From: Macrostomum lignano
Lineage: Eukaryota
Reading direction: 5' to 3'
Length of the DNA: 64,000 bases
NCBI GenBank assembly: GCA_002269645.1
Contig: NIVC01002498.1
Coordinates: 1-64,000 of the forward strand
In this document: one piece after another, positions 1 to 64,000 of the stretch
Position numbering within the stretch: the first letter of the stretch is position 1
Layout of the letters: each line of letters starts with the position of its first letter
Translations under genes and position numbers: made by a program
Notes under the pieces: model-generated
What the model saw: only the letters and a program-made list of their open reading frames with translations
Databases searched by the model: none
What the model was told of the DNA's origin: nothing

Positions 1-1344
1 ATTTGTTTAAATGGCTTTATTACAAGCTTAAAACATAGAAAGCTTGAAATTTATGCTTAAAAATAAACTTTTTTCATCTTTTCTATTTCACAATAACTTT
101 TCTATGGATTCTTTAAAGTGCATGCTAGGTGTGTATATATGCACATTATTTTCTTAGGAGCAATGCATACCAACTGTGCATGCCTTTTTTGGTATGGGCA
201 AGGCCAATGCATGCCTGAATTTTTTGTGCATATACTGCTGCTGCATGATTCAGAGTGTGGCTTGAGCTAGCTGCATTGCTATTATGAAGCTTTAAAGGAC
301 CCAAAGGCTGGCTAGTGAGGCTTTGCAGGCTGCATGTGGTCCATGGGCTAGATTTTGCCAACCCTAAAAAATTGGGCATATATTGGCCTTGCATACCAAA
401 AGTTAAGTATGCACAATTGGCATATATGATTCCTAAAAAAGTGTATCACTAAACAAAACAAAAGAATATTTGTTTAATTGCATAGAAGAGTTAGTGTTAA
501 GTGGAAAAATGATTTGAAAAGTTGATCTTTGAGTGTAAATTTCAAGTTTTCTGGTTTTTAAGGCTTGTAAAAAAGCAATTAAACAAATTTTGTACATATT
601 GATTTTCTGTTATAAATAATAAAAGCAAGAAAGATAAAAATCAACCAAATTAATAGCCAAAAGGATCCTTTACACAATGCAAAGTAGATCATTTATTGTT
701 GCAACATTAGCCTAGATTTAAGAGTGTGGGCCTGCACTTAATTTTTTGGCATGCATTTATATTTCTTCAATTTTTGTTTGGGCATGCACCCATTATGATT
801 CAGACTATAGCTGGCAACAAGGACAAAGTTGTATGATTTTTCCACATTTAAACTTGTAGAAATTAAATTTTTCTTATATTTTTAATAATTTTATATTTTG
901 CTTTATCTGGGCAAGCAAAAAATATATTCCCATGTGTCACAAATAAAAATAGCCAAGTTAATCCCTAGAATTATATATTTCTATGAATATGACCAATATT
1001 TTCTAAGAAACCAATGCTTTTTAAAAATATATTTTATCTTATTTTCTTCAACTTTACTTGTATTGCTTTGTTGTCCCTAGATAATAACAAGTTTAAATAT
1101 ATAGAATTATATCTACAATAATTAACTAAAGTAAGCAATACAAAAAAGTTTTACTATAAAAAATGTTTTGTAAAAAAACTAGTTCTTCATTTAGACAAGT
1201 TAGTTTTGTAAAATGGTTTTGTATCTCAATAATAAAATGGTAAAATTAGATTAATAAAACATTCTTTGTTGATGAACCTGTTAAGCTTACTTTAACTATT
1301 GATAAATTCAGTTTTAATTTTTTGCTTAAATTTTGACATTGACT

Positions 1345-1649
1345 AAGAGCCTGTCAACTGAAGCTCATAAAGTGGAGCCCAAGTAACCTATATATATATA
1401 AATGATGTGTCATTCTGCTCACAGTGACACCAGGAAGCTGGATTTGTCAAAAAGTGAAGAAAGTTGGACTTGGGATAAGTAAGAATAAGGAAGGGGATAA
1501 TTGGGAATATTATATCAACTTAAGCTCAAAAAGTTGAGTCTGTAATTATCCCCTTGCTTATTCTCACTTATCCCAAGTCTAACCTTCATATCATTTGTGT
1601 ACATAGGTTACTCGGGCTCCTGTTTATGAGCTTCAGTTGACAAGCTCTT
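1345..1649. mobile_element. Foldback/MITE-like element, nested inverted repeats
   Basis: Outer arms AAGAGCCTGTCAACTGAAGCTCATAAAGTGGAGCCCAAGTAACCTAT (1345-1391) and reverse complement (about 1603-1649). Inner arms about 1461-1502 and 1544-1586. Small central hairpin TCAACTT..AAGTTGA. Confidence 0.7.
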
Positions 1650-1920
1650 TGGTATAGCCTGACACCTATCTAAAAATTTATCTCATGTGGAAGAGCATTG
1701 TGTGCAACACCAGTGGCATAAAATTATAGTGCAATATTGTAGATTGTAACCATATGTAACCATAAACTTTGTTCCTTGTATTTTTAACAATAGAAATTAA
1801 GCAGAAGTTTTTATAGTTTTTTAAGAGTTTATTCACTTACTTACAAGTTGTAAACGAGATTATTAAACATAAAAATAAAGATATTGACCAAATTTTTCTC
1901 CAGCCCTTGACAGCAGCTTA

Positions 1921-3254
1921 ATGTCAGAGGGCCACCAACCTCTGCTCCGCAGCAGCAGCAGCCGCAGCCTCAGCCACAGCAGCACTATGGCTATCCCCAG
2001 GCCACTCCGCCAAGATCTCAGGGACCGCCATTTTCCCATGCTGACATGTCTGGCGGCTACCCGCAGCAGCCGGGCCAGATGTACCCGCCTCAGCACCAGG
2101 GCTACCCTGGCCACGGCTACTATGGCGGACCTCCTGGCCAGCAGCAGCCCTACCAGCTGCCGCCTGAAGCTTCGGCAGGCCAGTACAATGCTAATCCGCA
2201 GATGATGCAGATGCCCTACGGACAGCAGCACCAGATGCAGAAGCAGCCATATCATCAGCAGCAGATGTACCCTGGTCAGCAAATGCAGCCTCCCTACCAG
2301 CAGTTTGGGCAGCAGCCGCCTGTGAGCCAGCAGCAGCAACAGTATGCTCAGCAAGTACATGGTGGCCAGCAGGGCCAGGAGCAGCAACAGCAGCAACAAC
2401 AACAGCAACAGCAGCCATCTCCGCAGCCTCCACCATCACCGCAGCAACAACAGCAACAGCAACAGCAGCAGCAGCAGCAACCGCAGTCTCAGCCGTCGCC
2501 AGCATCGCAGCAGATGCCGCCACCAGCCGCGCCTCCGCCGCTGCCGCAGTCGTCGCAGCAGTCCTCTGTTGCTTCTTCCGATGGCCAACAGTCGGCGGCT
2601 GGCGGCCCGCAGCCTCACTACAGCTATGCTCAGACTATGCAGCCAAGGCCTCAGGCTGTGCCAGCACCTGGCCCGCAGTTTGCCCATCCTGGCGGTGCCG
2701 GCGGTGGTCCCTTCGGCCCGGGCCCCGACATGCCAGGCGGCGGATACATGCAGCAGCAGCAGCCGGGCCCTCAGATGTACCCTCCACCCCACCAGGGCTA
2801 CCACATGCCACAGTCAAGTCACGGCTACTACGGAGGTCCCCAGGGCCAGCAACAGTACCCTGGCACCGCTGAGCCGCCTGTTAGCCATGCTCAAATGATG
2901 CAGCAGCACCAGATGCAGTACATGCAGTCCCAGCATCAGCAGCCGCCTCATCAGATGCAGAAGCAGCAATATCATCAGCCGCAACAGATGTACCCTGGCC
3001 AGCAGATGCAGCCTCCCTACCAACAGTTCGGCCCTCAATCGTCTGCGCCTCCGTCCATGCAGCCGCCGCAGCAACAGCAGCAGCAGCAACCCCAATATTT
3101 TCAGCAGGTTCCGAACAATCAAATGCCGACTTCCCAGCAGTCCCAGCCGCAACAGGCGCAGGTGCCTCCGCAGGTTTCGCAGCAGCGCCCGCAAACGCCT
3201 CAGTCGCAGCAGCAGCCTCCTTCATCGCCTCAGCAGGCACAGCAGCCTGGCAAT

Positions 3255-3292
<38 letters not shown>

Positions 3293-4128
3293 GCAGTCGC
3301 AGCCGTCCCCAGCGTCTCAGCAGATGCCGCCACCCGCAGCTCCGCCGCCTCTGCCGACCTCGGCTGCTCAACCGATGCCTCCTCAGTCTCCGCAACAGCA
3401 GCAACAGCCGCCAGTGTCAAATTCGGACAGTCAGCAACCCACAGCTACTCAGCAGCCGCAGCCGCAGCAGCAGCACTTCGGCTATCCTCAGGCTACACCG
3501 CCAAGATCCCAGGGACCGCCGTTTGGCCCTGCGACTGCCGAGCTTGCAGGCGGCTACCCTCAGCAGCAGCCAGGCCCCCAGATGTACCCCCTCCGCACCA
3601 GGGCTACCCAATGCCTGGCCAGGGCTACTATGGCGGGCCTCCTGGCCAGCAGCAGCCCTACCAGCTACCGCCTGCCGAGCCGCCGGCCGGCCCGTTCAGC
3701 AGCAGCCAGCTGATGCAGCTCAGGGCCCAGATCAACGCCTACAAGAACCTCAGCCGCAACCTGCCTCTGCCAGATCAGCTGCGCGTGCAGGCGCTCGGCT
3801 CCTCCCTCTCCCGCCCTGTGCCCCCCTGCATCGCCGGCATTCTGTCCGGCTCGGGCGACGCCCCCGCGCCCGACCTTCCTCCCGGTGGTCGTCAAGGCTC
3901 TCCGATGCCGCCTCGCCAGCAGCCGCAGCCGCCTACGGATACCCCAACCAAGCTGCCGACATCCGGGGCGGCCGCGACCTCGTCGCAGCAACAGCAGCAG
4001 CCGCTGTCCAGCCTCATCACCACGCCTGTTTCTCCCGCCCAGCCGCAGTCGCAAGCGTCTGAGATGCAAGCGGCTTCCGTTGCGTCTGACATCCCAGCCG
4101 GAAGCTCCGCGTCCGTCTCTAATTCCCT

Positions 4129-4159
<31 letters not shown>

Positions 4160-6936
4160 ATGCACCCCAATGCGCCTCGAGCGATGACTCCGCCAACGAT
4201 GCAGCATCCGCATCATCCGCTGCATCACCAGCATCCGTACGGACACCCGCCGCCACCTCAGGCGCCGCCGCCGCCAGTCCTGATGTACCAGCAGCGGCCG
4301 GGCACAACCATCCGCCCGCCAGCTGTGGATCCCGTCGAGCTGCTGCGGGATCGGGAGCAGCGACTCCAGTGCCGCGTTGCCGGCCGCATCTCCGAACTCG
4401 AGGAGCAGTCAGCTGGGGTCTCCGAGGAGCAGAAATTGAAGCTGCAGATCGAGCTGCGCGCGCTCCGCCTGCTGGGCCTGCAGCGCCAGCTGCGCAGCGA
4501 CTTCGTGTCGACAATTCGCCGGGACACCACGCTGGAGACGGCGCTGAACGCCAAGGCCTACAGGCGGCCCAAGAAGCAGACGCTGCGGGAAGCCCGCGGC
4601 ACGGAGAGGCTGGAGAAGCAGCGCCGACTCGAGGCCGAGAAGCGGCGCCGGCAGCGGCACCAGGAGTGCCTGAACGCCATCCTGGCGCACGCCAAGGAGT
4701 TCCGCGAACACTATCGCAGCGTGAACTCCAAGATGTTCAAGCTGAACAAGGCCGTGCTGGCCTGGCACGCCAACACCGAGCGGGAGGCGCGCAAGGAGCG
4801 CGAGCGGATCGAACGGGAGCGAATGCGCCGGCTGATGGCCGAGGACGAGAAAGGCTACCGCGAGCTCATCGACAAGCAGAAGGACCAGCGGCTGCACTAC
4901 CTGCTCGAGCAGACTGACGAGTTCACGGCCAACCTGTCCAAGCTGGTCAAGGATCACAAGCGGGAACGCCAGGCCGTGAAGAAGTCCGAGAAGCGGGAGA
5001 AGCTGCGCGAGCACCAGGCAGCTCTCCTGACTGCTGTGCTCAACGCCGGCGAGACCGTCCGCGTCGCCGTGCTGAACCCGTCCACCGGAGAGCGGCTGAC
5101 CGGAGAGAACGCGCCGACCTCCCAGGAGCTGGAGCGGTGGCTGGCCGAGCACGAGGGCTGGCTCATTCTGCCCATCGATTCCGACGGTACACCCAGGCCT
5201 GATCTTGTCGAGGACATGGTGGTCGAGGAGGACTACGAGCACGAAGATCACGACACCGACATCCACACCATCCAGGGCACCGAGGACGACGACTACCACC
5301 AGCAGCAGAGCTACTACGGCAGCGCCCACAGCGTCCGCGAGAGAATCGTTGAACAGGCCAGCATCTTGGTTAACGGCCGGCTGAAGGAGTACCAGCTGAA
5401 GGGGCTGCAGTGGCTGGTGTCGCTTTATAATAATAACTTGAACGGCATTCTAGCTGACGAGATGGGATTGGGTGAGTTCTTGTTGTATCCTGAGCTTTTT
5501 CATTTGCTCATATCCTGTGCCTAGATTTTTCTAATCCGCTTATATCTTGTGCCTAGATTTTTCTAATCCGCTTATATCCTGTGCCTAGATTTTTCTAATC
5601 CGCTTATATCTTGTGCCTAGATTTAGCTAATCCGCTCATATCTTGTGCCTATATTTAGCTAATCCGCTTATATCTTGTGCCTAGATTTTTCTAATCCGCT
5701 TATATCCTGTGCCTAGATTTTTCTAATCCGCTCATATCTTGTGCCTATATTTAGCTAATCCGCTTATATCTTGTGCCTAGATTTAGCTAATCCGCTTATA
5801 TCTTGCGCCTAGATTTAGCTAATCCGCTCATATCTTGTGCCTAGATTTAGCTAATCCGCTTATATCTTGCGCCTAGATTTAGCTAATCCGCTCATATCCT
5901 GTGTCTAGCTTTGGCTAATCTGCTCAGATTTCCACTTTCACCAGTCTCACTACATCCCGCCCGCAGGCAAGACCATCCAGACCATCGCCCTGATTACCTA
6001 CCTGATGGAGAGGAAGAAGGAGAACGGGCCTTACCTGATCATTGTGCCGCTGTCAACCATGTCCAACTGGGACCTCGAGTTTGACAAGTGGGCGCCATCG
6101 GTCAAGAAGATTCTGTACAAGGGCTCGCCGCAGCACCGGCGCTCGCTGCAGTACCACCTGAAGGGCTCAAAGTTCAACGTGCTGCTCACCACCTACGAGT
6201 ACATCATGAAGGACAAAACGGCCCTGTCCAAGATCAAGTGGAAGTACATGATCATCGACGAGGGCCATCGGATGAAGAATCATCACTGCAAGCTCACCTG
6301 CGTGCTCAACTCCTACTATACTGCACCCTACCGCCTGCTGCTGACCGGCACTCCGTTGCAGAACAAGCTGCCCGAATTGTGGGCCCTCATGAACTTCTTG
6401 CTGCCCTCTGTGTTCTCCTCTGTGACCACTTTTGAGCAGTGGTTCAATGCGCCGTTTGCTACTACGGGTGAGTTGATTTGCTATGTGGATCGGCTTATTT
6501 AGTGATTGGGATATTGACTTGATTGTTGTGTTTGTTGGTAAATTGTTTGTCAAAATGATTGATAGCTGTATTTATTGACTGATTGATTGACTGATTGATT
6601 GATTGATTGATTGATTGTTGTCTGATTGATTGATTGATTGTTGTCTGATTAACTAATAGCTCTTATGATTGATTGATTGACTGATTAATTGATTGATTGA
6701 CTGATAGCTGTACTGATTGATTAATTGTTATCTGATTGATTGATTTATTTATTGTTGTCTGATTAACTAATAGCTCTTCTGATTGATAGATTGCTAGCTG
6801 TATTGATTGATTAATTTATTGATTGTCTGGTTGATTAATCGATTGTCTCATTGATTAATTGATTGATTGTCTGGTTGATTAATCGATTGTCTCATTGATT
6901 AATTGATTGATTGTCTGATTGATTGATTTCCTGATT

Positions 6937-6971
<35 letters not shown>

Positions 6972-9900
6972 GCAAACTACAAATCAGACACACTGATTTC
7001 GCAGGTGAGAAGGTTGAGCTGAACCAGGAGGAGACTCTGCTCATTATCCGCCGCCTGCACAAGGTGCTTCGGCCGTTCCTGCTACGCCGACTCAAGAAGG
7101 AGGTGGAGTCGCAGCTGCCCGACAAGGTTGAGTACGTGATCAAGTGCGATATGAGCGCCCTGCAGCGGACTCTGTACAATCACATGAGCCAGAAGGGCGT
7201 CATTCTCACTGACGGCTCCGAGAAGGACAAGAAGGTGACTGCTTGCTCGCTGATTTGCCGCTGTCTCGGGGGGGGCGTATTCTAATTTAGTGACCAACAG
7301 TCCTTCTCGTCCTGCGGCTCGCCTGACATCTGTGTTAGAGGCGACTCGATTCACCGAGAAGGCACAGCAATTTTATGTTTCTTTAATCAGTGGCTCTGCT
7401 CACAGTGATGTACTACTAATCCAATGTAACTCACTGACTTACTGAGCTGCTGGACAAAACAATTTGTAATTTTCTAAAGAGGAATAATCATATTTCTTTT
7501 AAGCTCATTGTCTCAAATCCTGAGTCATGTTTTTTAAATTTAATCCTTGGATTCTTGCTTATCTAATCATGGGATTCTCATATCCCTAATCCTAGGATTC
7601 TTATATCCCTAATCCTGATACTCTTATCCCTAATCCCGAGACTCTTTTATCCCTAATCCTGAGATTCTCATATCCCCAACCCTCGGATTCTCGTATCCCT
7701 AATCCTGGGATTCTCATATCCCTAATCCTAGGATTCTTATATCCCTAATCCTGAGATTTTCGTATCCCTAATCCTGGGATTCTCATATCCCTAATCCTAG
7801 GATTCTTATATCCCTAATCCTGAGATTTTCTTATCCCTAATCCTGAGATTTTCTTATCCCTAATCCTGAGATTTTCATATCCCTATTCCTGAGATTTTCT
7901 TATCCCTAATCCTGAGATTTTCGTATCCCTAATCCTGAGATTTTCGTATCCCTAATCCTGAGATTTTCATATCCCTAATCCTGAGATTTTCATATCCCTA
8001 ATCCTGACATTTTCGTATCCCTAATCCTGAGATTTTCATATCCCTATTCCTGAGATTTTCATATCCCTAATCCTGAGATTTTCGTATCCCTATTCCTGAG
8101 ATTTTCATATCCCTATTCCTGAGATTTTCGTATCCCTATTCCTGAGATTTTCTTATCCCTAATCCCGGGATTCTTATATTATCAAACCTGCAGTCTTGAG
8201 CAAATTGCAGAGATTTAGTTTCGACTACAACGCAAAATTTTGAGCAATTATAAATATTCAATATTTATCAATGAAAAACTGAATCGCCAATCGCTACCGC
8301 CCCCCCCCCTACACGCACACGCAGGGCAAAGGCGGAGTCCGCACCCTGATGAACACCATCATGCAGCTGCGCAAGATCTGCAACCACCCGTTCCTGTTCC
8401 CGCACATCGAGGACGCCATCACCGAGCAGAAGGGCAGCGTGCCAATCAGCGGCGTTGATCTGTTTCGCTCGTCTGGCAAGTTCGAGCTGCTGGACCGGAT
8501 CCTGCCCAAGCTGAAGGCCACCAAGCACCGGGTGCTCATCTTCTGCCAGATGACCGCCCTCATGACCATCATGCAGGACTACTTTGATCACAAGGGATTT
8601 AAGTACCTGCGGCTTGATGGCACCACCAAGGCTGAGGACAGGGGCTCCCTGCTGCAGGTGATTGCCTCCTAGTCTCTTGTCTCTGATCCCTAGTCTCGTG
8701 TCTCTGATCCCTAGTCTCTTGTCTCTGATCCCTAGTCTCGTGTCTCTGATCCCTAGTCTCGTGTCTCTGATCCCTAGTCTCTTGTCTCTGATCCCTAGTC
8801 TCGTGTCTCTGATCCCTAGTCTCTTGTCTCTGATCCCTAGTCTCGTGTCTCTGATCCCTAGTCTCTTGTCTCTGATCCCTAGTCTCTTGTCTCTGATCCC
8901 TAGTCTCGTGTCTCTGATCCCTAGTCTCTTGTCTCTGATCCCTAGTCTCTTGTCTCTGATCCCTAGTCTCTTGTCTCTGATCCCTAGTCTCGTGTCTCTG
9001 ATCCCTAGTCTCGTGTCTCTGATCCCTAGTCTCTTGTCTCTGATCCCTAGTCTCGTGTCTCTGATCCCTAGTCTCTTGTCTCTGATCCCTAGTCTCGTGT
9101 CTCTGATCCCTAGTCTCGTGTCTCTGATCCCTAGTCTCTTGTCTCTGATCCCTAGTCTCGTGTCTCTGATCCCTAGTCTCTTGTCTCTGATCTCTAGTCT
9201 CGTGTCTCTGAACCCTAGTCTCTTGTCTCTGATCCCAAATCTCTGGACTTCTGTCTTCTGCTAAGCTTTGATCCGAATCGCAGTTTTCATGGCTAATAAC
9301 AGTGGTTTGAAGTAGAATTCTCTGTCTTCAAAATCGAACTTGAAGCTTTGATGAAAAAATAAAATTCTTTATTCTCAAAAAATTCGTTTTTTGGGCCCTT
9401 CTCGTCCTGCGACTCGCCTGACACCCATGAAAGCGGCGACTCGATTCACCGAGAAGGCACAGCAGTTGGAAACTCGCTTTATTTGTTTTCAACCGGCGAA
9501 TTCACCCCAGCAAGCCAGAGCTGACATTGCATCTGTGGCTGGCATTGCTGATTTCTGGGTGGCCTGCTGGACAGATCTCTTGGGATTTGGGTTTTGGTCC
9601 CGAATTTCTAAACTTTGATCCCGAATTTATGTAATTTGATCCCGAATTTATGGCATTAGATCCCGAATTTATGGCATTAGATCCCGAATTTATGGCATTA
9701 GATCCCGAATTTATGGCATTAGATCCCGAATTTATGGCATTAGATCCCGAATTTATGGCATTAGATCCCGAATTTATGGCATTAGATCCCGAATTTATGG
9801 AATTAGATCCCGACTTTATGTGATTTGATCCAGAATTTATGGAATTTAATCCCGAACTTATGGCATTCGATCCCGAATTTATGTAATTTGATCCCGAATT

Positions 9901-12900
9901 TATAGAATTTAATCCCGAATTTATGGAATTTAATCCTAAATTTATGGAATTTGATCCCGAATTTATCTAATTTGATCCCGAAATTATGGAATTTAATCCC
10001 GAATTTATGGAATTTGATCCCGAATTTATCTAATTTGATCCCGAAATTATGGAATTTGATCCCGAATTTATGGAATTTAATCCTAAATTTATGGAATTTG
10101 ATCCCGAATTTATCTAATTTGATCCCGAAATTATGGAATTTAATCCCGAATTTATGGAATTTGATCCCGAATTTATGTAATTTGATCCCGAATTTATGTA
10201 ATTTGATCCCGAATTCATGAGATTTGATCCCGAATTCATGGGATTTGATCCCGAATTAATGAGATTCGATTCCGAATTTATTGATTTTGATCCCAAATCT
10301 CTATGTTTCAATCTCAGATCCCAAATCTCTATGTTTCAATCTCAGATCCCAAACCTCTATGTTTCAATCTCAGATTCCAAACCTCTATGTTTCAATCTCA
10401 GATCCCAAATCTCTATGTTTCAATCTCAGATCCCAAATCTCTATGTTTCAATCTCAGATCCCAAACCTCTATGTTTCAATCTCAGATTCCAAATCTCTAT
10501 GTTTCAATCTCAGATCCCAAATCTCTATGTTTCAATCTCAGATCCCAAATCTCTATGTTTCAATCTCAGATCCCAAATCTCTATGTTTCAATCTCAGATC
10601 CCAAATCTCTATGTTTCAATCTCAGATCCCAGATTTCATAACTTATTCTACAATCTTACCTTGCAATTTTAATTTGACGCCAGGTTTTCAACGACACGGA
10701 GTCTGACTACTTCATCTTCCTGCTGAGCACCCGGGCCGGCGGCCTCGGCCTCAACTTGCAGACGGCTGACACTGTGATCATCTTCGACTCGGACTGGAAC
10801 CCGCACCAGGACCTGCAGGCGCAGGACCGGGCCCACCGCATCGGGCAGAAAAACGAAGTGCGCGTTCTGCGCCTTATCTGCGTGAACTCCGTTGAGGAGC
10901 GAATCCTGGCCGCTGCCAGGTACAAGCTCAACGTTGATGAGAAGGTCATCCAGGCTGGTAAGTTGGGTTGGGGAGAGCAGACCTGAGCACAGCAGACGGA
11001 GGGGCTGATTGGAGGGCTGGATATTGAGTAGGATTGGAGGGCTGGTTATTGAGTAGGATTGGAGGGCTGGGTATTGAGTAGGATTGGAGGGATGGGTATT
11101 GAGTAGGGTTGCAGGGCTGGGTATTGAGTAGGATTGGAGGGCTGGGTATTGAGTAGGGTTGCAGGGCTGGGTATTGAGTAGGATTGGAGGGCTGGGTATT
11201 GAGTAGAATTGGAGGGCTGGGTATTGAGTAGGATTGGAGGGCTGGGTATTGAGTAGGATTGGAGGGCTGGGACTGAGTAGGGTTGGAGGGCTGGGTATTG
11301 AGTAGGATTGGAGGGCTGGGTATTGAGTAGGATTGGAGGGCTGGGTATTGAGTAGGATTGGAGGGCTGGGTATTGAGTAGGATTGGAGGGATGGGTATTG
11401 AGTAGGATTGGAGGGCTGGGTATTGAGTAGAATTGGAGGGCTGGGTATTGAGTAGGATTGGAGGGCTGGGTATTGAGTAGGATTGGAGGGATGGGTATTG
11501 AGTAGGATTGGAGGGCTGGGTATTGAGTAGGATTGGAGGGCTGGGTATTGAGTAGGGTTAAAGGGCTGGGTATCGAGTAGGGTTAAAGGGCTGGGTATTG
11601 AGTAGGGTTGGAGGGCTGGGACTGAGTAGGGTTGCAGGGCAGGCCTGAGTCAATCCTCATCCCAAATCCGTCAGGCATGTTCGACCAGAAGTCAACTGGA
11701 GTGGAGCGGAAGCAGTTCCTCATGGCGCTGCTCGAAGGCGAGAACGACGGCGAACTGGAGGGCCTGGAGATTCACGACGACGAGACGGTGAACCAGATGC
11801 TCGCCCGCACCGAGCAGGAGTACGAAATCTACCAGGCTATGGACAAAGAGCGGCAGCACAACGATGCCATGAACAAAGACCGGAAACCGCGACTCATTAC
11901 TAATGAGGAGCTGCCGCCCTGGATTGTGCGCGACGATGTCCAAGTGAGCGACGGCCTTCCGCTGTTCGGTTTTTTAGGGATCTGGGGGTTCTTTGAGGGA
12001 TCTGATTTATCATTTAGGGATCTGAGGAATCTTTTAGGGATCTGAGGGTTCTTTTAGGGATCTGAGGGTTCTTTTAGGGATCTGAGGGATCTTTTAGGGA
12101 TCTGAGGGTTCTTTTAGGGATCTGAGGGTTCTTTTATGGATCTGAAGGATCTTTTTAGGAATCTTAGGAATCTTTTAGGGATCTGAGGGATCTTTTAGGG
12201 ATCTGAGGGATCTTTTAGGGATCTGAGGGTTCTTTTAAGGATCTGAGGGATCTGAGGGATCTTTTAGGGATCTGAGGGTTCTTTTAAGGATCTGGGGGTT
12301 CTTTTATGGATCTGAGGGATCTTTTAGGGATCTGAGGGATCTTTTAGGGATCTGAGGGATCTTTTAGGGATCTGAGGGATCTTTTAGGGATCTAAGAATT
12401 CTATGGATCCTGTGGCAAAGTGCCACTGGACTGATCTGAGGTTGCTTGGGGGTGTAGGGTTGCGTGGGCACGTTGATTATTGCTTAAGTAGCTTGTATAT
12501 GCACCTCATTGATTGCTCGTCATCACGTGTATCGTGTACTAATGTACGTCGTGCCTATTAAGTATATATACGGAATATATTTTAGGAATATTTTAGGAAT
12601 ATAAAGAATTTTTTTAAGGATCTCCAGGTTCTTTTAAAATCTGGGGATTTTTTATAGATTTGGGATCTTTGGGATTTTTTAACTTTTTGGCGTCTCTGAA
12701 TTTTTCTGGATTTGGCGCCCTGGAAGATTTGGGATACTGAATAATTCTGTGGAAATCTTTTAGCTCTTAGTAATCAGTTTTTAGGATTAGCTAGCGGGAG
12801 CACAATTAGCTGACTTAGCTCATCTCACTGCCAACCCTGCCACCCCCAGGTGGACTCGAGCCTATTCGAGACGGACGAATCCGAGCTGGGATTCGGCGGC

Positions 12901-15505
12901 AAGCGCCAGCGCAAGGAGGTGGACTACACCGACTCCATCACTGACCAGCAGTTCCTGCGCGCCATCGAGGAGGGTGCGGACGACGACGAGGACGGCTACT
13001 ATGACGACGATGAGCCGGGCCCCTCCAGCCGCGGTGGCGGCGCCTCCGGCCGGAAGCGCGGCGGCGGCAGCGGCGGCGGCGCCAAGCGGAAGAAGCGCGA
13101 GTCCACCGACCCGGAGGAGCCGCAGTCCAAGAAGCGCCGCGGCCGGCCGCCGCAGTCGTCCATAACGCCGAATCCGCCTCGGTTGACTCGGCTGATGAAC
13201 CGCCTGCTGGACATCATCCTGACCTACCGGGACAGCGACGGCCGGGTGCTCAGCGAGCCCTTCGTCAAGCTGCCCAGCCGCAAGGAGCTGCCGGATTACT
13301 ACGAGGTGATCCGCAAGCCCATGGATTTCGCCAAGATCCGGACGAAAATCCGCGAGCACCGCTACCGCGCCGTGGACGACCTCGTGTCCGACGTGCAGCT
13401 GCTGTGCCGCAACGCACAGATGTACAACAAAGATGGCAGCCTCATCTTCGAGGACAGTTTAGTCCTCGCCCAGGTGTGCTCAAGCGCCAGGGAGCAGCTC
13501 AAGCACGAGGAGATTGAGGCGATGCGCCCGGCCCCGCCCAGCCTCGCTGCCCCGCCACCATCTGTTGCCGCAGCTGCCGCCAGCACCGCTGCCTCGGCCT
13601 CTGCATCTGCCGTCTCGCTCGCCGCGTCTGCTTCGGCTTCGGCCCTCTCTGCTGGGCCGGATGACGATGGTAAGTGATCGCTTTGATTACCTTTGCTAAT
13701 CTCATTAATTCATCTCACTCATCAATACCATTATGGAAGCCTATTTTTTCACGTCTATTGTTCTTATATCACGGTTTAAGATCTTCTATTCCCAATCTCC
13801 CTGGTTCCGGAATCCCCTGTTCCCCATCCCCTGTTTTCCTGTTCCCCATCCCCTGTTTTCCTGTTCCCCAATCCCCTGTTTTCCTGTTCCCCAATCCCCT
13901 GTTCCCCATCCCATGTTTTCCTGTCCCCAATCCCCTGTTTCCCATCCCCTGTTTTCCTGTTCCCCAATCCCCTGTTCCCCATCCCCTGTTTCCCTGTTCC
14001 CCAATCCCCTGTTCCCCATCCCCTGTTTCCCTGTTTCCCATCCCCTGTTTTCCTGTTCCCCAATCCCCTGTTCCCCATCCCCTGTTTCCCTGTTTCCCAT
14101 CCCCTGTTTTCCTGTTCCCCAATCCCCTGTTCCCCTGTTTCCCATCCCCTGTTCCCCATCCCCTGTTTTCCTGTTCCCCAATCCCCTGTTCCCCAATCCC
14201 CTGTTCCCCTGTTTCCCATCCCCTGTTCCCCATCCCCTGTTTTCCTGTTCCCCAATCCCCTGTTCCCCATCCCCTGTTTTCCTGTTCCCCAATCCCCTGT
14301 TCCCCATCCCCTGTTTTCCTGTTCCCCAATCCCCTGTTTTCCTGTTCCCCAATCCCCTGTTCCCCATCCCATGTTTTCCTGTCCCCAATCCCCTGTTTCC
14401 CATCCCCTGTTTTCCTGTTCCCCAATCCCCTGTTCCCCATCCCCTGTTTCCCTGTTCCCCAATCCCCTGTTCCCCATCCCCTGTTTCCCTGTTTCCCATC
14501 CCCTGTTTTCCTGTTCCCCAATCCCCTGTTCCCCATCCCCTGTTTCCCTGTTTCCCATCCCCTGTTTTCCTGTTCCCCAATCCCCTGTTCCCTGTTTCCC
14601 ATCCCCTGTTCCCCATCCCCTGTTTTCCTGTTCCCCAATCCCCTGTTCCCCAATCCCCTGTTCCCCTGTTTCCCATCCCCTGTTCCCCATCCCCTGTTTT
14701 CCTGTTCCCCAATCCCCTGTTCCCCATCCCCTGTTTTCCTGTTCCCCAATCCCCTGTTCCCCAATCCCCTGTTCCCCTGTTTCCCATCCCCTGTTTCCAA
14801 TCTTCTGTTCCTCAATTCCCTGTTCCATATCCCTTGTTGCCAGTGGGCGGAGCAGTTCAGCGGTAAACGCGCCTGGCATTCATTTGGGTCTTGTGCACGA
14901 AAATTAGCCGGGAGTTGTTGTGCGATTCACATGCCTGATGATTATGGAGTCAGGGCTGTGCACCCTGTGTGAGCGTGTGTACGGGTGGGTGCCTGCGTGC
15001 AGTATTGGCGCCCTTGTGTGTGGCTCAGGAGTCCGCGGAATGGCCAGAGTTGCCTCAGCGCTGGTTGTGGGGCCGTGTCGCCGAAGGCATTGCGTGCCCC
15101 ACAGGCCTCCTGTGAATATGTACTTTTGTACACCAAGTCCCTATGGCACAGACTTTGCAATCTCTCAATCTACAGTTGTATTAAAGCTACTTAAAGTAGT
15201 CTAAGTCTGGTTTTTTGCGCCTTTGTTATTCCGGGACCTCATAGGATTTTTGGCATAGTGAAAAATGATTATCATGCTATTAGCATCGATTGCGCCACGA
15301 AAAAACCCAGATGTAAGTACAACGCATTGCTTGCTCATTACCAATTGCAGTTAGCAATGCGTCAAGCGGCAAGGTGGGCGCCAGCGGCAGCGGCGGCGCC
15401 AGCAGCGGCGGTGGCGCCACCATCACTAAGAGGCGAATGAAGAAGACAGCGACTAGGAAGAAGTTCACCATCTCGGACGACGAGGATGGTGAAGATTTCT
15501 ACTGA
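1921..15505 (+). CDS. SMARCA2/4: Brahma/BRG1 SWI/SNF ATPase (QLQ, HSA, BRK, SNF2 helicase, SnAC, AT-hook, bromodomain)
   Basis: Exons 1921-5471, 5967-6467, 7005-7234, 8325-8657, 10684-10957, 11675-11943, 12850-13669, 15351-15505; all GT-AG and phase-compatible. An untranslated acceptor (TTTCTCCAG, 1903) implies an upstream non-coding exon or trans-splice site. Motifs: [13 protein letters not shown] (QLQ), [17 protein letters not shown] ([14 protein letters not shown]), [78 protein letters not shown]. Two 1-bp frameshifts in exon 1 (about 1939 and 3587-3591). Confidence 0.95.
5506..5926. repeat. 32-bp tandem array, SMARCA intron 1
   Basis: Unit CTAGATTTTTCTAATCCGCTTATATCTTGTGC. Confidence 0.95.
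6573..6971. repeat. Degenerate (GATT)n microsatellite, intron 2
   Basis: Runs of GATTGATT. Confidence 0.95.
7302..7459 (+). ncRNA. Candidate intronic box H/ACA snoRNA, copy 1 (5' pocket antisense to 5.8S rRNA)
   Basis: Hairpin 1: CCTTCTCG/CGAGAAGG lower stem with pocket TCCTG(C)/ATTCAC. H box ACAGCA (7364-7369). Hairpin 2: CAGTGGCTC/GAGCTGCTG and CAGTGA/TCACTG. ACA box at 7454-7456. Intronic, sense strand. Confidence 0.7.
7545..8176. repeat. 23-bp tandem array, intron 3
   Basis: Unit ATCCCTAATCCTGAGATTTTC(G/T)T. Confidence 0.95.
8669..9238. repeat. 21-bp tandem array, intron 4
   Basis: Unit CCCTAGTCTC(T/G)TGTCTCTGAT. Confidence 0.95.
9397..9576 (+). ncRNA. Candidate intronic box H/ACA snoRNA, copy 2 (paralog)
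   Basis: Same 61-nt 5' hairpin (9397-9457) with an altered loop, H box ACAGCA (9459-9464), and 3' end CTGCTGG-ACA (9571-9573) identical to copy 1. Lower stem partner CCAGCA at about 9508. Confidence 0.62.
9615..10282. repeat. 21-bp tandem array, intron 4
   Basis: Unit GATCCCGAATTTATGGCATTA and variants. Confidence 0.95.
10285..10637. repeat. 28-bp tandem array, intron 4
   Basis: Unit CAGATCCCAAATCTCTATGTTTCAATCT. Confidence 0.95.
11008..11637. repeat. 25-bp tandem array, intron 5
   Basis: Unit GAGTAGGATTGGAGGGCTGGGTATT. Confidence 0.95.
11971..12392. repeat. 20-bp tandem array, intron 6
   Basis: Unit CTTTTAGGGATCTGAGGG(A/T)T. Confidence 0.95.
13811..14826. repeat. About 37-bp modular C-rich tandem array, intron 7
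   Basis: CCCCAATCCCCTGTTCCCCATCCCCTGTTTTCCTGTT and sub-modules. Confidence 0.95.
14845..15110 (+). mobile_element. Diverged member of the SINE family seen at 35004 and 56175
   Basis: Shares ACATGCCT(G/A)ATGAT..AGGGC..TGTGTGAG and GCTCAG..GTC.GCGGAATGG.CAG..TGCCTC.CG.(T)GGTTGTG blocks with the other copies. Confidence 0.5.
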
Positions 15506-16363
15506 TTCAGGGCCGATTGGTCACCCGGAATTGCTGCTTTTACATTATTAACGCATTCTTAACACGTTGCAGTTATTTAACTTATAGCTATTGCACACGC
15601 TCCCCCAGCTATTCTATCCAATTTGTACATGTTTTACTCTCTGTACTATTAGTAGTGTGTCTGTACGCGTGCTCAGTGTGTGTCGCTTTATTTACAAATG
15701 ATAATGCCCCCCGGTTACTGTTCACCCATCTGTGTCCCAGTTATAACTGATTAATTCTGCAATAGGTATAACAAATGCTTCAATTGTTTGCGATATAGTA
15801 CCCATAACTGATTGCTTTATGATACTACTCTTCAAAAGTAGTAATATATATAGAGTGCGCGCTGCAGCTCAGCCAATGTGGTGCGTTTTTTGTTGCGTCT
15901 TAATTGTCATTAATTATTACTACTGCATTAGCTTACTGTTAGTAGTAGTAAACACACATTCACTGCTTTGTAAGTTACGCTATGTTACGCCCTGGGACTT
16001 TTTTCTCTCTCTCTCAAGTTGACGGCTCTCAGTTTCTGTTCGTTGCAGAATTTATAAATAGTCAATATGGATATCCACTTGTGACTGTCTTTATTCCCAT
16101 TGCTGTTGCATCAATTATAGTAATAATCATATTTCCCGTGTTAGCCTGGACGTTGCGAATTTTAGTTAACTTTATATAAAAACTCTGTTTAATAATTTTA
16201 ATAAACTAGTGGCTGAGTTCACGGCTCGCTTTTCCAGTTTTTGTCCCTGACTGTTAAAGTGCACTGGGCCGACCGCTTTGGCCAGCACTGCTTATTATCC
16301 AAATATGAGCACTGCTCAATCACACTTGTTTAATGCAATCTTTTTTATTGATCTATTGATCTC

Positions 16364-17285
16364 AGTTATTCAGTGGGTGCTCAGCCAGCCCCTCAGTCAT
16401 TCAGTGGGTGCTCAGCCAGCCCCTCAGTCATTCAGTGGGTGCTCAGCCAGCCCCTCAGTCATTCAGTGGGTGCTCAGCCAGCCCCTCAGTCATTCAGTGG
16501 GTGCTCAGCCAGCCCCTCAGTCATTCAGTGGGTGCTCAGCCAGCCCCTCAGTCATTCAGTGGGTGCTCAGCCAGTCCCTCAGTCATTCAGTGGATGCTCA
16601 GCCTGCAGTCTCTCAGTCATTCAGTGGATGCTCAGCCTGCAGTCTCTCAGTCATTCAGTGGATGCTCAGCCAGCCCCTCAGTCATTCTGTGGGTGCTCAG
16701 CCTGCAGTCTCTCAGTCATTCTGTGGGTGCTCAGCCTGCAGTCTCTCAGTCATTCAGTGGGTGCTCAGCCTGCTGTCTCTAAGTCATTCTGTGGGTGCTC
16801 AGCCTGCAGTCTCTCAGTCATTCAGTGGATGCTCAGCCAGCCCCTCAGTCATTCTGTGGGTGCTCAGCCTGCAGTCTCTCAGTCATTCTGTGGGTGCTCA
16901 GCCTGCAGTCTCTCAGTCATTCTGTGGGTGCTCAGCCTGCTGTCTCTCAGTCATTCAGTGGGTGCTCAGCCTGCAGTCTCTCAGTCATTCTGTGGGTGCT
17001 CAGCCTGCAGTCTCTCAGTCATTCTGTGGGTGCTCAGCCTGCAGTCTCTCAGTCATTCAGTGGGTGCTCAGCCTGCTGTCTCTCAGTCATTCTGTGGGTG
17101 CTCAGCCTGCTGTCTCTCAGTCATTCAGTGGGTGCTCAGCCTGCTGTCTCTCAGTCATTCTGTGGGTGCTCAGCCTGCTGTCTCTCAGTCATTCAGTGGA
17201 TGCTCAGCCAGCCCCTCAGTCATTCATTGGGTGCTCAGCCTGCGGTCTCTCAGTCATTCATTGGGTGCTCAACCAGCCCCTCAGT
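16364..17285. repeat. 31/35-bp tandem array
   Basis: Unit TCAGTCATTCAGTGGGTGCTCAGCCAGCCCC; longer variant has ..GCCTGCAGTCTC. Confidence 0.95.
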
Positions 17286-17393
17286 CCTTCAGCTGATATA
17301 ATGATGTTGAATGACAACATAATTCATCGTGTGGAAGGTCCGTCCGCCTGATGAATGAGAAATCGGTTTGCTGCGCTTTAGGTTATAGAAACC

Positions 17394-17568
17394 TCTGTCA
17401 CACGCAGGAAATCAGTACTGTGACAGTACTACTGTCACACACAAAAAATCCGTACAGTCACACAGGAAATCAGTACTGTCACACGCAGGAAATCAGTTAT
17501 GTCACACGCAGGAAATCAGTACTGTCACACGCAGGAAATCAGTACTGTCACACGCAGGCAATCAGTAC
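17394..17568. repeat. 23-bp tandem array
   Basis: Unit GTACTGTCACACGCAGGAAATCA. Confidence 0.85.
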
Positions 17569-17619
17569 GCTCGTACTTTACAATCGTAAAGCTCGCAACG
17601 CACTTCGACAGCGATTTTT

Positions 17620-18040
17620 AGGAGATCTACTCCTGACGTCATCTGGTCAGATGGTGGAACAGTTCACTTTTGAGTCATTTAAGGCGCCCCTGAAGAGATA
17701 GAAAGTCGAGCACGGAGCCTCGTCACCAACGTTGCTCAGCAACGTTGAGCAACGTCTGGGCAGCATCTGCAGTAAAAGAAATTAAGAAACTGCTGCGAGG
17801 ATCATGCAACTCAGACAGACACCCTTGACTGGGACAAGGTCTGTCAGGGAAATCCTCATCTGTAATACGCCATGTGATGACGGTCGATCTACAGCACAGA
17901 TTCTTTTTAGCCATCCCATACGAGATTTACTGCCAGCTAGACTACAGTCGAGCGTTCGCAAGAGAATGGCAAAGGGCAGCCTGGTGGAAGAGAAGGCCAA
18001 CAAAGCAAGAGAGCACGTTGCAATATACCAATACTGATGC
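17620..18040 (+). mobile_element. Degenerate Gypsy-type integrase remnant
   Basis: Fragments SSGQMVEQFTFESFKA (resembles SDNGPQFTSEEF) and NTPCDDGRSTAQILFSHPIRDLLP (resembles RNTP..SPAQLLFGRPIR.LP), in broken frames. Confidence 0.5.
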
Positions 18041-18184
18041 AGCCCATCCATATTTCACCATGACTACGTGGCTATCGGGCGAGCTGATATTCGATTATTG
18101 CCATAGACGATTTCATTTTAGCCCGAAACGTCCGGCCGATAATTTACCAATACCATAGACCTTGAGGGCAGAAAGATCTTTCTA

Positions 18185-19062
18185 TAGATAGGGCACTTTG
18201 TATGGCGGTAATAGGGAAAGCGCGACCGCTGTTTTTCGTCATTTATGCGAAAAGAGCCGACATGGGTTGCTTCAATTTTGACTTCAGTAGCTTAGGGACA
18301 TAGACGCTATTTTTTGAGAATTGAATAAAACTTCTGAATTAATCAAACAGCTACTCAATTGAACCAAGAATGATGAATTCACATGAATTCACTGCAGAGA
18401 CTACTAACGAAATTGAGCTCAGTAGTTGATTTACGCGCTGTAGTCTTACGAGATGCAATTTTTTTACATTAGCTTCTATGGCCACATTAGCGGTTAATGA
18501 GTGGCCCGTCTTGTGTACGACGTATTTATGATCTTTGGTCTAACAGCGCTGCTGCTTGTACACCCATCAGTCTGGATGATGCCACACTACTGTTAAAATA
18601 AAAACCAACATCAATGCAATAACATCTTTCAGTAGACAACATTGGTTCCTATTGCTCATTTGTGTATTTATGTCATTACAATCTGCTCAGCAACAAGAGA
18701 AACAGGCTGTGTTGTGCTCACTGATTGCACAGGTCATAGTCGCAGACTACAGTCTCAGTGTACCTCAGCAGGAACTCCCGAGTGACGGGCACACTGATGC
18801 AGTGCTGCACAGAGTCTCCAGCAAAAATTGGCAGCTCCGAGTGCTCCTGCAGCAGCTCCGCGCTCGCCTCGCTCAAGACGCCTTTGAAGCAGCGCCGGCC
18901 GTGCCGGGTGTCCCCGCAGGGCGTCACGCGCTCCTCCGCGACGCCAGCGTACCGCGCATAGCAACTGATCTCGGAGGCCTCAGCAGTGAGTACTGTGCAG
19001 CCCAGAAACACCAGACAGGCTGCTCCTAGTAGAAAGGCTAACTGTCTCATCGCCATGCTGCA
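18185..19062. repeat. Left arm of about 875-bp inverted duplication (partner 21488-22359)
   Basis: Near-identical reverse complement, from TAGATAGGGCACTTTGTATGG to the gene start TGCAGCATG. Confidence 0.95.
18718..19056 (-). CDS. Small secreted Cys-rich protein, three-finger (Ly6/uPAR)-like, copy A, 112 aa
   Basis: Signal peptide MAMRQLAFLLGAACLVFLG, six Cys in the mature part, C-terminal VCDYDLCNQ similar to the LU-domain CC..DLCN motif. Acceptor-like TTCTCTTCCATGCAG directly before the ATG. Confidence 0.7.
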   Translation of the reverse strand: MAMRQLAFLLGAACLVFLGCTVLTAEASEISCYARYAGVAEERVTPCGDTRHGRRCFKGVLSEASAELLQEHSELPIFAGDSVQHCISVPVTREFLLRYTETVVCDYDLCNQ

Positions 19063-19205
19063 TGGAAGAGAAAGACGGGAAGACGGGAATTCCTACAGTG
19101 TCAACAGTCTGCTTGGATTTCGTGCCAGCATTCATCGTTATTTGAAACAGGAGCGCGATATTAAGGTAATTAGGAATTCTGTATTCATCGCCTTCGAGCG
19201 CACGT
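19062..19205 (+). mobile_element. Crypton/DUF3504-like tyrosine-recombinase N-terminal fragment
   Basis: RREDGNSYSVNSLLGFRASIHRYLKQ resembles the RKxDGxxYxxxSLxxxRASIxRYL motif; truncated. Confidence 0.5.
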
Positions 19206-19220
19206 AAGTTTTTCGTGCTA

Positions 19221-19854
19221 CACTCAGCAACATTTAAAACGCAACACTCTAACTAGAAGAAAAATCAACTCACTCAGAAGAGTCAAAGCGCATAGTCTAT
19301 GGTTCAAATCGAGCTTCAGAATCGCGTGTAGCTTCCTCTCGCAAGTAACAGGGCGATGACTATGGACTGTTTTCAGATAAAGTGATCCAGCTGAGAGAAT
19401 GGTTCAACAGATGACAGACGCGGAAAGATGGCGAGCAGTCGGAATGTTGGAAGCAGGTTGTACTCTTCGAACAACAGCTGTTGTACTGCGAAGTTGGTGA
19501 AGCACCGTACCTTTTCTCGCATGAGCCACGCTTCCAGTGGCTCTGCTCTTCTGTAGCAGACGTAAAACTGTTGAAGGCGACCTCCCGAAGTGGTTCGCAA
19601 CTGTTCGAAGAGTACAACCTGCTTCCAACATTCCGACTGCTCGCCATCTTTCCGCGTCTGTCATCTGTTGAACCATTCTCTCAGCTGGATCACTCTATCT
19701 GAAAACAGTCCATAGTCATCGCCCTGTTACTTGCGAGAGGAAGCTACACGCGTTTCTGAAGCTCGATTTGAACCATAGACTATGCGCTTTGACTCTTCTG
19801 AGTGAGTTGATTTTTCTTCTAGTTAGAGTGTTGCGTTTTAAATGTTGCTGAGTG
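19221..19854. mobile_element. Non-autonomous Tc1/mariner foldback made of two element 5' ends
   Basis: 253-bp arms 19221-19473 and 19602-19854, TA on both flanks (19219-20, 19855-56). Minus-strand ORF 19404-19676 MVQQMTDAERWRAVGMLEAGCTLRTVANHFGRSPSTVLRLLQKSRATGSV is a Tc1 paired-like HTH. Confidence 0.85.
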
Positions 19855-20307
19855 TATATTGTTTACTATATGAAAATACCATCCATCATAACGTACTAAC
19901 TGGTTAATAAGTATTTCGTGTTCTTTAATTGTCTATAGTTTACTCAATGTTTGTGCTAAAATATATTCAGTTGTTGTCTATGGCAAAAACGCGCTGCTTC
20001 TTTTACACTGAAAGGATTGAAGATTTCTTTCACATTCCTGCCCGGCAAATTGGATATGAATATACAATTAGTGTTATAGTTAGCACGCGAGAAACAGCGT
20101 TTCACGGCCCGCTGAGTCTGTCTATGGTAAAATCCCATTTACTCCAATGCATTCAGTCGGTTTCACGGCCCGCTGAAAATATCTATGGCAAAGTCAGAAG
20201 AAAGCGGGGTCAAGGGGCGCTAAGCCAAGGAATTCTAAATCTAGCAATTTTAGATTTAGAATTCCTTGGCTAAGCACTCTAGAGAAAGAAGGAAATCTAA
20301 GAAATTG

Positions 20308-20471
20308 TCTATGGCCAAAACTCCTTATTTTGTGAATCGAAAATAGTAACTGACAGTAATCAATGTCAAGCTGCAGTACTAAGCTTTATTTTCGAAATAT
20401 ACAAGTTGTAAAAACATTAACTAGATACTTATATGCATGAGAGTTATTTATTTATTAAAGTCGGCCATAGA
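20308..20471. mobile_element. Short MITE-like element with TCTATGGCC/GGCCATAGA ends
   Basis: 9-bp TIR with AATT-symmetric flanks around an AT-rich core. Confidence 0.4.
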
Positions 20472-20539
20472 TAATTGCAGCGGGCGAGCGCAGCGTTTCA
20501 CCCCGTTTCAACACGCCCAGGCTAACTATAACCTTTGAA

Positions 20540-20789
20540 ACTGCAAGTTGTATTGCGCGGCGCATCTGAAGGCTGCGTACGGCTGTTCAGTCCAAGGACT
20601 GGGGGGTCGCCACACACACCCTCAATTACCCCAGCTAATGCTGGCACCTATTTTGCAGATGGGTGAACTGAAGCAAAGCAGAGGTAAAGAGTCTTGCTCA
20701 AGGACACAAATTGTTTCGAGTGGATCGAGAATCGAATCCCCAGCCTTTCAGCTGTGAGTCCGACGCTCTGACCACTGGGCTACAACCCC
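20540..20789 (-). mobile_element. tRNA-derived SINE with CORE-like central domain
   Basis: Minus strand: GGGGTTGTAGCCCAGTGG (A box), GGATTCGATTC (B box), then GTGTCCTTGAGCAAGACTCTTTACCTCTGCTTTGCTTCAGTTCACCCATCTGCAAAAT, similar to the MIR/CORE block. Confidence 0.7.
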
Positions 20790-21487
20790 TAGTTTTAGTA
20801 GATCGTACATGGTCATGTCTGTGCCACACTTCAGCCATGCCTTCCAGCTATGGCCCAATTCGGTCGCAGTTAAAACCAAATTGATTTCTGTTGTCTATGG
20901 CTTTCTGTGGTTTGTCTGAAATCTCTACCCCCGGCTTAAAAAATGCGAATGCCTACTTGTCTATGGTAAAAAGTCTCTGCTAGATAGATAGTAGAAGTTT
21001 AAGTTCTGCGTCCTGAGTGTTTTTCTTAGTCCTTGTTGCTTATACTCCTAGTTAAATCACCCTAGTTCTTCAAGGTTAGCAGCAAGTCAGGTGAGTCTTG
21101 TTTATTACTGAAGAATTGTTTAATTTAATGAGCGCCAGCTAAACTGCGGTCTGTAACGCGCAAAGTTTTTTTAGTGTTTATAAAAGTTATTTTGGTTACA
21201 AATAGCCTCAGAAATAGTAGGAATGAACCATGTAGAAGTATAGCTGTGTTATAGTGCCTTTAGTTCAAACATTCAGTTCAACTGGGAGGCGATCTTTTTC
21301 TCATTCCTAGCTTAGATACTTGAATATTCACTGTTTGACTAGGAATTTAGGTAAGAATTGGCTTTGCATTTTTTAAGCGGGGCAATTTAAATGAAAAAAT
21401 AATCAGAGAATTTAAAATGACTTCTCTGAACGAAGACAACAAATTAGTAAACATTTTCACTGCTTGATCCGCGCGTTTTCCTGACTC

Positions 21488-22359
21488 TGCAGCATGGCGA
21501 TGAGACAGTTAGCCTTTCTACTAGGAGCAGCCTGTCTGGTGTTTCTGGGCAGCACAGTACTCACTGCTGAGGCCTCCGAGATCAGTTGCTATGCGCGGTA
21601 CGCTGGCGCCGCGGAGGAGCGCGTGACGCCCTGCGGGGACACCCGGCACGGCCGGCGCTGCTTCAAAGGCGTCTTGAGCGAGGCGAGCGCGGAGCTGCTG
21701 CAGGAGCACTCGGAGCTGCCAATTTTTGCTGGAGACTCTGTGCAGCACTGCATCAGTGTGCCCGTCACTCGGAGTACCTGCTGAGGTACACTGAGACTGT
21801 AGTCTGCGACTATGACCTGTGCAATCAGTGAGCACAACACAGCCTGTTTCTCTTGTTGCTGAGCAGATTGTAATGACATAAATACACAAATGAGCAATAG
21901 GAACCAATGTTGTCTACTGAAAGATGTTATTGCATTGATGTTGGTTTTTATTTTAACAGTAGTGTGGCATCATCCAGACTGATGGGTGTACAAGCAGCAG
22001 CGCTGTTAGACCAAAGATCATAAATACGTCGTACACAAGACGGGCCACTCATTAACCGCTAATGTGGCCATAGAAGCTAATGTAAAAAAAATTGCATCTC
22101 GCGACAGCGCGTAAATCAACTACTGAACTCAATTTCGTTAGTAGTCTCTGCAGTGAATTCATGTGAATTCATCATTCTTGGTTCAATTGAGTAGCTGTTT
22201 AATTAATTCAGAAGTTTTATTCGATTCTCAAAAAATAGCGTCTATGTCCCTAAGCTACTGAACTCAAAATTGAAGCAACCCATGTCGGCTCTTTTCGCAT
22301 AAATGACGAAAACAGCGGTCGCGCTTTCCCTATTACCGCCATACAAAGTGCCCTATCTA
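21488..22359. repeat. Right arm of inverted duplication
   Basis: Reverse complement of 18185-19062. Confidence 0.95.
21494..21831 (+). CDS. Three-finger-like secreted protein, copy B (1-bp frameshift at 21771-21772)
   Basis: Near-identical to copy A. GG here versus GGG in copy A splits it into ORFs 21494-21784 and 21586-21831. Acceptor TTTTCCTGACTCTGCAG before the ATG. Confidence 0.65.
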
Positions 22360-22887
22360 GGGAATATAAGATCTATGTGTTAGGCTACACACTGCCATGG
22401 AGCCCCGTTAGGTTGTGGTGTTTTTGCCATAGACAGGTTTTTGCTGACGCAAATGCAGGGTTGAAGATTATTCCAACTCTCCTAGTGGTTAGTGGAGGAA
22501 TGCGCTGGATGGGAGGTTTCTGCCATAGACAGTTGTTTTTCCACACTCTCTTATGGGGTAACTGTGTCTTCAACTTCAAGTAGTGTAGGAAGCCATATAA
22601 ATATTAACCTAACTAATGGACAATGTTTGTGAAGTGCGAAATCGTTAGTCAGTGGGGGATTATCCCTTTGGCATGGAGTTTAAAGTATAGGCGTTTGGAT
22701 AGGAGTTGTGAGCTGCTGCATATGCGTCCCGGGGGTGAGAGATTTCGGGGTGGGAGATTTTGGGGATATGAGATTTCGAGAAAGGGATATTTCAGAGATG
22801 CTAAGGGTAGCTCATATCCAGTCAGCCGGACACCGAGCTCAGCACTGCGGGTCCTCGTCTGCCGCGTAACTCAGGCTGGTCGGCAAC

Positions 22888-24807
22888 TCAGGCGCAGGTG
22901 GACGCCGGGCCCAGCAGCCGGATGTCCACCCGTCCGTCCGGCTGCTCGTTGCCGCCCGTCGCGCCCTGGACGCTGGTGGCCTCGCTGGCCGCGAAACTGC
23001 CTCCCCCGCCGCCGCCGGTCGCGCCTCCGCCGCTGGCACCGCCACCCGAGTAGCCGCCGCCGCCGCCACCCCCGCCAGGGCTGCTGGTCTTCTTGCCGCC
23101 GCCGCCGCCGCCGCCGAAGCCTCCTCGTCCAGCCTGGCCAGTGGAGGAGCCGCCGCTCCACCCACCGGCCCGGGAGGCGCCGCCTTCGCCGCTGGTGCCG
23201 CCGCCGTGCGCCCCGCCGCCCGTCAGCCAGCCGGCACCGCTGCCGCCCTTGCCGCCGCAGCAGGTGCTGGAAGCAGCCGGAGCGCCGCCACCAGCCACGC
23301 CGCCGCTGCCCTGGTGGCTGTCCGGCACCGCCGACGGCGTACCGTCCGGCCCGACGACTCCCGGCGATCCCGCCGACGTCTCCGCGGCGCCGCCACCGCC
23401 GCCAGCCGCTAGCAGCAGCGAAGCGGTCGCAGTCTCGTACACGAAGCTGCCGCCACCGCCGCCAGCTCCGAAGCGGCTGTCGCCGGAGTCACCACCGACC
23501 TGCCCGACGACCACCGTCAACTCGGCGTCTCCAAGTACAAAACTGGCTGATTTGAAGGCGCCCCTGCCGCCGGCGTTCGAGCCGGAATTGGAGCCGCCGG
23601 CGGCGCCCCAGGCGCGGAGTCGATAGCAGGCGTTGGGCAGAGGCGGCGAGTAGCTCTGGGGGGCCGGGCCGCTCGCCGCTGCATTGAAAGGCGGGTTGGA
23701 AAATAAATCCATGATGGCGGGAGGGCTGCGGGTCACCTTGGAGTAGCGCCAGCGCTGAGTCAATTGCGCCCATTGCGCTGACTCCTGCGCATATTCAAGC
23801 GCGTGAATACTGTACGCAGACACGCTCTCATAGACACGCTCACACCTTCCAAATCGTGGGGAAGTGCGTAGGTGTTCTGTTCGAGGTGGCAATAAAAAAT
23901 TGAACGAAAAACTGACAATCTCCCATATTCTCACACTGGAGACTCAGTGCGCCCATCAATCAAATTTGACCACGCAAGGGACTTTGGTGCAAGGTTGAGT
24001 AGATATCATGGTACTCTGCCAATGTAATCCCGCAGTGCTCACAATAGTTTGAGTAGAGCATCTTCTCAGACAGCCAGCTGCTGCAGTTCCCGCCATCCTG
24101 CATCAGCCAGAGCTGGCGCAGGTCTTTAGCGGTGCCCATCACGCAGACGGCGGCTTCGCTGACGAACTCGGCAACTACACAGTGGGCGTCGATAGCGCAG
24201 AAGAGGACACATTTGAGCGCACTGCTCGCTGGCCTGTGCAATGTTGAGACATCAGGAACTGCTTAGAGATCAGTGCGGAACTGCTTAGAGATCAGTGCGG
24301 AACTGCTTAGAGATCAGTGCGGAACTGCTTAGAGATCAGTGCGGAACTGCTTAGAGATCAGTGCGGAACTGCTTAGAGATCAGTGCGGAACTGCTTAGAG
24401 ATCAGTGCGGAACTGCTTAGAGATCAGTGTGGAACTGCTTAGAGATCAGTGCGGAACTGCTTAGAGATCAGTGCGGAACTGCTTAGAGATCAGTGCGGAA
24501 CTGCTTAGAGATCAGTGCGGAACTGCTTAGAGATCAGTGCGGAACTGCTTAGAGAGATCAGTGCGGAACTGCTTAGAAGACCTATACTAAAAATGCCATA
24601 AAAGACTCAATACGATAGATATCAAATCAGAGGTTCCAGCACACCCCTACTAGCCAACTCTAGTCACCTGACCATGAGACCTGGCGCGGACACATTTGAG
24701 CAGCACAGGTTGCGGTGCGGCAGCAGACGGTCACAGCTCGGCTGAACAGATGCGGCAGTCAGCAAGGGCAGCAGCAGCAGCAGCAGCACTTGTGCCAGAA
24801 GTTCCAT
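22888..24807 (-). CDS. Secreted protein: signal peptide + PAN/Apple-like domain + ALK/LTK-type glycine-rich domain
   Basis: Exons 24668-24807 (MELLAQVLLLLLLPLLTAAS..), 23971-24233 (SALKCVLFCAIDAHCVVAEFVSEAAVCVM) and 22888-23876 (YRLRAWGAAGG..GGRGA..LTVVVGQVGG..GGGGGSFV..LLLAAGGGGGA..GGGGGYSGG..GGGGSF..DGRVDI). Phases are compatible; the exon 2/3 junction is less certain. Confidence 0.75.
24255..24576. repeat. 22-bp tandem array in intron 1 of the PAN-GRD gene
   Basis: Unit CGGAACTGCTTAGAGATCAGTG. Confidence 0.95.
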
Positions 24808-25224
24808 CTTTGAATGCTTGGTTTGCTACAGCACAGCAACAGAAGACGGAGCGCCAGAAGTCTTTAAGAAGACGTCAAAAGTAGAGAAGTTTTTAGCAAA
24901 AGATGAGGCAGTCCATCGCTGCAGAGTTTCTATAGCTGGGAATTTGTTTGAATGCAACCAATTGGCTCGGTCTGGAGCCGCAAATGACAGAGCTTTCTAC
25001 TGGAAATTGTACACTAACCCGTTGCTAGGGGATCAAATTTGCGGGACAATCGATATGCTGCCATTTGAAATGCTGTACTCGTAGAATGTGAAGATGACGC
25101 AATACTTCCACTTAAAATTCGGCAACTCCCTCTTCTTCTTAAGGATATTTTTGGCGATGTGCTTTCTTTTGCAAGTTAAATTTATATTAATAATGTTTTT
25201 TTACTATTGCTATTATTAATATTA

Positions 25225-27860
25225 GTATTGGTTTTGTCAGCCTAACTGAGAATAAAGCCATCCAAAGTGAGAATCCTGCCTACGCTGACTGCGAAGGGCC
25301 TGGCTGCGTGCAGCCTTAGTCTATGGGCCATAGACTATAAAGGACAAGCAAAGTGATAAAAAGCCATCCAATGTGAGAATCGATTGGTCTTTTAAAACTT
25401 TGCTTGTCCTTTATAGTCTATGGCTCATAGACAAGTAGTATGAAGACGCACACGTCTTTTTGCCACCAGTGAACGGGCTTCTTTTTAGACGTGGGTCTTC
25501 ATACTACTTGCTAAACCTAGTTTTGTACCGATGAAAAAGAACTTTGAGAAGTTCAATAAAAATGTAAATCTCTACTTCTCCCATTTTCTCTTTGTCTGTT
25601 CTGTTTCTCTCCACTCTAATCTCTCTCTAGTCTCCCTTCTCCTCTCCTCTCGCTTCTAGCTCTCGTTTTATCTCTTCTCTATTCTCTTTCTCTCTCATCT
25701 GACCCGCAGCCATGAGCTGGAATCGAGTCTTCTATAATAGGCTTTAGAAGGCCTCGATATAAAAAAATTTCTAATGACTACAGAGCGTAGCAGGGTTATA
25801 TTTTGCAAAGAAAGCTATAAATAGTCTTTCCAAAACACTGTACATACCTACTTCAGAAGCCGTATCGCCTGACTTTTTAGTCGGGGGGAGGATTGTACAC
25901 GTAGTGACTTGGATCTTGCGCCCGACAAACTTTGTACTGGGCTTGCAATTCAAATGTGCAGTTAAAGAGCAAAATTTAATACGAAATTCTAATCACGTGA
26001 CGCCCGTTTATCGATCTAATTTCCCTTGGTCTGTGTGCGAGTCAAATGAAGCTCTATTACACGCCCTCCAAACCAAGCCGCCAAGCATAGATAAAGTATA
26101 CTTTATCTATGCCGCCAAGCCCTCTCGCGTTGCCACAACCCCACTTGGAAGGGAGGGGTGTGTACATTGTATGTACGATTATTCCTTCCTTTCCTTTCCT
26201 TTCCTTCCTTTCTAACCAGCTTAACTCAGCCCAATGCCAAAGCCATGCAAGCAATCACATGCAAATGCAGATTATGCAAAGCGGTATGCAGCTTAATGTG
26301 ATGAATTTCGATGCAAAAAAGGCATTTTTACATGAAAAAAACACCGAATGGTTATGAAATTCAAGAAATTTGTTAAATTAACTATATGGAACACTGTGCA
26401 TTGGTTTCAGTGCGAAATTCCTACCATTTCCAGTTTAAATAGCCCCGGGCCGGAACTAACATAAAAGTAAAAAGTCAAGTTTTCAGTTTTTTATCGATAA
26501 TTTTTTTACTCAATGAACCGAATCTCTAGAAATTGCACACAAATATGCATCGTTTTTTGGGAAATCAGCCGTCATAAAAATAATGCCGTCTTATTGCGTT
26601 TTTTTGCCTGATTTCAAGCAAAATATTAAAAAATCACTACTCTGATCGATTTCCAATCACTTTTGACACATGAGCACTTGTTGCAGACACTCAAAAACTT
26701 GGTCAATTTTAGCCAGACATTAGTACAACTCGTTGCAGTATCCGCATTTGATCTAGCATTCTTTTAAAATTTTAATCACCCATTTTTCTGGCACCCAATC
26801 AGCCAAAAATCACAAATTATCGATTTCTGATCGATTTTTCAATCCGAAAGCAGCGAAAGCAGACGGCAGCAATTTACACCAATATAGTACAGCAACTATG
26901 CTATAGAAATTCGATATTGGCTTATTCGCACCATGTTCTCAAAATTATAATGAGCAATAATGCGAAAGTCATGTGATTTTTTGAAAAATCGATTTTTGTC
27001 AATTTTCTCAGCACTGCAGAAGCGTAGGAAAACAAAACTTTAGACACTTGTAGATATTTGCATTGCGCATCCAACTGCACTGCTTTGAAGCCGAAACTCA
27101 AAAAGCTTCGTAGGAAAAAGTGGGGAAATAATAAAATGAGGGTCATTTTTTTACCCAAAAAACCCACCAAAACTGCATAAAGACGCCGAAATAAATTAAA
27201 GTGCCATATACCATTTTGTAGGAAATTTAGTTTTACAACTTTGATCCTTAGATGTCGAAGCCGTATCTCGTAAGGTGTACCAGAATTTTGAGATCTCCTA
27301 GAAGCACTTTTGAAAAAATCGTCTTTCCAGCTAAATAACGGCTTATTATAAAAATCTCTGCACTTAAAAGTATATTCATTCGATAGATCTAAAAGTTTTC
27401 TATCGATCGACACCTCACTCAACTCAATCGGAGCAGTGGCTGCAAAACAGGAGCATTTTTTGGCGAAAAAACGTGAAATTTCAAAATGCATTAGAGTCTA
27501 ACTTATTTACTCGTAAATACTTTCTAGCCCATGTCGGCCTTCGGCCGCCATGGGTAGAAATTATTCACTCGCCCTCGGCCCCTGGCGGGGCCTCGGGTTC
27601 TCTCGCTCTCGCCCGGCGCCGCCTTCGGCGGCGCCGGGCTCGGCTCGTTCACTGGTGGAACTAGGCTGGACGCAGCTAGGCCCTTCGTATTCAGCTTAGG
27701 CAGGATTCTCACTTTGGATGGCTTTTTATCACTTTGCTTGTCCTTTATAGTCTATGGCCCATAGACTAAGGCTGCACGCAGCCAGGCCCTTCGCAGTCAG
27801 CGTAGGCAGGATTCTCACTTTGGATGGCTTTATTCTCAGTTAGGCTGACAAAACCAATAC
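25225..27860. mobile_element. About 2.6-kb non-autonomous element with about 157-bp TIRs
   Basis: 25225-25381 is the reverse complement of 27704-27860 (GTATTGGTTTTGTCAGCC..; contains GTCTATGG(G/C)CCATAGAC). No TSD or transposase recognised. Confidence 0.65.
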
Positions 27861-28716
27861 ATGCTCACACCTAGGTTTTTAGAACTTTATAATTTATGAC
27901 TTTATTCCAGGCCAACATACTAACTAACGAACTGTCTGATGAATTATGCTTATGTCTGTGTTCTTGAGTCATTTAGGTAAAATGCTTTGTCCTCTGCAGT
28001 AAGCTTTTTGAAATTCGAAACTTTATCCGACATTTCCTGCTCAAATACCATGAGGAGCACTATAAAAAGTTCCAACTGCACTTAATCAAGAAGTGAACGT
28101 ACTTCACTTTCAAACCCCACATATGGCACTTTTGGTAGGTCCTGTTCTCGTAAGGGATTTTTGGTCTCGCAGTCCTTATTGTTTCGCCGTGCTAATCTAA
28201 ACTGCGACAGGGTGCGATTTAAATCTGGATTGGAAGCCATTCGAGGTTGTAGTAAAAATGAGTTAACTTTGCCGAGTTCTTTGCTCTTGTCTCCAGTTTT
28301 GGGTATCCGAACTTGCCAATCCGTAAGTTGTCTGCGGTGAAACCCAATTTGGTGCTACAACAATCAGCGTAGAAAGCACAGAGAGTACTTTTGCTGTGTT
28401 TCTTCGTACTTGTACCAACTTTCCACCAGAGACAGAGCAACTTTACATGCATTTAGTTTAGCAACACTTCATCCTCCAGTAAGGTCGAGACATCGGCCTT
28501 TAGGGAAGAATTCAATGTAGAATTACATAAAGTCTAGAGAACACGACTTCCGTATTGGCAACCCATATTAGTTTTTTAGGCAGAATTTACAATGGTTTAA
28601 AACAGACAAAGGCATTGTTGGTTGCATGTTCTGGAATGAAAAACTGATTTAAATAAAAAAATTTTAGTTGATTGCAGCAATGCTACTAGTGGCATGCATG
28701 GCCTTACTAAAACAAA

Positions 28717-29090
28717 TAAAAATACAGGCATTTTTTTTATTCCACCCACGGTGTTGTCCGCAACAGCGCGATGAGCTATTTTAGGCCGAATCCATTTGCT
28801 GCAAACCCAATCCAGGCATTGTTTTGCGCTGCATTGTCTGACAATTTTGGGGGAAAGCGATGTGGCTTCGGTCGTCTTTGATGACCAATGCGCAGAGCTG
28901 ATTTCCTGGATCTATGAAAGTAAAGGTCGGATTCAGCATTTCCGAATTCTGTGCCGCTTAACAATTCCGCTTCCGGGATCCAAAAAGCAAGAGATGTGTT
29001 TCTTCTGCGGGCTCTGCATGGCTACGTGTATTACTGATGTTGTCTATAAATTAACTTTTTAGAAAAAAAACATTGCACACGTGAGAAGCA
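28717..29090 (+). repeat. Dispersed repeat of about 370 bp, copy 1 (copy 2 at about 33880-34250)
   Basis: Shared blocks GTCCGCAACAGCGCGATGAGCTATT, GGCTTCGGTCGTCTTTGATGACCAATG, CCTGGATCTATGAAAGTAA, GGGCTCTGCATGGCTACGTGTA. Confidence 0.85.
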
Positions 29091-30601
29091 AAACTGCTGT
29101 AGCTGTTACAAATGCTTCTTTTTGGTTAAGTTATGGTAACCTTATTCAGACGTGGCATGCGAGGCATATTTTGTATTGTCACCCAATAAGCTCTAATTGT
29201 CGACCGCTATGATCGAGGAGCATCCCAACCTTTCTTATGATTTTATCAGCATTAGGGCTGGAGCTGCTGGGACGGCCGCGGGACCAAAGTCGTGCATCCA
29301 AATATGCACTTTTACCTGGACACCGAACGTTCAGCCGATATACGTATGACTTCTTCGTTATCAGCCGATGTAATGTAAAAAGTCGGATTTTTTGCTGCAC
29401 TGGCCCGTTCATGCCCTTACTATGCATTTTTTCAGGATTTCATGGTCCTTACTTTAATTGGATTAGGATTTCGTAGCTACATGTACATTGCGAAACCAGG
29501 CTATTACGTTAACTGTATCCTAAACTCTCTAAGCATATTATTGCTTATTATACTCGTATTACTAAAAGAAGAGATTCTGAGAAAGTAGTTCAAATGTTGG
29601 GCGTTCTGTCTAGCAAAACTCGATATCCCTAATTATAGTGTGTACGCAGTTGCACTGCTTTCAACCATTTCAAAAAGGAGATTAAATTAACAATAAATGT
29701 ACGGCTGTACTGGACAGAGAAGAATGCAAGGATCGGATCACTAGCTATTGTGACGAATAAAGGCAGGAAGACGTGCAGTTTGTGTAGCGGTTAAATTTGA
29801 TAATCTAGAGCCAGTAGCCGACTTCCCTTAGCGTAAATTGCAGATTCAGATTTGGTATGTTGAATTGAAGGTTAGGTTTTGATTGGTAGCTGCTTAATTT
29901 TAGTGCGACTAAAGCAATTGAATGCGACGGCTAAGGGGCCCGCGAGAAGCGGGGCGAAAACTCAGGAGGGCAGGGGGAGAGCGGCGGCTGGCTGCAAGCG
30001 TATATTTAATTGGTAAGGTAAACAGATAACAAACAACAGCGACCCTAATCCAAAACCCAGACAAACCCCCCACGCGGCGCGCAATGTACATGTACAAATC
30101 AATCGATAAATATATCATACAAGAATAACATACGTCAGTACATGTACATAGGTAGAACTACTTTACGATAAATAATAACGATATGAATGAAATACAAATA
30201 ATAGAATAAAACATACGAGGCTACAAAACCAAAGCAATTAACAGTAAAAATAGCGCGATAATAATACGTACGAATATTGTTAAAATAAATGGAAGAATAC
30301 AGTAGTTGCACGGTATGCATATGAAAATAAAGAAATACGATACACGCGCTTCTACGAATCACACTGTCACACTAGTAATATACATGTAATACGTATTTTC
30401 CGGGCTAAAGTCCTTGGGAATCATACTTACGTACATAGTACAATGATATTATCCTTGCCCCTGAAGCGCCCGATTTGACGCCCCACTTTTTGGCAACTTT
30501 TCTGTTTGGCGCGAGGCGTGAGATTAATATTATTATTAATATCAATATTAATATTAATATTGTTATTATTTATATTATTATTATTAATCTTATTATTATA
30601 A

Positions 30602-30620
30602 TATGATGATGATGATGATG

Positions 30621-30654
<34 letters not shown>

Positions 30655-30658
30655 GTAA

Positions 30659-30710
<52 letters not shown>

Positions 30711-30712
30711 TT
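30602..30712. repeat. (GAT)n/(ATT)n microsatellite
   Basis: Direct inspection. Confidence 0.95.
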
Positions 30713-31188
30713 TAATATTATAGAACGTAAGAAAACAAGTAAGAGAGATCGAGCTATTTAAAATAAGCTAGGCCTATTTCCTGGGCGAACCGAAAACAAC
30801 GTGCAAAATAATTGACAGCAAGGCCTGTCTTACTATGCCAACTGCAATGCTGAGCACCGCAGATGTGTACGTACAAGCTTTCAAAAGTTTAAGCAACGAA
30901 TTTGTACGTTAGCAACTTTTAAGAGAAATAACAAAAGTTTATATACAGTACCTATTGAATGCTATCAATAAGGATTAAATTATTCATAAAAAATGAAAAT
31001 ATAGTTTTTTCTTTAGTTACTAAAGTTATCTACTGACTTCCGGCGGTGACTGTACCATACGCAGCCTAAATTCGAAGGACGAAGGGGACTGTTGCTGTTC
31101 AGAATCCGGCATATAGTCAGGGGAATTACATCAAACTAAGCCAGTACTAATTCTTATAATAATCTGTTTTACTTACCCTTAAGAAGTC

Positions 31189-31549
31189 ATGTGCATGCAA
31201 GTGAAGTGCGAAAAGTGTGGAAAGACAACCTGGAAAGGTAAATATGCATGCTTCTTTATTTTGTATTTGATAGCCTTATATTTTTTTACAAAAGGGCAAG
31301 TTAAAAGTAAAGTAGCGTTTGGCTTTTTGCTAATTTTTTTAAGTGCATCGCCATCATGGATTCATAGAACTGTAATTTATAACTATCTAATTTTTCTAAA
31401 TTCTAGTCAAGTTTTAATGCGTTTGATTGATTATGCCTTGTTTAACTAATCTAATGGCAATACATATATCTTATTTAGGTTGTGGCAAACATGTTGACCA
31501 AGTCATGAAGAGTGTTCCTGAGGACCAACGTTGCAAGTGTCCAAGATAG
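31189..31549 (+). CDS. 39-aa Cys-rich microprotein (two exons)
   Basis: Exons 31189-31237 and 31479-31549 (AAG/GTAAAT..TTATTTAG/GT) give MCMQVKCEKCGKTTWKGCGKHVDQVMKSVPEDQRCKCPR*. Confidence 0.85.
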
Positions 31550-33129
31550 AAGACATCTACATACCAAAAGCAAAGTTGAAAGCAAAGTTGAAGTTAATAA
31601 CAATGACTCATGTTGAGCTAACCAATTATTATATTTCAACAAAATTCAATACTGTTTTCTTCTTAATATTGTGATTTGAAAGAAGGCTTCAAAACCAATG
31701 AGTTAATGTATTCATTCAAATAAAAGGCTTGCATTCATTGGATTCAATATATCTTTTATTTTATAATGTAATTTATTACCAAAAATGTAAAATGTGATTA
31801 TGTAAACTATAATATATTGTTCTTTTTTGTCTCATTTCTTTTTTATTTTAATATCAATTGTTTGGCTAGGCCACAGTATTAGCCTTGGTTGGGCTCTAGC
31901 AGCCTTGGATATATTAGAAGTGAATGAATTGAATATTCTATAAGTTTCTAAAATGTAGATAGTAACTAAAGGTAAAAGCTGCTAATCCATAACCTCAAAC
32001 CCAATAGCTAGCCAAAAGATAACAATGAAGATAGCTTAAGCCCTTACTAACCTAACCACTAGCAACCAAGAAACTTCCCAGCTAAGATCCTGGCTAAGAG
32101 AGACCAGAAGATAAACCAAAGGTCTTTCACTGCAATGTTATACTTGGTCTTTGAGGGGGGGGGGACAAAAGGCTGTCTTTAGAGCCTTCAGATTGGCTGC
32201 ATACCTTGTTAAGGTCAGAGGGTGGTATTTTACCTGTTCCTCAAAGCCATGGCCAGAGGTATCAAATATGCATAGGTTCACTTCTAGGCAAAGCCCATAC
32301 CCAAATTAGTACGTAGTGTGGCCAAGACAGAAGCCAAGGCTATGGATAGGTTGCTGCCACCAGAGCCTAGTCAGTCCAGCAGCCCTAAAGCTGCCTTGAA
32401 CACATGCAGGATGTGAACCCCTGGGTCGGCTTGTGAGTCAGCTTGAAGAGTAGGCCTATTCCTGCTCTTGCACCCGAATAGAGGGGTACAGGTGTGTAGG
32501 ATTGCAGACCTTAGCTTGTAAGCCTGGTTTGTCTAATACTGGTTTGCTGAGCCCACCATTGCATGCACTGCTTACTACTACTACTGCTGCTGCTATTAAT
32601 ACTACTGCTACTGCTACTACACTGCTTAAAGTGGGCTGTCAGTGCCTCTGTCATCTGGGATTGCGCAGTCCCGCGGTCAGAAGTCGGACTCCGGCATCCG
32701 GCACTCTCAAGATCTGCAGGTTCCATCAAAGGCCGCTATCTGGTGGACCAGATCTAGCATGACCGCAGGCTTCCAGCTAAGAAAGGAGGACTAAAAGGCG
32801 CTAAATTTTTCATTGATTTTAATAAAAGTCTGCAAAACTAGCCAATCTTTTGCTCCAAAATGATTCTTTGAGAACCAAACTTCTCATTCTTCAGACTGCA
32901 GCTTCAATGTACAGCGTTAAAGAATAAGCAAGAATGCCCGATATCTGTAGGTCAAGCATCAGATCAGAGGAGAAGTATTTAAAACCGCTGACACAGGGAA
33001 TGCATGCTGATGACAGAATAGGAAACTCTTCATCATTTATATTTCAAGGTTGGTAAGGTTTTATTTAGTTTGTTTGGCAGTAACAGTTTGGCATGCCTGC
33101 AGTGGCTTCAATCGGCAGTCACTTTTGAA

Positions 33130-33835
33130 TCAGTTGAACCTCGCATCCAGTGTTTCCGCATTCTCGGGTCTCGCCGCGAACATTTCCGCCAATCCAGTCG
33201 GCCACCCCATGCTTATTCCATTATACGAATTGTTAATGTGCAGCTTCTGCTCATCCGAGAACATGTAGCCCTCCTTCAGAAGAGTCACGATGAAGGCGCT
33301 GTCCAGGCACAAGTAGGCCTTATGCTTGCCGCTAGCGGCGGGTTCACGCAGGACTTCCTCGCGACAGCCTCCAGCTTGCCCACCGCCACCTCGTTTTCTG
33401 AAGTACGTCTGAGATAGCCGAGCCTCTTCAGCGTCCCCGCGGTGTAGAAAATGCCGCCGCTATCTTCTGTAGAACTGACGAAAATTAATTACGAGTAATT
33501 GTAGCAATGCAGTGCACCGCTATTTCAGAATTTAATAATTGAATTTTCTAACAAGTCTTTTGAGACATTGGTTCAGCTGTAAACAGACAGACAGACAGAC
33601 AGACAGACAGACGATCCCGAATGCTATTTGACAGAAACCGCCATCTGATATCCTGTATGACTTACTTGAGGCGAGGGTCGCCCATTCCGCTAGCCCGTCC
33701 TGCAGCGTGCTTTTCCGTGGGGAAGAAGGTGGCTCATCTAGTCACCCGGAGGAACTGGATGAGCCGTAGGATGCTGTCGGACTGGCAGACCTCGTCAATT
33801 GACTGATTCGGTCCGAGGTAGCGTAGCCGGTCTCT
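33130..33835 (-). pseudogene. GDA1/CD39 (NTPDase/apyrase) C-terminal fragment, disrupted
   Basis: AYLCLDSAFIVTLLKEGYMF..NGISMGWPTG matches the NTPDase C-terminal/ACR5 region. Frameshift near 33335 in exon 33130-33474; in-frame stop in the putative upstream exon (33666-about 33835). Confidence 0.55.
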
Positions 33836-33879
33836 GGTAAAGAAAGGGCAGTGACAAACGAAGTGCTTGACAAGTACAA

Positions 33880-34250
33880 TAAATAAAAATACAAGTATTT
33901 TTTATTCCACTCACGATGTCCGCAACAGCGCGATGAGCTATTATTAGGCCGAACGCCGTTTGCTGCAAACACAACCCAGACATTGCTTTGCGTTGCGTTG
34001 TCTGAAAATTTTGGGGAAGGCGATGAGGCTTCGGTCGTCTTTGATGACCAATGCAGAGCTGACATCCTGGATCTATGAAAGTAAGGGTCGGATTTCATTT
34101 CCTAATTCAGCGCTGTTTGACTTCTTTTTTCCGGATCCAAAAAGCAATAAGAGATGCATTTCTTTCTGGGGGCTCTGCATGGCTACGTGTAATCCTGGTG
34201 TAATTGTCTATAATTAAAATAACTTTTTAGAAAACAAACATTGCACACAA
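33880..34250 (+). repeat. Dispersed repeat of about 370 bp, copy 2
   Basis: See 28717-29090. Confidence 0.85.
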
Positions 34251-34541
34251 AAGAAACACAACAGAGCTGCGCGATCCGCTTGCTGGAAACAAAGAAATTC
34301 GGGAGCTTACAGAAACGCTGCCTTATAGCGCCGTTGACGGCAATCAGATCGGCCTGGCCTGGGTGAAGCTGGACAGATAGGCAGAATTGGCGTTCGGTGC
34401 GCCACAGAAATTCTTCACCAGGCGGCCATCAGCAGGCAGAGGCCAAAAATTAATTTGAGACCTACCTAGCCAACTTTTAATGCATTTGATTGATTATGCT
34501 TCATTTAACTATTATATTGATATGAATAATTTATATTTTAG

Positions 34542-34612
34542 GTTGTGGCAAACATGTCGACCAAGTCATGAAGAATATTCCTGAGGATCAACGTTGCAAG
34601 TGTCCAAGATAA
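34542..34612 (+). CDS. Second copy of microprotein exon 2 (orphan or alternative terminal exon)
   Basis: TTTTAG/GTTGTGGCAAACATG.. encodes GCGKHVDQVMKNIPEDQRCKCPR*. Part of the upstream intron (TTTGATTGATTATGC) is also duplicated; no exon 1 copy was found. Confidence 0.55.
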
Positions 34613-35003
34613 AAGATGTATATACTATTACCATTGGCTAGGCCCTATATCATATAGGGCCTAGCTACCAATTACAATTTTGTTGTAGGGATGATAAAGA
34701 TTGATATTGAGATGGATATTTTTACTTTTAATGCAAGGGGAGCCCTAAGTCCCTAGGGTCAAGCAACAGATTTTTGATACTGTATGCCAATTGTGGTTAG
34801 GATTGTAAGGGCTCAAGTTAAGATGAATGAAGCCAATAAGGAAGCTGCTTAGCATTTTCCACCATCAAAGAAGGCAAGACTGCAAGCAATGAGGCTTTTG
34901 CTGCCCAATCAACTCGGGAACCAACTGACACACAGGCCATCGCTCTCACAGAAGATCTTGGTAAGCATAGGAGATTTTGTTCTTTTAGTCACTTTAACAT
35001 TGA

Positions 35004-35370
35004 GGGGGGCCGTAGCCCAGCGGTAGCGCAGCTGCTCTGGTGTGCCAGCGACCCAGGCTCGATTCCAAGTGCAATGACATTAATTTTTGGCTGAATTGGA
35101 ATCTCGGCTTGGCTCTGCTCGTGCAATTAACGGCCTTGAGAGCCAACCCCCCAAGGCGCAGTGAAGTGTACATGCCTAACGATAATATAAAGTTAGGGCC
35201 GCTGTAGACTCCTGTGTGAGTGTGTGCCTGCGTACGTATCTGCGCGCTTGTGTGCCTGCTCAGGGGTGTCGGCGGAATGGGCAGTAATGCCTCTCGCCGG
35301 TTGTGTGCCTATGTCGCTTAAAGTGCGCCAGGGTGCACACAACCCCGCTGCCTCTAATAAATAAAAATAC
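35004..35370 (+). mobile_element. tRNA-derived SINE
   Basis: GGGGGGCCGTAGCCCAGCGG (A box), GGCTCGATTCC (B box, 35056-35066), body shared with 56175-56450, A-rich end AATAAATAAAAA. Confidence 0.75.
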
Positions 35371-35384
35371 TTTAACATTACAAG

Positions 35385-35655
35385 GTGAGATATGAGAGGG
35401 GAGAGAGGTGAGCGAATAGGGGAGAGGACAGAGGGGAGAAAGAGGAGAGAGGAGAGGGTAGGGAAGAGAGGAGAGGGAAGAAAGAAGAGGGGAGAAAGAG
35501 GAAAGAGAAGAGAGGAGAGGAGACGGCAGAGATGGGAGAACGAGGAGAGGAGAGGAGAGAGAAGATGGGAGAGATTAGAGAGAAGAGGGGAGAGAGGAGA
35601 GAGAAGAGAGGAGAGAGGAGAGGAAAGAATTATATAATATGTGAGAGAGGAGAGA
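35385..35655. repeat. GA-rich polypurine tract
   Basis: GAGAG/GGAGA low-complexity sequence. Confidence 0.9.
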
Positions 35656-36270
35656 AAATCATTGGATCAAAGGCTATTATTTATGGGCGGGGTACTTACA
35701 TGAAGTGGCTATTCATTAGCAAAGCTAAGTGCTAATAATTCCTAATTAGTGCTTTTCCTAGGCACATTCAAAGGCCAATTTTTACCACACCTGTCTAGAA
35801 AAAATATTGAAATGTTAACCTTTTACTGATATTTTGCATGTCTATAAAGCGTAGAGCAGTGTACTCTAGCTAAGCATTCAACCTCTAAATGTTATTTGTA
35901 GAGCAGCTGAGTTATTTACGACCCAATGCAATATCGCTGCATAACAGAACAATGGGCGCTAACTGCATGCTAGATAAACTTTTTTGTGGCCCTGCCTCCT
36001 GGCACTTTATGCGTCCCTGCTCAAACAAGCTCTCACTTGCAATAACACAGTATACTATTCTCATTCTCACTAGCCCATGGTGGGCAGTGTGCAGTTGAGT
36101 AAGTATTGATTGCACGTATAATCACAATAAGATAATACAGATACATTACCGACTTGGGTTTTGATGATTTTGGAGACCAGCACAGGCTGGCAGCTCTGTT
36201 TTCTGAGAAATGCTGCCCACTGACTTGAAAAGGAGCTCAGTTTAACTTACACGTATCAAAAGAGCAGTTC

Positions 36271-36447
36271 CTATGAGAACCTGTTTACAGTGAGACCAGT
36301 TGCTTATGAGAGCCTGTTTACAGAGAGACCAGTTCTTTATGAGAACCTGTTTACAGTGAGACCAGTTCTTTATGAGAACATGTTTACTATGAGACCAGTT
36401 CTTTATGAGAACCTATTTACAGAGAGACTAGTTTACCATGAGAACCC
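36271..36447. repeat. 33-bp tandem array
   Basis: Unit TTATGAGAACCTGTTTACAG(T/A)GAGACCAGTTCT. Confidence 0.9.
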
Positions 36448-37538
36448 CTGTCTACAGAGGCACTTTCACATGAGGAGAGACAGTTGCAATGAGTTATGCA
36501 GTCAAGCCTCAAGCTGCATTTACTAAAGTAGTCTCGCGACTGCATTTGCGTGTTTCTCGTACGGGCAAGTAGTAGATTTCGGCTACTTAGAGTACGCTCG
36601 TAGTGTAGCCATAATTGCTACGCTCTGTTTCCATTAATTTTTTAGTGTTACTACTATAAAATGAAGGTTTTGCCAATTTTGTAACTAAACTGTATAACTT
36701 ATCATGATTGTCACTTGAACTATAGCGATTACAACCCTCCGTAAATAAAGTGCTGGATTGTGGAAGAGCCAATTGAATGTCCATTTTCTTCACAATTGTG
36801 AAAAAAACAGCTATTAATTAAATTTATTTTATCGGTGTTCGCTCGTATTGCCATGCGTGTTAAGTAAATGTGACAAGAACAATTATTTTAAACGACACTA
36901 AGTTGCACTGCAGGCTATGCAAGGACGAATGTCTGCACGCGTGTACTTTAAAGCACAGAGGGAATAATGAAGTGCAGCAATGCGAGAAGGGAAAAGATGC
37001 TACAGTTATCTACGGAACGGCAAAACGATATAAAACTATATATAAGTAATCTTTGTTGACGATACTCAGGTCTTTGTATGCACACCAAAATACGTGTGAA
37101 AGCAATTATAAAGTTGGTACTTCACTAAGACTTTTAATGTGAAAACTGATTGAAACTAAAGAGATAGCATAGAGGTACCTAGCACTATTATTAGTAAACT
37201 AGCGAGGTAAGTAAGAGAATATAAATTGTTCAGCATATGTTTGGCTTGTCATTATGCTTGCGCAGTGCCTATAACATCATACAAGTAATACTGCGGGACT
37301 CGCACGACTAAATTTGCACTAGGAAAATGTCGGACTCGCGCAAAAGCCGGCAGAGCTTATTCGAGCCATGCATAGCAATTTCTTTAAAACTTTTAGATTA
37401 GAAAGGACTGTTTCTTCTGATCTCTAGTACACTCCTCTGAAACTGAAGTGCGGTCTAATGACCATTAGGCTACCTATTTAGATATGGTGCGCAAAGCTAT
37501 AGGGATGGATCTACAAAGCTGTTGGCTGGTCCTGGTAA

Positions 37539-40500
37539 TTACTGCTGATATGCTTGAGACTCCACACTCTCGTCTGCTGCCGCCTCAGACGGGGCGCTGT
37601 TTCCGCTGCCCACCTGCAGGCCCAGTAGCTCACTGAGGGCACCGGGTAGCGCTGACTGAAATATGCTCATAGGCTGCGACTGCTGCTGTTGCGATGGCGG
37701 CGGAGGTCGCGGCGGGGGCGACGTGGAGGAGCCGAAACCGAACGCCGCCGCCAGCGGGTCGAAGGCGGAGCCGCCACCTTTGCCTGCTGAAGTGGCGTCG
37801 CCTGGCTGCGCTGAAGCGAATGGGTCGTCCGGAATCTCCAGGTCAGTAAAAACTGGCTTCGGCGGCGGCGGCGGTGGCGGCTGTGCTGGCTGCTGCTGCT
37901 GCTGCTGCTGCTGCTTCTGCTTCTGTTGCTTCGGCGAGTCGTCGAGCACGCTGGTTACCGGAGGTTTCTTTCGCTCGCCCAGCTCGTAGCTGATGGCCCA
38001 ACTGTAGCTGTACTTGGCCGTGTACTGCACAAACTTTCCAGCTTGGGCGGTGTGGTCCAGCCCGATGCTGCGGACAGTGCAGCCGGACACGGTGCTCCCC
38101 GGCATGCGGAATTCCACCTGGGCGCTGGGCTCCAAGGCCTCCCAGCTGGGCACCGTATCGTGAGGCCCGAGCTGCAGTCTGCACGTGAACAGGTGCGACT
38201 TGTACGCACCTGAAGTGGAGTTGTGGTTTGAGGATTGCTGTGGGAATACATTGTTCTATACACCATCTCCTGCAGCTGATTATGATCTTAAGATACAGAG
38301 CAAATGCTCTCGTCAGATCTTTCCATCATCAAATGAGATATTCTTTCCTTCAGTATAATGGAAAGACCTGACGGTTACCTGCTCTGTATCTTCGATGTAT
38401 CTTCAGATCATCATGCGATGGTCAAATGAAAAATGATCCTCTTATTTTTCGTGAACCGCCTTGCTATGGCAGGGGCCATCATCTTTAAGCAATATTCGGG
38501 TAGTGTCCTTGTGACGATATGAATATTTTTAGACACTGCTTTTTCTCTCATATAGCTTACATCGATACCGCGAAAAGTCTCACCGTGGTGCTTCTCCGGC
38601 AGTTTGGAAATTCGCCACACAATGGCTCGGTACAGATGCTCGTACTTGGCCACACCAACATTGGCCTCCATGATGGACGGCGGGAAGAAGCCCTGTGCCA
38701 TCTGCGTGATCCGCTCGATGCCCTTGATGCGGCCCGGCTTGCGCAGCGCCGAGTGCACCGAGTTGTACTTAAACTTGCCTTCCTGTCGGAAGAAATAGAC
38801 CCAGTCTTCCGGGATCGGAATACGGATCTCGATGTCCTCTGCGGGGACCTCGTGGCAGCGTGTGTGGCTGCTGAAGAAGCCGGGCACCATGACGTCGCAG
38901 CGGATGTTGACCCGGTCCTGGTCGATGGAGAACACACACTTCAGCTGAAGGGGAAGCTCCTGGTTCTCGCGCAGGGCAACTCGAAACCGCATGAGCTCGA
39001 AACGACAAGCATCCAGAGGGTAGAAGCATATCATGTGCGAGTTGTTGTATCGGTCCATGTCCACCACCGCGTGGAACTCGGGCTCGTACATGTCGATCCA
39101 GTCGTCGTGCAGCATGGGAATAATGTCCTGCCGCTTGACCACCTCGTTTCCGTAGCGCCACTTGTCGTTGAGTCCCAGCTCAACGTAGGGCATGCCGGTC
39201 ACAAAGGCGGTGAAGAACACCCGAGTACGCGACTTCTGCCGCTGAATGCGGCCCTGCAAGTCCACGGCAGCCTCGTACTCGTCCTGAACGTAGGCGCAGA
39301 CCTCCTCCTTGACGTAGTCGACAGGCGCTTTATTGCGGTCTCTGACCACCGTAGAGCGCATCATGAGGTCCTCGATCTGCCACATCAGAGACCGGATGTC
39401 GTGCTGGTTGATGCTGCCAAACTTTACAATCTCCTGTCGCACAGGCATGTGATCCAACACGTCTGTGGTCTTCGGCTTGGCCAGCATGTTCTGAATATTT
39501 TTTAGCGACCACTTTTCTGTACGAACGCCGACCATCTCCTTGTAGGTCAGGAGGTTTACCTTGAAGATGTGCAGCTTTCCGTATTTATCGTACTGCTGCA
39601 GCTTAGCTTGGCTTAGTTGAAAAAAGGGCTCCAGGCGAATGCATCGGTACGGATTCTCCAGGTCCTCCAGGTTGAACAACTTCAGCGTTGGTCGTTCCTG
39701 CTCCCATACCAGACGCACCAGAATGTCCTTCCACCAACGGTCAGAAGTGAACTTGCTCATTTGCTTGCCGAGCTTCTTCTTGGTTTCTGGCATGCGAATA
39801 AAAAGTTTCCAGCTGTCGCCCATGCAGGCTGGGTGAAACGGCTCAAACGGCGGCATCGGCGGCGTCTCCGAGCGTAGGCGGCTCCGGCGACCCGACTCTT
39901 CAGCTTCCCCCGCTGCCGGCCGGGCCCAGTCGACCTCAAAAGCCGCCGCCTCGCCAGCACCCGACGCCTCGCCCCAAAAATTATCGTCGGCACCTAGATC
40001 GGCAGTGGTGGTTTCCGCTCCGCCAAGATTGAAAGGGTTGAAACGGTTCTGATCGTCATCATCTTCGTTTACCGTTTCTGTGAAGGCGGCAGCTGCTGCT
40101 GCTGCTGCTGCTTTCGCTTGAGCCCTCGACGGCGGCCCCTGGATGTGCGGCACCACTTCCGCCTCTGCTGCTTCGTCGCCGCCACCGATTTTGACACTCA
40201 CCGAGACGCCAGCGCCGCCGTCCTCGTCGCCGCTGTTGTCACTCTCCGGATAGATGGTGGACAGCGGGTCAAAGCCGTTTGCCTCCCCGTCAGTCAGCTC
40301 TGCTTTAGTCTCCGCGGGCTCTTCTACCGCAACATTTTTTGGAGTTTCCGCTGCTTGTGGCGACGCAGTCATCAGAAACGGATCGTCGGCCTCCAAAGAT
40401 GCGACTCGAAACGGGTTGTTCCCGGACAGCGTGTCCTGCCGAGGCACGCCCTTGGCCCGATCCCGCCTCGTCGGCGTGGATTCCTCCGCGGGCAGGATTT

Positions 40501-40666
40501 TTGCTGTAGCCGCCGCCGAGAAGTTGGAAAAATCTCCAGCAGCGTCAAATGGATTTTCCTCGTCGGGAGCGAGGTCGACTGCTTCGCCAAAAGCGCTGGA
40601 GAAGGGGTCGAAGGCAGACTGGTCAAACACGCCATCGTCAAGTTCATCCTGGTCCTGTTTGGCCAT
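37539..40666 (-). CDS. STON2: Stonin (stoned B/stonin-2) endocytic adaptor
   Basis: Exons 38584-40666 and 37539-38209 (phase 1). N-terminal NPF/DPF motifs, stonin-homology region (SWKLFIRMPETKKKL..RWWKDILVRL) and mu-homology domain (VKEEVCAYVQDEY, GMPYVELGLND, FYPLDACRFELMRFR, AKYEHLYRAIVWRI, KFVQYTAKYSY). Confidence 0.9.
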
Positions 40667-43600
40667 GGCGGAGGAATCAGCTTGGACGCAAAGAACGGAA
40701 TTGACTGACGCCCCCTCAGTTGGGGCCGGTGCTGATTTCTGCTCCGGATTCCTTCTGCCTCGGAAGAGTTCTCAAAAGTTGCGCCTTCGCTTCCCCTGTT
40801 TGCAGTCCGTGAGATCTCCGCACTTTCGCTCACAAGGAATGATGAAAAGAAAAAGACTGGACTGAATGGAAATGGAACTCTAGAAGATTTTGTGTGTTAG
40901 CATGTGCCCGTGCGCGGGCCTGAGCAGGCGTGCTGGCTGGCGGCCCGTGTACTACCGCGTCTCTCCAGCTCAACTCTGCGATGAGGAGCTCCAGATTAGT
41001 GGCTCTCTGCGGCTGTTTCTCCCTCCTTCTCTCTGCTGCCGGCGACACGCCTCTCCCCTGCCTTCTTTGCTTACCCTCTGCGACAATCCCCTCCCCAGCT
41101 TCTCTGCACTTCTCTCCGGGCCCGCCAGCCCCGGCTCCTGTACTCATGCATGCGCGCATTTTTGCGGCAAGAGCAAGAGCTGGCTGACTGCCTGCCCCCA
41201 GTCCTCATCCGCCCTCTTCCCCCGCTCCCTCTGAGATGCATTCTCGGCTCTCTCTCTCCAGTTCCTCTCGCTCATGGAGCCAAGCCAGATCGATAGCCCG
41301 CGGACCTCCCTACCCTCCTCCTAATGGCCGGTGTGCTGCACTCAGCCACTGACTTCGCCCCCTTCTGTCTCTGCCTTCCCTCCGAGGTCCTGCATTGGCT
41401 TTAAAGCACCTTTCGAAAGTGGCGCGGCGGGAGAAAAAGTTGAGCTCCCTCTTGTCCGATGAAACTGTATCGGATGAGCTGCTGCTGCTAGTCCGATCTG
41501 CCTCATCTCCCAATCTCCCTTGATCCCCATCGCCTTGTGTCGGGCAGGCATGGCTGATAATTCACGAGATTTAAACAGTGCTTTGACAGTGGATAAAGAG
41601 AATAATGCGCAGGGGGTAAATTAGGGATGGAGGAATAAGAAAGCAGAGGAGGAGCTCAGATAAATGGAGAGCGCTCGGTCAGGGAGACAGTCGGAATAAA
41701 ATTTTGTGTCCCCTAGGAATTCTGAAATTTCCGCGAGCTCAGCTGGCGTGTTTCTGCAGTCTCCGGTCCCTCAGTTTCTCCCATCTTTCTCGCATTTCCT
41801 GCTATCTGTTTTTCCCGCTCTGCCGGGCCTCAAAGCGAGTCGGAGCGGAGCGGTCGCACGAGCTGCACTTGAGCTGGGAGCAGAGCATGACGAGCGAGCG
41901 CTTGGCCATCCGTTTCTTTGATTCTGTTCTCACAGTTTGCTATTGCATTTAGGTTTGCCTAACTAATTAAAAAGAAAGTGGCTTTTAATACTCGGGAAGA
42001 CTCGTGTTCAAGGGTTCTTTCATTTTTGTCCATTTGCGCTTTAGGAAACTGCTCATCCGAGACGGCGGTGGCGGATTTGAATGAAGTTTTACCGGTGCGA
42101 GATGCGAGAGTGGAAACTGAAGAGGATGGAATTTGAGAGGCAGGGTGTCGGTTGGGGGGATGACAGCTTAAATAAAGCCCAGATGTGATTAGGAATGTTA
42201 AAGAGGCTTACGGTTAAGAGCGAAGAGTGATAACAGTGAGGGCTGCTAAGGTTGAGCAGCAGGGGTGGACAGTGAGGGTGAGCAGCAGGGGTCAAAGCAT
42301 CATCAGGCCTATAGCAGTGTGTCATGCTGCCTTTCGGAGAGTTCAGCAGCCGCTTTCGCTTCCTGCTTTCGCTAGTGAGTTTCCTTCTCTTTGAAGACAG
42401 TTGCTATGCCATGGGCTCGGATTCGGAACAGGTAATTAATTGCATGTGCTCTGTCTGATATGCCTCAAAGGTAAAGAGGTGAAAGCGTTAATTTTATCCA
42501 TATTTGCTCGCAAGCTGCTTGTGACGTCTCGGGTCGTGCGACTCGTCAGGGATGAATTTCACAGGCACGCCAGAACTGTGCTGCCCATGCTACTACTTGG
42601 AGTAGGCAGCTGGAGGAATCTCATTGAAATTAGTGCAATTTCTGTATTGATTCAAGTGCGCAGACTTGAGCTCTAAATTAAATATTTACAAATGTCATCT
42701 CAAAACGTCCCAATGGCTTTCGAACTTGAGACTTCATGCAATTCTGCTTCACGTTCCTAATTTGTAGCACTTCTTATATTAATTTCATTAATTGAAGCTG
42801 TAAGCAAACAATTTAAAAAAAGTGCTAAAAAATTCGCGATATTGAATCGAACTTCGCTGGGCTGAACTCGCCAACTGTGCGAGGGAATTATCTGACAAAT
42901 CGTTCCACTTTCGGAGTTGCTGAACTCCCTCCTATCGCTTTGATATCAGCCAAACTGCTTGTCGCTATTCCAGCACTGGCTGCACTTCTCTCTGTCTGTC
43001 TTTTCAGCGGCCTTGCCACTCGGCAGGCTCGGAAAAAACCTCCGGCTAAAAAATGCCCCCCCCTTGCTGGGTAGCAACAGAATTGCCGCTACTCTCAAAA
43101 CACTGCGACACGCGATGTCCTCATTTCGAATCCCCATTCTCTGTCTTTGAGTGGTCGATTTCTGAAGTGCTCAAAGTGATAGACACGTGCGACCGCTTCT
43201 GTTTGATCTGCAGGTTCGAATTTATTGTAAGAGCGAATGATTGTGGTGTGATTAACTGGGTCTAAAAGACTATTCGGTTTGAGATAATTGTGGGTAGGAT
43301 ATTCCATGCATCATAGTAGCGTTTTATCCCTGAATCCGGTAGAGTGTACAGGGTACAATACGAGCTACAAGTACACGAGTCCTTACTCAGGTAACAGCTG
43401 TCGGCTTTCCGGAATCTGGGGCGTCAGGACGCTGGGCCACTAACCAAATTTAGCTAGGTGTTATATTACGCTTATTAGTTTAATTAAATTTGCACCGCAC
43501 AATGGGCTTGGGTCCCAGTGGGTCAGTAAAATCGCGACTAAAAAGCCAGACCACCACGCCTCCCGACCGGCCCTACCCCACGCCAGCCAATCACACCGCG

Positions 43601-43754
43601 GGAGGGGGAGAGAGAGAAACTGAGCCTGCTGCCTGGCCCAGCCAATGAGGACTCTGCGGCTCTCAGCGCCAAAGCTAAAGACGAAAGCAATACAAGACGC
43701 ATGGGAGTTGATAGACAGGCGCACTGAGTCGTGTGGCATTTCAGGTAATTTGCA

Positions 43755-43965
43755 CAGGATATTCCAGGTATTTAAGATGGAAATTCCAGGCATTAAAGAT
43801 AGGACATTCCAGGTATTTTGGGTCAGGATATTCCAGTATTTAGGACTGGACATTCCAGGTATTTTGGGACCGGGATACTCCAGGTAATTTATGTAGGAGA
43901 TTCCAGGTATTTATTTAGTAGATAATGTAGATTCCAGGTAATTTATTTAGGAGATTCCAGGTATT
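43755..43965. repeat. Degenerate array of ATTCCAGGTA(T/A)TT units
   Basis: Repeated ATTCCAGGTA cores. Confidence 0.75.
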
Positions 43966-44217
43966 TCGGCGGGGAAAATTATTACTAGGCTTTGAGAACC
44001 GGGGCTTCTGAAGCACTTTATACTCGATAGTTTACCAGATGCTCAAGTTATCCCTAAGCCAGCGCAGTCCACAGCAGCATCACTCTCTGCAGATAAATGC
44101 TTCATAAAGCCGGAGTTCGCTAGCCAATGAACGAACTCCCTGTCTGCCAATGCCTGCGGGGCTGCACTGATATTATGGAGCGACAGTCGCTGCTGCAGCA
44201 GAACAGCTCCTAAAGAG

Positions 44218-45396
44218 ATGGCAAGCTCGGCTGCTGACGTCAACAACTGCACGGAGCACTCGGTACTCGGCTCCCCGGGCGCGGCGCAGGCCTCCCTCAT
44301 CTTCTACGCCTGCCTCGGCTTCATCGGGGTCGTTGGCAACGCGCACGTCATGCTGGTGTTCCGGTCAAGCCGGGAGCGCAGCCTCCGCTTCCTTGTGCTG
44401 TTTCTGAGCTGCCTGGACCTGGGCATCTCGGGCCTCATCCTGCCCCTGGACTGCTACCGGGTGTACTCGGAGTTCGCCACGAGGGGCCGCCTACCCTGGC
44501 ACTTCCTGGGCACCGTGATTCTCTCCTCAAGACAGGCGGCCTTCGAGCTGGAAGGCTGCGTGCTGGTGCTGATCGCCGTGGACCGCTTCCTGTGCGTGGT
44601 GAAGGCGCGGCAGGAAGGCCTCTCCTACAGGCGCACCGCGGCCGCCCTGCTCGCCAGCGCCGCCGCCGTGGTTGCCTTGGAAACCAGCATCGTGGTCACG
44701 CACTACGTCATCGAGGACGACTGCGAGTTGAAGACAAAACTGGAGACCTCCCTGCTGGTGTTCTACGGCGCCCTGGGCACGTGCTCGATCGCGCTGGTGG
44801 CCGGCCTGTACGCCAGGATCCTCTCCTTCGTGGCCGCCATGGAGCGGCGCAGGTCTCACCGTCGGAAGCGCGCGCGCCAGACTCTGAGCAGCCTGACCAT
44901 GCAGCCACGCGGCCGGCCGCGGGCCACCCTCGGCAGCAGCACCGGGGCGGCGCCGTCGCAGTCGCCGGCGAACGCGGCCACGCCGATTGCCGAGACGGCG
45001 GAGGCAGCCGCGCTGGCCGAGGAGGCGCCCTTGAACAACGGGCATGAGCCGCCGCGCTGCCCGCTGGTGCAGTTCAGCCTCGATGTCCAGCCGACGGCGG
45101 CGGAGGGCAACGCCGGCGACGACTCGGATGCTCCGGTCGGGTGTGCAGAGCCGCGCGGGCCGTCCCCGGTGGCCTGGTTCCCGCTGCGCCTCGCCCTGAT
45201 GTTGTTCGGCGCCTCCGTGCTGTTCTACCTCAGCCTCCTGCCGGGCATCCTCATCAACTTCAGCATCATCAGCGACTCGCCGCTGCACCGCCTCTACTAC
45301 CTGAACTCCTCCCTGAACTTTGCCGTGTACGCGCTGTTCAACCCCAAATTCAGGTCCGACCTGCGCGGCCTGTACTTGAAACGGTGCGGGCTGTGA
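44218..45396 (+). CDS. Intronless rhodopsin-like (class A) orphan GPCR, 392 aa
   Basis: Seven hydrophobic segments; TM1 GVVGN, TM2 LSCLDL, TM3 IAVDRF, long ICL3, TM7 NSSLNFAVYALFNPKFR. Confidence 0.9.
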   Translation: MASSAADVNNCTEHSVLGSPGAAQASLIFYACLGFIGVVGNAHVMLVFRSSRERSLRFLVLFLSCLDLGISGLILPLDCYRVYSEFATRGRLPWHFLGTVILSSRQAAFELEGCVLVLIAVDRFLCVVKARQEGLSYRRTAAALLASAAAVVALETSIVVTHYVIEDDCELKTKLETSLLVFYGALGTCSIALVAGLYARILSFVAAMERRRSHRRKRARQTLSSLTMQPRGRPRATLGSSTGAAPSQSPANAATPIAETAEAAALAEEAPLNNGHEPPRCPLVQFSLDVQPTAAEGNAGDDSDAPVGCAEPRGPSPVAWFPLRLALMLFGASVLFYLSLLPGILINFSIISDSPLHRLYYLNSSLNFAVYALFNPKFRSDLRGLYLKRCGL

Positions 45397-45397
45397 C

Positions 45398-45604
45398 TGG
45401 CTGGGACCACGGATCTCTGATAGCCTGGCTGGGATCACGGATCTCTGATGGCCTGGCTGGGATCACGGATATCTGATAGCCTGGCTGGGATCACGGATCT
45501 CTGATGGCCTGGCTGGGATCACGGATCTCTGATAGCCTGGCTGGGATCTCAGATCTCTGATAGCCTGGCTGGGATCTCAGATCTCTGATAGCCTTGCTGG
45601 GATC
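45398..45604. repeat. 28-bp tandem array starting at the GPCR stop
   Basis: Unit CTGGCTGGGATCACGGATCTCTGATAGC. Confidence 0.9.
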
Positions 45605-46197
45605 ACAAATCAAAGATCACAAACGGACTGAGATATCACAAACGCAACAGACCTATTTTCATAACTAAAAATGTTGTTTTTAATATGAGCACCATTGAAC
45701 TCACTCTCAATTCTTCATCCCTGTCACCGCCCTAGATGCAGCGAAAGTCCTTCGGTTTTGTCACCATCAACACCCCCTTGACCTAATTTTTTTATTGACT
45801 TTTCAAGCCGAAAATTGCTAGTCGAGTACACAGGAACACCAGTGCTTGAACCGTGAGTCTGCGGCTGTATTGTCTTCATCATTCGCCATATGTGAATTTC
45901 CTACTGAGTAATCGCTAATTACTATATGTCCAAATGATGGAGTGAGACACCTGAGCCCGTGTCCATCCTCGCCCAACATCTCAGATTCCCAAAGCAGTTT
46001 TCCATACAGGTTTCATCATTCAACTCAAAACAGGCCCCAGGAAATGTGCAGTCGCTCACCTGGGCGGGGCCGCACTTTCCTGTTGTCCAATTTGCAAACA
46101 CGTGACTTCATTGCGACTCCCTTCTGCGTCCCTCACTCTGAATGTAGAATAACTCTGCACTTCCCCATATGGGCAACTTCTGACTCGATTATATGAC

Positions 46198-46663
46198 ACT
46201 GTATGTCACTCAGATTGGCGGTGTATGTCACTCAGATTGGCGGTGTATGTCACTCAGATTGGCGGTGTATGTCACTCAGATTGGCGGTGTATGTCACTCA
46301 GATTGGCACTGCGTATGTCACTCAGATTGGCACTGTGTATGTCACTCAGATTGTCTGTCACTCAGACTGTATGTCACTCAGACTGTATGTCACTCAGACT
46401 GTATGTCACTCAGACTGTATGTCACTCAGACTGTATGTCACTCAGACTGTATGTCACTCAGATTGTATGCCACTCAGACTGTATGTCGCTCAGACTGTAT
46501 GTCACTCAAACTGTATGTCACTCAGACTGTATGTCACTCAGACTGTATGTCGCTCAGACTGTATGTCACTCAGACTGTATGTCACTCAGACTGTATGTCA
46601 CTCAGACTGTATGTCGCTCAGACTGTATGTCACTCAGACTGTATGTCACTCAGACTGTATGTC
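46198..46663. repeat. 22-bp then 16-bp tandem array
   Basis: GTATGTCACTCAGATTGGCGGT, then TGTATGTCACTCAGAC. Confidence 0.95.
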
Positions 46664-47022
46664 GCTCCAATGTCCCGTTCATCGACCGACTACACCCCAG
46701 TCAGGCTTCCCTCGTTATTGCTTCTTTAAACAAGCGGCTGAAACAAAAATTTGGATGAAATTTCCCCAAGAATCGCTGTCCAGGAGTCACAAAAATGTGA
46801 GCCCAAATCGAAAAATTTCTGCGCACTTTGTGCTCAGAAAGCTCGCTGTAGCATTGCAGCGGGATGGCTGACCGGGAGCCGAGCTTGACAGCAGCGGAGG
46901 CTGAACTCGAAAATAAAATTTCACTGAGCAGAGAGTGATTAAACTTGTTGTGCATTTGATGATGAGCGCTGCTGGAGGCTGGAAATGCTTTCCGCAATGC
47001 TTACAGATTTGAGAGTCCTTGT

Positions 47023-49038
47023 TATCCATTTGGGTGTCCCTGTGATCCAGATGGGTGTCCCTGTGATCCATTTGGGTGTCCCTGTGATCCAGATGGGTGT
47101 CCCTGTGATCCATTTGGGTGTCCCTGTGATCAATTTGGGTGTCCCTGTGATCCATTTGGGTGTCCCTGTGATCCATTTGGGTGTCCCTGTTATCCATTTG
47201 GGTGTCCCTGTGATCCAGATGGGTGTCCCTGTGATCCATTTGGGTGTCCCTGTGATCCATTTGGGTGTCCCTGTGATCCATTTGGGTGTCCCTGTGATCC
47301 AGATGGGTGTCCCTGTGATCCGGATGGGTGTCCCTGTGATCCATTTGGGTGTCCCTGTGATCCAGATGGGTGTCCCTGTGATCCAGATGGGTGTCCCTGT
47401 GATCCGGATGGGTGTCCCTGTGATCCAGATGGGTGTCCCTGTGATCCAGATGGGTGTCCCTGTGATCCAGATGGGTGTCCCTGTGATCCAGATGGGTGTC
47501 CCTGTGATCCAGATGAGTGTCCCTGTGATTCATTTGGGTGTCCCTGTGATCCGGATGGGTGTCCCTGTGATCCAGATGGGTGTCCCTGTGATCCATTTGG
47601 GTGTCCCTGTGATCCGGATGGGTGTCCCTGTGATCCATTTGGGTGTCCCTGTGATCCATTTGGGTGTCCCTGTGATCCATTTCGGTGTCCCTGTGATCCA
47701 TTTGGGCGTCCCTGTGATTCGGATGACCCTGTGATCCAGATGGGTGTCCCTGTGATCCATTTGGGTGTCCCTGTGATCCAGATGTGTGTCCCTGTGATCC
47801 GGATGGGTGTCCCTGTGATCCAGATGGGTGTCCCTGTGATCCAGATGGGTGTCCCTGTGATCCAGATGAGTGTCCCTGTGATCCATTTGGGTGTCCCTGT
47901 GATCCAGATGGGTGTCCCTGTGATCCATTTGGGTGTCCCTGTGATCCATTTGGGTGTCCTTGCGACCTATTTGGGTGTCCCTGTGATCCATTTGGGTGTC
48001 CCTATAATCCATTTGGGTGTCCCTGTGATCCGTTTGGGAGTCCGTGTGATCCGGATGGGTGTCCCTTTGATCCGGATGTCCCTGTGATCCAGATGGTCGT
48101 CCCTGTGATCCATTTGGGTGTCCCTGTGATCCGGATGAGTGTCCCTGTGATCCGGATGGGTGTCCCTGTGATCCAGATGGGTGTCCGTGTGATCCAGATG
48201 GGTGTCCCTGTGATCCAGATGGGTGTCCCTGTGATCCATTTGGGTGTCCCTGTGATCCAGATGGTCGTCCCTGTGATTCATTTGGGTGTCCCTGTGATCC
48301 AGATGGTCGTCCCTGTGATCCATTTGGGTGTCCCTGTGATCCATTTGGGTGTCCTTGCGACCTATTTGGGTGTCCCTGTGATCCATTTGGGTGTCCCTGT
48401 GATCCAGATGGGTGTCCCTGTGATCCATTTGGGTGTCCCTGTGATCCATTTGGGTGTCCCTGTGATCCATTTGGGTGTCCCTGTGATCCAGATGGGTGTC
48501 CCTGTGATCCGGATGTCCCTGTGATCCAGATGGTCGTCCCTGTGATTCATTTGGGTGTCCCTGTGATCCAGATGGGTGTCCCTGTGATTCATTTGGGTGT
48601 CCCTGTGATCCATTTGGGTGTCCTTGCGACCTATTTGGGTGTCCCTGTGATCCATTTGGGTGTCCCTGTGATCCATTTGGGTGTCCCTGTGATCCATTTG
48701 GGTGTCCGTGTGATCCAGATGGGTGTCCCTGTGATCCATTTGGGTGTCCCTGTGATCCGGATGGGTGTCCCTGTGATCCGGATGACCCTGTGATCCAGAT
48801 GGGTGTCCCTGTGATCCGGATGGGTGTCCCTGTGATCCAGATGGGTGTCCCTGTGATCCATTTGGGTGTCCGTGTGATCCGGATGGGTGTCCCTGTGATC
48901 CGGATGACCCTGTGATCCAGATGGGTGTCCCTGTGATCCGGATGGGTGTCCCTGTGATCCAGATGGGTGTCCCTGTGATCCGGATGGGTGTCCCTGTGAT
49001 CCAGATGGGTGTCCCTGTGATCCGGATGGGTGTCCCTT
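47023..49038. repeat. 21-bp tandem array, about 2 kb
   Basis: Unit GGGTGTCCCTGTGATCC(ATTT/AGAT/GGAT). Confidence 0.97.
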
Positions 49039-49540
49039 GCAAAATTTCGAGTACTGAGAACTTAGCTTGCTCAGCTGAGGCCCCCGAACTGCTTCTGTCT
49101 GCATTGGCAAAAATAAATTACTATTTTTAGGCTAGAAAAATTAAGAACAAAACTTTTGTAGGGCAAGCTCGGCTTTGAGAGCTCTGCTACCCAAGCAGAC
49201 TGCAGGTGATAAGATATGGTTTTATTGCCACCTGATGCCTGGGTGGCTTGCACTCTGAATACTTTATTAAACTCGTTAGTCTGTGCAAAGTGGAACTGGG
49301 TAGTTTATAAAGTGGTTATCTCTGAAAAGTACTTTTATGATTTTTAACTTTATTTGAATAGAATCTGGAATTTTGAAGCTGGACTACTGATAGTAATATA
49401 TTTCTCTAATCGATCACATAGATAGAGACCTACCTACCTTCCGACAAACCATTTTTAGTATGTTACGAGCGTAGATTAGTATTGGTAGATATGCTCGTAA
49501 CAGTCTCCATGCGATACAGTGAGAAGAAAAATAGATAAGA

Positions 49541-50893
49541 TGTGATAGATGCGGCTCTGCAATTTGATAGATAAGGCTCTACAATGTGATAGATAAGGCT
49601 CTGCAATGTGATAGATGCGGCTCTGCAATTTGATAGATAAGGCTCTGCAATGTGATAGATAAGGCTCTGCAATGTAATAGATGCGGCTCTGCAATTTGAT
49701 AGATAAGGCTCTACAATGTGATGGATGCGGCTCTGCAATTTGATAGATAAGGCTCTACAATGTGATAGATAAGGCTCTGCAATGTGATAGATGCGGCTCT
49801 GCAATTTGATAGATAAGGCTCTACAATGTGATAGATAAGGCTCTGCAATGTGATAGATGCGGCTCTGCAATTTGATAGATAAGGCTCTGCAATGTGATAG
49901 ATAAGGCTCTGCAATGTGATAGATGCGGCCCTGCAATGTGATAGATAAGGCTCTGCAATGTGATAGATAAGGCTCTGCAATGTGATAGATGCGGCTCTGC
50001 AATTTGATAGATAAGGCTCTGCAATGTGATGGATGCGGCTCTGCAATTTGATAGATAAGGCTCTACAATGTGATAGATAAGGCTCTGCAATGTGATAGAT
50101 AAGGCTCTGCAATGTGATAGATAAGGCTCTGCAATGTGATAGATGCGGCTCTGCAATTTGATAGATAAGGCTCTGCAATGTGATAGATAAGGCTCTGCAA
50201 TGTGATAGATGCGGCTCTGCAATTTGATAGATAAGGCTCTGCAATGTGATAGATAAGGCTCTGCAATGTGATAGATGCGGCCCTGCAATGTGATAGATAA
50301 GGCTCTGCAATGTGATAGATAAGGCTCTGCAATGTGATAGATGCGGCTCTGTAATGTGATAGATAAGGCTCTGCAATGTAATAGATAAGGCTCTGCAATG
50401 TGATAGATAAGGCTCTGCAATGTGATAGATGCGGCCCTGCAATGTGATAGATAAGGCTCTGCAATGTGATAGATAAGGCTCTGCAATGTGATAGATAAGG
50501 CTCTGCAATGTGATAGATAAGGCTCTGCAATGTGATAGATAAGGCTCTGCAATGTGATAGATAAGGCTCTGCAATGTGATAGATAAGGCTCTGCAATGTG
50601 ATAGATAAGGCTCTGCAATGTGATAGATAAGGCTCTGCAATGTGATAGATAAGGCTCTGCAATGTGATAGATAAGGCTCTGCAATGTGATAGATAAGGCT
50701 CTGCAATGTGATAGATAAGGCTCTGCAATGTGATAGATAAGGCTCTGCAATGTGATAGATAAGGCTCTGCAATGTGATAGATAAGGCTCTGCAATGTGAT
50801 AGATAAGGCTCTGCAATGTGATAGATAAGGCTCTGCAATGTGATAGATAAGGCTCTGCAATGTGATAGATAAGGCTCTGCAATGTGATAGATA
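49541..50893. repeat. 22-bp tandem array
   Basis: Unit GATAGATAAGGCTCTGCAATGT. Confidence 0.97.
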
Positions 50894-51201
50894 GGGGCGG
50901 CGCTCTGTTAATAATTCAAAATTCAGTTAGACGAAAAAAAGTTGCTTTCAAGAAAAAACCCAATGGTTCCCAGCGGTGACAATTTGTCTGGATTGCAACA
51001 TATTGCCGTAAATTGGATGAGCTTGCCAACTTGCCAGAAATTGTCCTAAGCTTTACTTTGGCGGAAACATTATTTAAAAAAAATTAATCGAGTTATCAAT
51101 TTGTGTTACTTGAGCTCATATTGCTCTGTCCAATCTAAACAAAATCTGATTTCACTTCTCAACCAAGGCATCCACGATTCTTAAAAATTGAATTGGTTCC
51201 G

Positions 51202-52783
51202 TCACGGCGAAATGCTGACCATGAGTTTGAGCTCCTTCATCGGAACATCGCCTGTCGGGAGTTTCCAAAACATGTTCTGCCTGTGGTGGATGTACACATT
51301 CGAGTAGATGCCTGTTGGGTTCGGCTTCATGCAACCGTTATACCACCAGCCACCGCCGCCTCTCACGCGGGAGCAATGCGCACTTGACACAACATCATTT
51401 TCAGCATCTAAGGTGGAGAACTGCATTCCTGAGTGGTAAATCATCGCATCGTGATTGACGCTGCAGCGGTCGCTGAGAAACGGAGCCACCGTCAGAGTGT
51501 AGTTGGTGAGCTGGCTCTGCACCATGAAGTTCGGGTGCTCGCAGAAGTAGCTCACATTGTCCCAGGAGGTCATCTCCACCCTCAGCTTCTCGGATCCGCT
51601 TGCGGTGAGAGCGTGGAGGGACCGGAGGCCTGGAGAGGTCAGGGTGACTTGTCCAGTACATCACTCATGACTCTCCATCACCAGCTCTGCTCATGACTCT
51701 CCATCACCAGCTCTGCTCATGACTCAGCCATCACCAGCTCTGCTCATGACTCACCCATCACCAGCTCTGCTCATGACTCACCCATCACCAGCTCTGCTCA
51801 TGACTCACCCATCGCCAGCTCTGCTCATGACTCACCCATCACCAGCTCTGCTCATGACTCATCCATCACCAGCTCTGCTCATGACTCATCCATCACCAGC
51901 TCTGCTCATGACTCATCCATCACCAGCTCTGCTCATGACTCACCCATCACCAGCTCTGCTCATGACTCATCCATCGCCAGCTCTGCTCATGACTCACCCA
52001 TCGCCAGCTCTGCTCATGACTCACCCATCCACCAATTCTCCGAGTTGCCGAAGCCGCTCTCGTACTCAGCCCACGTCCGGTTGAACAGAACCGAGTTGCT
52101 GACGCGCTGCATGAACACGCAGTAGCGACTGTCCTCAACGACGGCCTGCTTTGGACAGGGCTCTGAAATGGGGTGGGTGCGGCTCTGCAATGGGGTGGGT
52201 GCGGCTCTGCAATGGGGTGGGTGCGGCTCTGAAATGGGGTGGGTGCGGCTCTGCAATGGGGTGGGTGCGGCTCTGCCCTTTGGTTGTCTCAGTGTTACAG
52301 TCCAGTGAGCTCATCGAAAATCAACCTGAGCTTCACCTGTCGAGTAGCAGGTGTCGGTGAGCTTATCGAAGGAGCTGCGAGTCTCCGAGGTCTCAGAGCC
52401 CCAGCAGTCGATCGGCCTGTCGGCCATGCAGCATCTCTGATGCAGCTGGTGGAAGTCGAACCACCTGCAGGTTTTCCACGCGGTGCACAAGGTCGCGCAC
52501 TCGATGAAGCTGCGAGCGGCCACCTGAGACGATGAGGCAGCTGCCGGTGTCTCAGGAGTCGTAGCACCTTGCCGCTTCATCTCGAAGCTGCAGGTGTCTG
52601 CAAGTTTAGATTCAGGTTATCTGCTGTGCATGAAGCGCCACTGCGGGCTGCCAAGAGTAATGAAAAAATGAGTCAAATGAACAACTCACAGCCAGTCGCG
52701 TGAGTTCCTAACTGCAGAAGCAGTGCGGCTGTCTCGATCATCAAGAAGACACGCGAATTTGTGCTCAGTTCGATGTGTGCCAT
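51202..52783 (-). CDS. PAN + fibrinogen-related domain (FReD) secreted protein, copy A
   Basis: Exons 52690-52783, 52337-52597, 52025-52162, 51202-51629, all phase 1. PAN-like SFIECATLCTAWKTCRWFDF..C; FBG motifs FNRTWAEYESGFG..WWMGL, MQFSTLDAEND, GGGGWWY..C. Confidence 0.88.
51665..52030. repeat. 27-bp tandem array spanning the donor site of FReD-A intron 3
   Basis: Unit CATGACTCACCCATCACCAGCTCTGCT, which is GATGG/GTGAGT on the coding strand. Confidence 0.95.
52160..52276. repeat. 22-bp tandem array spanning the acceptor of FReD-A intron 2
   Basis: Unit GGCTCTGCAATGGGGTGGGTGC. Confidence 0.9.
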
Positions 52784-53572
52784 GATGGAAATTTTTAGCA
52801 GGCTGCCATAAGCTGTCTGCTTACTCTGTTGTGAAAGCAGACATGATTTATAGAGCCCGCTTGCGTGTCTCTTGTGTGATGCGACAGCCTCTCAAACCTC
52901 CCGCCAGTGGCAGCAGCGGGACCGTGAATTGCTGAGAGGTTGCTGCTATGAAGAAACTGTGAGAAATGAACAGGGATGCTGCAAATCTTGCAGGACTTCA
53001 CAAGGGCGCTGCCACCCCCAAGGCAAGGCAAGGCAAAATTAATGAGCATATTTCCCTAACAAGCTAACTGGCTTGAAACTCAACAATGTGGAAAACCGCT
53101 TGAATGCTGCCAAACTCCCAGATGCCATGAGGCAGCAGTCGAAGGGAAACTGCCGACTCTGCGTGGGCTGTGTCTGCAACCGAAGTACTTTTATGAAACC
53201 TTTGTCACTTTTGAGTCACCATATGCCTCTGTTTATTGACTAATGCTGCTTCCATTCGCTTTGGCGGCTGAGCGGCAGGTGAATATTCATAAAAACTATA
53301 ATAATTAATAGTATCCGTTAGAAACCATAGAAACCATAACAACCATAACACCCATTACCATAGTAACCATAGCAACCATCAAGTCCTGAGAACAAGTAGC
53401 GTGGAATTTCATGGGAAGCAAGTACATGTACCTCGCAAGTTCGAGCCCCACTTTTTGGCCCACATTTAAAGAATTTCGCCAGCTTCCTGTAAGCAAAGTT
53501 TACTGTTAGCTTGATTGCTACTTGATTAAATAATATCTGAAGAATTTCGTCAGATTAATTTTTACCAGAGGC

Positions 53573-53700
53573 GCCAGCACCAGAGGCGCCAGCACCAGAG
53601 GCGCCAGCACCAGAAGCGCCAGCACCAGAGGCGCCAGCACGAGAGGCGCCAGCACCAGAGGCGCCAGCACCAGAGGCGCCAGCACGAGAGGCGCCAGCAG
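53573..53700. repeat. 15-bp tandem array between the FReD genes
   Basis: Unit GAGGCGCCAGCACCA. Confidence 0.9.
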
Positions 53701-54191
53701 ACAGATCAAGTAAAGATTCAATGAGACAAAGTCATCCTTAGTTGCCGTGACAAGGTAAATAATTCCCGTTGAAGAGAAACGGATTTTCGTGGGCTCAGAG
53801 TTTACTCTTCAATCTTGATTGTTCTGAGCAAACTGCCGGGGAGCGGAAAGCAGCGCCGCCCAGTGTCGAGCACTCAGTCAGCGTTGAGAAGCACCGGAAG
53901 AGCTGATCGGCACAGGGCGCATTCCAGTGAACAAACACAGCGTTTCACATCAACTTTTTCGAATTCACATCTTTCAGACTCTTCCCGGCAGACAGAGGCA
54001 GCTTTCCCTGCTCGTGCAATCTTCAAAATCAAAGTTTGCTTCTGAATGCCGGAAGGAGAACACGGATGGAGAAGGATCGATAAATGTATTCGTTCTGCTC
54101 GCACCTCAAGCTTGCATAAAAGCGATCCAAGAGACCAGAGTTGCCGCTTAGCGATTCGGTTTGAAAACTCTGAACAGCATTTGAACCGCGC

Positions 54192-55755
54192 ATGACCGCT
54201 CCTGAGACTTTGCTAAGCCAGCAGCCGATCGCCATCGCCACTCTGCTGCTGGTGACATCGCCAGGACTCGCGGCTGCCTGTAAGTACTTAACCAACCAAA
54301 TGGAACGGACTGTACTGTACTGCATCGAATCATTCTATAAATCAACTCTCTCAGACTCCTGCAGCTACCGTCTGAGGCCGTCACCCGAAATTCACACTTT
54401 CGCGGGAGCCACGGCAGCTGCCTCATCGTCTCAGGTGGCCGCTCGCAGCTTCATCGAGTGCGCGACCTTGTGCACCGCGTGGAAAACCTGCAGGTGGTTC
54501 GACTTCCACCAGCTGCATCAGAGATGCTGCATGGCCGACAGGCCGATCGACTGCTGGGGCTCTGAGACCTCGGAGACTCGCAGCTCCTTCGATGAGCTCA
54601 CCGACACCTGCTACTCGACAGGTGAAGCTCAGATTGATTTTCGATGAGATCTGCCGGACTGTCACACTGAGTGGACCAAAGGGCGCACCACACTGAGCTC
54701 AACCTCCCGATTGCAGAGCCGCACCCACCCCATTGCAGAGCCGCACCCACCCCATTGCAGAGCCGCACCCACCCCATTGCAGAGCCGCACCCACCCATTG
54801 CAGAGCCGCACCCACCCCATTGCAGAGCCGCACCCTCCCCATTTCATAGACTCACCCACCCCATTGCAGAGCCGCACCCACTCAATTGCAGAGCCGCACC
54901 CACCCCATTGCAGAGCCGCACCCACCCCATTGCAGAGCCGCACCCACCCCATTTCAGAGCCGCACCCACCCCATTGCAGAGCCGCACCCACCCCATTGCA
55001 GAGCCGCACCCACCCCATTTCAGAGCCCTGTCCAAAGCAGGCCGTCGTTGAGGACAGTCGCTACTGCGTGTTCATGCAGCGCGTCAGCAACTCGGTTCTG
55101 TTCAACCGGACGTGGGCTGAGTACGAGAGCGGCTTCGGCAACTCAGAGAATTGGTGGATGGGTGAGTCATGAGCAGAGCTGGTGATGGGTGATAGGTGAG
55201 TCATGAGCAGAGTTGGTGATGGTGATGGTGAGTCATGAGCAGAGCTGGTGATGGGTGAGTCATGAGCAGAGCTGGTGATGGGTGAGTCATGATTGATGTA
55301 CTGGACAAGTCACCCTGACCTCTCCAGGTCTCCGGTCCCTCCACGCTCTCACCGCAAGCGGATCCGAAAAGCTGAGGGTGGAGATGACCTCCTGGGACAA
55401 TGTCAGCTACTTCTGCGAGCACCCGAACTTCATGGTGCAGAGCCAGCTCACCAACTATACTCTGACGGTGGCACCGTTTCTCAGCGATCGCTGCAGCGTC
55501 AATTACGATGCGATGATTTACCACTCAGGCATGCAGTTCTCCACTTTGGACGCTGACAATGACGCTGCATCAAGTGTGCATTGCTCCCGCGAGAGAGGCG
55601 GCGGTGGCTGGTGGTTCAAGAGATGCGTGTTGCCGAACCCGACAGGGATCTACTCGAATGTGTCCATCCACCGCAGGCAGAACATGGTCTGGAAAGTAGA
55701 ATCTGTTGACATTCCGTTAAAAAGTATCAAGCTAATGGTCAGCGCCACTCCATGA
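54192..55755 (+). CDS. PAN + fibrinogen-related domain (FReD) secreted protein, copy B
   Basis: Exons 54192-54279, 54355-54621, 55024-55161, 55328-55755, all phase 1. Same domains as copy A. Confidence 0.88.
54708..55027. repeat. 22-bp tandem array spanning the acceptor of FReD-B intron 2
   Basis: Unit ATTGCAG/AGCCGCACCCACCCC. Confidence 0.95.
55157..55290. repeat. 27-bp array spanning the donor of FReD-B intron 3
   Basis: GATGG/GTGAGTCATGAGCAGAGCTGGT and variants. Confidence 0.9.
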
Positions 55756-56174
55756 GCACAGCTCCATTCTGTTTGCTGTAGCCTTCACGCTAACTGAGAG
55801 CGGAGTGATAATGAGATGACCCACCCTAGTCGAAATGTTACATCTGAAAACTGAAATGAGCTTAAACCAGCGCAAATGTCTGCCACCTGCTGCACTGGAT
55901 TCTTGAAAATTACAATACTTAACAAAACTTAGTAACCTTTTCGTAGTTGAATAAATTTCACGTAGCATTCTTGTGGTTCTCTTTGCTTGCAAATTTGTAG
56001 CTTTGCATAACACCTTGAGTTGGCGAACTACCAGCTGAATGAAATGATGAGGATACACCGCCTGACACAGACGCTTGTCCTTCCTGTTATTTTCTGTTAA
56101 TCAATCAGATTTTGCTGTCCATGGTAGCAGTCAGTCAGGAGCATTCAGCTACGTGCGTATAGGTTCCTAGAAAT

Positions 56175-56450
56175 GCAGTCACATTAATTTGGGGCTAAAT
56201 TGGAATCTCGGCTTGGCTCTGCTCGTGCAATTGACGCCCTTGAGAGCCAACCCCCCAAGGCGCAGTGAAGTGTACATGCCTAATGATAAATAAGTTAGGG
56301 CCGCTGTACACTCCTGTGAGTGTGTGCCTGTGCGTATGACTGCGTACGTATCCGCGCACTTGTGTGCCTGCTCAGAGGAGTCGGCGGAATGGGCAGTAAT
56401 GCCTCTCGCCGGTTGTGTGACAATGTCGCTTAAAGTGCGCCAGAGAAACT
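56175..56450 (+). mobile_element. SINE copy with a truncated or diverged head, same family as 35004
   Basis: Near-identical body AATTGGAATCTCGGCTTGGCTCTGCTCGTGCAATT..GTCGCTTAAAGTGCGCCAG. Confidence 0.75.
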
Positions 56451-56808
56451 AACTGGTGGTAGTCCTTGATTTCAAATTTTTGCACTTCTAACTTCAAAGT
56501 GAAGAAAAATAGCAAAATCCGAAACACACAAGAAAACGTCCTGTCGCAAAGCAGAATGCCAGTTTCCATGACAATCGGTTGGCCGAGATTCCTCAATGTA
56601 TTTTCGCTGGTGCCAATCGGTGCAAAAGTAGCAATCAGGAATTTGCTAATGAAAATACTGGCAGGCCGACCGAGTCTCACGTCCATCCACCCATCCACGA
56701 CCATCCACGTCAGGGCTGCTAAACGGCGCAGGTGAGATAATTAGACCTATGCTGCTGCTTGGGACTATTTAACAGTGGGGATTCGATCTCTGAAATATGG
56801 TGGGGGGG

Positions 56809-59800
56809 TCAGCATGGCCCGCCTGGCGCCTGACAGACGCCGTGGGTTCGACCCCTGAGCAGGCGGCGCCTCTCTGAGGTCCTGTTGAAAGTGTCCACCA
56901 GGAAGGTGGTGATGCGCTGGAACACGTGCACCTGCGAGTTGGTCAGGCCGTGCGAATCATCTGGATAGGTCTGCGGGCGGACAAAGCGCAATTGAGCCGT
57001 CGATGCGCTATTTTTTCTACTTACAGTAGCAAAAAAGGCTATTTTAAGTTTTTTCTAAAGAAAAAAGTATAACTTTCTGGTTCTATCAATGTTTTGACTT
57101 TTACAACGCTTTTAGTGTGAATAAAATGATTTCAGCTGAAATATGTTACATGCCCTAATAAGACTTCTGTCAAACTTTTACAAACTTCAACCGCGCACCA
57201 TGAACTCGAAGTCAATGTTCTCCAGGACCAGCGCCTTCACCAGCTGGGCGGTGTTCTGGTAGTGCACATTGTCTGAAATTATAAACAGAACGCGCGATAA
57301 TTCCTGCATTTTCTGCTGATGATGATAAAAGCATCTGCGGCCGTACCGTCTGCTGTGCCGTGAACCAAGAACAGGTCTTTGTTCCAGAAGTTGGCCGCCA
57401 GCTGGGTCACGTTTGTTCGCCTGTAGGCCTCCGCACTTTTGTCCGACTTAATGCCCAGGTACCGCTCCGTGTATCCGGAGTCTGAGGGTGATGGGGCGCA
57501 GCAGGGAGGCTGGAGACTGGGTATTGATTCAGAAAAACTTGGGAGAAAGGGATATTGAAATTGAGTGAGGGAGATTGGAATTGAGTGAGGGAGATTGGAG
57601 TTGAGTGAGGGAGATTGAAATTGAGTGAGGGAGATTGGAATTGAGTGAGGGAGATTGGAGTTGAGTGAGGGAGATTTGAAGAGTCGAGAGTGAAGTGCCG
57701 ATACGATGCAATGTAATCATTTGGGAACTATGGAGCTCAGTGAAAATTTGAGCTCTGTCTAAAAGAGAGCTCATTGAGTTCGGGGGCAGGCGCAGCTCGG
57801 GAAATATCAGCATAAAAGCAGATGAAATCTTTGAAACAGAACTCAAATAGACTGGCCGCACGTTGAGCCGCTGGGCCCCTGCTGCGGCTTAACGGCTGGG
57901 CAAACAGCGAATTTCTACCGGGAGAGGAGAGAGGAGAGCCGATAAACCCAATGCGAGTGGGCGAGGGGCTCGCTTTGGAAAATCTTCTTTCATCCAATCT
58001 TCTCTTTTTTCCAAGAGCTGCTCTCGAGCCGAAAGAGTTTCGAGATCGGCAGCAAAGAAATAGGAGAGATCTGTTTGCTTTGGAATGCAGATAATAATGA
58101 TAATACTCGTATTAATAAATATTCAGGACGGCTGCTGGGCACCCTGGCGCAACGCCTTTGGCGAAATCGTCTCTCAACCAGCGCCGAGGGCAAGTCTGCC
58201 CGTTCCGGTGACTCCTCAGCGCGCCAATGCTGTACGTAGCTTTCTAATCGTCAGGAGGAAACGCGACTCTATGAGAAATTCAGTCGCATGGTAGTCTCGC
58301 ATGTCCTTCTAGGTACCCTGCTACTTACCTAGTCACTAAAGTACATAAATGCTCACGTCGCTCGCCTTCTCACTTCCTGATCCTACACACTCCACCCCTC
58401 GATGCACCACCCACCCTCACGTCCTGATCCTACACACTCCACCCCTCGATGCACCACCCACCGGACGTCCTGATCCTACACACTCCACCCCTCGATGCAC
58501 CACCCACCCTCACGTCCTGATCCTACACACTCCACCCCTCGATACGCCAACCACCGGACGTCCTGATCCTACACTCTCCACCCCTCGATACGCCAACCAC
58601 CGGACGTCCTGATCCTACACTCTCCACCCCTCGATACGCCAACCACCGGACGTCCTGATCCTACACTCGCCACCCCTCGATACGCCAACCACCCTCACGT
58701 CCTGATCCTACACACTCCACCCCTCGATGCACCAACCACCCTCACGTCCTGATCCTACACTCTCCACCCCTCGATGCACCACCCACCCTCACGTCCTGAT
58801 CCTACTCACTCCACCCCTCGATGCACCACCCACCGGACGTCCTGATCCTACACACTCCACCCCTCGATGCACCACCCACCCTCACGTCCTGATCCTACAC
58901 ACTCCACCCCTCGATGCACCAACCACCGGACGTCCTGATCCTACACACTCCACCCCTCGATGCACCACCCACCCTCACGTCCTGATCCTACTCACTCCAC
59001 CCCTCGATGCACCACCCACCGGACGTCCTGATCCTACACACTCCACCCCTCGATGCACCACCCACCCTCACTTCCTGATCCTACACTCTCCACCCCTCGA
59101 TAAATCAACCACCGGACGTCCTGATCCTACACACTCCACCCCTCGATGCACCACCCACCCACACGTCCTGATCCTACACACTCCACCCCTCGATGCACCA
59201 CCCACCGGACATCCTGATCCTACACACTCCACCCCTCGATGCACCACCCACCCTCACGTCCTGATCCTACACACTCCACCCCTCGATGCACCAACCACCG
59301 GACGTCCTGATCCTACACTCTCCACCCCTCGATGCACCACCCACCCTCCCGTCCTGATCCTACACACTCCACCCCTCGATGCACCACCCACCCTCACGTC
59401 CTGATCCTACACACTCCACCCCTCGATGCACCAACCACCGGACGTCCTGATCCTACACTCTCCACCCCTCGATGCACCACCCACCCTCCCGTCCTGATCC
59501 TACACACTCCACCCCTCGATGCACCACCCACCCTCACGTCCTGATCCTACACACTCCACCCCTCGATGCACCAACCACCGGACGTCCTGATCCTACACAC
59601 TCCACCCCTCGATGCACCACCCACCCTCACGTCCTGATCCTACACACTCCACCCCTCGATGCACCAACCACCGGACGTCCTGATCCTACACACTCCACCC
59701 CTCGATGCACCACCCACCCTCCCGTCCTGATCCTACACACTCCACCCCTCGATGCACCACCCACCCTCACGTCCTGATCCTACACTCTCCACCCCTCGAT

Positions 59801-62800
59801 ACGCCAACCACCGGACGTCCTGATCCTACACTCTCCACCCCTCGATACGCCAACCACCGGACGTCCTGATCCTACACTCTCCACCTCTCGATGCACCACC
59901 CACCGGACATCCTGATCCTACACACTCCACCCCTCGATGCACCACCCACCCTCACGTCCTGATCCTACACACTCTACCCCTCGATGCACCACCCACCCGC
60001 ACGTCCTGATCCTACACACTCCACCCCTCGATGCACCAACCACCGGACGTCCTGATCCTACACACAACACCCCTCGATGCACCAACCACCGGACGTCCTG
60101 ATCCTACACACTCTACCCCTCGATGCACCACCCACCCGCACGTCCTGATCCTACACACTCCACCCCTCGATGCATCACCCACCCGGATGTCCTGATGCTA
60201 GACACGGTCGCTCCTCGATGAACCAACAACTGCACACTCCTTTTTTCTATCTAAGTTAATTCAGCAGAACGAGCACGCACTGTAATAGGAGAAGTCTGTA
60301 ACGGAGGCCACAGCCACGGCGCAGGAGCAGTACGAGTTGTTGGCATTGAACGGATGGCCCAGCATGTGCAGCGCCAGGAAGCCGCCGTAGGACCAGCCGA
60401 ATAGGGCCACAGCCGAGCTGTTAACGTACTGCAGCGAGCGGAGCGCCTTCAACGCGTCCATCTGGTCCTGAAGCTCGACTCCGGCAAAGCTGCTCTTGAT
60501 GGCGAACAGGAAGTCGGAGCCCCGGTTGCCGGTGCCGCGGCCATCCACACTAGCGGTGATGAAGTGCAGCGCGCTACCCATGTAGTGCTGCCAGCCCAGC
60601 TCGAAACGACGGGTCACCATTTGAGCAGTTGGACCGCCGTAGCTGCCCAGGGCACAGAGTTATTTGGAAGGCTATAATCAGCGCGCTTATTCAGCTCAAA
60701 CAATTTTTAGGCATGCCAATGACTGCAATTCGCATTTATAAAAAGTCTTCAAACATATCCTTACACTTTGAGCAGCAGCGGGTACTTAGTGATGTGAGAC
60801 TCGTTCAGCTGAGCTGGCACCAGCAGTTTCGCGTTCACCTCCAACGGGTCGGCGCGCTCCTTGTCTGTTGTCCGTTTGCGCAGCAGCAGCCGCTTGAATA
60901 CCGGCCGAGGAATTCGCCTGGTTGACAGACGCTGCTTCAGCAAGTCGTTTCGTTCCAGCGTTGCCTGGACAGGATATCCGCCTTGGGTTGGAGAAGGGTG
61001 ACGGCAAATTGAAGTGGTGCAACAGGAGGATGTAATGTACAGTTATGCGAACTGTGCAATTATGTGATTAGCTGTGGCTCGGACTCACTGGAATAGTCAT
61101 TGTGCCGTAGGAAATACTGGAAAGGCTCCGGGCCCAAGCATTCGTGCAGGAAATGTTCGCCAGAGTGGCTGAACGAACCGAGGCTGTAATCGCAGGTGGC
61201 ATTAAACGGGTGCAGCAGCGGCTCGCAGGTCATACAGTTAGCAACGGGAGACTGCTGGTCGGAGCTGGGGACAGGAATTCTGGAATGGTCAAATGATCGG
61301 CTGTGGAAAGTTGTTGCACCCGAGACCTGCGGCACTGGACTGCGACGCGATGCTGCTGCGACACTCAGCAACCCTGCGCTCATTAAACACCTGAGCAAAT
61401 GTTTTCAGTTCAAATCATCAATCTACCAGTGGCATTCTCTTACCTGTGAACGTGCATTTTGGTAGCATCGCATGAGTCAGTCTGTTCTCGGCATGACAAG
61501 AAGTACAGGTGCCTGCGTGACGAGTCAAAGTGCACGATGTCTGATACGTCGTAGGCTGCCGGTGTGATCCACTGCAGCACTTTGAAGCTGTCAGTCTGCG
61601 GGAGAGGTTGAGGATGAGTTTGAGCAGGAAGTGGAAGAACGGGTGAGATTTGGGGTGATTTTTAGCGCAGGGTATAGACAGGTGAGATTTGGGGTGATTT
61701 TGAGCAGAGTTAGACAGATGTGATTTGGGGTGACTTTGAGCATGGTATAGACAGGTGAGATTTTGGGGTGATTTTGAGCAGGGTGTCTACATGTGAGATT
61801 TGGGGTGATTTTGAGCAGGGTGTCTACAGGTGAGATTTGGGGTGATTTTGAGCAGGGTGTAGACAGGTAAGATTAGTAATGAGTTTGAGCAGACGAGACA
61901 CTCAGCAGCTCGGTCACTCACCCTGAGGTGAGCTATCCGTCTAAATCCAGAATTGTGCAGCACGATGAAGATGCGGTTTCCCGTAGGGTCCACCAGAGGC
62001 TGCGAGTTTGTCTGCTTCATCAGCTCAACCCAGCCAGTTGGTCTGTGCTCGTTGTAGATCTGAAAAAATGATATCGGCTTCTGAACAGTTTTCATTTCAC
62101 TTCCAACGTAGTCTACCGGGTTCCCAGGGGCAGAGCAGCCCAGAGGTTTAAACACCTCAAACCCCGCGCCCATCTCCTACACCTACATCCCACATCCAAC
62201 AACCCGCATCCCATACCCCACAACCCATCTACCAGCCTCAAGCCCCTCACCAGCGAGCAGGTGGCCTCGGGCAGCCGGCAGACGGTGAGGCAGCCCTCAG
62301 TTTGGCTCCTGTCGAGCCAGGCCAGCAGCAGGCGGTCGGCGTCCAGCCACCGCACGGCTCCGATGTAGTGCTCCTCCGGCACCGGGCCGGGCCTGGCCAG
62401 CTGGGCTGTCCGCGTGGTTTTCACGTCGAACACGTGGACGGTGACGTTGGAGATGGGCGCCCCCACGGAGCCGGCCTTGGGGTAGTAGACGCTGCGGCGC
62501 TGAGGGTAGGCGGCCTCCGGGCTGCCGAACCACTGCATCTCGTACCGGCCAGTCCGGCTGTCGTTGAAGCGAAGGTAGGCGATCCGCTGGTTGCCAGGTG
62601 AGACCCACAGGGCTGTGCTGGTCTCTAGGATCTCCTCTGTTCAGGTGCGATTCGAGAAAATTTGTGGCATGGGAAAAGTGTGAGAGAAGTAGTCTTGAGT
62701 AGGGGTGTGAACCTGGTATTGCTACCTGGGCAGGTGTGAATTCGCTGATAAGAAATTATCTATATGCAACCGATATGGATCTGAGCCTACCTGGGCAGGT

Positions 62801-63963
62801 GTGAATTCGCTGATAAGAAATTATCTATATGCAACCGATATGGATCTGAGCCTACCTGGGCAGGTGTGAATTCGCTGATAAGAAATTATCTATATGCAAC
62901 CGATATGAATCGGAGCCTACCTGGGCAGGTGTGAATTCGCTGGTAAGAAATTATCTATATGCAACCGATATGGATCTGAGCCTACCTGGGCAGGTGTGAA
63001 TTCGCTGATAAGAAATTATCTATATGCAACCGATATGGATCTGAGCCTACCTGGGCAGGTGTGAATTCGCTGATAAGAAATTATCTATATGCAACCGATA
63101 TGAATCGGAGCCTACCTGGGCAGGTGTGAATTCGCTGGTAAGAAATTATCTATATGCAACCGATATGGATCTGAGCCTACCTGGGCAGGTGTGAATTCGC
63201 TGGTAAGAAATTATCTATATGCAACCGATATGGATCTGAGCCTACCTGGGCAGGTGTGAATTCGCTGGTAAGAAATTATCTATATGCAACCGATATGGAT
63301 CTGAGCCTACCTGGGCAGGTGTGAATTCGCTGGTAAGAAATTATCTATATGCAACCGATATGGATCTGAGCCTACCTGGGCAGGTGTGAATTCGCTGGTA
63401 AGAAATTATCTATATGCAACCGATATGGATCTGAGCCTACCTGGGCAGGTGTGAATTCGCTGATAAGAAATTATCTGTATGCAATCGATATGGATCTGAG
63501 CCTACCTGGGCAGGTGTGAATTCGCTGATAAGAAATTATCTGTATGCAATCGATATGGATCTGAGCCTACTTGGGTAGGTGTGAATTCGCTGATAAGAAA
63601 TTATCAATGCGCAAGCGATGTTAATCTGAGCCTACCTGGGCAGGTGTGAATTCGCTGATAAGAAATTATCTATATGCAACCGATATGGATCTGAGCCTAC
63701 CTGGGCAGGTGTGAATTCGCTGATAAGAAATTATCTACATGTATGAGTTAAACTTGGGCCATAAGTAACTTAACGTTGATGATGAACTAGCTGTACTTGC
63801 TATTATTCGCACTAAATTAGCAATTGTCAGTTTCAATACCTTCGTACACCCACGACGCGATGCCGTTGGCGATGGCAGGGTCGCCGCGGTTGTCGGTGAT
63901 CCGAACCGGCGCCATGTTGAAGGGGTCCTCAGCGTAGTAAATGTTGTTCTGGTAGACAAAAGC
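56809..63963 (-). CDS. DPP4: Dipeptidyl peptidase 4 family (S9B) protein, 5' part beyond the window
   Basis: Exons 63840-63963, 62251-62636, 61922-62059, 61444-61595, 61089-61390, 60765-60981, 60281-60642, 57347-57481, 57199-57272, 56809-56970. Motifs: NGIASWVYEEEI, LWVSPGNQRIAYLRFND, YPKAG, KYPLLLKVYGGP, DGRGTG, GWSYGG, HGTADDNVH, YPDDSH. Confidence 0.9.
57551..57677. repeat. About 20-bp tandem array, DPP intron
   Basis: Unit ATTGAGTGAGGGAGATTG(G/A)A. Confidence 0.9.
58372..60200. repeat. 47-bp tandem array, DPP intron
   Basis: Unit GTCCTGATCCTACACACTCCACCCCTCGATGCACCACCCACC(CTCAC/GGAC). Confidence 0.97.
61648..61872. repeat. 37-bp tandem array, DPP intron
   Basis: Unit GAGCAGGGTGTAGACAGGTGAGATTTGGGGTGATTTT. 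Confidence 0.9.
62723..63737. repeat. 65-bp tandem array, DPP intron
   Basis: Unit GAGCCTACCTGGGCAGGTGTGAATTCGCTGATAAGAAATTATCTATATGCAACCGATATGGATCT. Confidence 0.97.
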
Positions 63964-64000
63964 CTGGGCGGGGAGTTCAGGGTTTCAGTTGGTGAGCTGT

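Follow-up and report, generated by a model that had tools for sequence, protein, structure and literature searches.

Whether the third intron of the BRG1/brm gene of Macrostomum lignano encodes a box H/ACA snoRNA, and which uridine its guide pocket would select, was the question raised by this locus on contig NIVC01002498.1, of which a 64-kb stretch (hereafter the window) was analyzed. The host gene, an orthologue of BRG1/brm (SMARCA2/4), was recovered as BOX15_Mlig016277g2 by a protein search with a 1394-aa spliced query; it extends over positions 3611–15505 of the plus strand and encodes 1476 aa in nine coding blocks. The candidate reported by a first-pass annotation (copy 1, c1; 7302–7459) was located, as claimed, on the sense strand of intron 3 (7235–8324, GT...AG), in a unique island (7235–7562) with a 23-nt minisatellite making up the remainder. 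A second candidate (copy 2, c2; 9397–9576, plus strand) was found in intron 4 (8658–10683, plus strand), whose unique island (9245–9592) is flanked by 21-nt and 21/28-nt minisatellites. Each copy lies within the sole unique island of its intron, and minisatellites fill the other intron sequence. A more distant M. lignano BRG1 paralogue (P0136) showed 65% identity, and P0175, checked among the BRG1 relatives, is intronless. The JGI protein P0256, which clustering had grouped with BRG1, was rejected as a bacterial sequence and a clustering artefact.

The elements of c1 were found exactly where the first-pass annotation had placed them, correct to the base, and folding of the 158 nt on the plus strand confirmed the order hairpin, H box, hairpin and ACA, with a minimum free energy of −48 kcal/mol (z = −3.2; 0 of 200 shuffles as stable); the minus strand of the region gave z = −2.1. 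The 5′ hairpin (7302–7362) is composed of an 8-bp lower stem (7302–7309 with 7355–7362) and an upper stem with its loop (7315–7348). The lower stem closes an internal loop of UCCUG (7310–7314), complementary to 5.8S CAGGA(C), and AUUCAC (7349–7354), complementary to 5.8S GUGAAU, in agreement with the pocket strands GTCCTGC (7309–7315) and ATTCAC (7349–7354) originally proposed. Under the H/ACA criterion of an internal-loop pocket with its top 14–16 nt from the H or ACA box, the 5′ pocket is well placed, with 15 nt between the first base of the 3′ loop strand and the H box in c1 and c2 alike. The H box ACAGCA (7364–7369 in c1; consensus ANANNA) begins 1 nt past the 5′ hairpin of each copy; in c1 a long hinge of 17 nt comes after it. 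The 3′ hairpin of c1 (7387–7453) has a 10-bp foot and an internal loop, UGCUCA/ACUUACU, which lies 17 nt from the ACA and is outside the canonical 14–16 nt. In both copies, the ACA box (7454–7456 in c1, with a predicted mature 3′ end at 7459) stands immediately 3′ of the hairpin foot.

The intron 4 paralogue, which constitutes the strongest evidence, had been overlooked in the first-pass annotation. This 180-nt predicted H/ACA snoRNA (covariance model, 100 bits; E = 5e-25) carries pocket strands UCCUG (9405–9409) and AUUCAC (9444–9449), and an H box ACAGCA (9459–9464). An extra small hairpin in its hinge (GUUGGAAAC...GUUUUCAAC; 9465–9493) is missing from c1, and its 3′ hairpin (9494–9570), which has no canonical pocket, is followed by the ACA box (9571–9573) and a predicted 3′ end at 9576. 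Over the 68-nt 5′ domain, 61 positions are identical between c1 and c2; the apical loop accounts for six of the seven differences, and the remaining one converts a G.U pair to A-U in the stem, so that none of the 16 modelled pairs of the 5′ hairpin is lost in either copy. No difference falls in the lower stem, in the two pocket strands or in the H box. The 3′ domains matched at a random level (62 matches vs. a shuffled mean of 58), save for the terminal CUGCUGGACA. Of the six foot pairs of the 3′ hairpin, three are altered on one side by compatible changes, with pairing kept throughout. Since the flanks of the two copies are unrelated, the similarity is bounded by the hairpin foot and the ACA. 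This distribution of differences, seen in just two independent copies from one gene, is the one expected if selection holds stems, pocket and boxes more tightly than loops and flanks.

Searches with the covariance model returned one pair of copies from the window and another from a paralogous locus of 33 kb (L002; NIVC01003383.1), at least four copies in all, which does not support a high-copy dispersed repeat, a possibility that the first-pass annotation had set as a check. In L002, the counterpart of c1 was found from position 13784 onwards, and the boxes are preserved: the H box of c2 reads ACAACA, which still conforms to ANANNA, and the ACA of c1 is intact though both of its neighboring bases have changed. 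L002 and the window differ at 2 of 158 nt inside c1 vs. 7 of 147 nt outside it, and at 1 of 180 nt inside c2 vs. 1 of 216 nt outside, but with about 95% overall identity and too little local divergence between the loci, these counts carry no conservation signal. No homologue was detected by the covariance model (R1) in the BRG1 loci of Taenia solium or Opisthorchis felineus, and a metagenome scan with the 5′ hairpin gave 0 matches. Seven matches from a 19-mer scan were dismissed as chance occurrences, having no hairpin around them.

The Rfam comparison suggested in the first-pass annotation did not assign c1 to a known family: no H/ACA family was found in the whole window at gathering thresholds, or over either copy at E values up to 10, and the snR43/SNORA9 model likewise gave no match over c1 or c2 at E up to 10. 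Flatworm snoRNAs are known to escape homology searches, nothing past U3 having been found in Schistosoma (PMC2770079). Our loose descriptor of the layout (hairpin-ANANNA-hairpin-ACA) matched about 22 places in the window, the majority of them within G+C-rich exons. It proved too strict on hinge length to recover c1 itself. Because the layout is common in the window, it is weak evidence when taken alone, and c1 stands above chance because of the copy in the next intron and the complementarity to rRNA. Taken together, the segments at 7302–7459 and 9397–9576 are very probably two real paralogous H/ACA snoRNAs. They would represent an ordinary gene type; the literature searched contained neither a prior annotation of either copy nor a description of M. 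lignano snoRNAs.

To identify the target of the 5′ pocket, every U of the complete 18S, 5.8S and 28S rRNAs was scanned in three Rfam-verified rDNA units (mammal-type, mollusc-type and a third invertebrate-type) serving as proxies for M. lignano rRNA, as no M. lignano rDNA was present in the window, L001 or L002. In this unbiased scan, the single best match in the proxy rRNAs was the 5.8S segment anticipated by the first-pass annotation, GUGAAU[UG]CAGGAC, with 6 + 6 Watson-Crick pairs and no G.U pair, and it occurs in all three rDNA types; the sequence given there, GUGAAUUGCAGGAC, was present in the Rfam-verified mammal-type and mollusc-type 5.8S genes. The runners-up had 10 pairs, including 4–5 G.U pairs. 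Shuffled pockets reached at least 12 Watson-Crick pairs in 2 of 3000 cases with the mollusc-type set and in 0 of 3000 with the mammal-type set. In the 28S proxies, no match of at least 9 pairs to the 5′ pocket was observed, except one G.U-rich match of 10 pairs. Standard geometry leaves U-G unpaired, and the predicted target is therefore the second U of AAUUG (human U74). The first-pass annotation had named the equivalents of U73 and U74, with UU or UG unpaired, and only its second option holds: the first U (yeast Psi73) is out of the canonical register, and a guide selecting it would have to leave two of its own bases unpaired at the junction. The likely target predicted for the c1/c2 pocket is the second U of AAUUG. 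The segment is not universal, as arthropod-type 5.8S reads GUGAACUG, and neodermatan flatworms differ more in this part of 5.8S. For the 3′ hairpins, fixed and free registers gave only inconsistent matches and no convincing rRNA target, and these hairpins look like structural or orphan domains. A box C/D guide for the neighboring methylated G, which would have spoken independently for the 5.8S sequence, was not found in the window.

Expression, processing, RNP assembly and modification by c1 and c2 are steps that we infer from these features. The RNAs would most likely be freed from introns 3 and 4 of BRG1/brm by splicing, debranching and exonucleolytic trimming, during which dyskerin, Nhp2, Nop10 and Gar1, as expected from the snoRNA class, would protect the RNA. 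In the assembled particle, the 3′ strand AUUCAC may bind 5.8S GUGAAU, and the 5′ strand UCCUG (with an additional G) may bind CAGGA(C), so that U-G would stay unpaired where the upper stem begins, at a distance of 15 nt from the H box. There, the enzyme could isomerize the second U of AAUUG (U74 in human numbering; the equivalent of Arabidopsis Psi78). That the 5.8S rRNA of M. lignano, here an inferred sequence, carries GUGAAUUGCAGGA is a premise of the target and not of the snoRNA identity.

The joint reading of the data, in which two paralogous intronic H/ACA snoRNAs use their 5′ pocket to guide modification of the second U of 5.8S AAUUG, is the one that we favor with some confidence. The dependence of the 5.8S match on proxy rRNAs, in a scan that covered 18S, 5.8S and 28S, leaves some room for real H/ACA snoRNAs whose 5′ pocket has another substrate (a flatworm-specific rRNA site, an snRNA, or a chaperone or orphan role), with M. 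lignano 5.8S differing in the segment or the site being unmodified. The variation of this segment among animal groups, as in the arthropod-type GUGAACUG, points in the same direction, as does the ease with which freer registers give chance rRNA matches of 10–13 bp. Against such a substrate, the fixed canonical register yielded 12 Watson-Crick pairs in a match that is unique and rare among shuffled pockets, both pocket strands are unchanged between copies that have diverged elsewhere, and the apical loops have no conserved CAB box (UGAG); another substrate is accordingly unlikely, albeit the most serious of the competing explanations.

A lower probability was assigned to the explanation that there is no RNA gene at all, and that an intronic segment duplicated (or gene-converted) within the gene folds and fits 5.8S by chance. 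Neutral decay would not leave 57 identical stem, pocket and box positions beside an apical loop and a 3′ half at random level. Also against this explanation, pairing in the 3′ hairpin foot survives each of the three one-sided changes, the limits of similarity coincide exactly with the hairpin foot and the ACA, and shuffling yields an rRNA match of this quality at a frequency of about 1e-3 or less. What speaks for a fortuitous fold is the commonness of the loose layout (about 22 descriptor matches in the window), the restriction to two independent copies in one gene, and the absence of an Rfam match to either copy. Chance duplication is, in our assessment, quite improbable. It is very improbable that the hairpins represent some other intronic RNA (for example a Cajal-body scaRNA, the precursor of a microRNA or a piece of a mobile element), even though the 5′ hairpin forms a stable stem-loop of about 60 nt and the host introns are repeat-rich. 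The apical loops of c1 and c2 contain no conserved UGAG, as a scaRNA assignment would call for; the only UGAG (7443) is in the 3′ hairpin of c1, within its pocket strand and foot, and c2 has none. The stem, in contrast to that of a microRNA precursor, is broken by an internal loop that is both large and conserved, and no Rfam microRNA or other family match overlaps either copy, the sole microRNA-family match lying just upstream of c2 and far below threshold. The covariance model, moreover, recovered only two copies from the window and another two from L002.

Comparison with known guides places the predicted c1/c2 system close to yeast snR43, an H/ACA snoRNA that directs 5.8S Psi73 and 25S Psi966. 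Both address the same 5.8S segment, GUGAAUUGCAG, and the predicted c1/c2 site adjoins Psi73. The link to snR43 made in the first-pass annotation is one of predicted function and neighborhood only, and not of homology, for which the Rfam models gave no indication. snR43 targets the first U, whereas c1 and c2 are predicted to target the second; snR43 is dual-specific, whereas the scan of the proxy 28S rRNAs gave the c1/c2 pocket no counterpart to the yeast 25S Psi966 site; with no second match found in 28S, there is no sign of snR43-type dual specificity. Furthermore, snR43 is an independently transcribed yeast gene, unlike the intronic c1 and c2, which have no similarity to it in the Rfam covariance models. 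Intronic metazoan H/ACA snoRNAs that likewise use a 5′ hairpin pocket for 5.8S include human SNORA69 (Psi69) and SNORA72 (Psi55), as well as chicken GGgACA2 and GGgACA1. SNORA72 and SNORA69 are directed to uridines 55 and 69 and are hosted by RPL30 and RPL39, respectively, whereas c1 and c2 would be directed to position 74 (human numbering) from BRG1, with no match to the models of these families. Multi-copy intronic snoRNA families of metazoans similarly place one paralogue in each consecutive intron, on the sense strand and with a common guide domain; their hosts are typically translation-related or non-coding, whereas the host of c1 and c2 is a chromatin remodeller and their 3′ domains are unrelated in sequence.

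The closest counterpart of the predicted site itself is Arabidopsis 5.8S Psi78, which occupies the same position, beside the equivalent of yeast Psi73 and directly 5′ of a conserved 2′-O-methylated G. Psi78 has been mapped experimentally and has no known guide (Sun et al. 2019, reviewed in PMC8351944). The two cases are complementary, with the modification mapped in Arabidopsis and the guide predicted in M. lignano. The position is modified differently among lineages: the first U in yeast, the second U in Arabidopsis, and neither U in humans, where the G is methylated. U74 is not among the known human pseudouridines. It may be suggested, very tentatively and with considerable doubt, that c1 and c2 are the first identified guide for the second U of 5.8S AAUUG, next to the conserved 2′-O-methyl-G. 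If true, the helix-7 dinucleotide would be a hotspot at which modification recurs, with fungi, plants and flatworms relying on guides unrelated to one another, and the combination of one shared guide domain with two unrelated 3′ domains, one with a snR43-like inserted stem-loop, would illustrate how new H/ACA specificities come about through domain swapping within one host gene. In flatworms, where snoRNAs are almost unannotated, c1 and c2 offer a concrete predicted guide-target pair, in a regeneration model, M. lignano, that is amenable to RNAi and transgenesis. The only unique islands of the minisatellite-filled introns 3 and 4 would be RNA genes missed by protein-centered annotation.

The plus-strand SNF2-type gene at 3611-15505 (gene look-up on NIVC01002498.1, whose coordinates are the same in the window) yielded a 1394-aa spliced translation 100% identical to BOX15_Mlig016277g2 (1476 aa), a protein with QLQ, HSA, BRK, SNF2, helicase-C, SnAC, and bromodomain matches; the gene is the BRG1/brm (SMARCA2/4) orthologue. 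Threading of the protein along the DNA placed intron 3 at 7235-8324 (+), in agreement with the "SMARCA intron 3" of the first-pass annotation, and intron 4 at 8658-10683 (+). Minisatellite arrays with 21-28-nt units fill everything in these two introns outside one unique island each, and these sole islands are occupied by the two predicted snoRNAs, copy 1 (7302-7459, +) and copy 2 (9397-9576, +). Nearly all introns of the gene are packed with minisatellites, with a different array in each (5506-5924, 6570-6971, 7563-8179, 8668-9244, 9593-10631, 11007-11640, and 11972-12393); the periods are 4, 20, 21, 23, 25, 28, and 32 nt, and the copies number at most 34, except in the 4-nt array (about 100). 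Directly upstream, a Q/P-rich open frame of 600 codons (1911-3710, +) overlaps the annotated start (3611) in a different frame and repeats the N-terminal motif GYPQQ..PQMYPP.HQGY..GYYGGP.GQQQ. The true BRG1 N-terminus may be longer than annotated, in which case a frameshift or an indel in the assembly would lie near 3600.

The elements proposed for copy 1 were all found in place on the plus strand: the 5′ pocket strand GTCCTGC (7309-7315), the 3′ pocket strand ATTCAC (7349-7354), the H box ACAGCA (7364-7369), and the ACA box (7454-7456), with three more bases up to 7459. The fold of this strand, which together with the element positions upheld the original observation at 7302-7459, reached -48 kcal/mol (z = -3.2), a stability equalled in none of 200 dinucleotide shuffles, and the minus strand was less exceptional (z = -2.1). 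In the 5′ hairpin, an internal loop formed by UCCUG and AUUCAC separates an 8-bp lower stem from the upper stem, and the H box begins 1 nt past the stem. The 3′ loop strand starts 15 nt from the H box, confirming the spacing claimed earlier and falling within the 14-16 nt rule for the distance from pseudouridylation pockets to the box. After a long hinge (17 nt) comes the 3′ hairpin, whose 10-bp foot runs right up to ACA and whose internal loop is 17 nt from ACA, slightly beyond the same rule. The hairpin-H box-hairpin-ACA layout alone would not be convincing evidence; a loose descriptor of it matched at about 22 places across the window, most of them in G+C-rich exons.

When short stretches of the copy 1 5′ hairpin were used as probes, both of the two matched one more site, in the next intron, where copy 2, overlooked in the first-pass annotation, shows the same succession of hairpin, ACAGCA, hairpin, and ACA. 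The 68-nt 5′ domains are identical at 61 positions; the apical loop (positions 28-38) holds six of the seven differences, the remaining one turns a G.U pair into A-U, and no base differs in the lower stem, in either pocket strand, or in the H box. Apart from the terminal CUGCUGGACA, the 3′ domains resemble each other at shuffle level (62 matches versus a shuffled mean of 58 and maximum of 64). The copies share no similarity in their 60-nt flanks, and the similarity therefore runs from the foot of the first hairpin to ACA. Of six pairs at the 3′-hairpin foot, three were changed on the 5′ side (U.G to C-G, A-U to G.U, and U.G to C-G), with pairing kept in all; copy 2 also has an additional small hairpin in its hinge and a 3′ hairpin that lacks a canonical pocket. 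Purifying selection acting on the guide domain of an H/ACA RNA leaves such a pattern of differences, and a segment duplicated and then evolving neutrally would not have it. Searched with a covariance model built on the 5′ domain, the window contained no copies beyond these two (100 bits each; the best of the remaining matches scored 12.6 bits). Both copies are also contained in L002, a second M. lignano BRG1 locus (NIVC01003383.1, gene ...g3) with approximately 92-97% identity to the window over colinear blocks. The differences there are few and respect the boxes (H box ACAGCA to ACAACA; ACA retained, with both adjoining bases changed), but the locus adds no statistical weight because similarity in the adjoining flanks is almost as high as in the copies themselves. 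The minisatellite arrays differ in length between the two loci.

No M. lignano rDNA lies within the 64-kb window or turned up in the collections searched, and the target scan was performed on proxy rRNAs from other eukaryotes in place of M. lignano rRNA. When bacterial and archaeal genomes were scanned for GTGAAYTGCAGGACACA, the matches included chance ones and contaminating eukaryotic rDNA units; in several of these units, Rfam identified complete 18S, 5.8S, and 28S genes. Their 5.8S sequences fell into three kinds (mammal, mollusc/other invertebrate, and arthropod): GUGAAUUGCAGGAC is carried by the mammal type (L018, L066), the mollusc type (L059, L065), and another invertebrate type (L014), and GUGAACUGCAGGAC by the arthropod type (L038, L049). 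Each U in each proxy rRNA was tested in the canonical register, in which U-N stays unpaired, the upstream bases pair with the 3′ pocket strand, and the downstream bases pair with the 5′ strand. In all three proxies with GUGAAUUG, the best match was 5.8S GUGAAU[UG]CAGGAC, with 6+6 Watson-Crick pairs, none of them a wobble; for the sixth pair on the downstream side to form, the lower stem must open its top pair. The next-best matches had 10 pairs, 4-5 of them G.U, and shuffled pocket strands attained 12 Watson-Crick pairs twice in 3000 trials with the mollusc-type set and never in 3000 with the mammal-type set.

The predicted substrate is thus the second U of AAUUG in 5.8S (human U74 numbering), and of the U73/U74-equivalent named earlier, the U74 part was retained and the equation with yeast Psi73, the first U, was not. 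This segment varies among animals, differing in the arthropod type and also in neodermatan flatworms. The G directly 3′ of the predicted substrate is 2′-O-methylated in human and plants. A review of plant rRNA modification (PMC8351944) puts Arabidopsis Psi78 on the uracil adjoining the yeast site and names no known plant homologue of snR43; the predicted position therefore corresponds to an experimentally mapped pseudouridine in another kingdom. For the 3′ hairpins of both copies, the canonical register gave no noteworthy match in the proxy rRNAs, and free registers gave many rRNA matches of 10-13 pairs that were mutually inconsistent, showing the noise level of such searches. We treated these hairpins as structural or orphan domains.

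Collectively, it is very probable that the two copies are real box H/ACA snoRNAs and paralogues of each other, and the fuller statement, in which they would also direct modification of the second U in 5.8S, is the best-supported reading and a reasonably likely one. They would belong to a well-known RNA class, useful for annotation and readily testable, and would not surprise a specialist. Like yeast snR43, their pocket is predicted to act on the same 5.8S segment; membership in the snR43 family was rejected, as the copies had no model match and no second target in the 28S of the proxy rRNAs and are predicted to select the neighbouring uridine rather than Psi73 itself. They are unlike the vertebrate 5.8S guides SNORA72 (Psi55) and SNORA69 (Psi69), which target other uridines, and a Cajal-body scaRNA is unlikely because a conserved CAB box is lacking. 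Rfam placed no family over either copy at E up to 10, as expected from Schistosoma, where homology recovered only U3 among known snoRNAs (PMC2770079). No description of M. lignano snoRNAs was found among the papers searched, and no useful orthologue emerged from the BRG1 loci of Taenia solium and Opisthorchis felineus or from two metagenome scans.

Weak Rfam box C/D matches (snoR126, snoU30, and snoZ182; E = 5-7, far below threshold) at 9331-9396 (+) and 7468-7553 (-) are probably due to chance; the former, just upstream of copy 2, has TGATGA and no obvious box D. In the GTDB species set, contigs filed as bacterial genomes or MAGs are complete eukaryotic rDNA units of mammal, mollusc, and arthropod types (L018, L066, and L075 in Arthrobacter and Lysobacter assemblies; L059 in SUP05; L065 in Thiodubiliella; L014, L038, and L049 in MAGs), and this eukaryotic rDNA in public prokaryotic assemblies is host or laboratory contamination. 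L099 (JGI Ga0498913_0412160), placed in the 90% cluster of M. lignano BRG1, encodes a 44-aa bacterial protein with a DUF1501 match, adjoining an IS630 transposase gene; its cluster membership is an artefact of the protein collection.

Elsewhere in the window, a single-exon stonin-like gene (38411-40666, -; one 751-codon ORF with a mu-homology domain) is 100% identical to BOX15_Mlig034083g2, and its M. lignano paralogues at 79% and 62% identity fit the genome duplication known for this species. Paralogous fibrinogen-related C-terminal-domain exons with a GGGWW.NGC motif lie inverted at 51202-51579 (-) and 55378-55755 (+), separated by proline-rich tandem repeats. A near-identical inverted ORF pair (18652-19029, +; 21521-21907, -) brackets a segment encoding a helix-turn-helix peptide (19404-19676, -) that resembles the N-terminus of Tc1/mariner transposases, and the whole is probably what remains of a DNA transposon that had long inverted repeats.

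Follow-up and report, generated by a model that had tools for sequence, protein, structure and literature searches.

A predicted secreted protein of Macrostomum lignano that joins a PAN/Apple-like module to an ALK/LTK-type glycine-rich domain

We show that a three-exon gene of the flatworm Macrostomum lignano, expressed and already annotated, encodes a protein with a signal peptide, a PAN/Apple-like module and a complete glycine-rich domain (GRD) of the ALK/LTK type. Arguing by analogy, we consider it moderately likely that the product is a secreted, disulfide-rich two-module extracellular binding/adhesion (recognition) protein, and neither a signalling receptor nor a dedicated ALK-ligand trap. 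The window, meaning the whole stretch of 64,000 nucleotides that was analyzed, corresponds to positions 1-64000 of M. lignano contig NIVC01002498.1.

The coding sequence of BOX15_Mlig028980g1 lies at 22888..24807 on the minus strand and its product is PAA57358.1 (P0001; 373 aa, three exons). These coordinates are identical to those of the three-exon gene proposed in the initial annotation, and the deposited 373-aa protein was rebuilt exactly by joining 24807..24668, 24233..24043 and 23678..22888. The features are as follows.

24668..24807, minus strand: exon 1, with the ATG at 24807-24805 and the donor CAG/GTGACT in phase 2 (exact rebuild)
24807-24748, minus strand: signal peptide, aa 1-~20, within exon 1 (hydrophobicity peak; AF2 helix)
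Within exon 1, minus strand: first cysteines of the PAN module, C25, C35 and C36 (exact rebuild)
24234..24667, minus strand: intron 1 (434 nt, GT..AG)
24043..24233, minus strand: exon 2, PAN/Apple core and first GRD beta-strand, with the donor TATT/GTGAGC in phase 1
23679..24042, minus strand: intron 2 as annotated (364 nt, GT..AG)
22888..23678, minus strand: exon 3, remainder of the glycine-rich domain, with the acceptor ..caatgcag/CG
22623..23626, plus strand: antisense ORFs opposite exon 3 (310 aa, Arg/Pro-rich; 177 aa, Pro-rich)

The GenBank gene models of this assembly were built on RNA-seq using StringTie/TACO together with a de novo transcriptome (PMC5730564). Since the annotation is RNA-seq-derived, transcript data back the splicing of exons 1 and 2 onto the GRD exon, as initially proposed. 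The gene is native, and neither a contaminant nor a recent transfer: it has two spliceosomal introns and host-like GC3 (0.825, vs 0.82-0.83 in the neighbouring SNF2 gene), and on the 168 kb contig it is located between this Brahma-type SNF2 gene and other metazoan genes. The 310-aa and 177-aa antisense ORFs were rejected as genes, because they mirror a coding strand that is rich in GGC/GCC (Gly/Ala) codons (GGC is used for 63 of the 89 Gly codons in P0001). Intron 1 contains a 22-nt minisatellite at 24255-24577 (14.6 copies, 98% matches).

The sole strongly hydrophobic 19-mer of P0001 covers residues 3-21 and AF2 placed a helix at residues 2-16, in agreement with the signal peptide noticed earlier. 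Over the whole protein no other hydrophobic segment was present, revealing no transmembrane (TM) segment, and the kinase motifs HRDLAARN, DFG, GxGxxG-V and DVWSFG were absent from every frame of the 64-kb window, so that the description of a protein with neither TM segment nor kinase is upheld. P0001 ends at the GRD and Pfam showed no other domain; thus an EGF-like module after the GRD and MAM or LDLa modules are absent. The protein contains 12 cysteines.

The cysteines of the N-terminal module follow the pattern C25/C36 ... C55-x3-C59-x5-C65-x11-C77 ... C97, and in an alignment with two coral PAN domains and nine genuine PAN_1 repeats they coincide column by column; the four cysteines of the core do not vary. 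With the exon 2 translation as query, exhaustive phmmer gave P0122 as the best non-self match (E 8.8e-11, 11 stretches). P0122 consists of 15 PAN_1 repeats (PF00024, E 1.5e-114), which inflate this whole-protein E-value; its single repeats matched the exon 2 module with 36% identity and E 7e-4. This six-Cys pattern is common to P0001 and to PAN/Apple domains (PF00024), including the plasminogen/HGF N-domain, the factor XI apple domains and the apicomplexan PAN lectins, and the AF2 model of P0001 also has their helix-on-sheet core. The P0001 module differs from them by shorter C1-C2 and C5-C6 loops and one extra Cys pair, it lies beneath detection by the Pfam PAN HMMs (PAN_1/PAN_4, which at E <= 10 matched neither P0001 and P0002 nor the N-terminal module by itself), and its fold match is without statistical significance. 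AF2 modelled core residues 22-70 with pLDDT 80-97 and the remainder with <50, the N- and C-terminal thirds being poorly modelled. Foldseek with the confident core of this module returned nothing at E < 0.4; by probability the two leading matches (0.87-0.89, not significant) were the PAN domain of plasminogen, superposed on 40 columns with an rmsd of 1.3 A, and SML-2, a PAN lectin of Sarcocystis, with 0.7 A on 36 columns. Comparison of the flatworm and coral PAN alignments by hhalign gave a probability of 2.5%, with two sequences per side and profiles that are too shallow. The UniProt/UniRef name of P0001 is 'Apple domain-containing protein', and the Cys pattern together with the phmmer match bears out the PAN/Apple-like module of the initial annotation.

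A linker between the PAN module and the GRD had also been described, and with the exon 2/3 junction as annotated it all but disappears: C97, the last PAN cysteine, is only 6 residues ahead of the first GRD strand. The linker arises only when the weaker junction AGA/GTACCA ... tacag/T is used. Three alternative gene models, A (426 aa, similar to the initial one), B (459 aa) and C (393 aa), were considered and none of them was present in the protein collection. The annotated model was kept because it uses the best donor (GTGAGC) in the same phase as the intron of the paralog, keeps the six-Cys PAN complete and supplies the first GRD strand. An alignment of C120 in the paralog with C110 in the window protein was discarded as an argument against the annotated donor, since neither protein needs it to complete its Apple pattern. 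The final 88 codons of annotated intron 2 (23679-23942) are stop-free in the frame of exon 3 (shuffle P = 0.018), and their translation, ...MDLFSNPPFNA, is similar to the motif of the first GRD strand (compare the coral start 'FSNFKTDG'). This open frame may represent an exon extension, or a junction, that is alternative or ancestral, and alternative exon 2/3 junctions might change the PAN-GRD spacing.

From sequence comparison and structure modelling, the C-terminal part of P0001 is predicted to be a complete ALK/LTK-type GRD, i.e. a TNF-like beta-sandwich with a polyglycine-II (PGII) helix bundle. It spans aa ~103-373, with the first beta-strand EKMLY (aa 103-107, AF2) in exon 2, and glycine makes up 34% of aa 113-373. 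The domain was aligned end to end with the GRDs of human ALK, coral, bacterial and paralog proteins (44 invariant columns), and an alignment of 30 sequences, the P0001 GRD and 29 relatives, had 52 invariant columns. When the profile of these 30 sequences was searched against the PDB, nine matches were obtained, all of them ALK/LTK/SCD-2 (E 2.1e-13 to 2.4e-7). The AF2 model had pLDDT >90 over most of ~120-373, falling to 62-86 at ~220-270 and to 79-84 in two later blocks. Foldseek of the GRD against the PDB gave 21 matches (E 2.3e-10 to 3.2e-6; target-normalised TM <= 0.63), all to ALK/LTK/SCD-2 GRDs, and the next-ranked match had E = 5. The stop codon TGA (22890-22888) lies 11 residues past the final GRD strand. 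Together, the end-to-end alignment, the profile matches and the fold matches support the earlier observation of a complete GRD motif series ending at the stop.

The Pfam model PF12810 (ALK_LTK_GRD) gave no match at E <= 10 to P0001 or its isolated GRD. Its scores were 23.0 bits for paralog P0002 (cut-off 24.5), 24.9 for P0121 and 28-34 bits for the coral proteins P0024/P0042, and P0001 is probably missed because of composition filters and because the short-loop flatworm GRDs lie outside the reach of the model. The blank Pfam result for the spliced protein and for each half was not accepted as evidence of domain absence, being overruled by the profile and fold searches. A single-sequence phmmer search against the PDB matched only scFv Gly-Ser linkers and was set aside as a composition artefact.

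Compared with the GRD of ALK/LTK/SCD-2 (PF12810; PDB 7NX1, 7N00, 7LRZ, 7LIR), the P0001 GRD is predicted to have the same fold and shows the same ordered Gly motifs, the first being the 'Y-x-I-x-A-W-G-A-x-G-G' strand and the last the 'G-x-V-x-I' strand. Both are extracellular, and both have an N-terminal and a C-terminal cysteine that could possibly clamp the GRD. In P0001 the predicted clamp is C128-C372, and C250-C251 is another predicted disulfide. P0001 differs in lacking the EGF-like module, TM segment, kinase, MAM and LDLa, as well as the ~35-residue helical insert of ALK, and the identity is only ~32%, mostly at glycines.

The secreted PAN-GRD architecture was also found in corals. The coral proteins P0024 (Stylophora) and P0042 (Porites), of 450-456 aa, carry both PAN_1 and PF12810 above the Pfam thresholds, and therefore the architecture is not unique to P0001. 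Coral proteins with EGF and PF12810 were found as well, together with a PAN_1 ORF upstream of a coral GRD exon. The M. lignano genome contains several diverged paralogs (35% identity), among them P0002 (signal peptide, PAN and GRD) and P0004, in which a different Cys-rich N-terminus precedes the GRD (UniRef name 'WSC', not confirmed by Pfam). The coral PAN-GRD and EGF-GRD proteins (Stylophora pistillata P0024/P0028, Porites harrisoni P0042) share with P0001 the order of signal peptide, N-terminal PAN, C-terminal GRD and stop; the PAN-GRD proteins are likewise without TM segment or kinase and likewise uncharacterised, and the GRD is largely on one exon in both groups. The identity with P0001 is 40-42% in the aligned GRD part (~40% of the query). 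Only the coral proteins have two loop insertions in the GRD and, between it and PAN, an additional Cys module of ~50 aa (or EGF), and the intron near the GRD start is placed before the first strand in coral but after it in the flatworm. P0001 is grouped with its M. lignano paralogs and the coral expansion as a kinase-less animal GRD group, in which the Cys-rich modules ahead of the GRD are interchangeable: PAN or EGF in coral (Pfam), PAN-like or 'WSC'-named in the flatworm paralogs. The initial annotation had regarded this architecture as not described. This holds for the literature, in which no description of secreted PAN-GRD proteins was found, but not for the databases, where the coral PAN_1 + PF12810 proteins and the M. 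lignano paralogs are present.

The coral GRD family is a large multi-copy expansion with many near-identical paralogs and several copies sharing contigs, and such a family could be expected of a purely structural matrix component, a Gly-rich cross-linked block of eggshell, adhesive, mucus or rhabdite-like secretion in which PGII would give rigidity and no specific ligand would be bound. The 34% Gly of the GRD part, the 12 cysteines and the automatic names of the coral relatives ('loricrin-like', 'glycine-rich cell wall structural protein'; also 'receptor protein-tyrosine kinase') point in the same direction. We nevertheless regard this reading as rather unlikely: the glycines stand in conserved, position-specific motifs of a globular fold and are not low-complexity filler, the automatic names derive from composition only, no repeats or cross-linking motifs occur outside the domain, and a search for proteomic or expression evidence found none.

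GRDs similar to that of P0001 were further detected in phages and bacteria. Of the phage family HMMs, phrog_22713 matched P0001 with E 4.1e-10 (residues 126-370) and phrog_7388 with E 2.1e-6; NCBIfam gave no match. In BFVD the fold search found 51 matches with E <= 1e-3, the best of them having E 7.2e-15; virion structural, tail-collar and short-tail-fibre proteins were among them. Among the GRD proteins, P0003 is located in a phage-like gene block and P0117 belongs to the PEPxxWA-CTERM type. The earlier remark on stand-alone GRDs in microbes was thus well founded. These proteins (phrog_22713, phrog_7388; cyanophage and Caulobacter phage virion/tail-fibre proteins; PEP-CTERM proteins) share the GRD fold and motifs, the short loops and an extracellular or virion-surface location with P0001. 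They differ in that their GRDs are often in tandem or embedded in long fibre proteins encoded by prokaryotic or viral genes, that many have an N-terminal 'FTNAGATGRxGPTQ' extension absent from P0001, and that they are without PAN, while the P0001 gene has introns and host codon use.

The GRD distance from P0001 was 2.32 for human ALK, 1.65 for coral and 1.81 for microbial/phage sequences, and the nearest neighbours of P0001 in the neighbour-joining (NJ) tree were coral-type sequences; the bootstrap for the flatworm + coral GRD clade, run with capped distances, was 32-52%. On these distances, and on the phage HMM and fold matches, ALK is not nearer to the P0001 GRD than coral, bacterial or phage GRDs are. 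It had been proposed that P0001 is a soluble ALK-like decoy or ligand carrier. On such a reading the secreted GRD would bind a flatworm ligand of Jeb/HEN-1/ALKAL type and so influence signalling by ALK, and PAN would hold the protein in the matrix. In favour of it, the GRD shares homology, in both sequence and fold, with the region of ALK/LTK/SCD-2 that binds ligand, and P0001 is secreted without a signalling part. We found no positive support for this proposal and consider it very unlikely: human ALK is the most distant of the three, phage folds were matched better than ALK/LTK structures (7e-15 vs 2e-10), phage-family HMMs detect the GRD and PF12810 does not, the helical insert and the post-GRD EGF-like module of ALK are missing, and a big expansion of near-identical coral paralogs is untypical of a dedicated decoy.

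The phage HMM and fold matches, the short, 'minimal' loops that flatworm and microbial GRDs share and the low bootstrap of the coral grouping could also mean that the flatworm lineage took up a microbial GRD by horizontal transfer, from a bacterium or a phage, and that it became fused to a PAN exon of the host. The spread of the family among eukaryotes is patchy too, e.g. three genes in one fungus (PMC4859500). We hold it to be highly improbable, given the host-like codon use and spliceosomal introns of the gene, the diverged M. lignano paralogs, the PAN-GRD order common to corals and the coral-type nearest neighbours in the tree. Any horizontal transfer of the GRD gene, if it happened, is ancient.

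For the two-module extracellular binding/adhesion protein that we favour, the PAN module would anchor it by binding a glycan or a protein in the extracellular matrix, in mucus or on the surface of a cell or microbe, and the rigid GRD would offer a second binding or scaffolding surface, a role which would parallel the apparent one in phage virion/tail-fibre proteins and bacterial PEP-CTERM surface proteins. The P0001 GRD may have a ligand-binding role, since cytokine binding by ALK/LTK is, to our knowledge, the one characterised function of the polyglycine-II/TNF-like GRD, which is experimentally known only there. The alternative offered in the initial annotation, a PAN-targeted polyglycine-II surface/structural protein, fits the results better than the decoy does. 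For Mlig028980 and Mlig019850, no functional or expression data were found in the full-text literature and the supplements of three M. lignano papers.

The coral and flatworm proteins also admit an evolutionary reading, namely that the secreted PAN-GRD proteins are survivors of a free-standing animal GRD that was later recruited into the ALK receptors; in a variant, they would have kept the ability to bind Jeb/HEN-1/ALKAL-like ligands and would modulate ALK signalling from outside the cell. We think this improbable. If it were true, the stop-free extension upstream of exon 3 would mark a linker-containing isoform or a GRD-only product.

The results also reveal an annotation problem: both domains of P0001 are missed by Pfam, and rule-based naming calls phage and coral GRD proteins 'receptor protein-tyrosine kinase'. 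RNAi and in situ hybridisation are established in M. lignano. Transgenesis is established as well (PMC5730564). The species thus offers a tractable animal for studying GRD function without kinase and the origin of the ALK ectodomain. ALK and LTK are cancer-relevant receptors, and P0001, its paralogs and the coral family indicate that animals also make the GRD as a secreted, kinase-less domain fused to interchangeable Cys-rich targeting modules. As virion and tail-fibre proteins of phages commonly have this fold, the GRD may, by analogy, be recast as a general extracellular binding scaffold.

The deposited 373-aa protein PAA57358.1, product of Macrostomum lignano BOX15_Mlig028980g1 (contig NIVC01002498.1, CDS 22888-24807, minus strand), was rebuilt with every residue matching from three exons:

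24807..24668, minus strand, exon 1
24233..24043, minus strand, exon 2
23678..22888, minus strand, exon 3

This span is identical to that of the three-exon gene proposed in the initial annotation, and both introns (434 and 364 nt) are GT..AG. Since the GenBank gene models of assembly GCA_002269645.1 come from RNA-seq, with StringTie and TACO output combined with a de novo transcriptome (PMC5730564), the joining of exons 1-2 to the exon of the glycine-rich domain (GRD), set beforehand as a test, has transcript-level support. Long opposite-strand ORFs over exon 3 were rejected as genes, being mirror images of the GGC/GCC-rich coding strand.

The initial annotation had also placed a linker before the GRD. 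A 426-aa model of this kind, with a linker of ~60 residues, was rejected; it needs a weak donor (AGA/GTACCA, slash at the splice point) and the acceptor tacag/T, and alternative-model proteins had no match in the protein collection. The annotated exon 2/3 junction was preferred on four counts: its splice sites (strong donor TATT/GTGAGC, acceptor caatgcag/CG), its phase (1), which is that of the sole intron in the M. lignano paralog Mlig019850, the intact six-Cys PAN module, and the resulting 'EKMLYSNYS', which is the first GRD beta-strand in the AlphaFold2 (AF2) model and equivalent to the coral 'FSNFKT' start. C97 then lies 6 residues ahead of that strand, and there is essentially no linker. 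Within annotated intron 2, the exon 3 frame stays free of stops over the 88 codons that precede the acceptor (23679-23942, minus strand; shuffle P = 0.018). The last residues of this stretch, 'MDLFSNPPFNA', duplicate the first strand motif; it may mark an alternative isoform or be left over from an ancestral GRD exon of greater length. The coral protein P0042 carries its entire GRD, including the first strand, within one exon.

Pfam PF12810 was not reported at all for the protein, and a single-sequence PDB search matched Gly-Ser linkers only. A homology search returned 363 proteins, and most of the best 120 of these 363 carry precomputed PF12810. The alignment of 30 GRD sequences contained 52 invariant columns distributed across the whole domain, and its profile found nine PDB matches (E 2.1e-13 to 2.4e-7), every one an ectodomain of ALK, LTK or C. 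elegans SCD-2. The AF2 model (72-sequence alignment) had pLDDT >90 over most of residues ~120-373, and Foldseek against PDB gave 21 matches, all ALK/LTK/SCD-2 GRDs (E 2.3e-10 to 3.2e-6), with the next no better than E = 5. Judged by profile and predicted fold, the ALK/LTK-type identity of the domain is unambiguous despite the Pfam miss. The alignment with human ALK spans the 'Y-x-[IL]-x-A-W-G-A-x-G-G' strand through the final 'G-x-V-x-I' strand, bearing out the complete GRD that had been proposed. The ~35-residue helical insert of ALK is missing.

The Pfam PAN models also did not match, and the UniRef name of the protein is 'Apple domain-containing protein'. With the translated exon 2 as query, an exhaustive phmmer search of 1.84 billion representatives found, apart from the protein itself, one of 1752 aa that bears 15 PAN_1 repeats and matched in 11 stretches (E 8.8e-11). 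Single repeats showed 36% identity over K-C-x3-C-x5-C-V-x-A-x-F-x5-C-V. In a joint alignment with PAN domains the four core Cys were invariant, and C25 and C97 sat on the outer Apple cysteines. The AF2 model of this module was confident in the core only; Foldseek gave no significant match, the top-probability ones being the plasminogen PAN domain and the PAN lectin SML-2 (0.7-1.3 A rmsd). Sequence and cysteine pattern, rather than fold, support the predicted PAN/Apple-like module.

The signal peptide is the sole strongly hydrophobic segment, the stop codon follows 11 residues past the last GRD strand, and no kinase signature occurs in six frames of the 64-kb window, in agreement with the initial call of a signal peptide with neither TM nor kinase. 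The gene product is secreted and consists of two modules, one PAN-like and the other a complete GRD. The flanking genes are unrelated to it:

~3611-15505, plus strand, Brahma/SMARCA-type SNF2 ATPase gene (QLQ, HSA, BRK, SNF2, SnAC and bromodomain exons)
37539-40666, minus strand, adaptor-complex mu-homology (stonin/AP-mu-like) gene, 751-aa exon ORF
44218-45396, plus strand, rhodopsin-family GPCR ORF, 392 aa, 7tm_1 at 33 bits

The annotated SNF2 product has 1476 aa, and its gene has introns full of repeats. Minisatellites crowd the window (39 TRF rows at score >= 100; periods mostly 20-37 bp, a few 59-167 bp). Intron 1 of Mlig028980 is mostly occupied by the 22-nt GGAACTGCTTAGAGATCAGTGC (24255-24577, 14.6 copies, 98% matches), several arrays lie inside SNF2 introns, and spurious long ORFs arise from arrays (e.g. 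13674-14972, 16278-17351, 47-51 kb). Example TRF arrays are:

5506-5924, 7563-8179, 8668-9244, 9593-10631, 11007-11640, 13791-14842
16360-17271, 47015-49037, 49540-50893, 58369-60227, 62722-63741

At least two more GRD genes exist in M. lignano. Mlig019850 (P0002; two exons, two genomic copies, 35% identity to the window protein) encodes signal peptide, PAN and GRD, and paralog P0004 has a GRD after a different Cys-rich N-terminus named 'WSC' by UniRef. The Mlig019850 copies (NIVC01002065.1 and NIVC01000067.1) encode an identical 403-aa protein, each nested in the range of a larger opposite-strand gene (365-371 aa product, ~9 kb span); a 787-aa fused model of it in UniProt (P0121) has a C-terminal half that resembles read-through. 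Scleractinian corals have many GRD relatives. NCBI models P0024 and P0042 carry PAN_1 and PF12810, each above the Pfam threshold, one coral model has PAN, EGF and GRD, and several have EGF and GRD. Numerous ~300-aa coral 'GRD-only' entries in ENA stem from prokaryote-style ORF calling on a single GRD exon, and one such locus has a PAN_1 ORF upstream. On a coral-type contig (ENA ERZ25067864) a 4.5-kb retrotransposon ORF (RVT_1, rve, SCAN) lies between a PAN_1-like ORF at 2459-2788 and a GRD exon at 10001-10903, possibly a PAN-GRD gene that was disrupted or had an intron invaded. The initial annotation had not recognised the architecture as a described one. This stood for the literature search, where no paper describing it was found and the sole full-text mention of PF12810 concerned a fungus in which three genes carry it, with 'no hint of a function' (PMC4859500); it did not stand for databases, where coral predictions are machine-annotated with it, so the foreseen objection of an already common annotated family is half borne out.

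Among the matches listed, the best outside flatworms was P0003, a tandem-GRD protein within a phage-like gene block. Its gene (3688-5829 on a 9.2-kb Logan SRR16945688 contig of tightly packed genes) adjoins one for a Phage_phiTE_241_C-domain protein; many phage GRD proteins are misannotated by UniProt rules as 'receptor protein-tyrosine kinase'. Among the bacterial members is a surface protein of the PEPxxWA-CTERM type. The window protein matched phage families phrog_22713 (E 4.1e-10) and phrog_7388, and its model had 51 matches among predicted viral structures, including cyanophage virion structural, tail-collar, short-tail-fibre and giant-virus proteins; the best of the 51 is stronger than the best to ALK/LTK crystal structures (E 7.2e-15 vs 2.3e-10). 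A rough neighbour-joining tree with bootstrap was built on non-glycine GRD columns:

GRD groupings, and distances from the window protein
window protein and P0002 as sisters, 66-88% bootstrap
coral monophyly, 99-100% bootstrap
flatworm and coral clade, 32-52% bootstrap
coral and microbial GRDs, mean distances of 1.65 and 1.81, respectively
human ALK, a distance of 2.32

By these groupings and distances the protein is not a truncated ALK paralog. An ALK-ligand decoy is very unlikely. GC3 of the GRD exon is 0.825 (0.82-0.83 in the neighbouring SNF2 gene), and with host-like GC3 and introns Mlig028980 is not a recent transfer. An ancient microbial acquisition as its origin is very unlikely.

In kinase-less animal proteins interchangeable Cys-rich binding modules precede the GRD, and in phages and bacteria the domain occurs in proteins of the virion or surface; what these settings share may be an extracellular scaffold for binding or adhesion, which favours a PAN-tethered recognition or adhesion role. 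A purely structural matrix component is unlikely. Taken whole, the statement that this secreted PAN and GRD protein acts as a PAN-tethered recognition or adhesion protein is slightly more likely true than not, the functional part being the weaker. The literature search found no expression or phenotype records for Mlig028980. The initial observation was confirmed and its interpretation supported in part.

A hypothetical protein had previously been annotated for this gene, and predicted coral proteins show the architecture too. The new element is that a flatworm protein, missed by Pfam in both domains, is recognised as a secreted, kinase-less ALK-type GRD protein and as a member of an undescribed animal GRD group.
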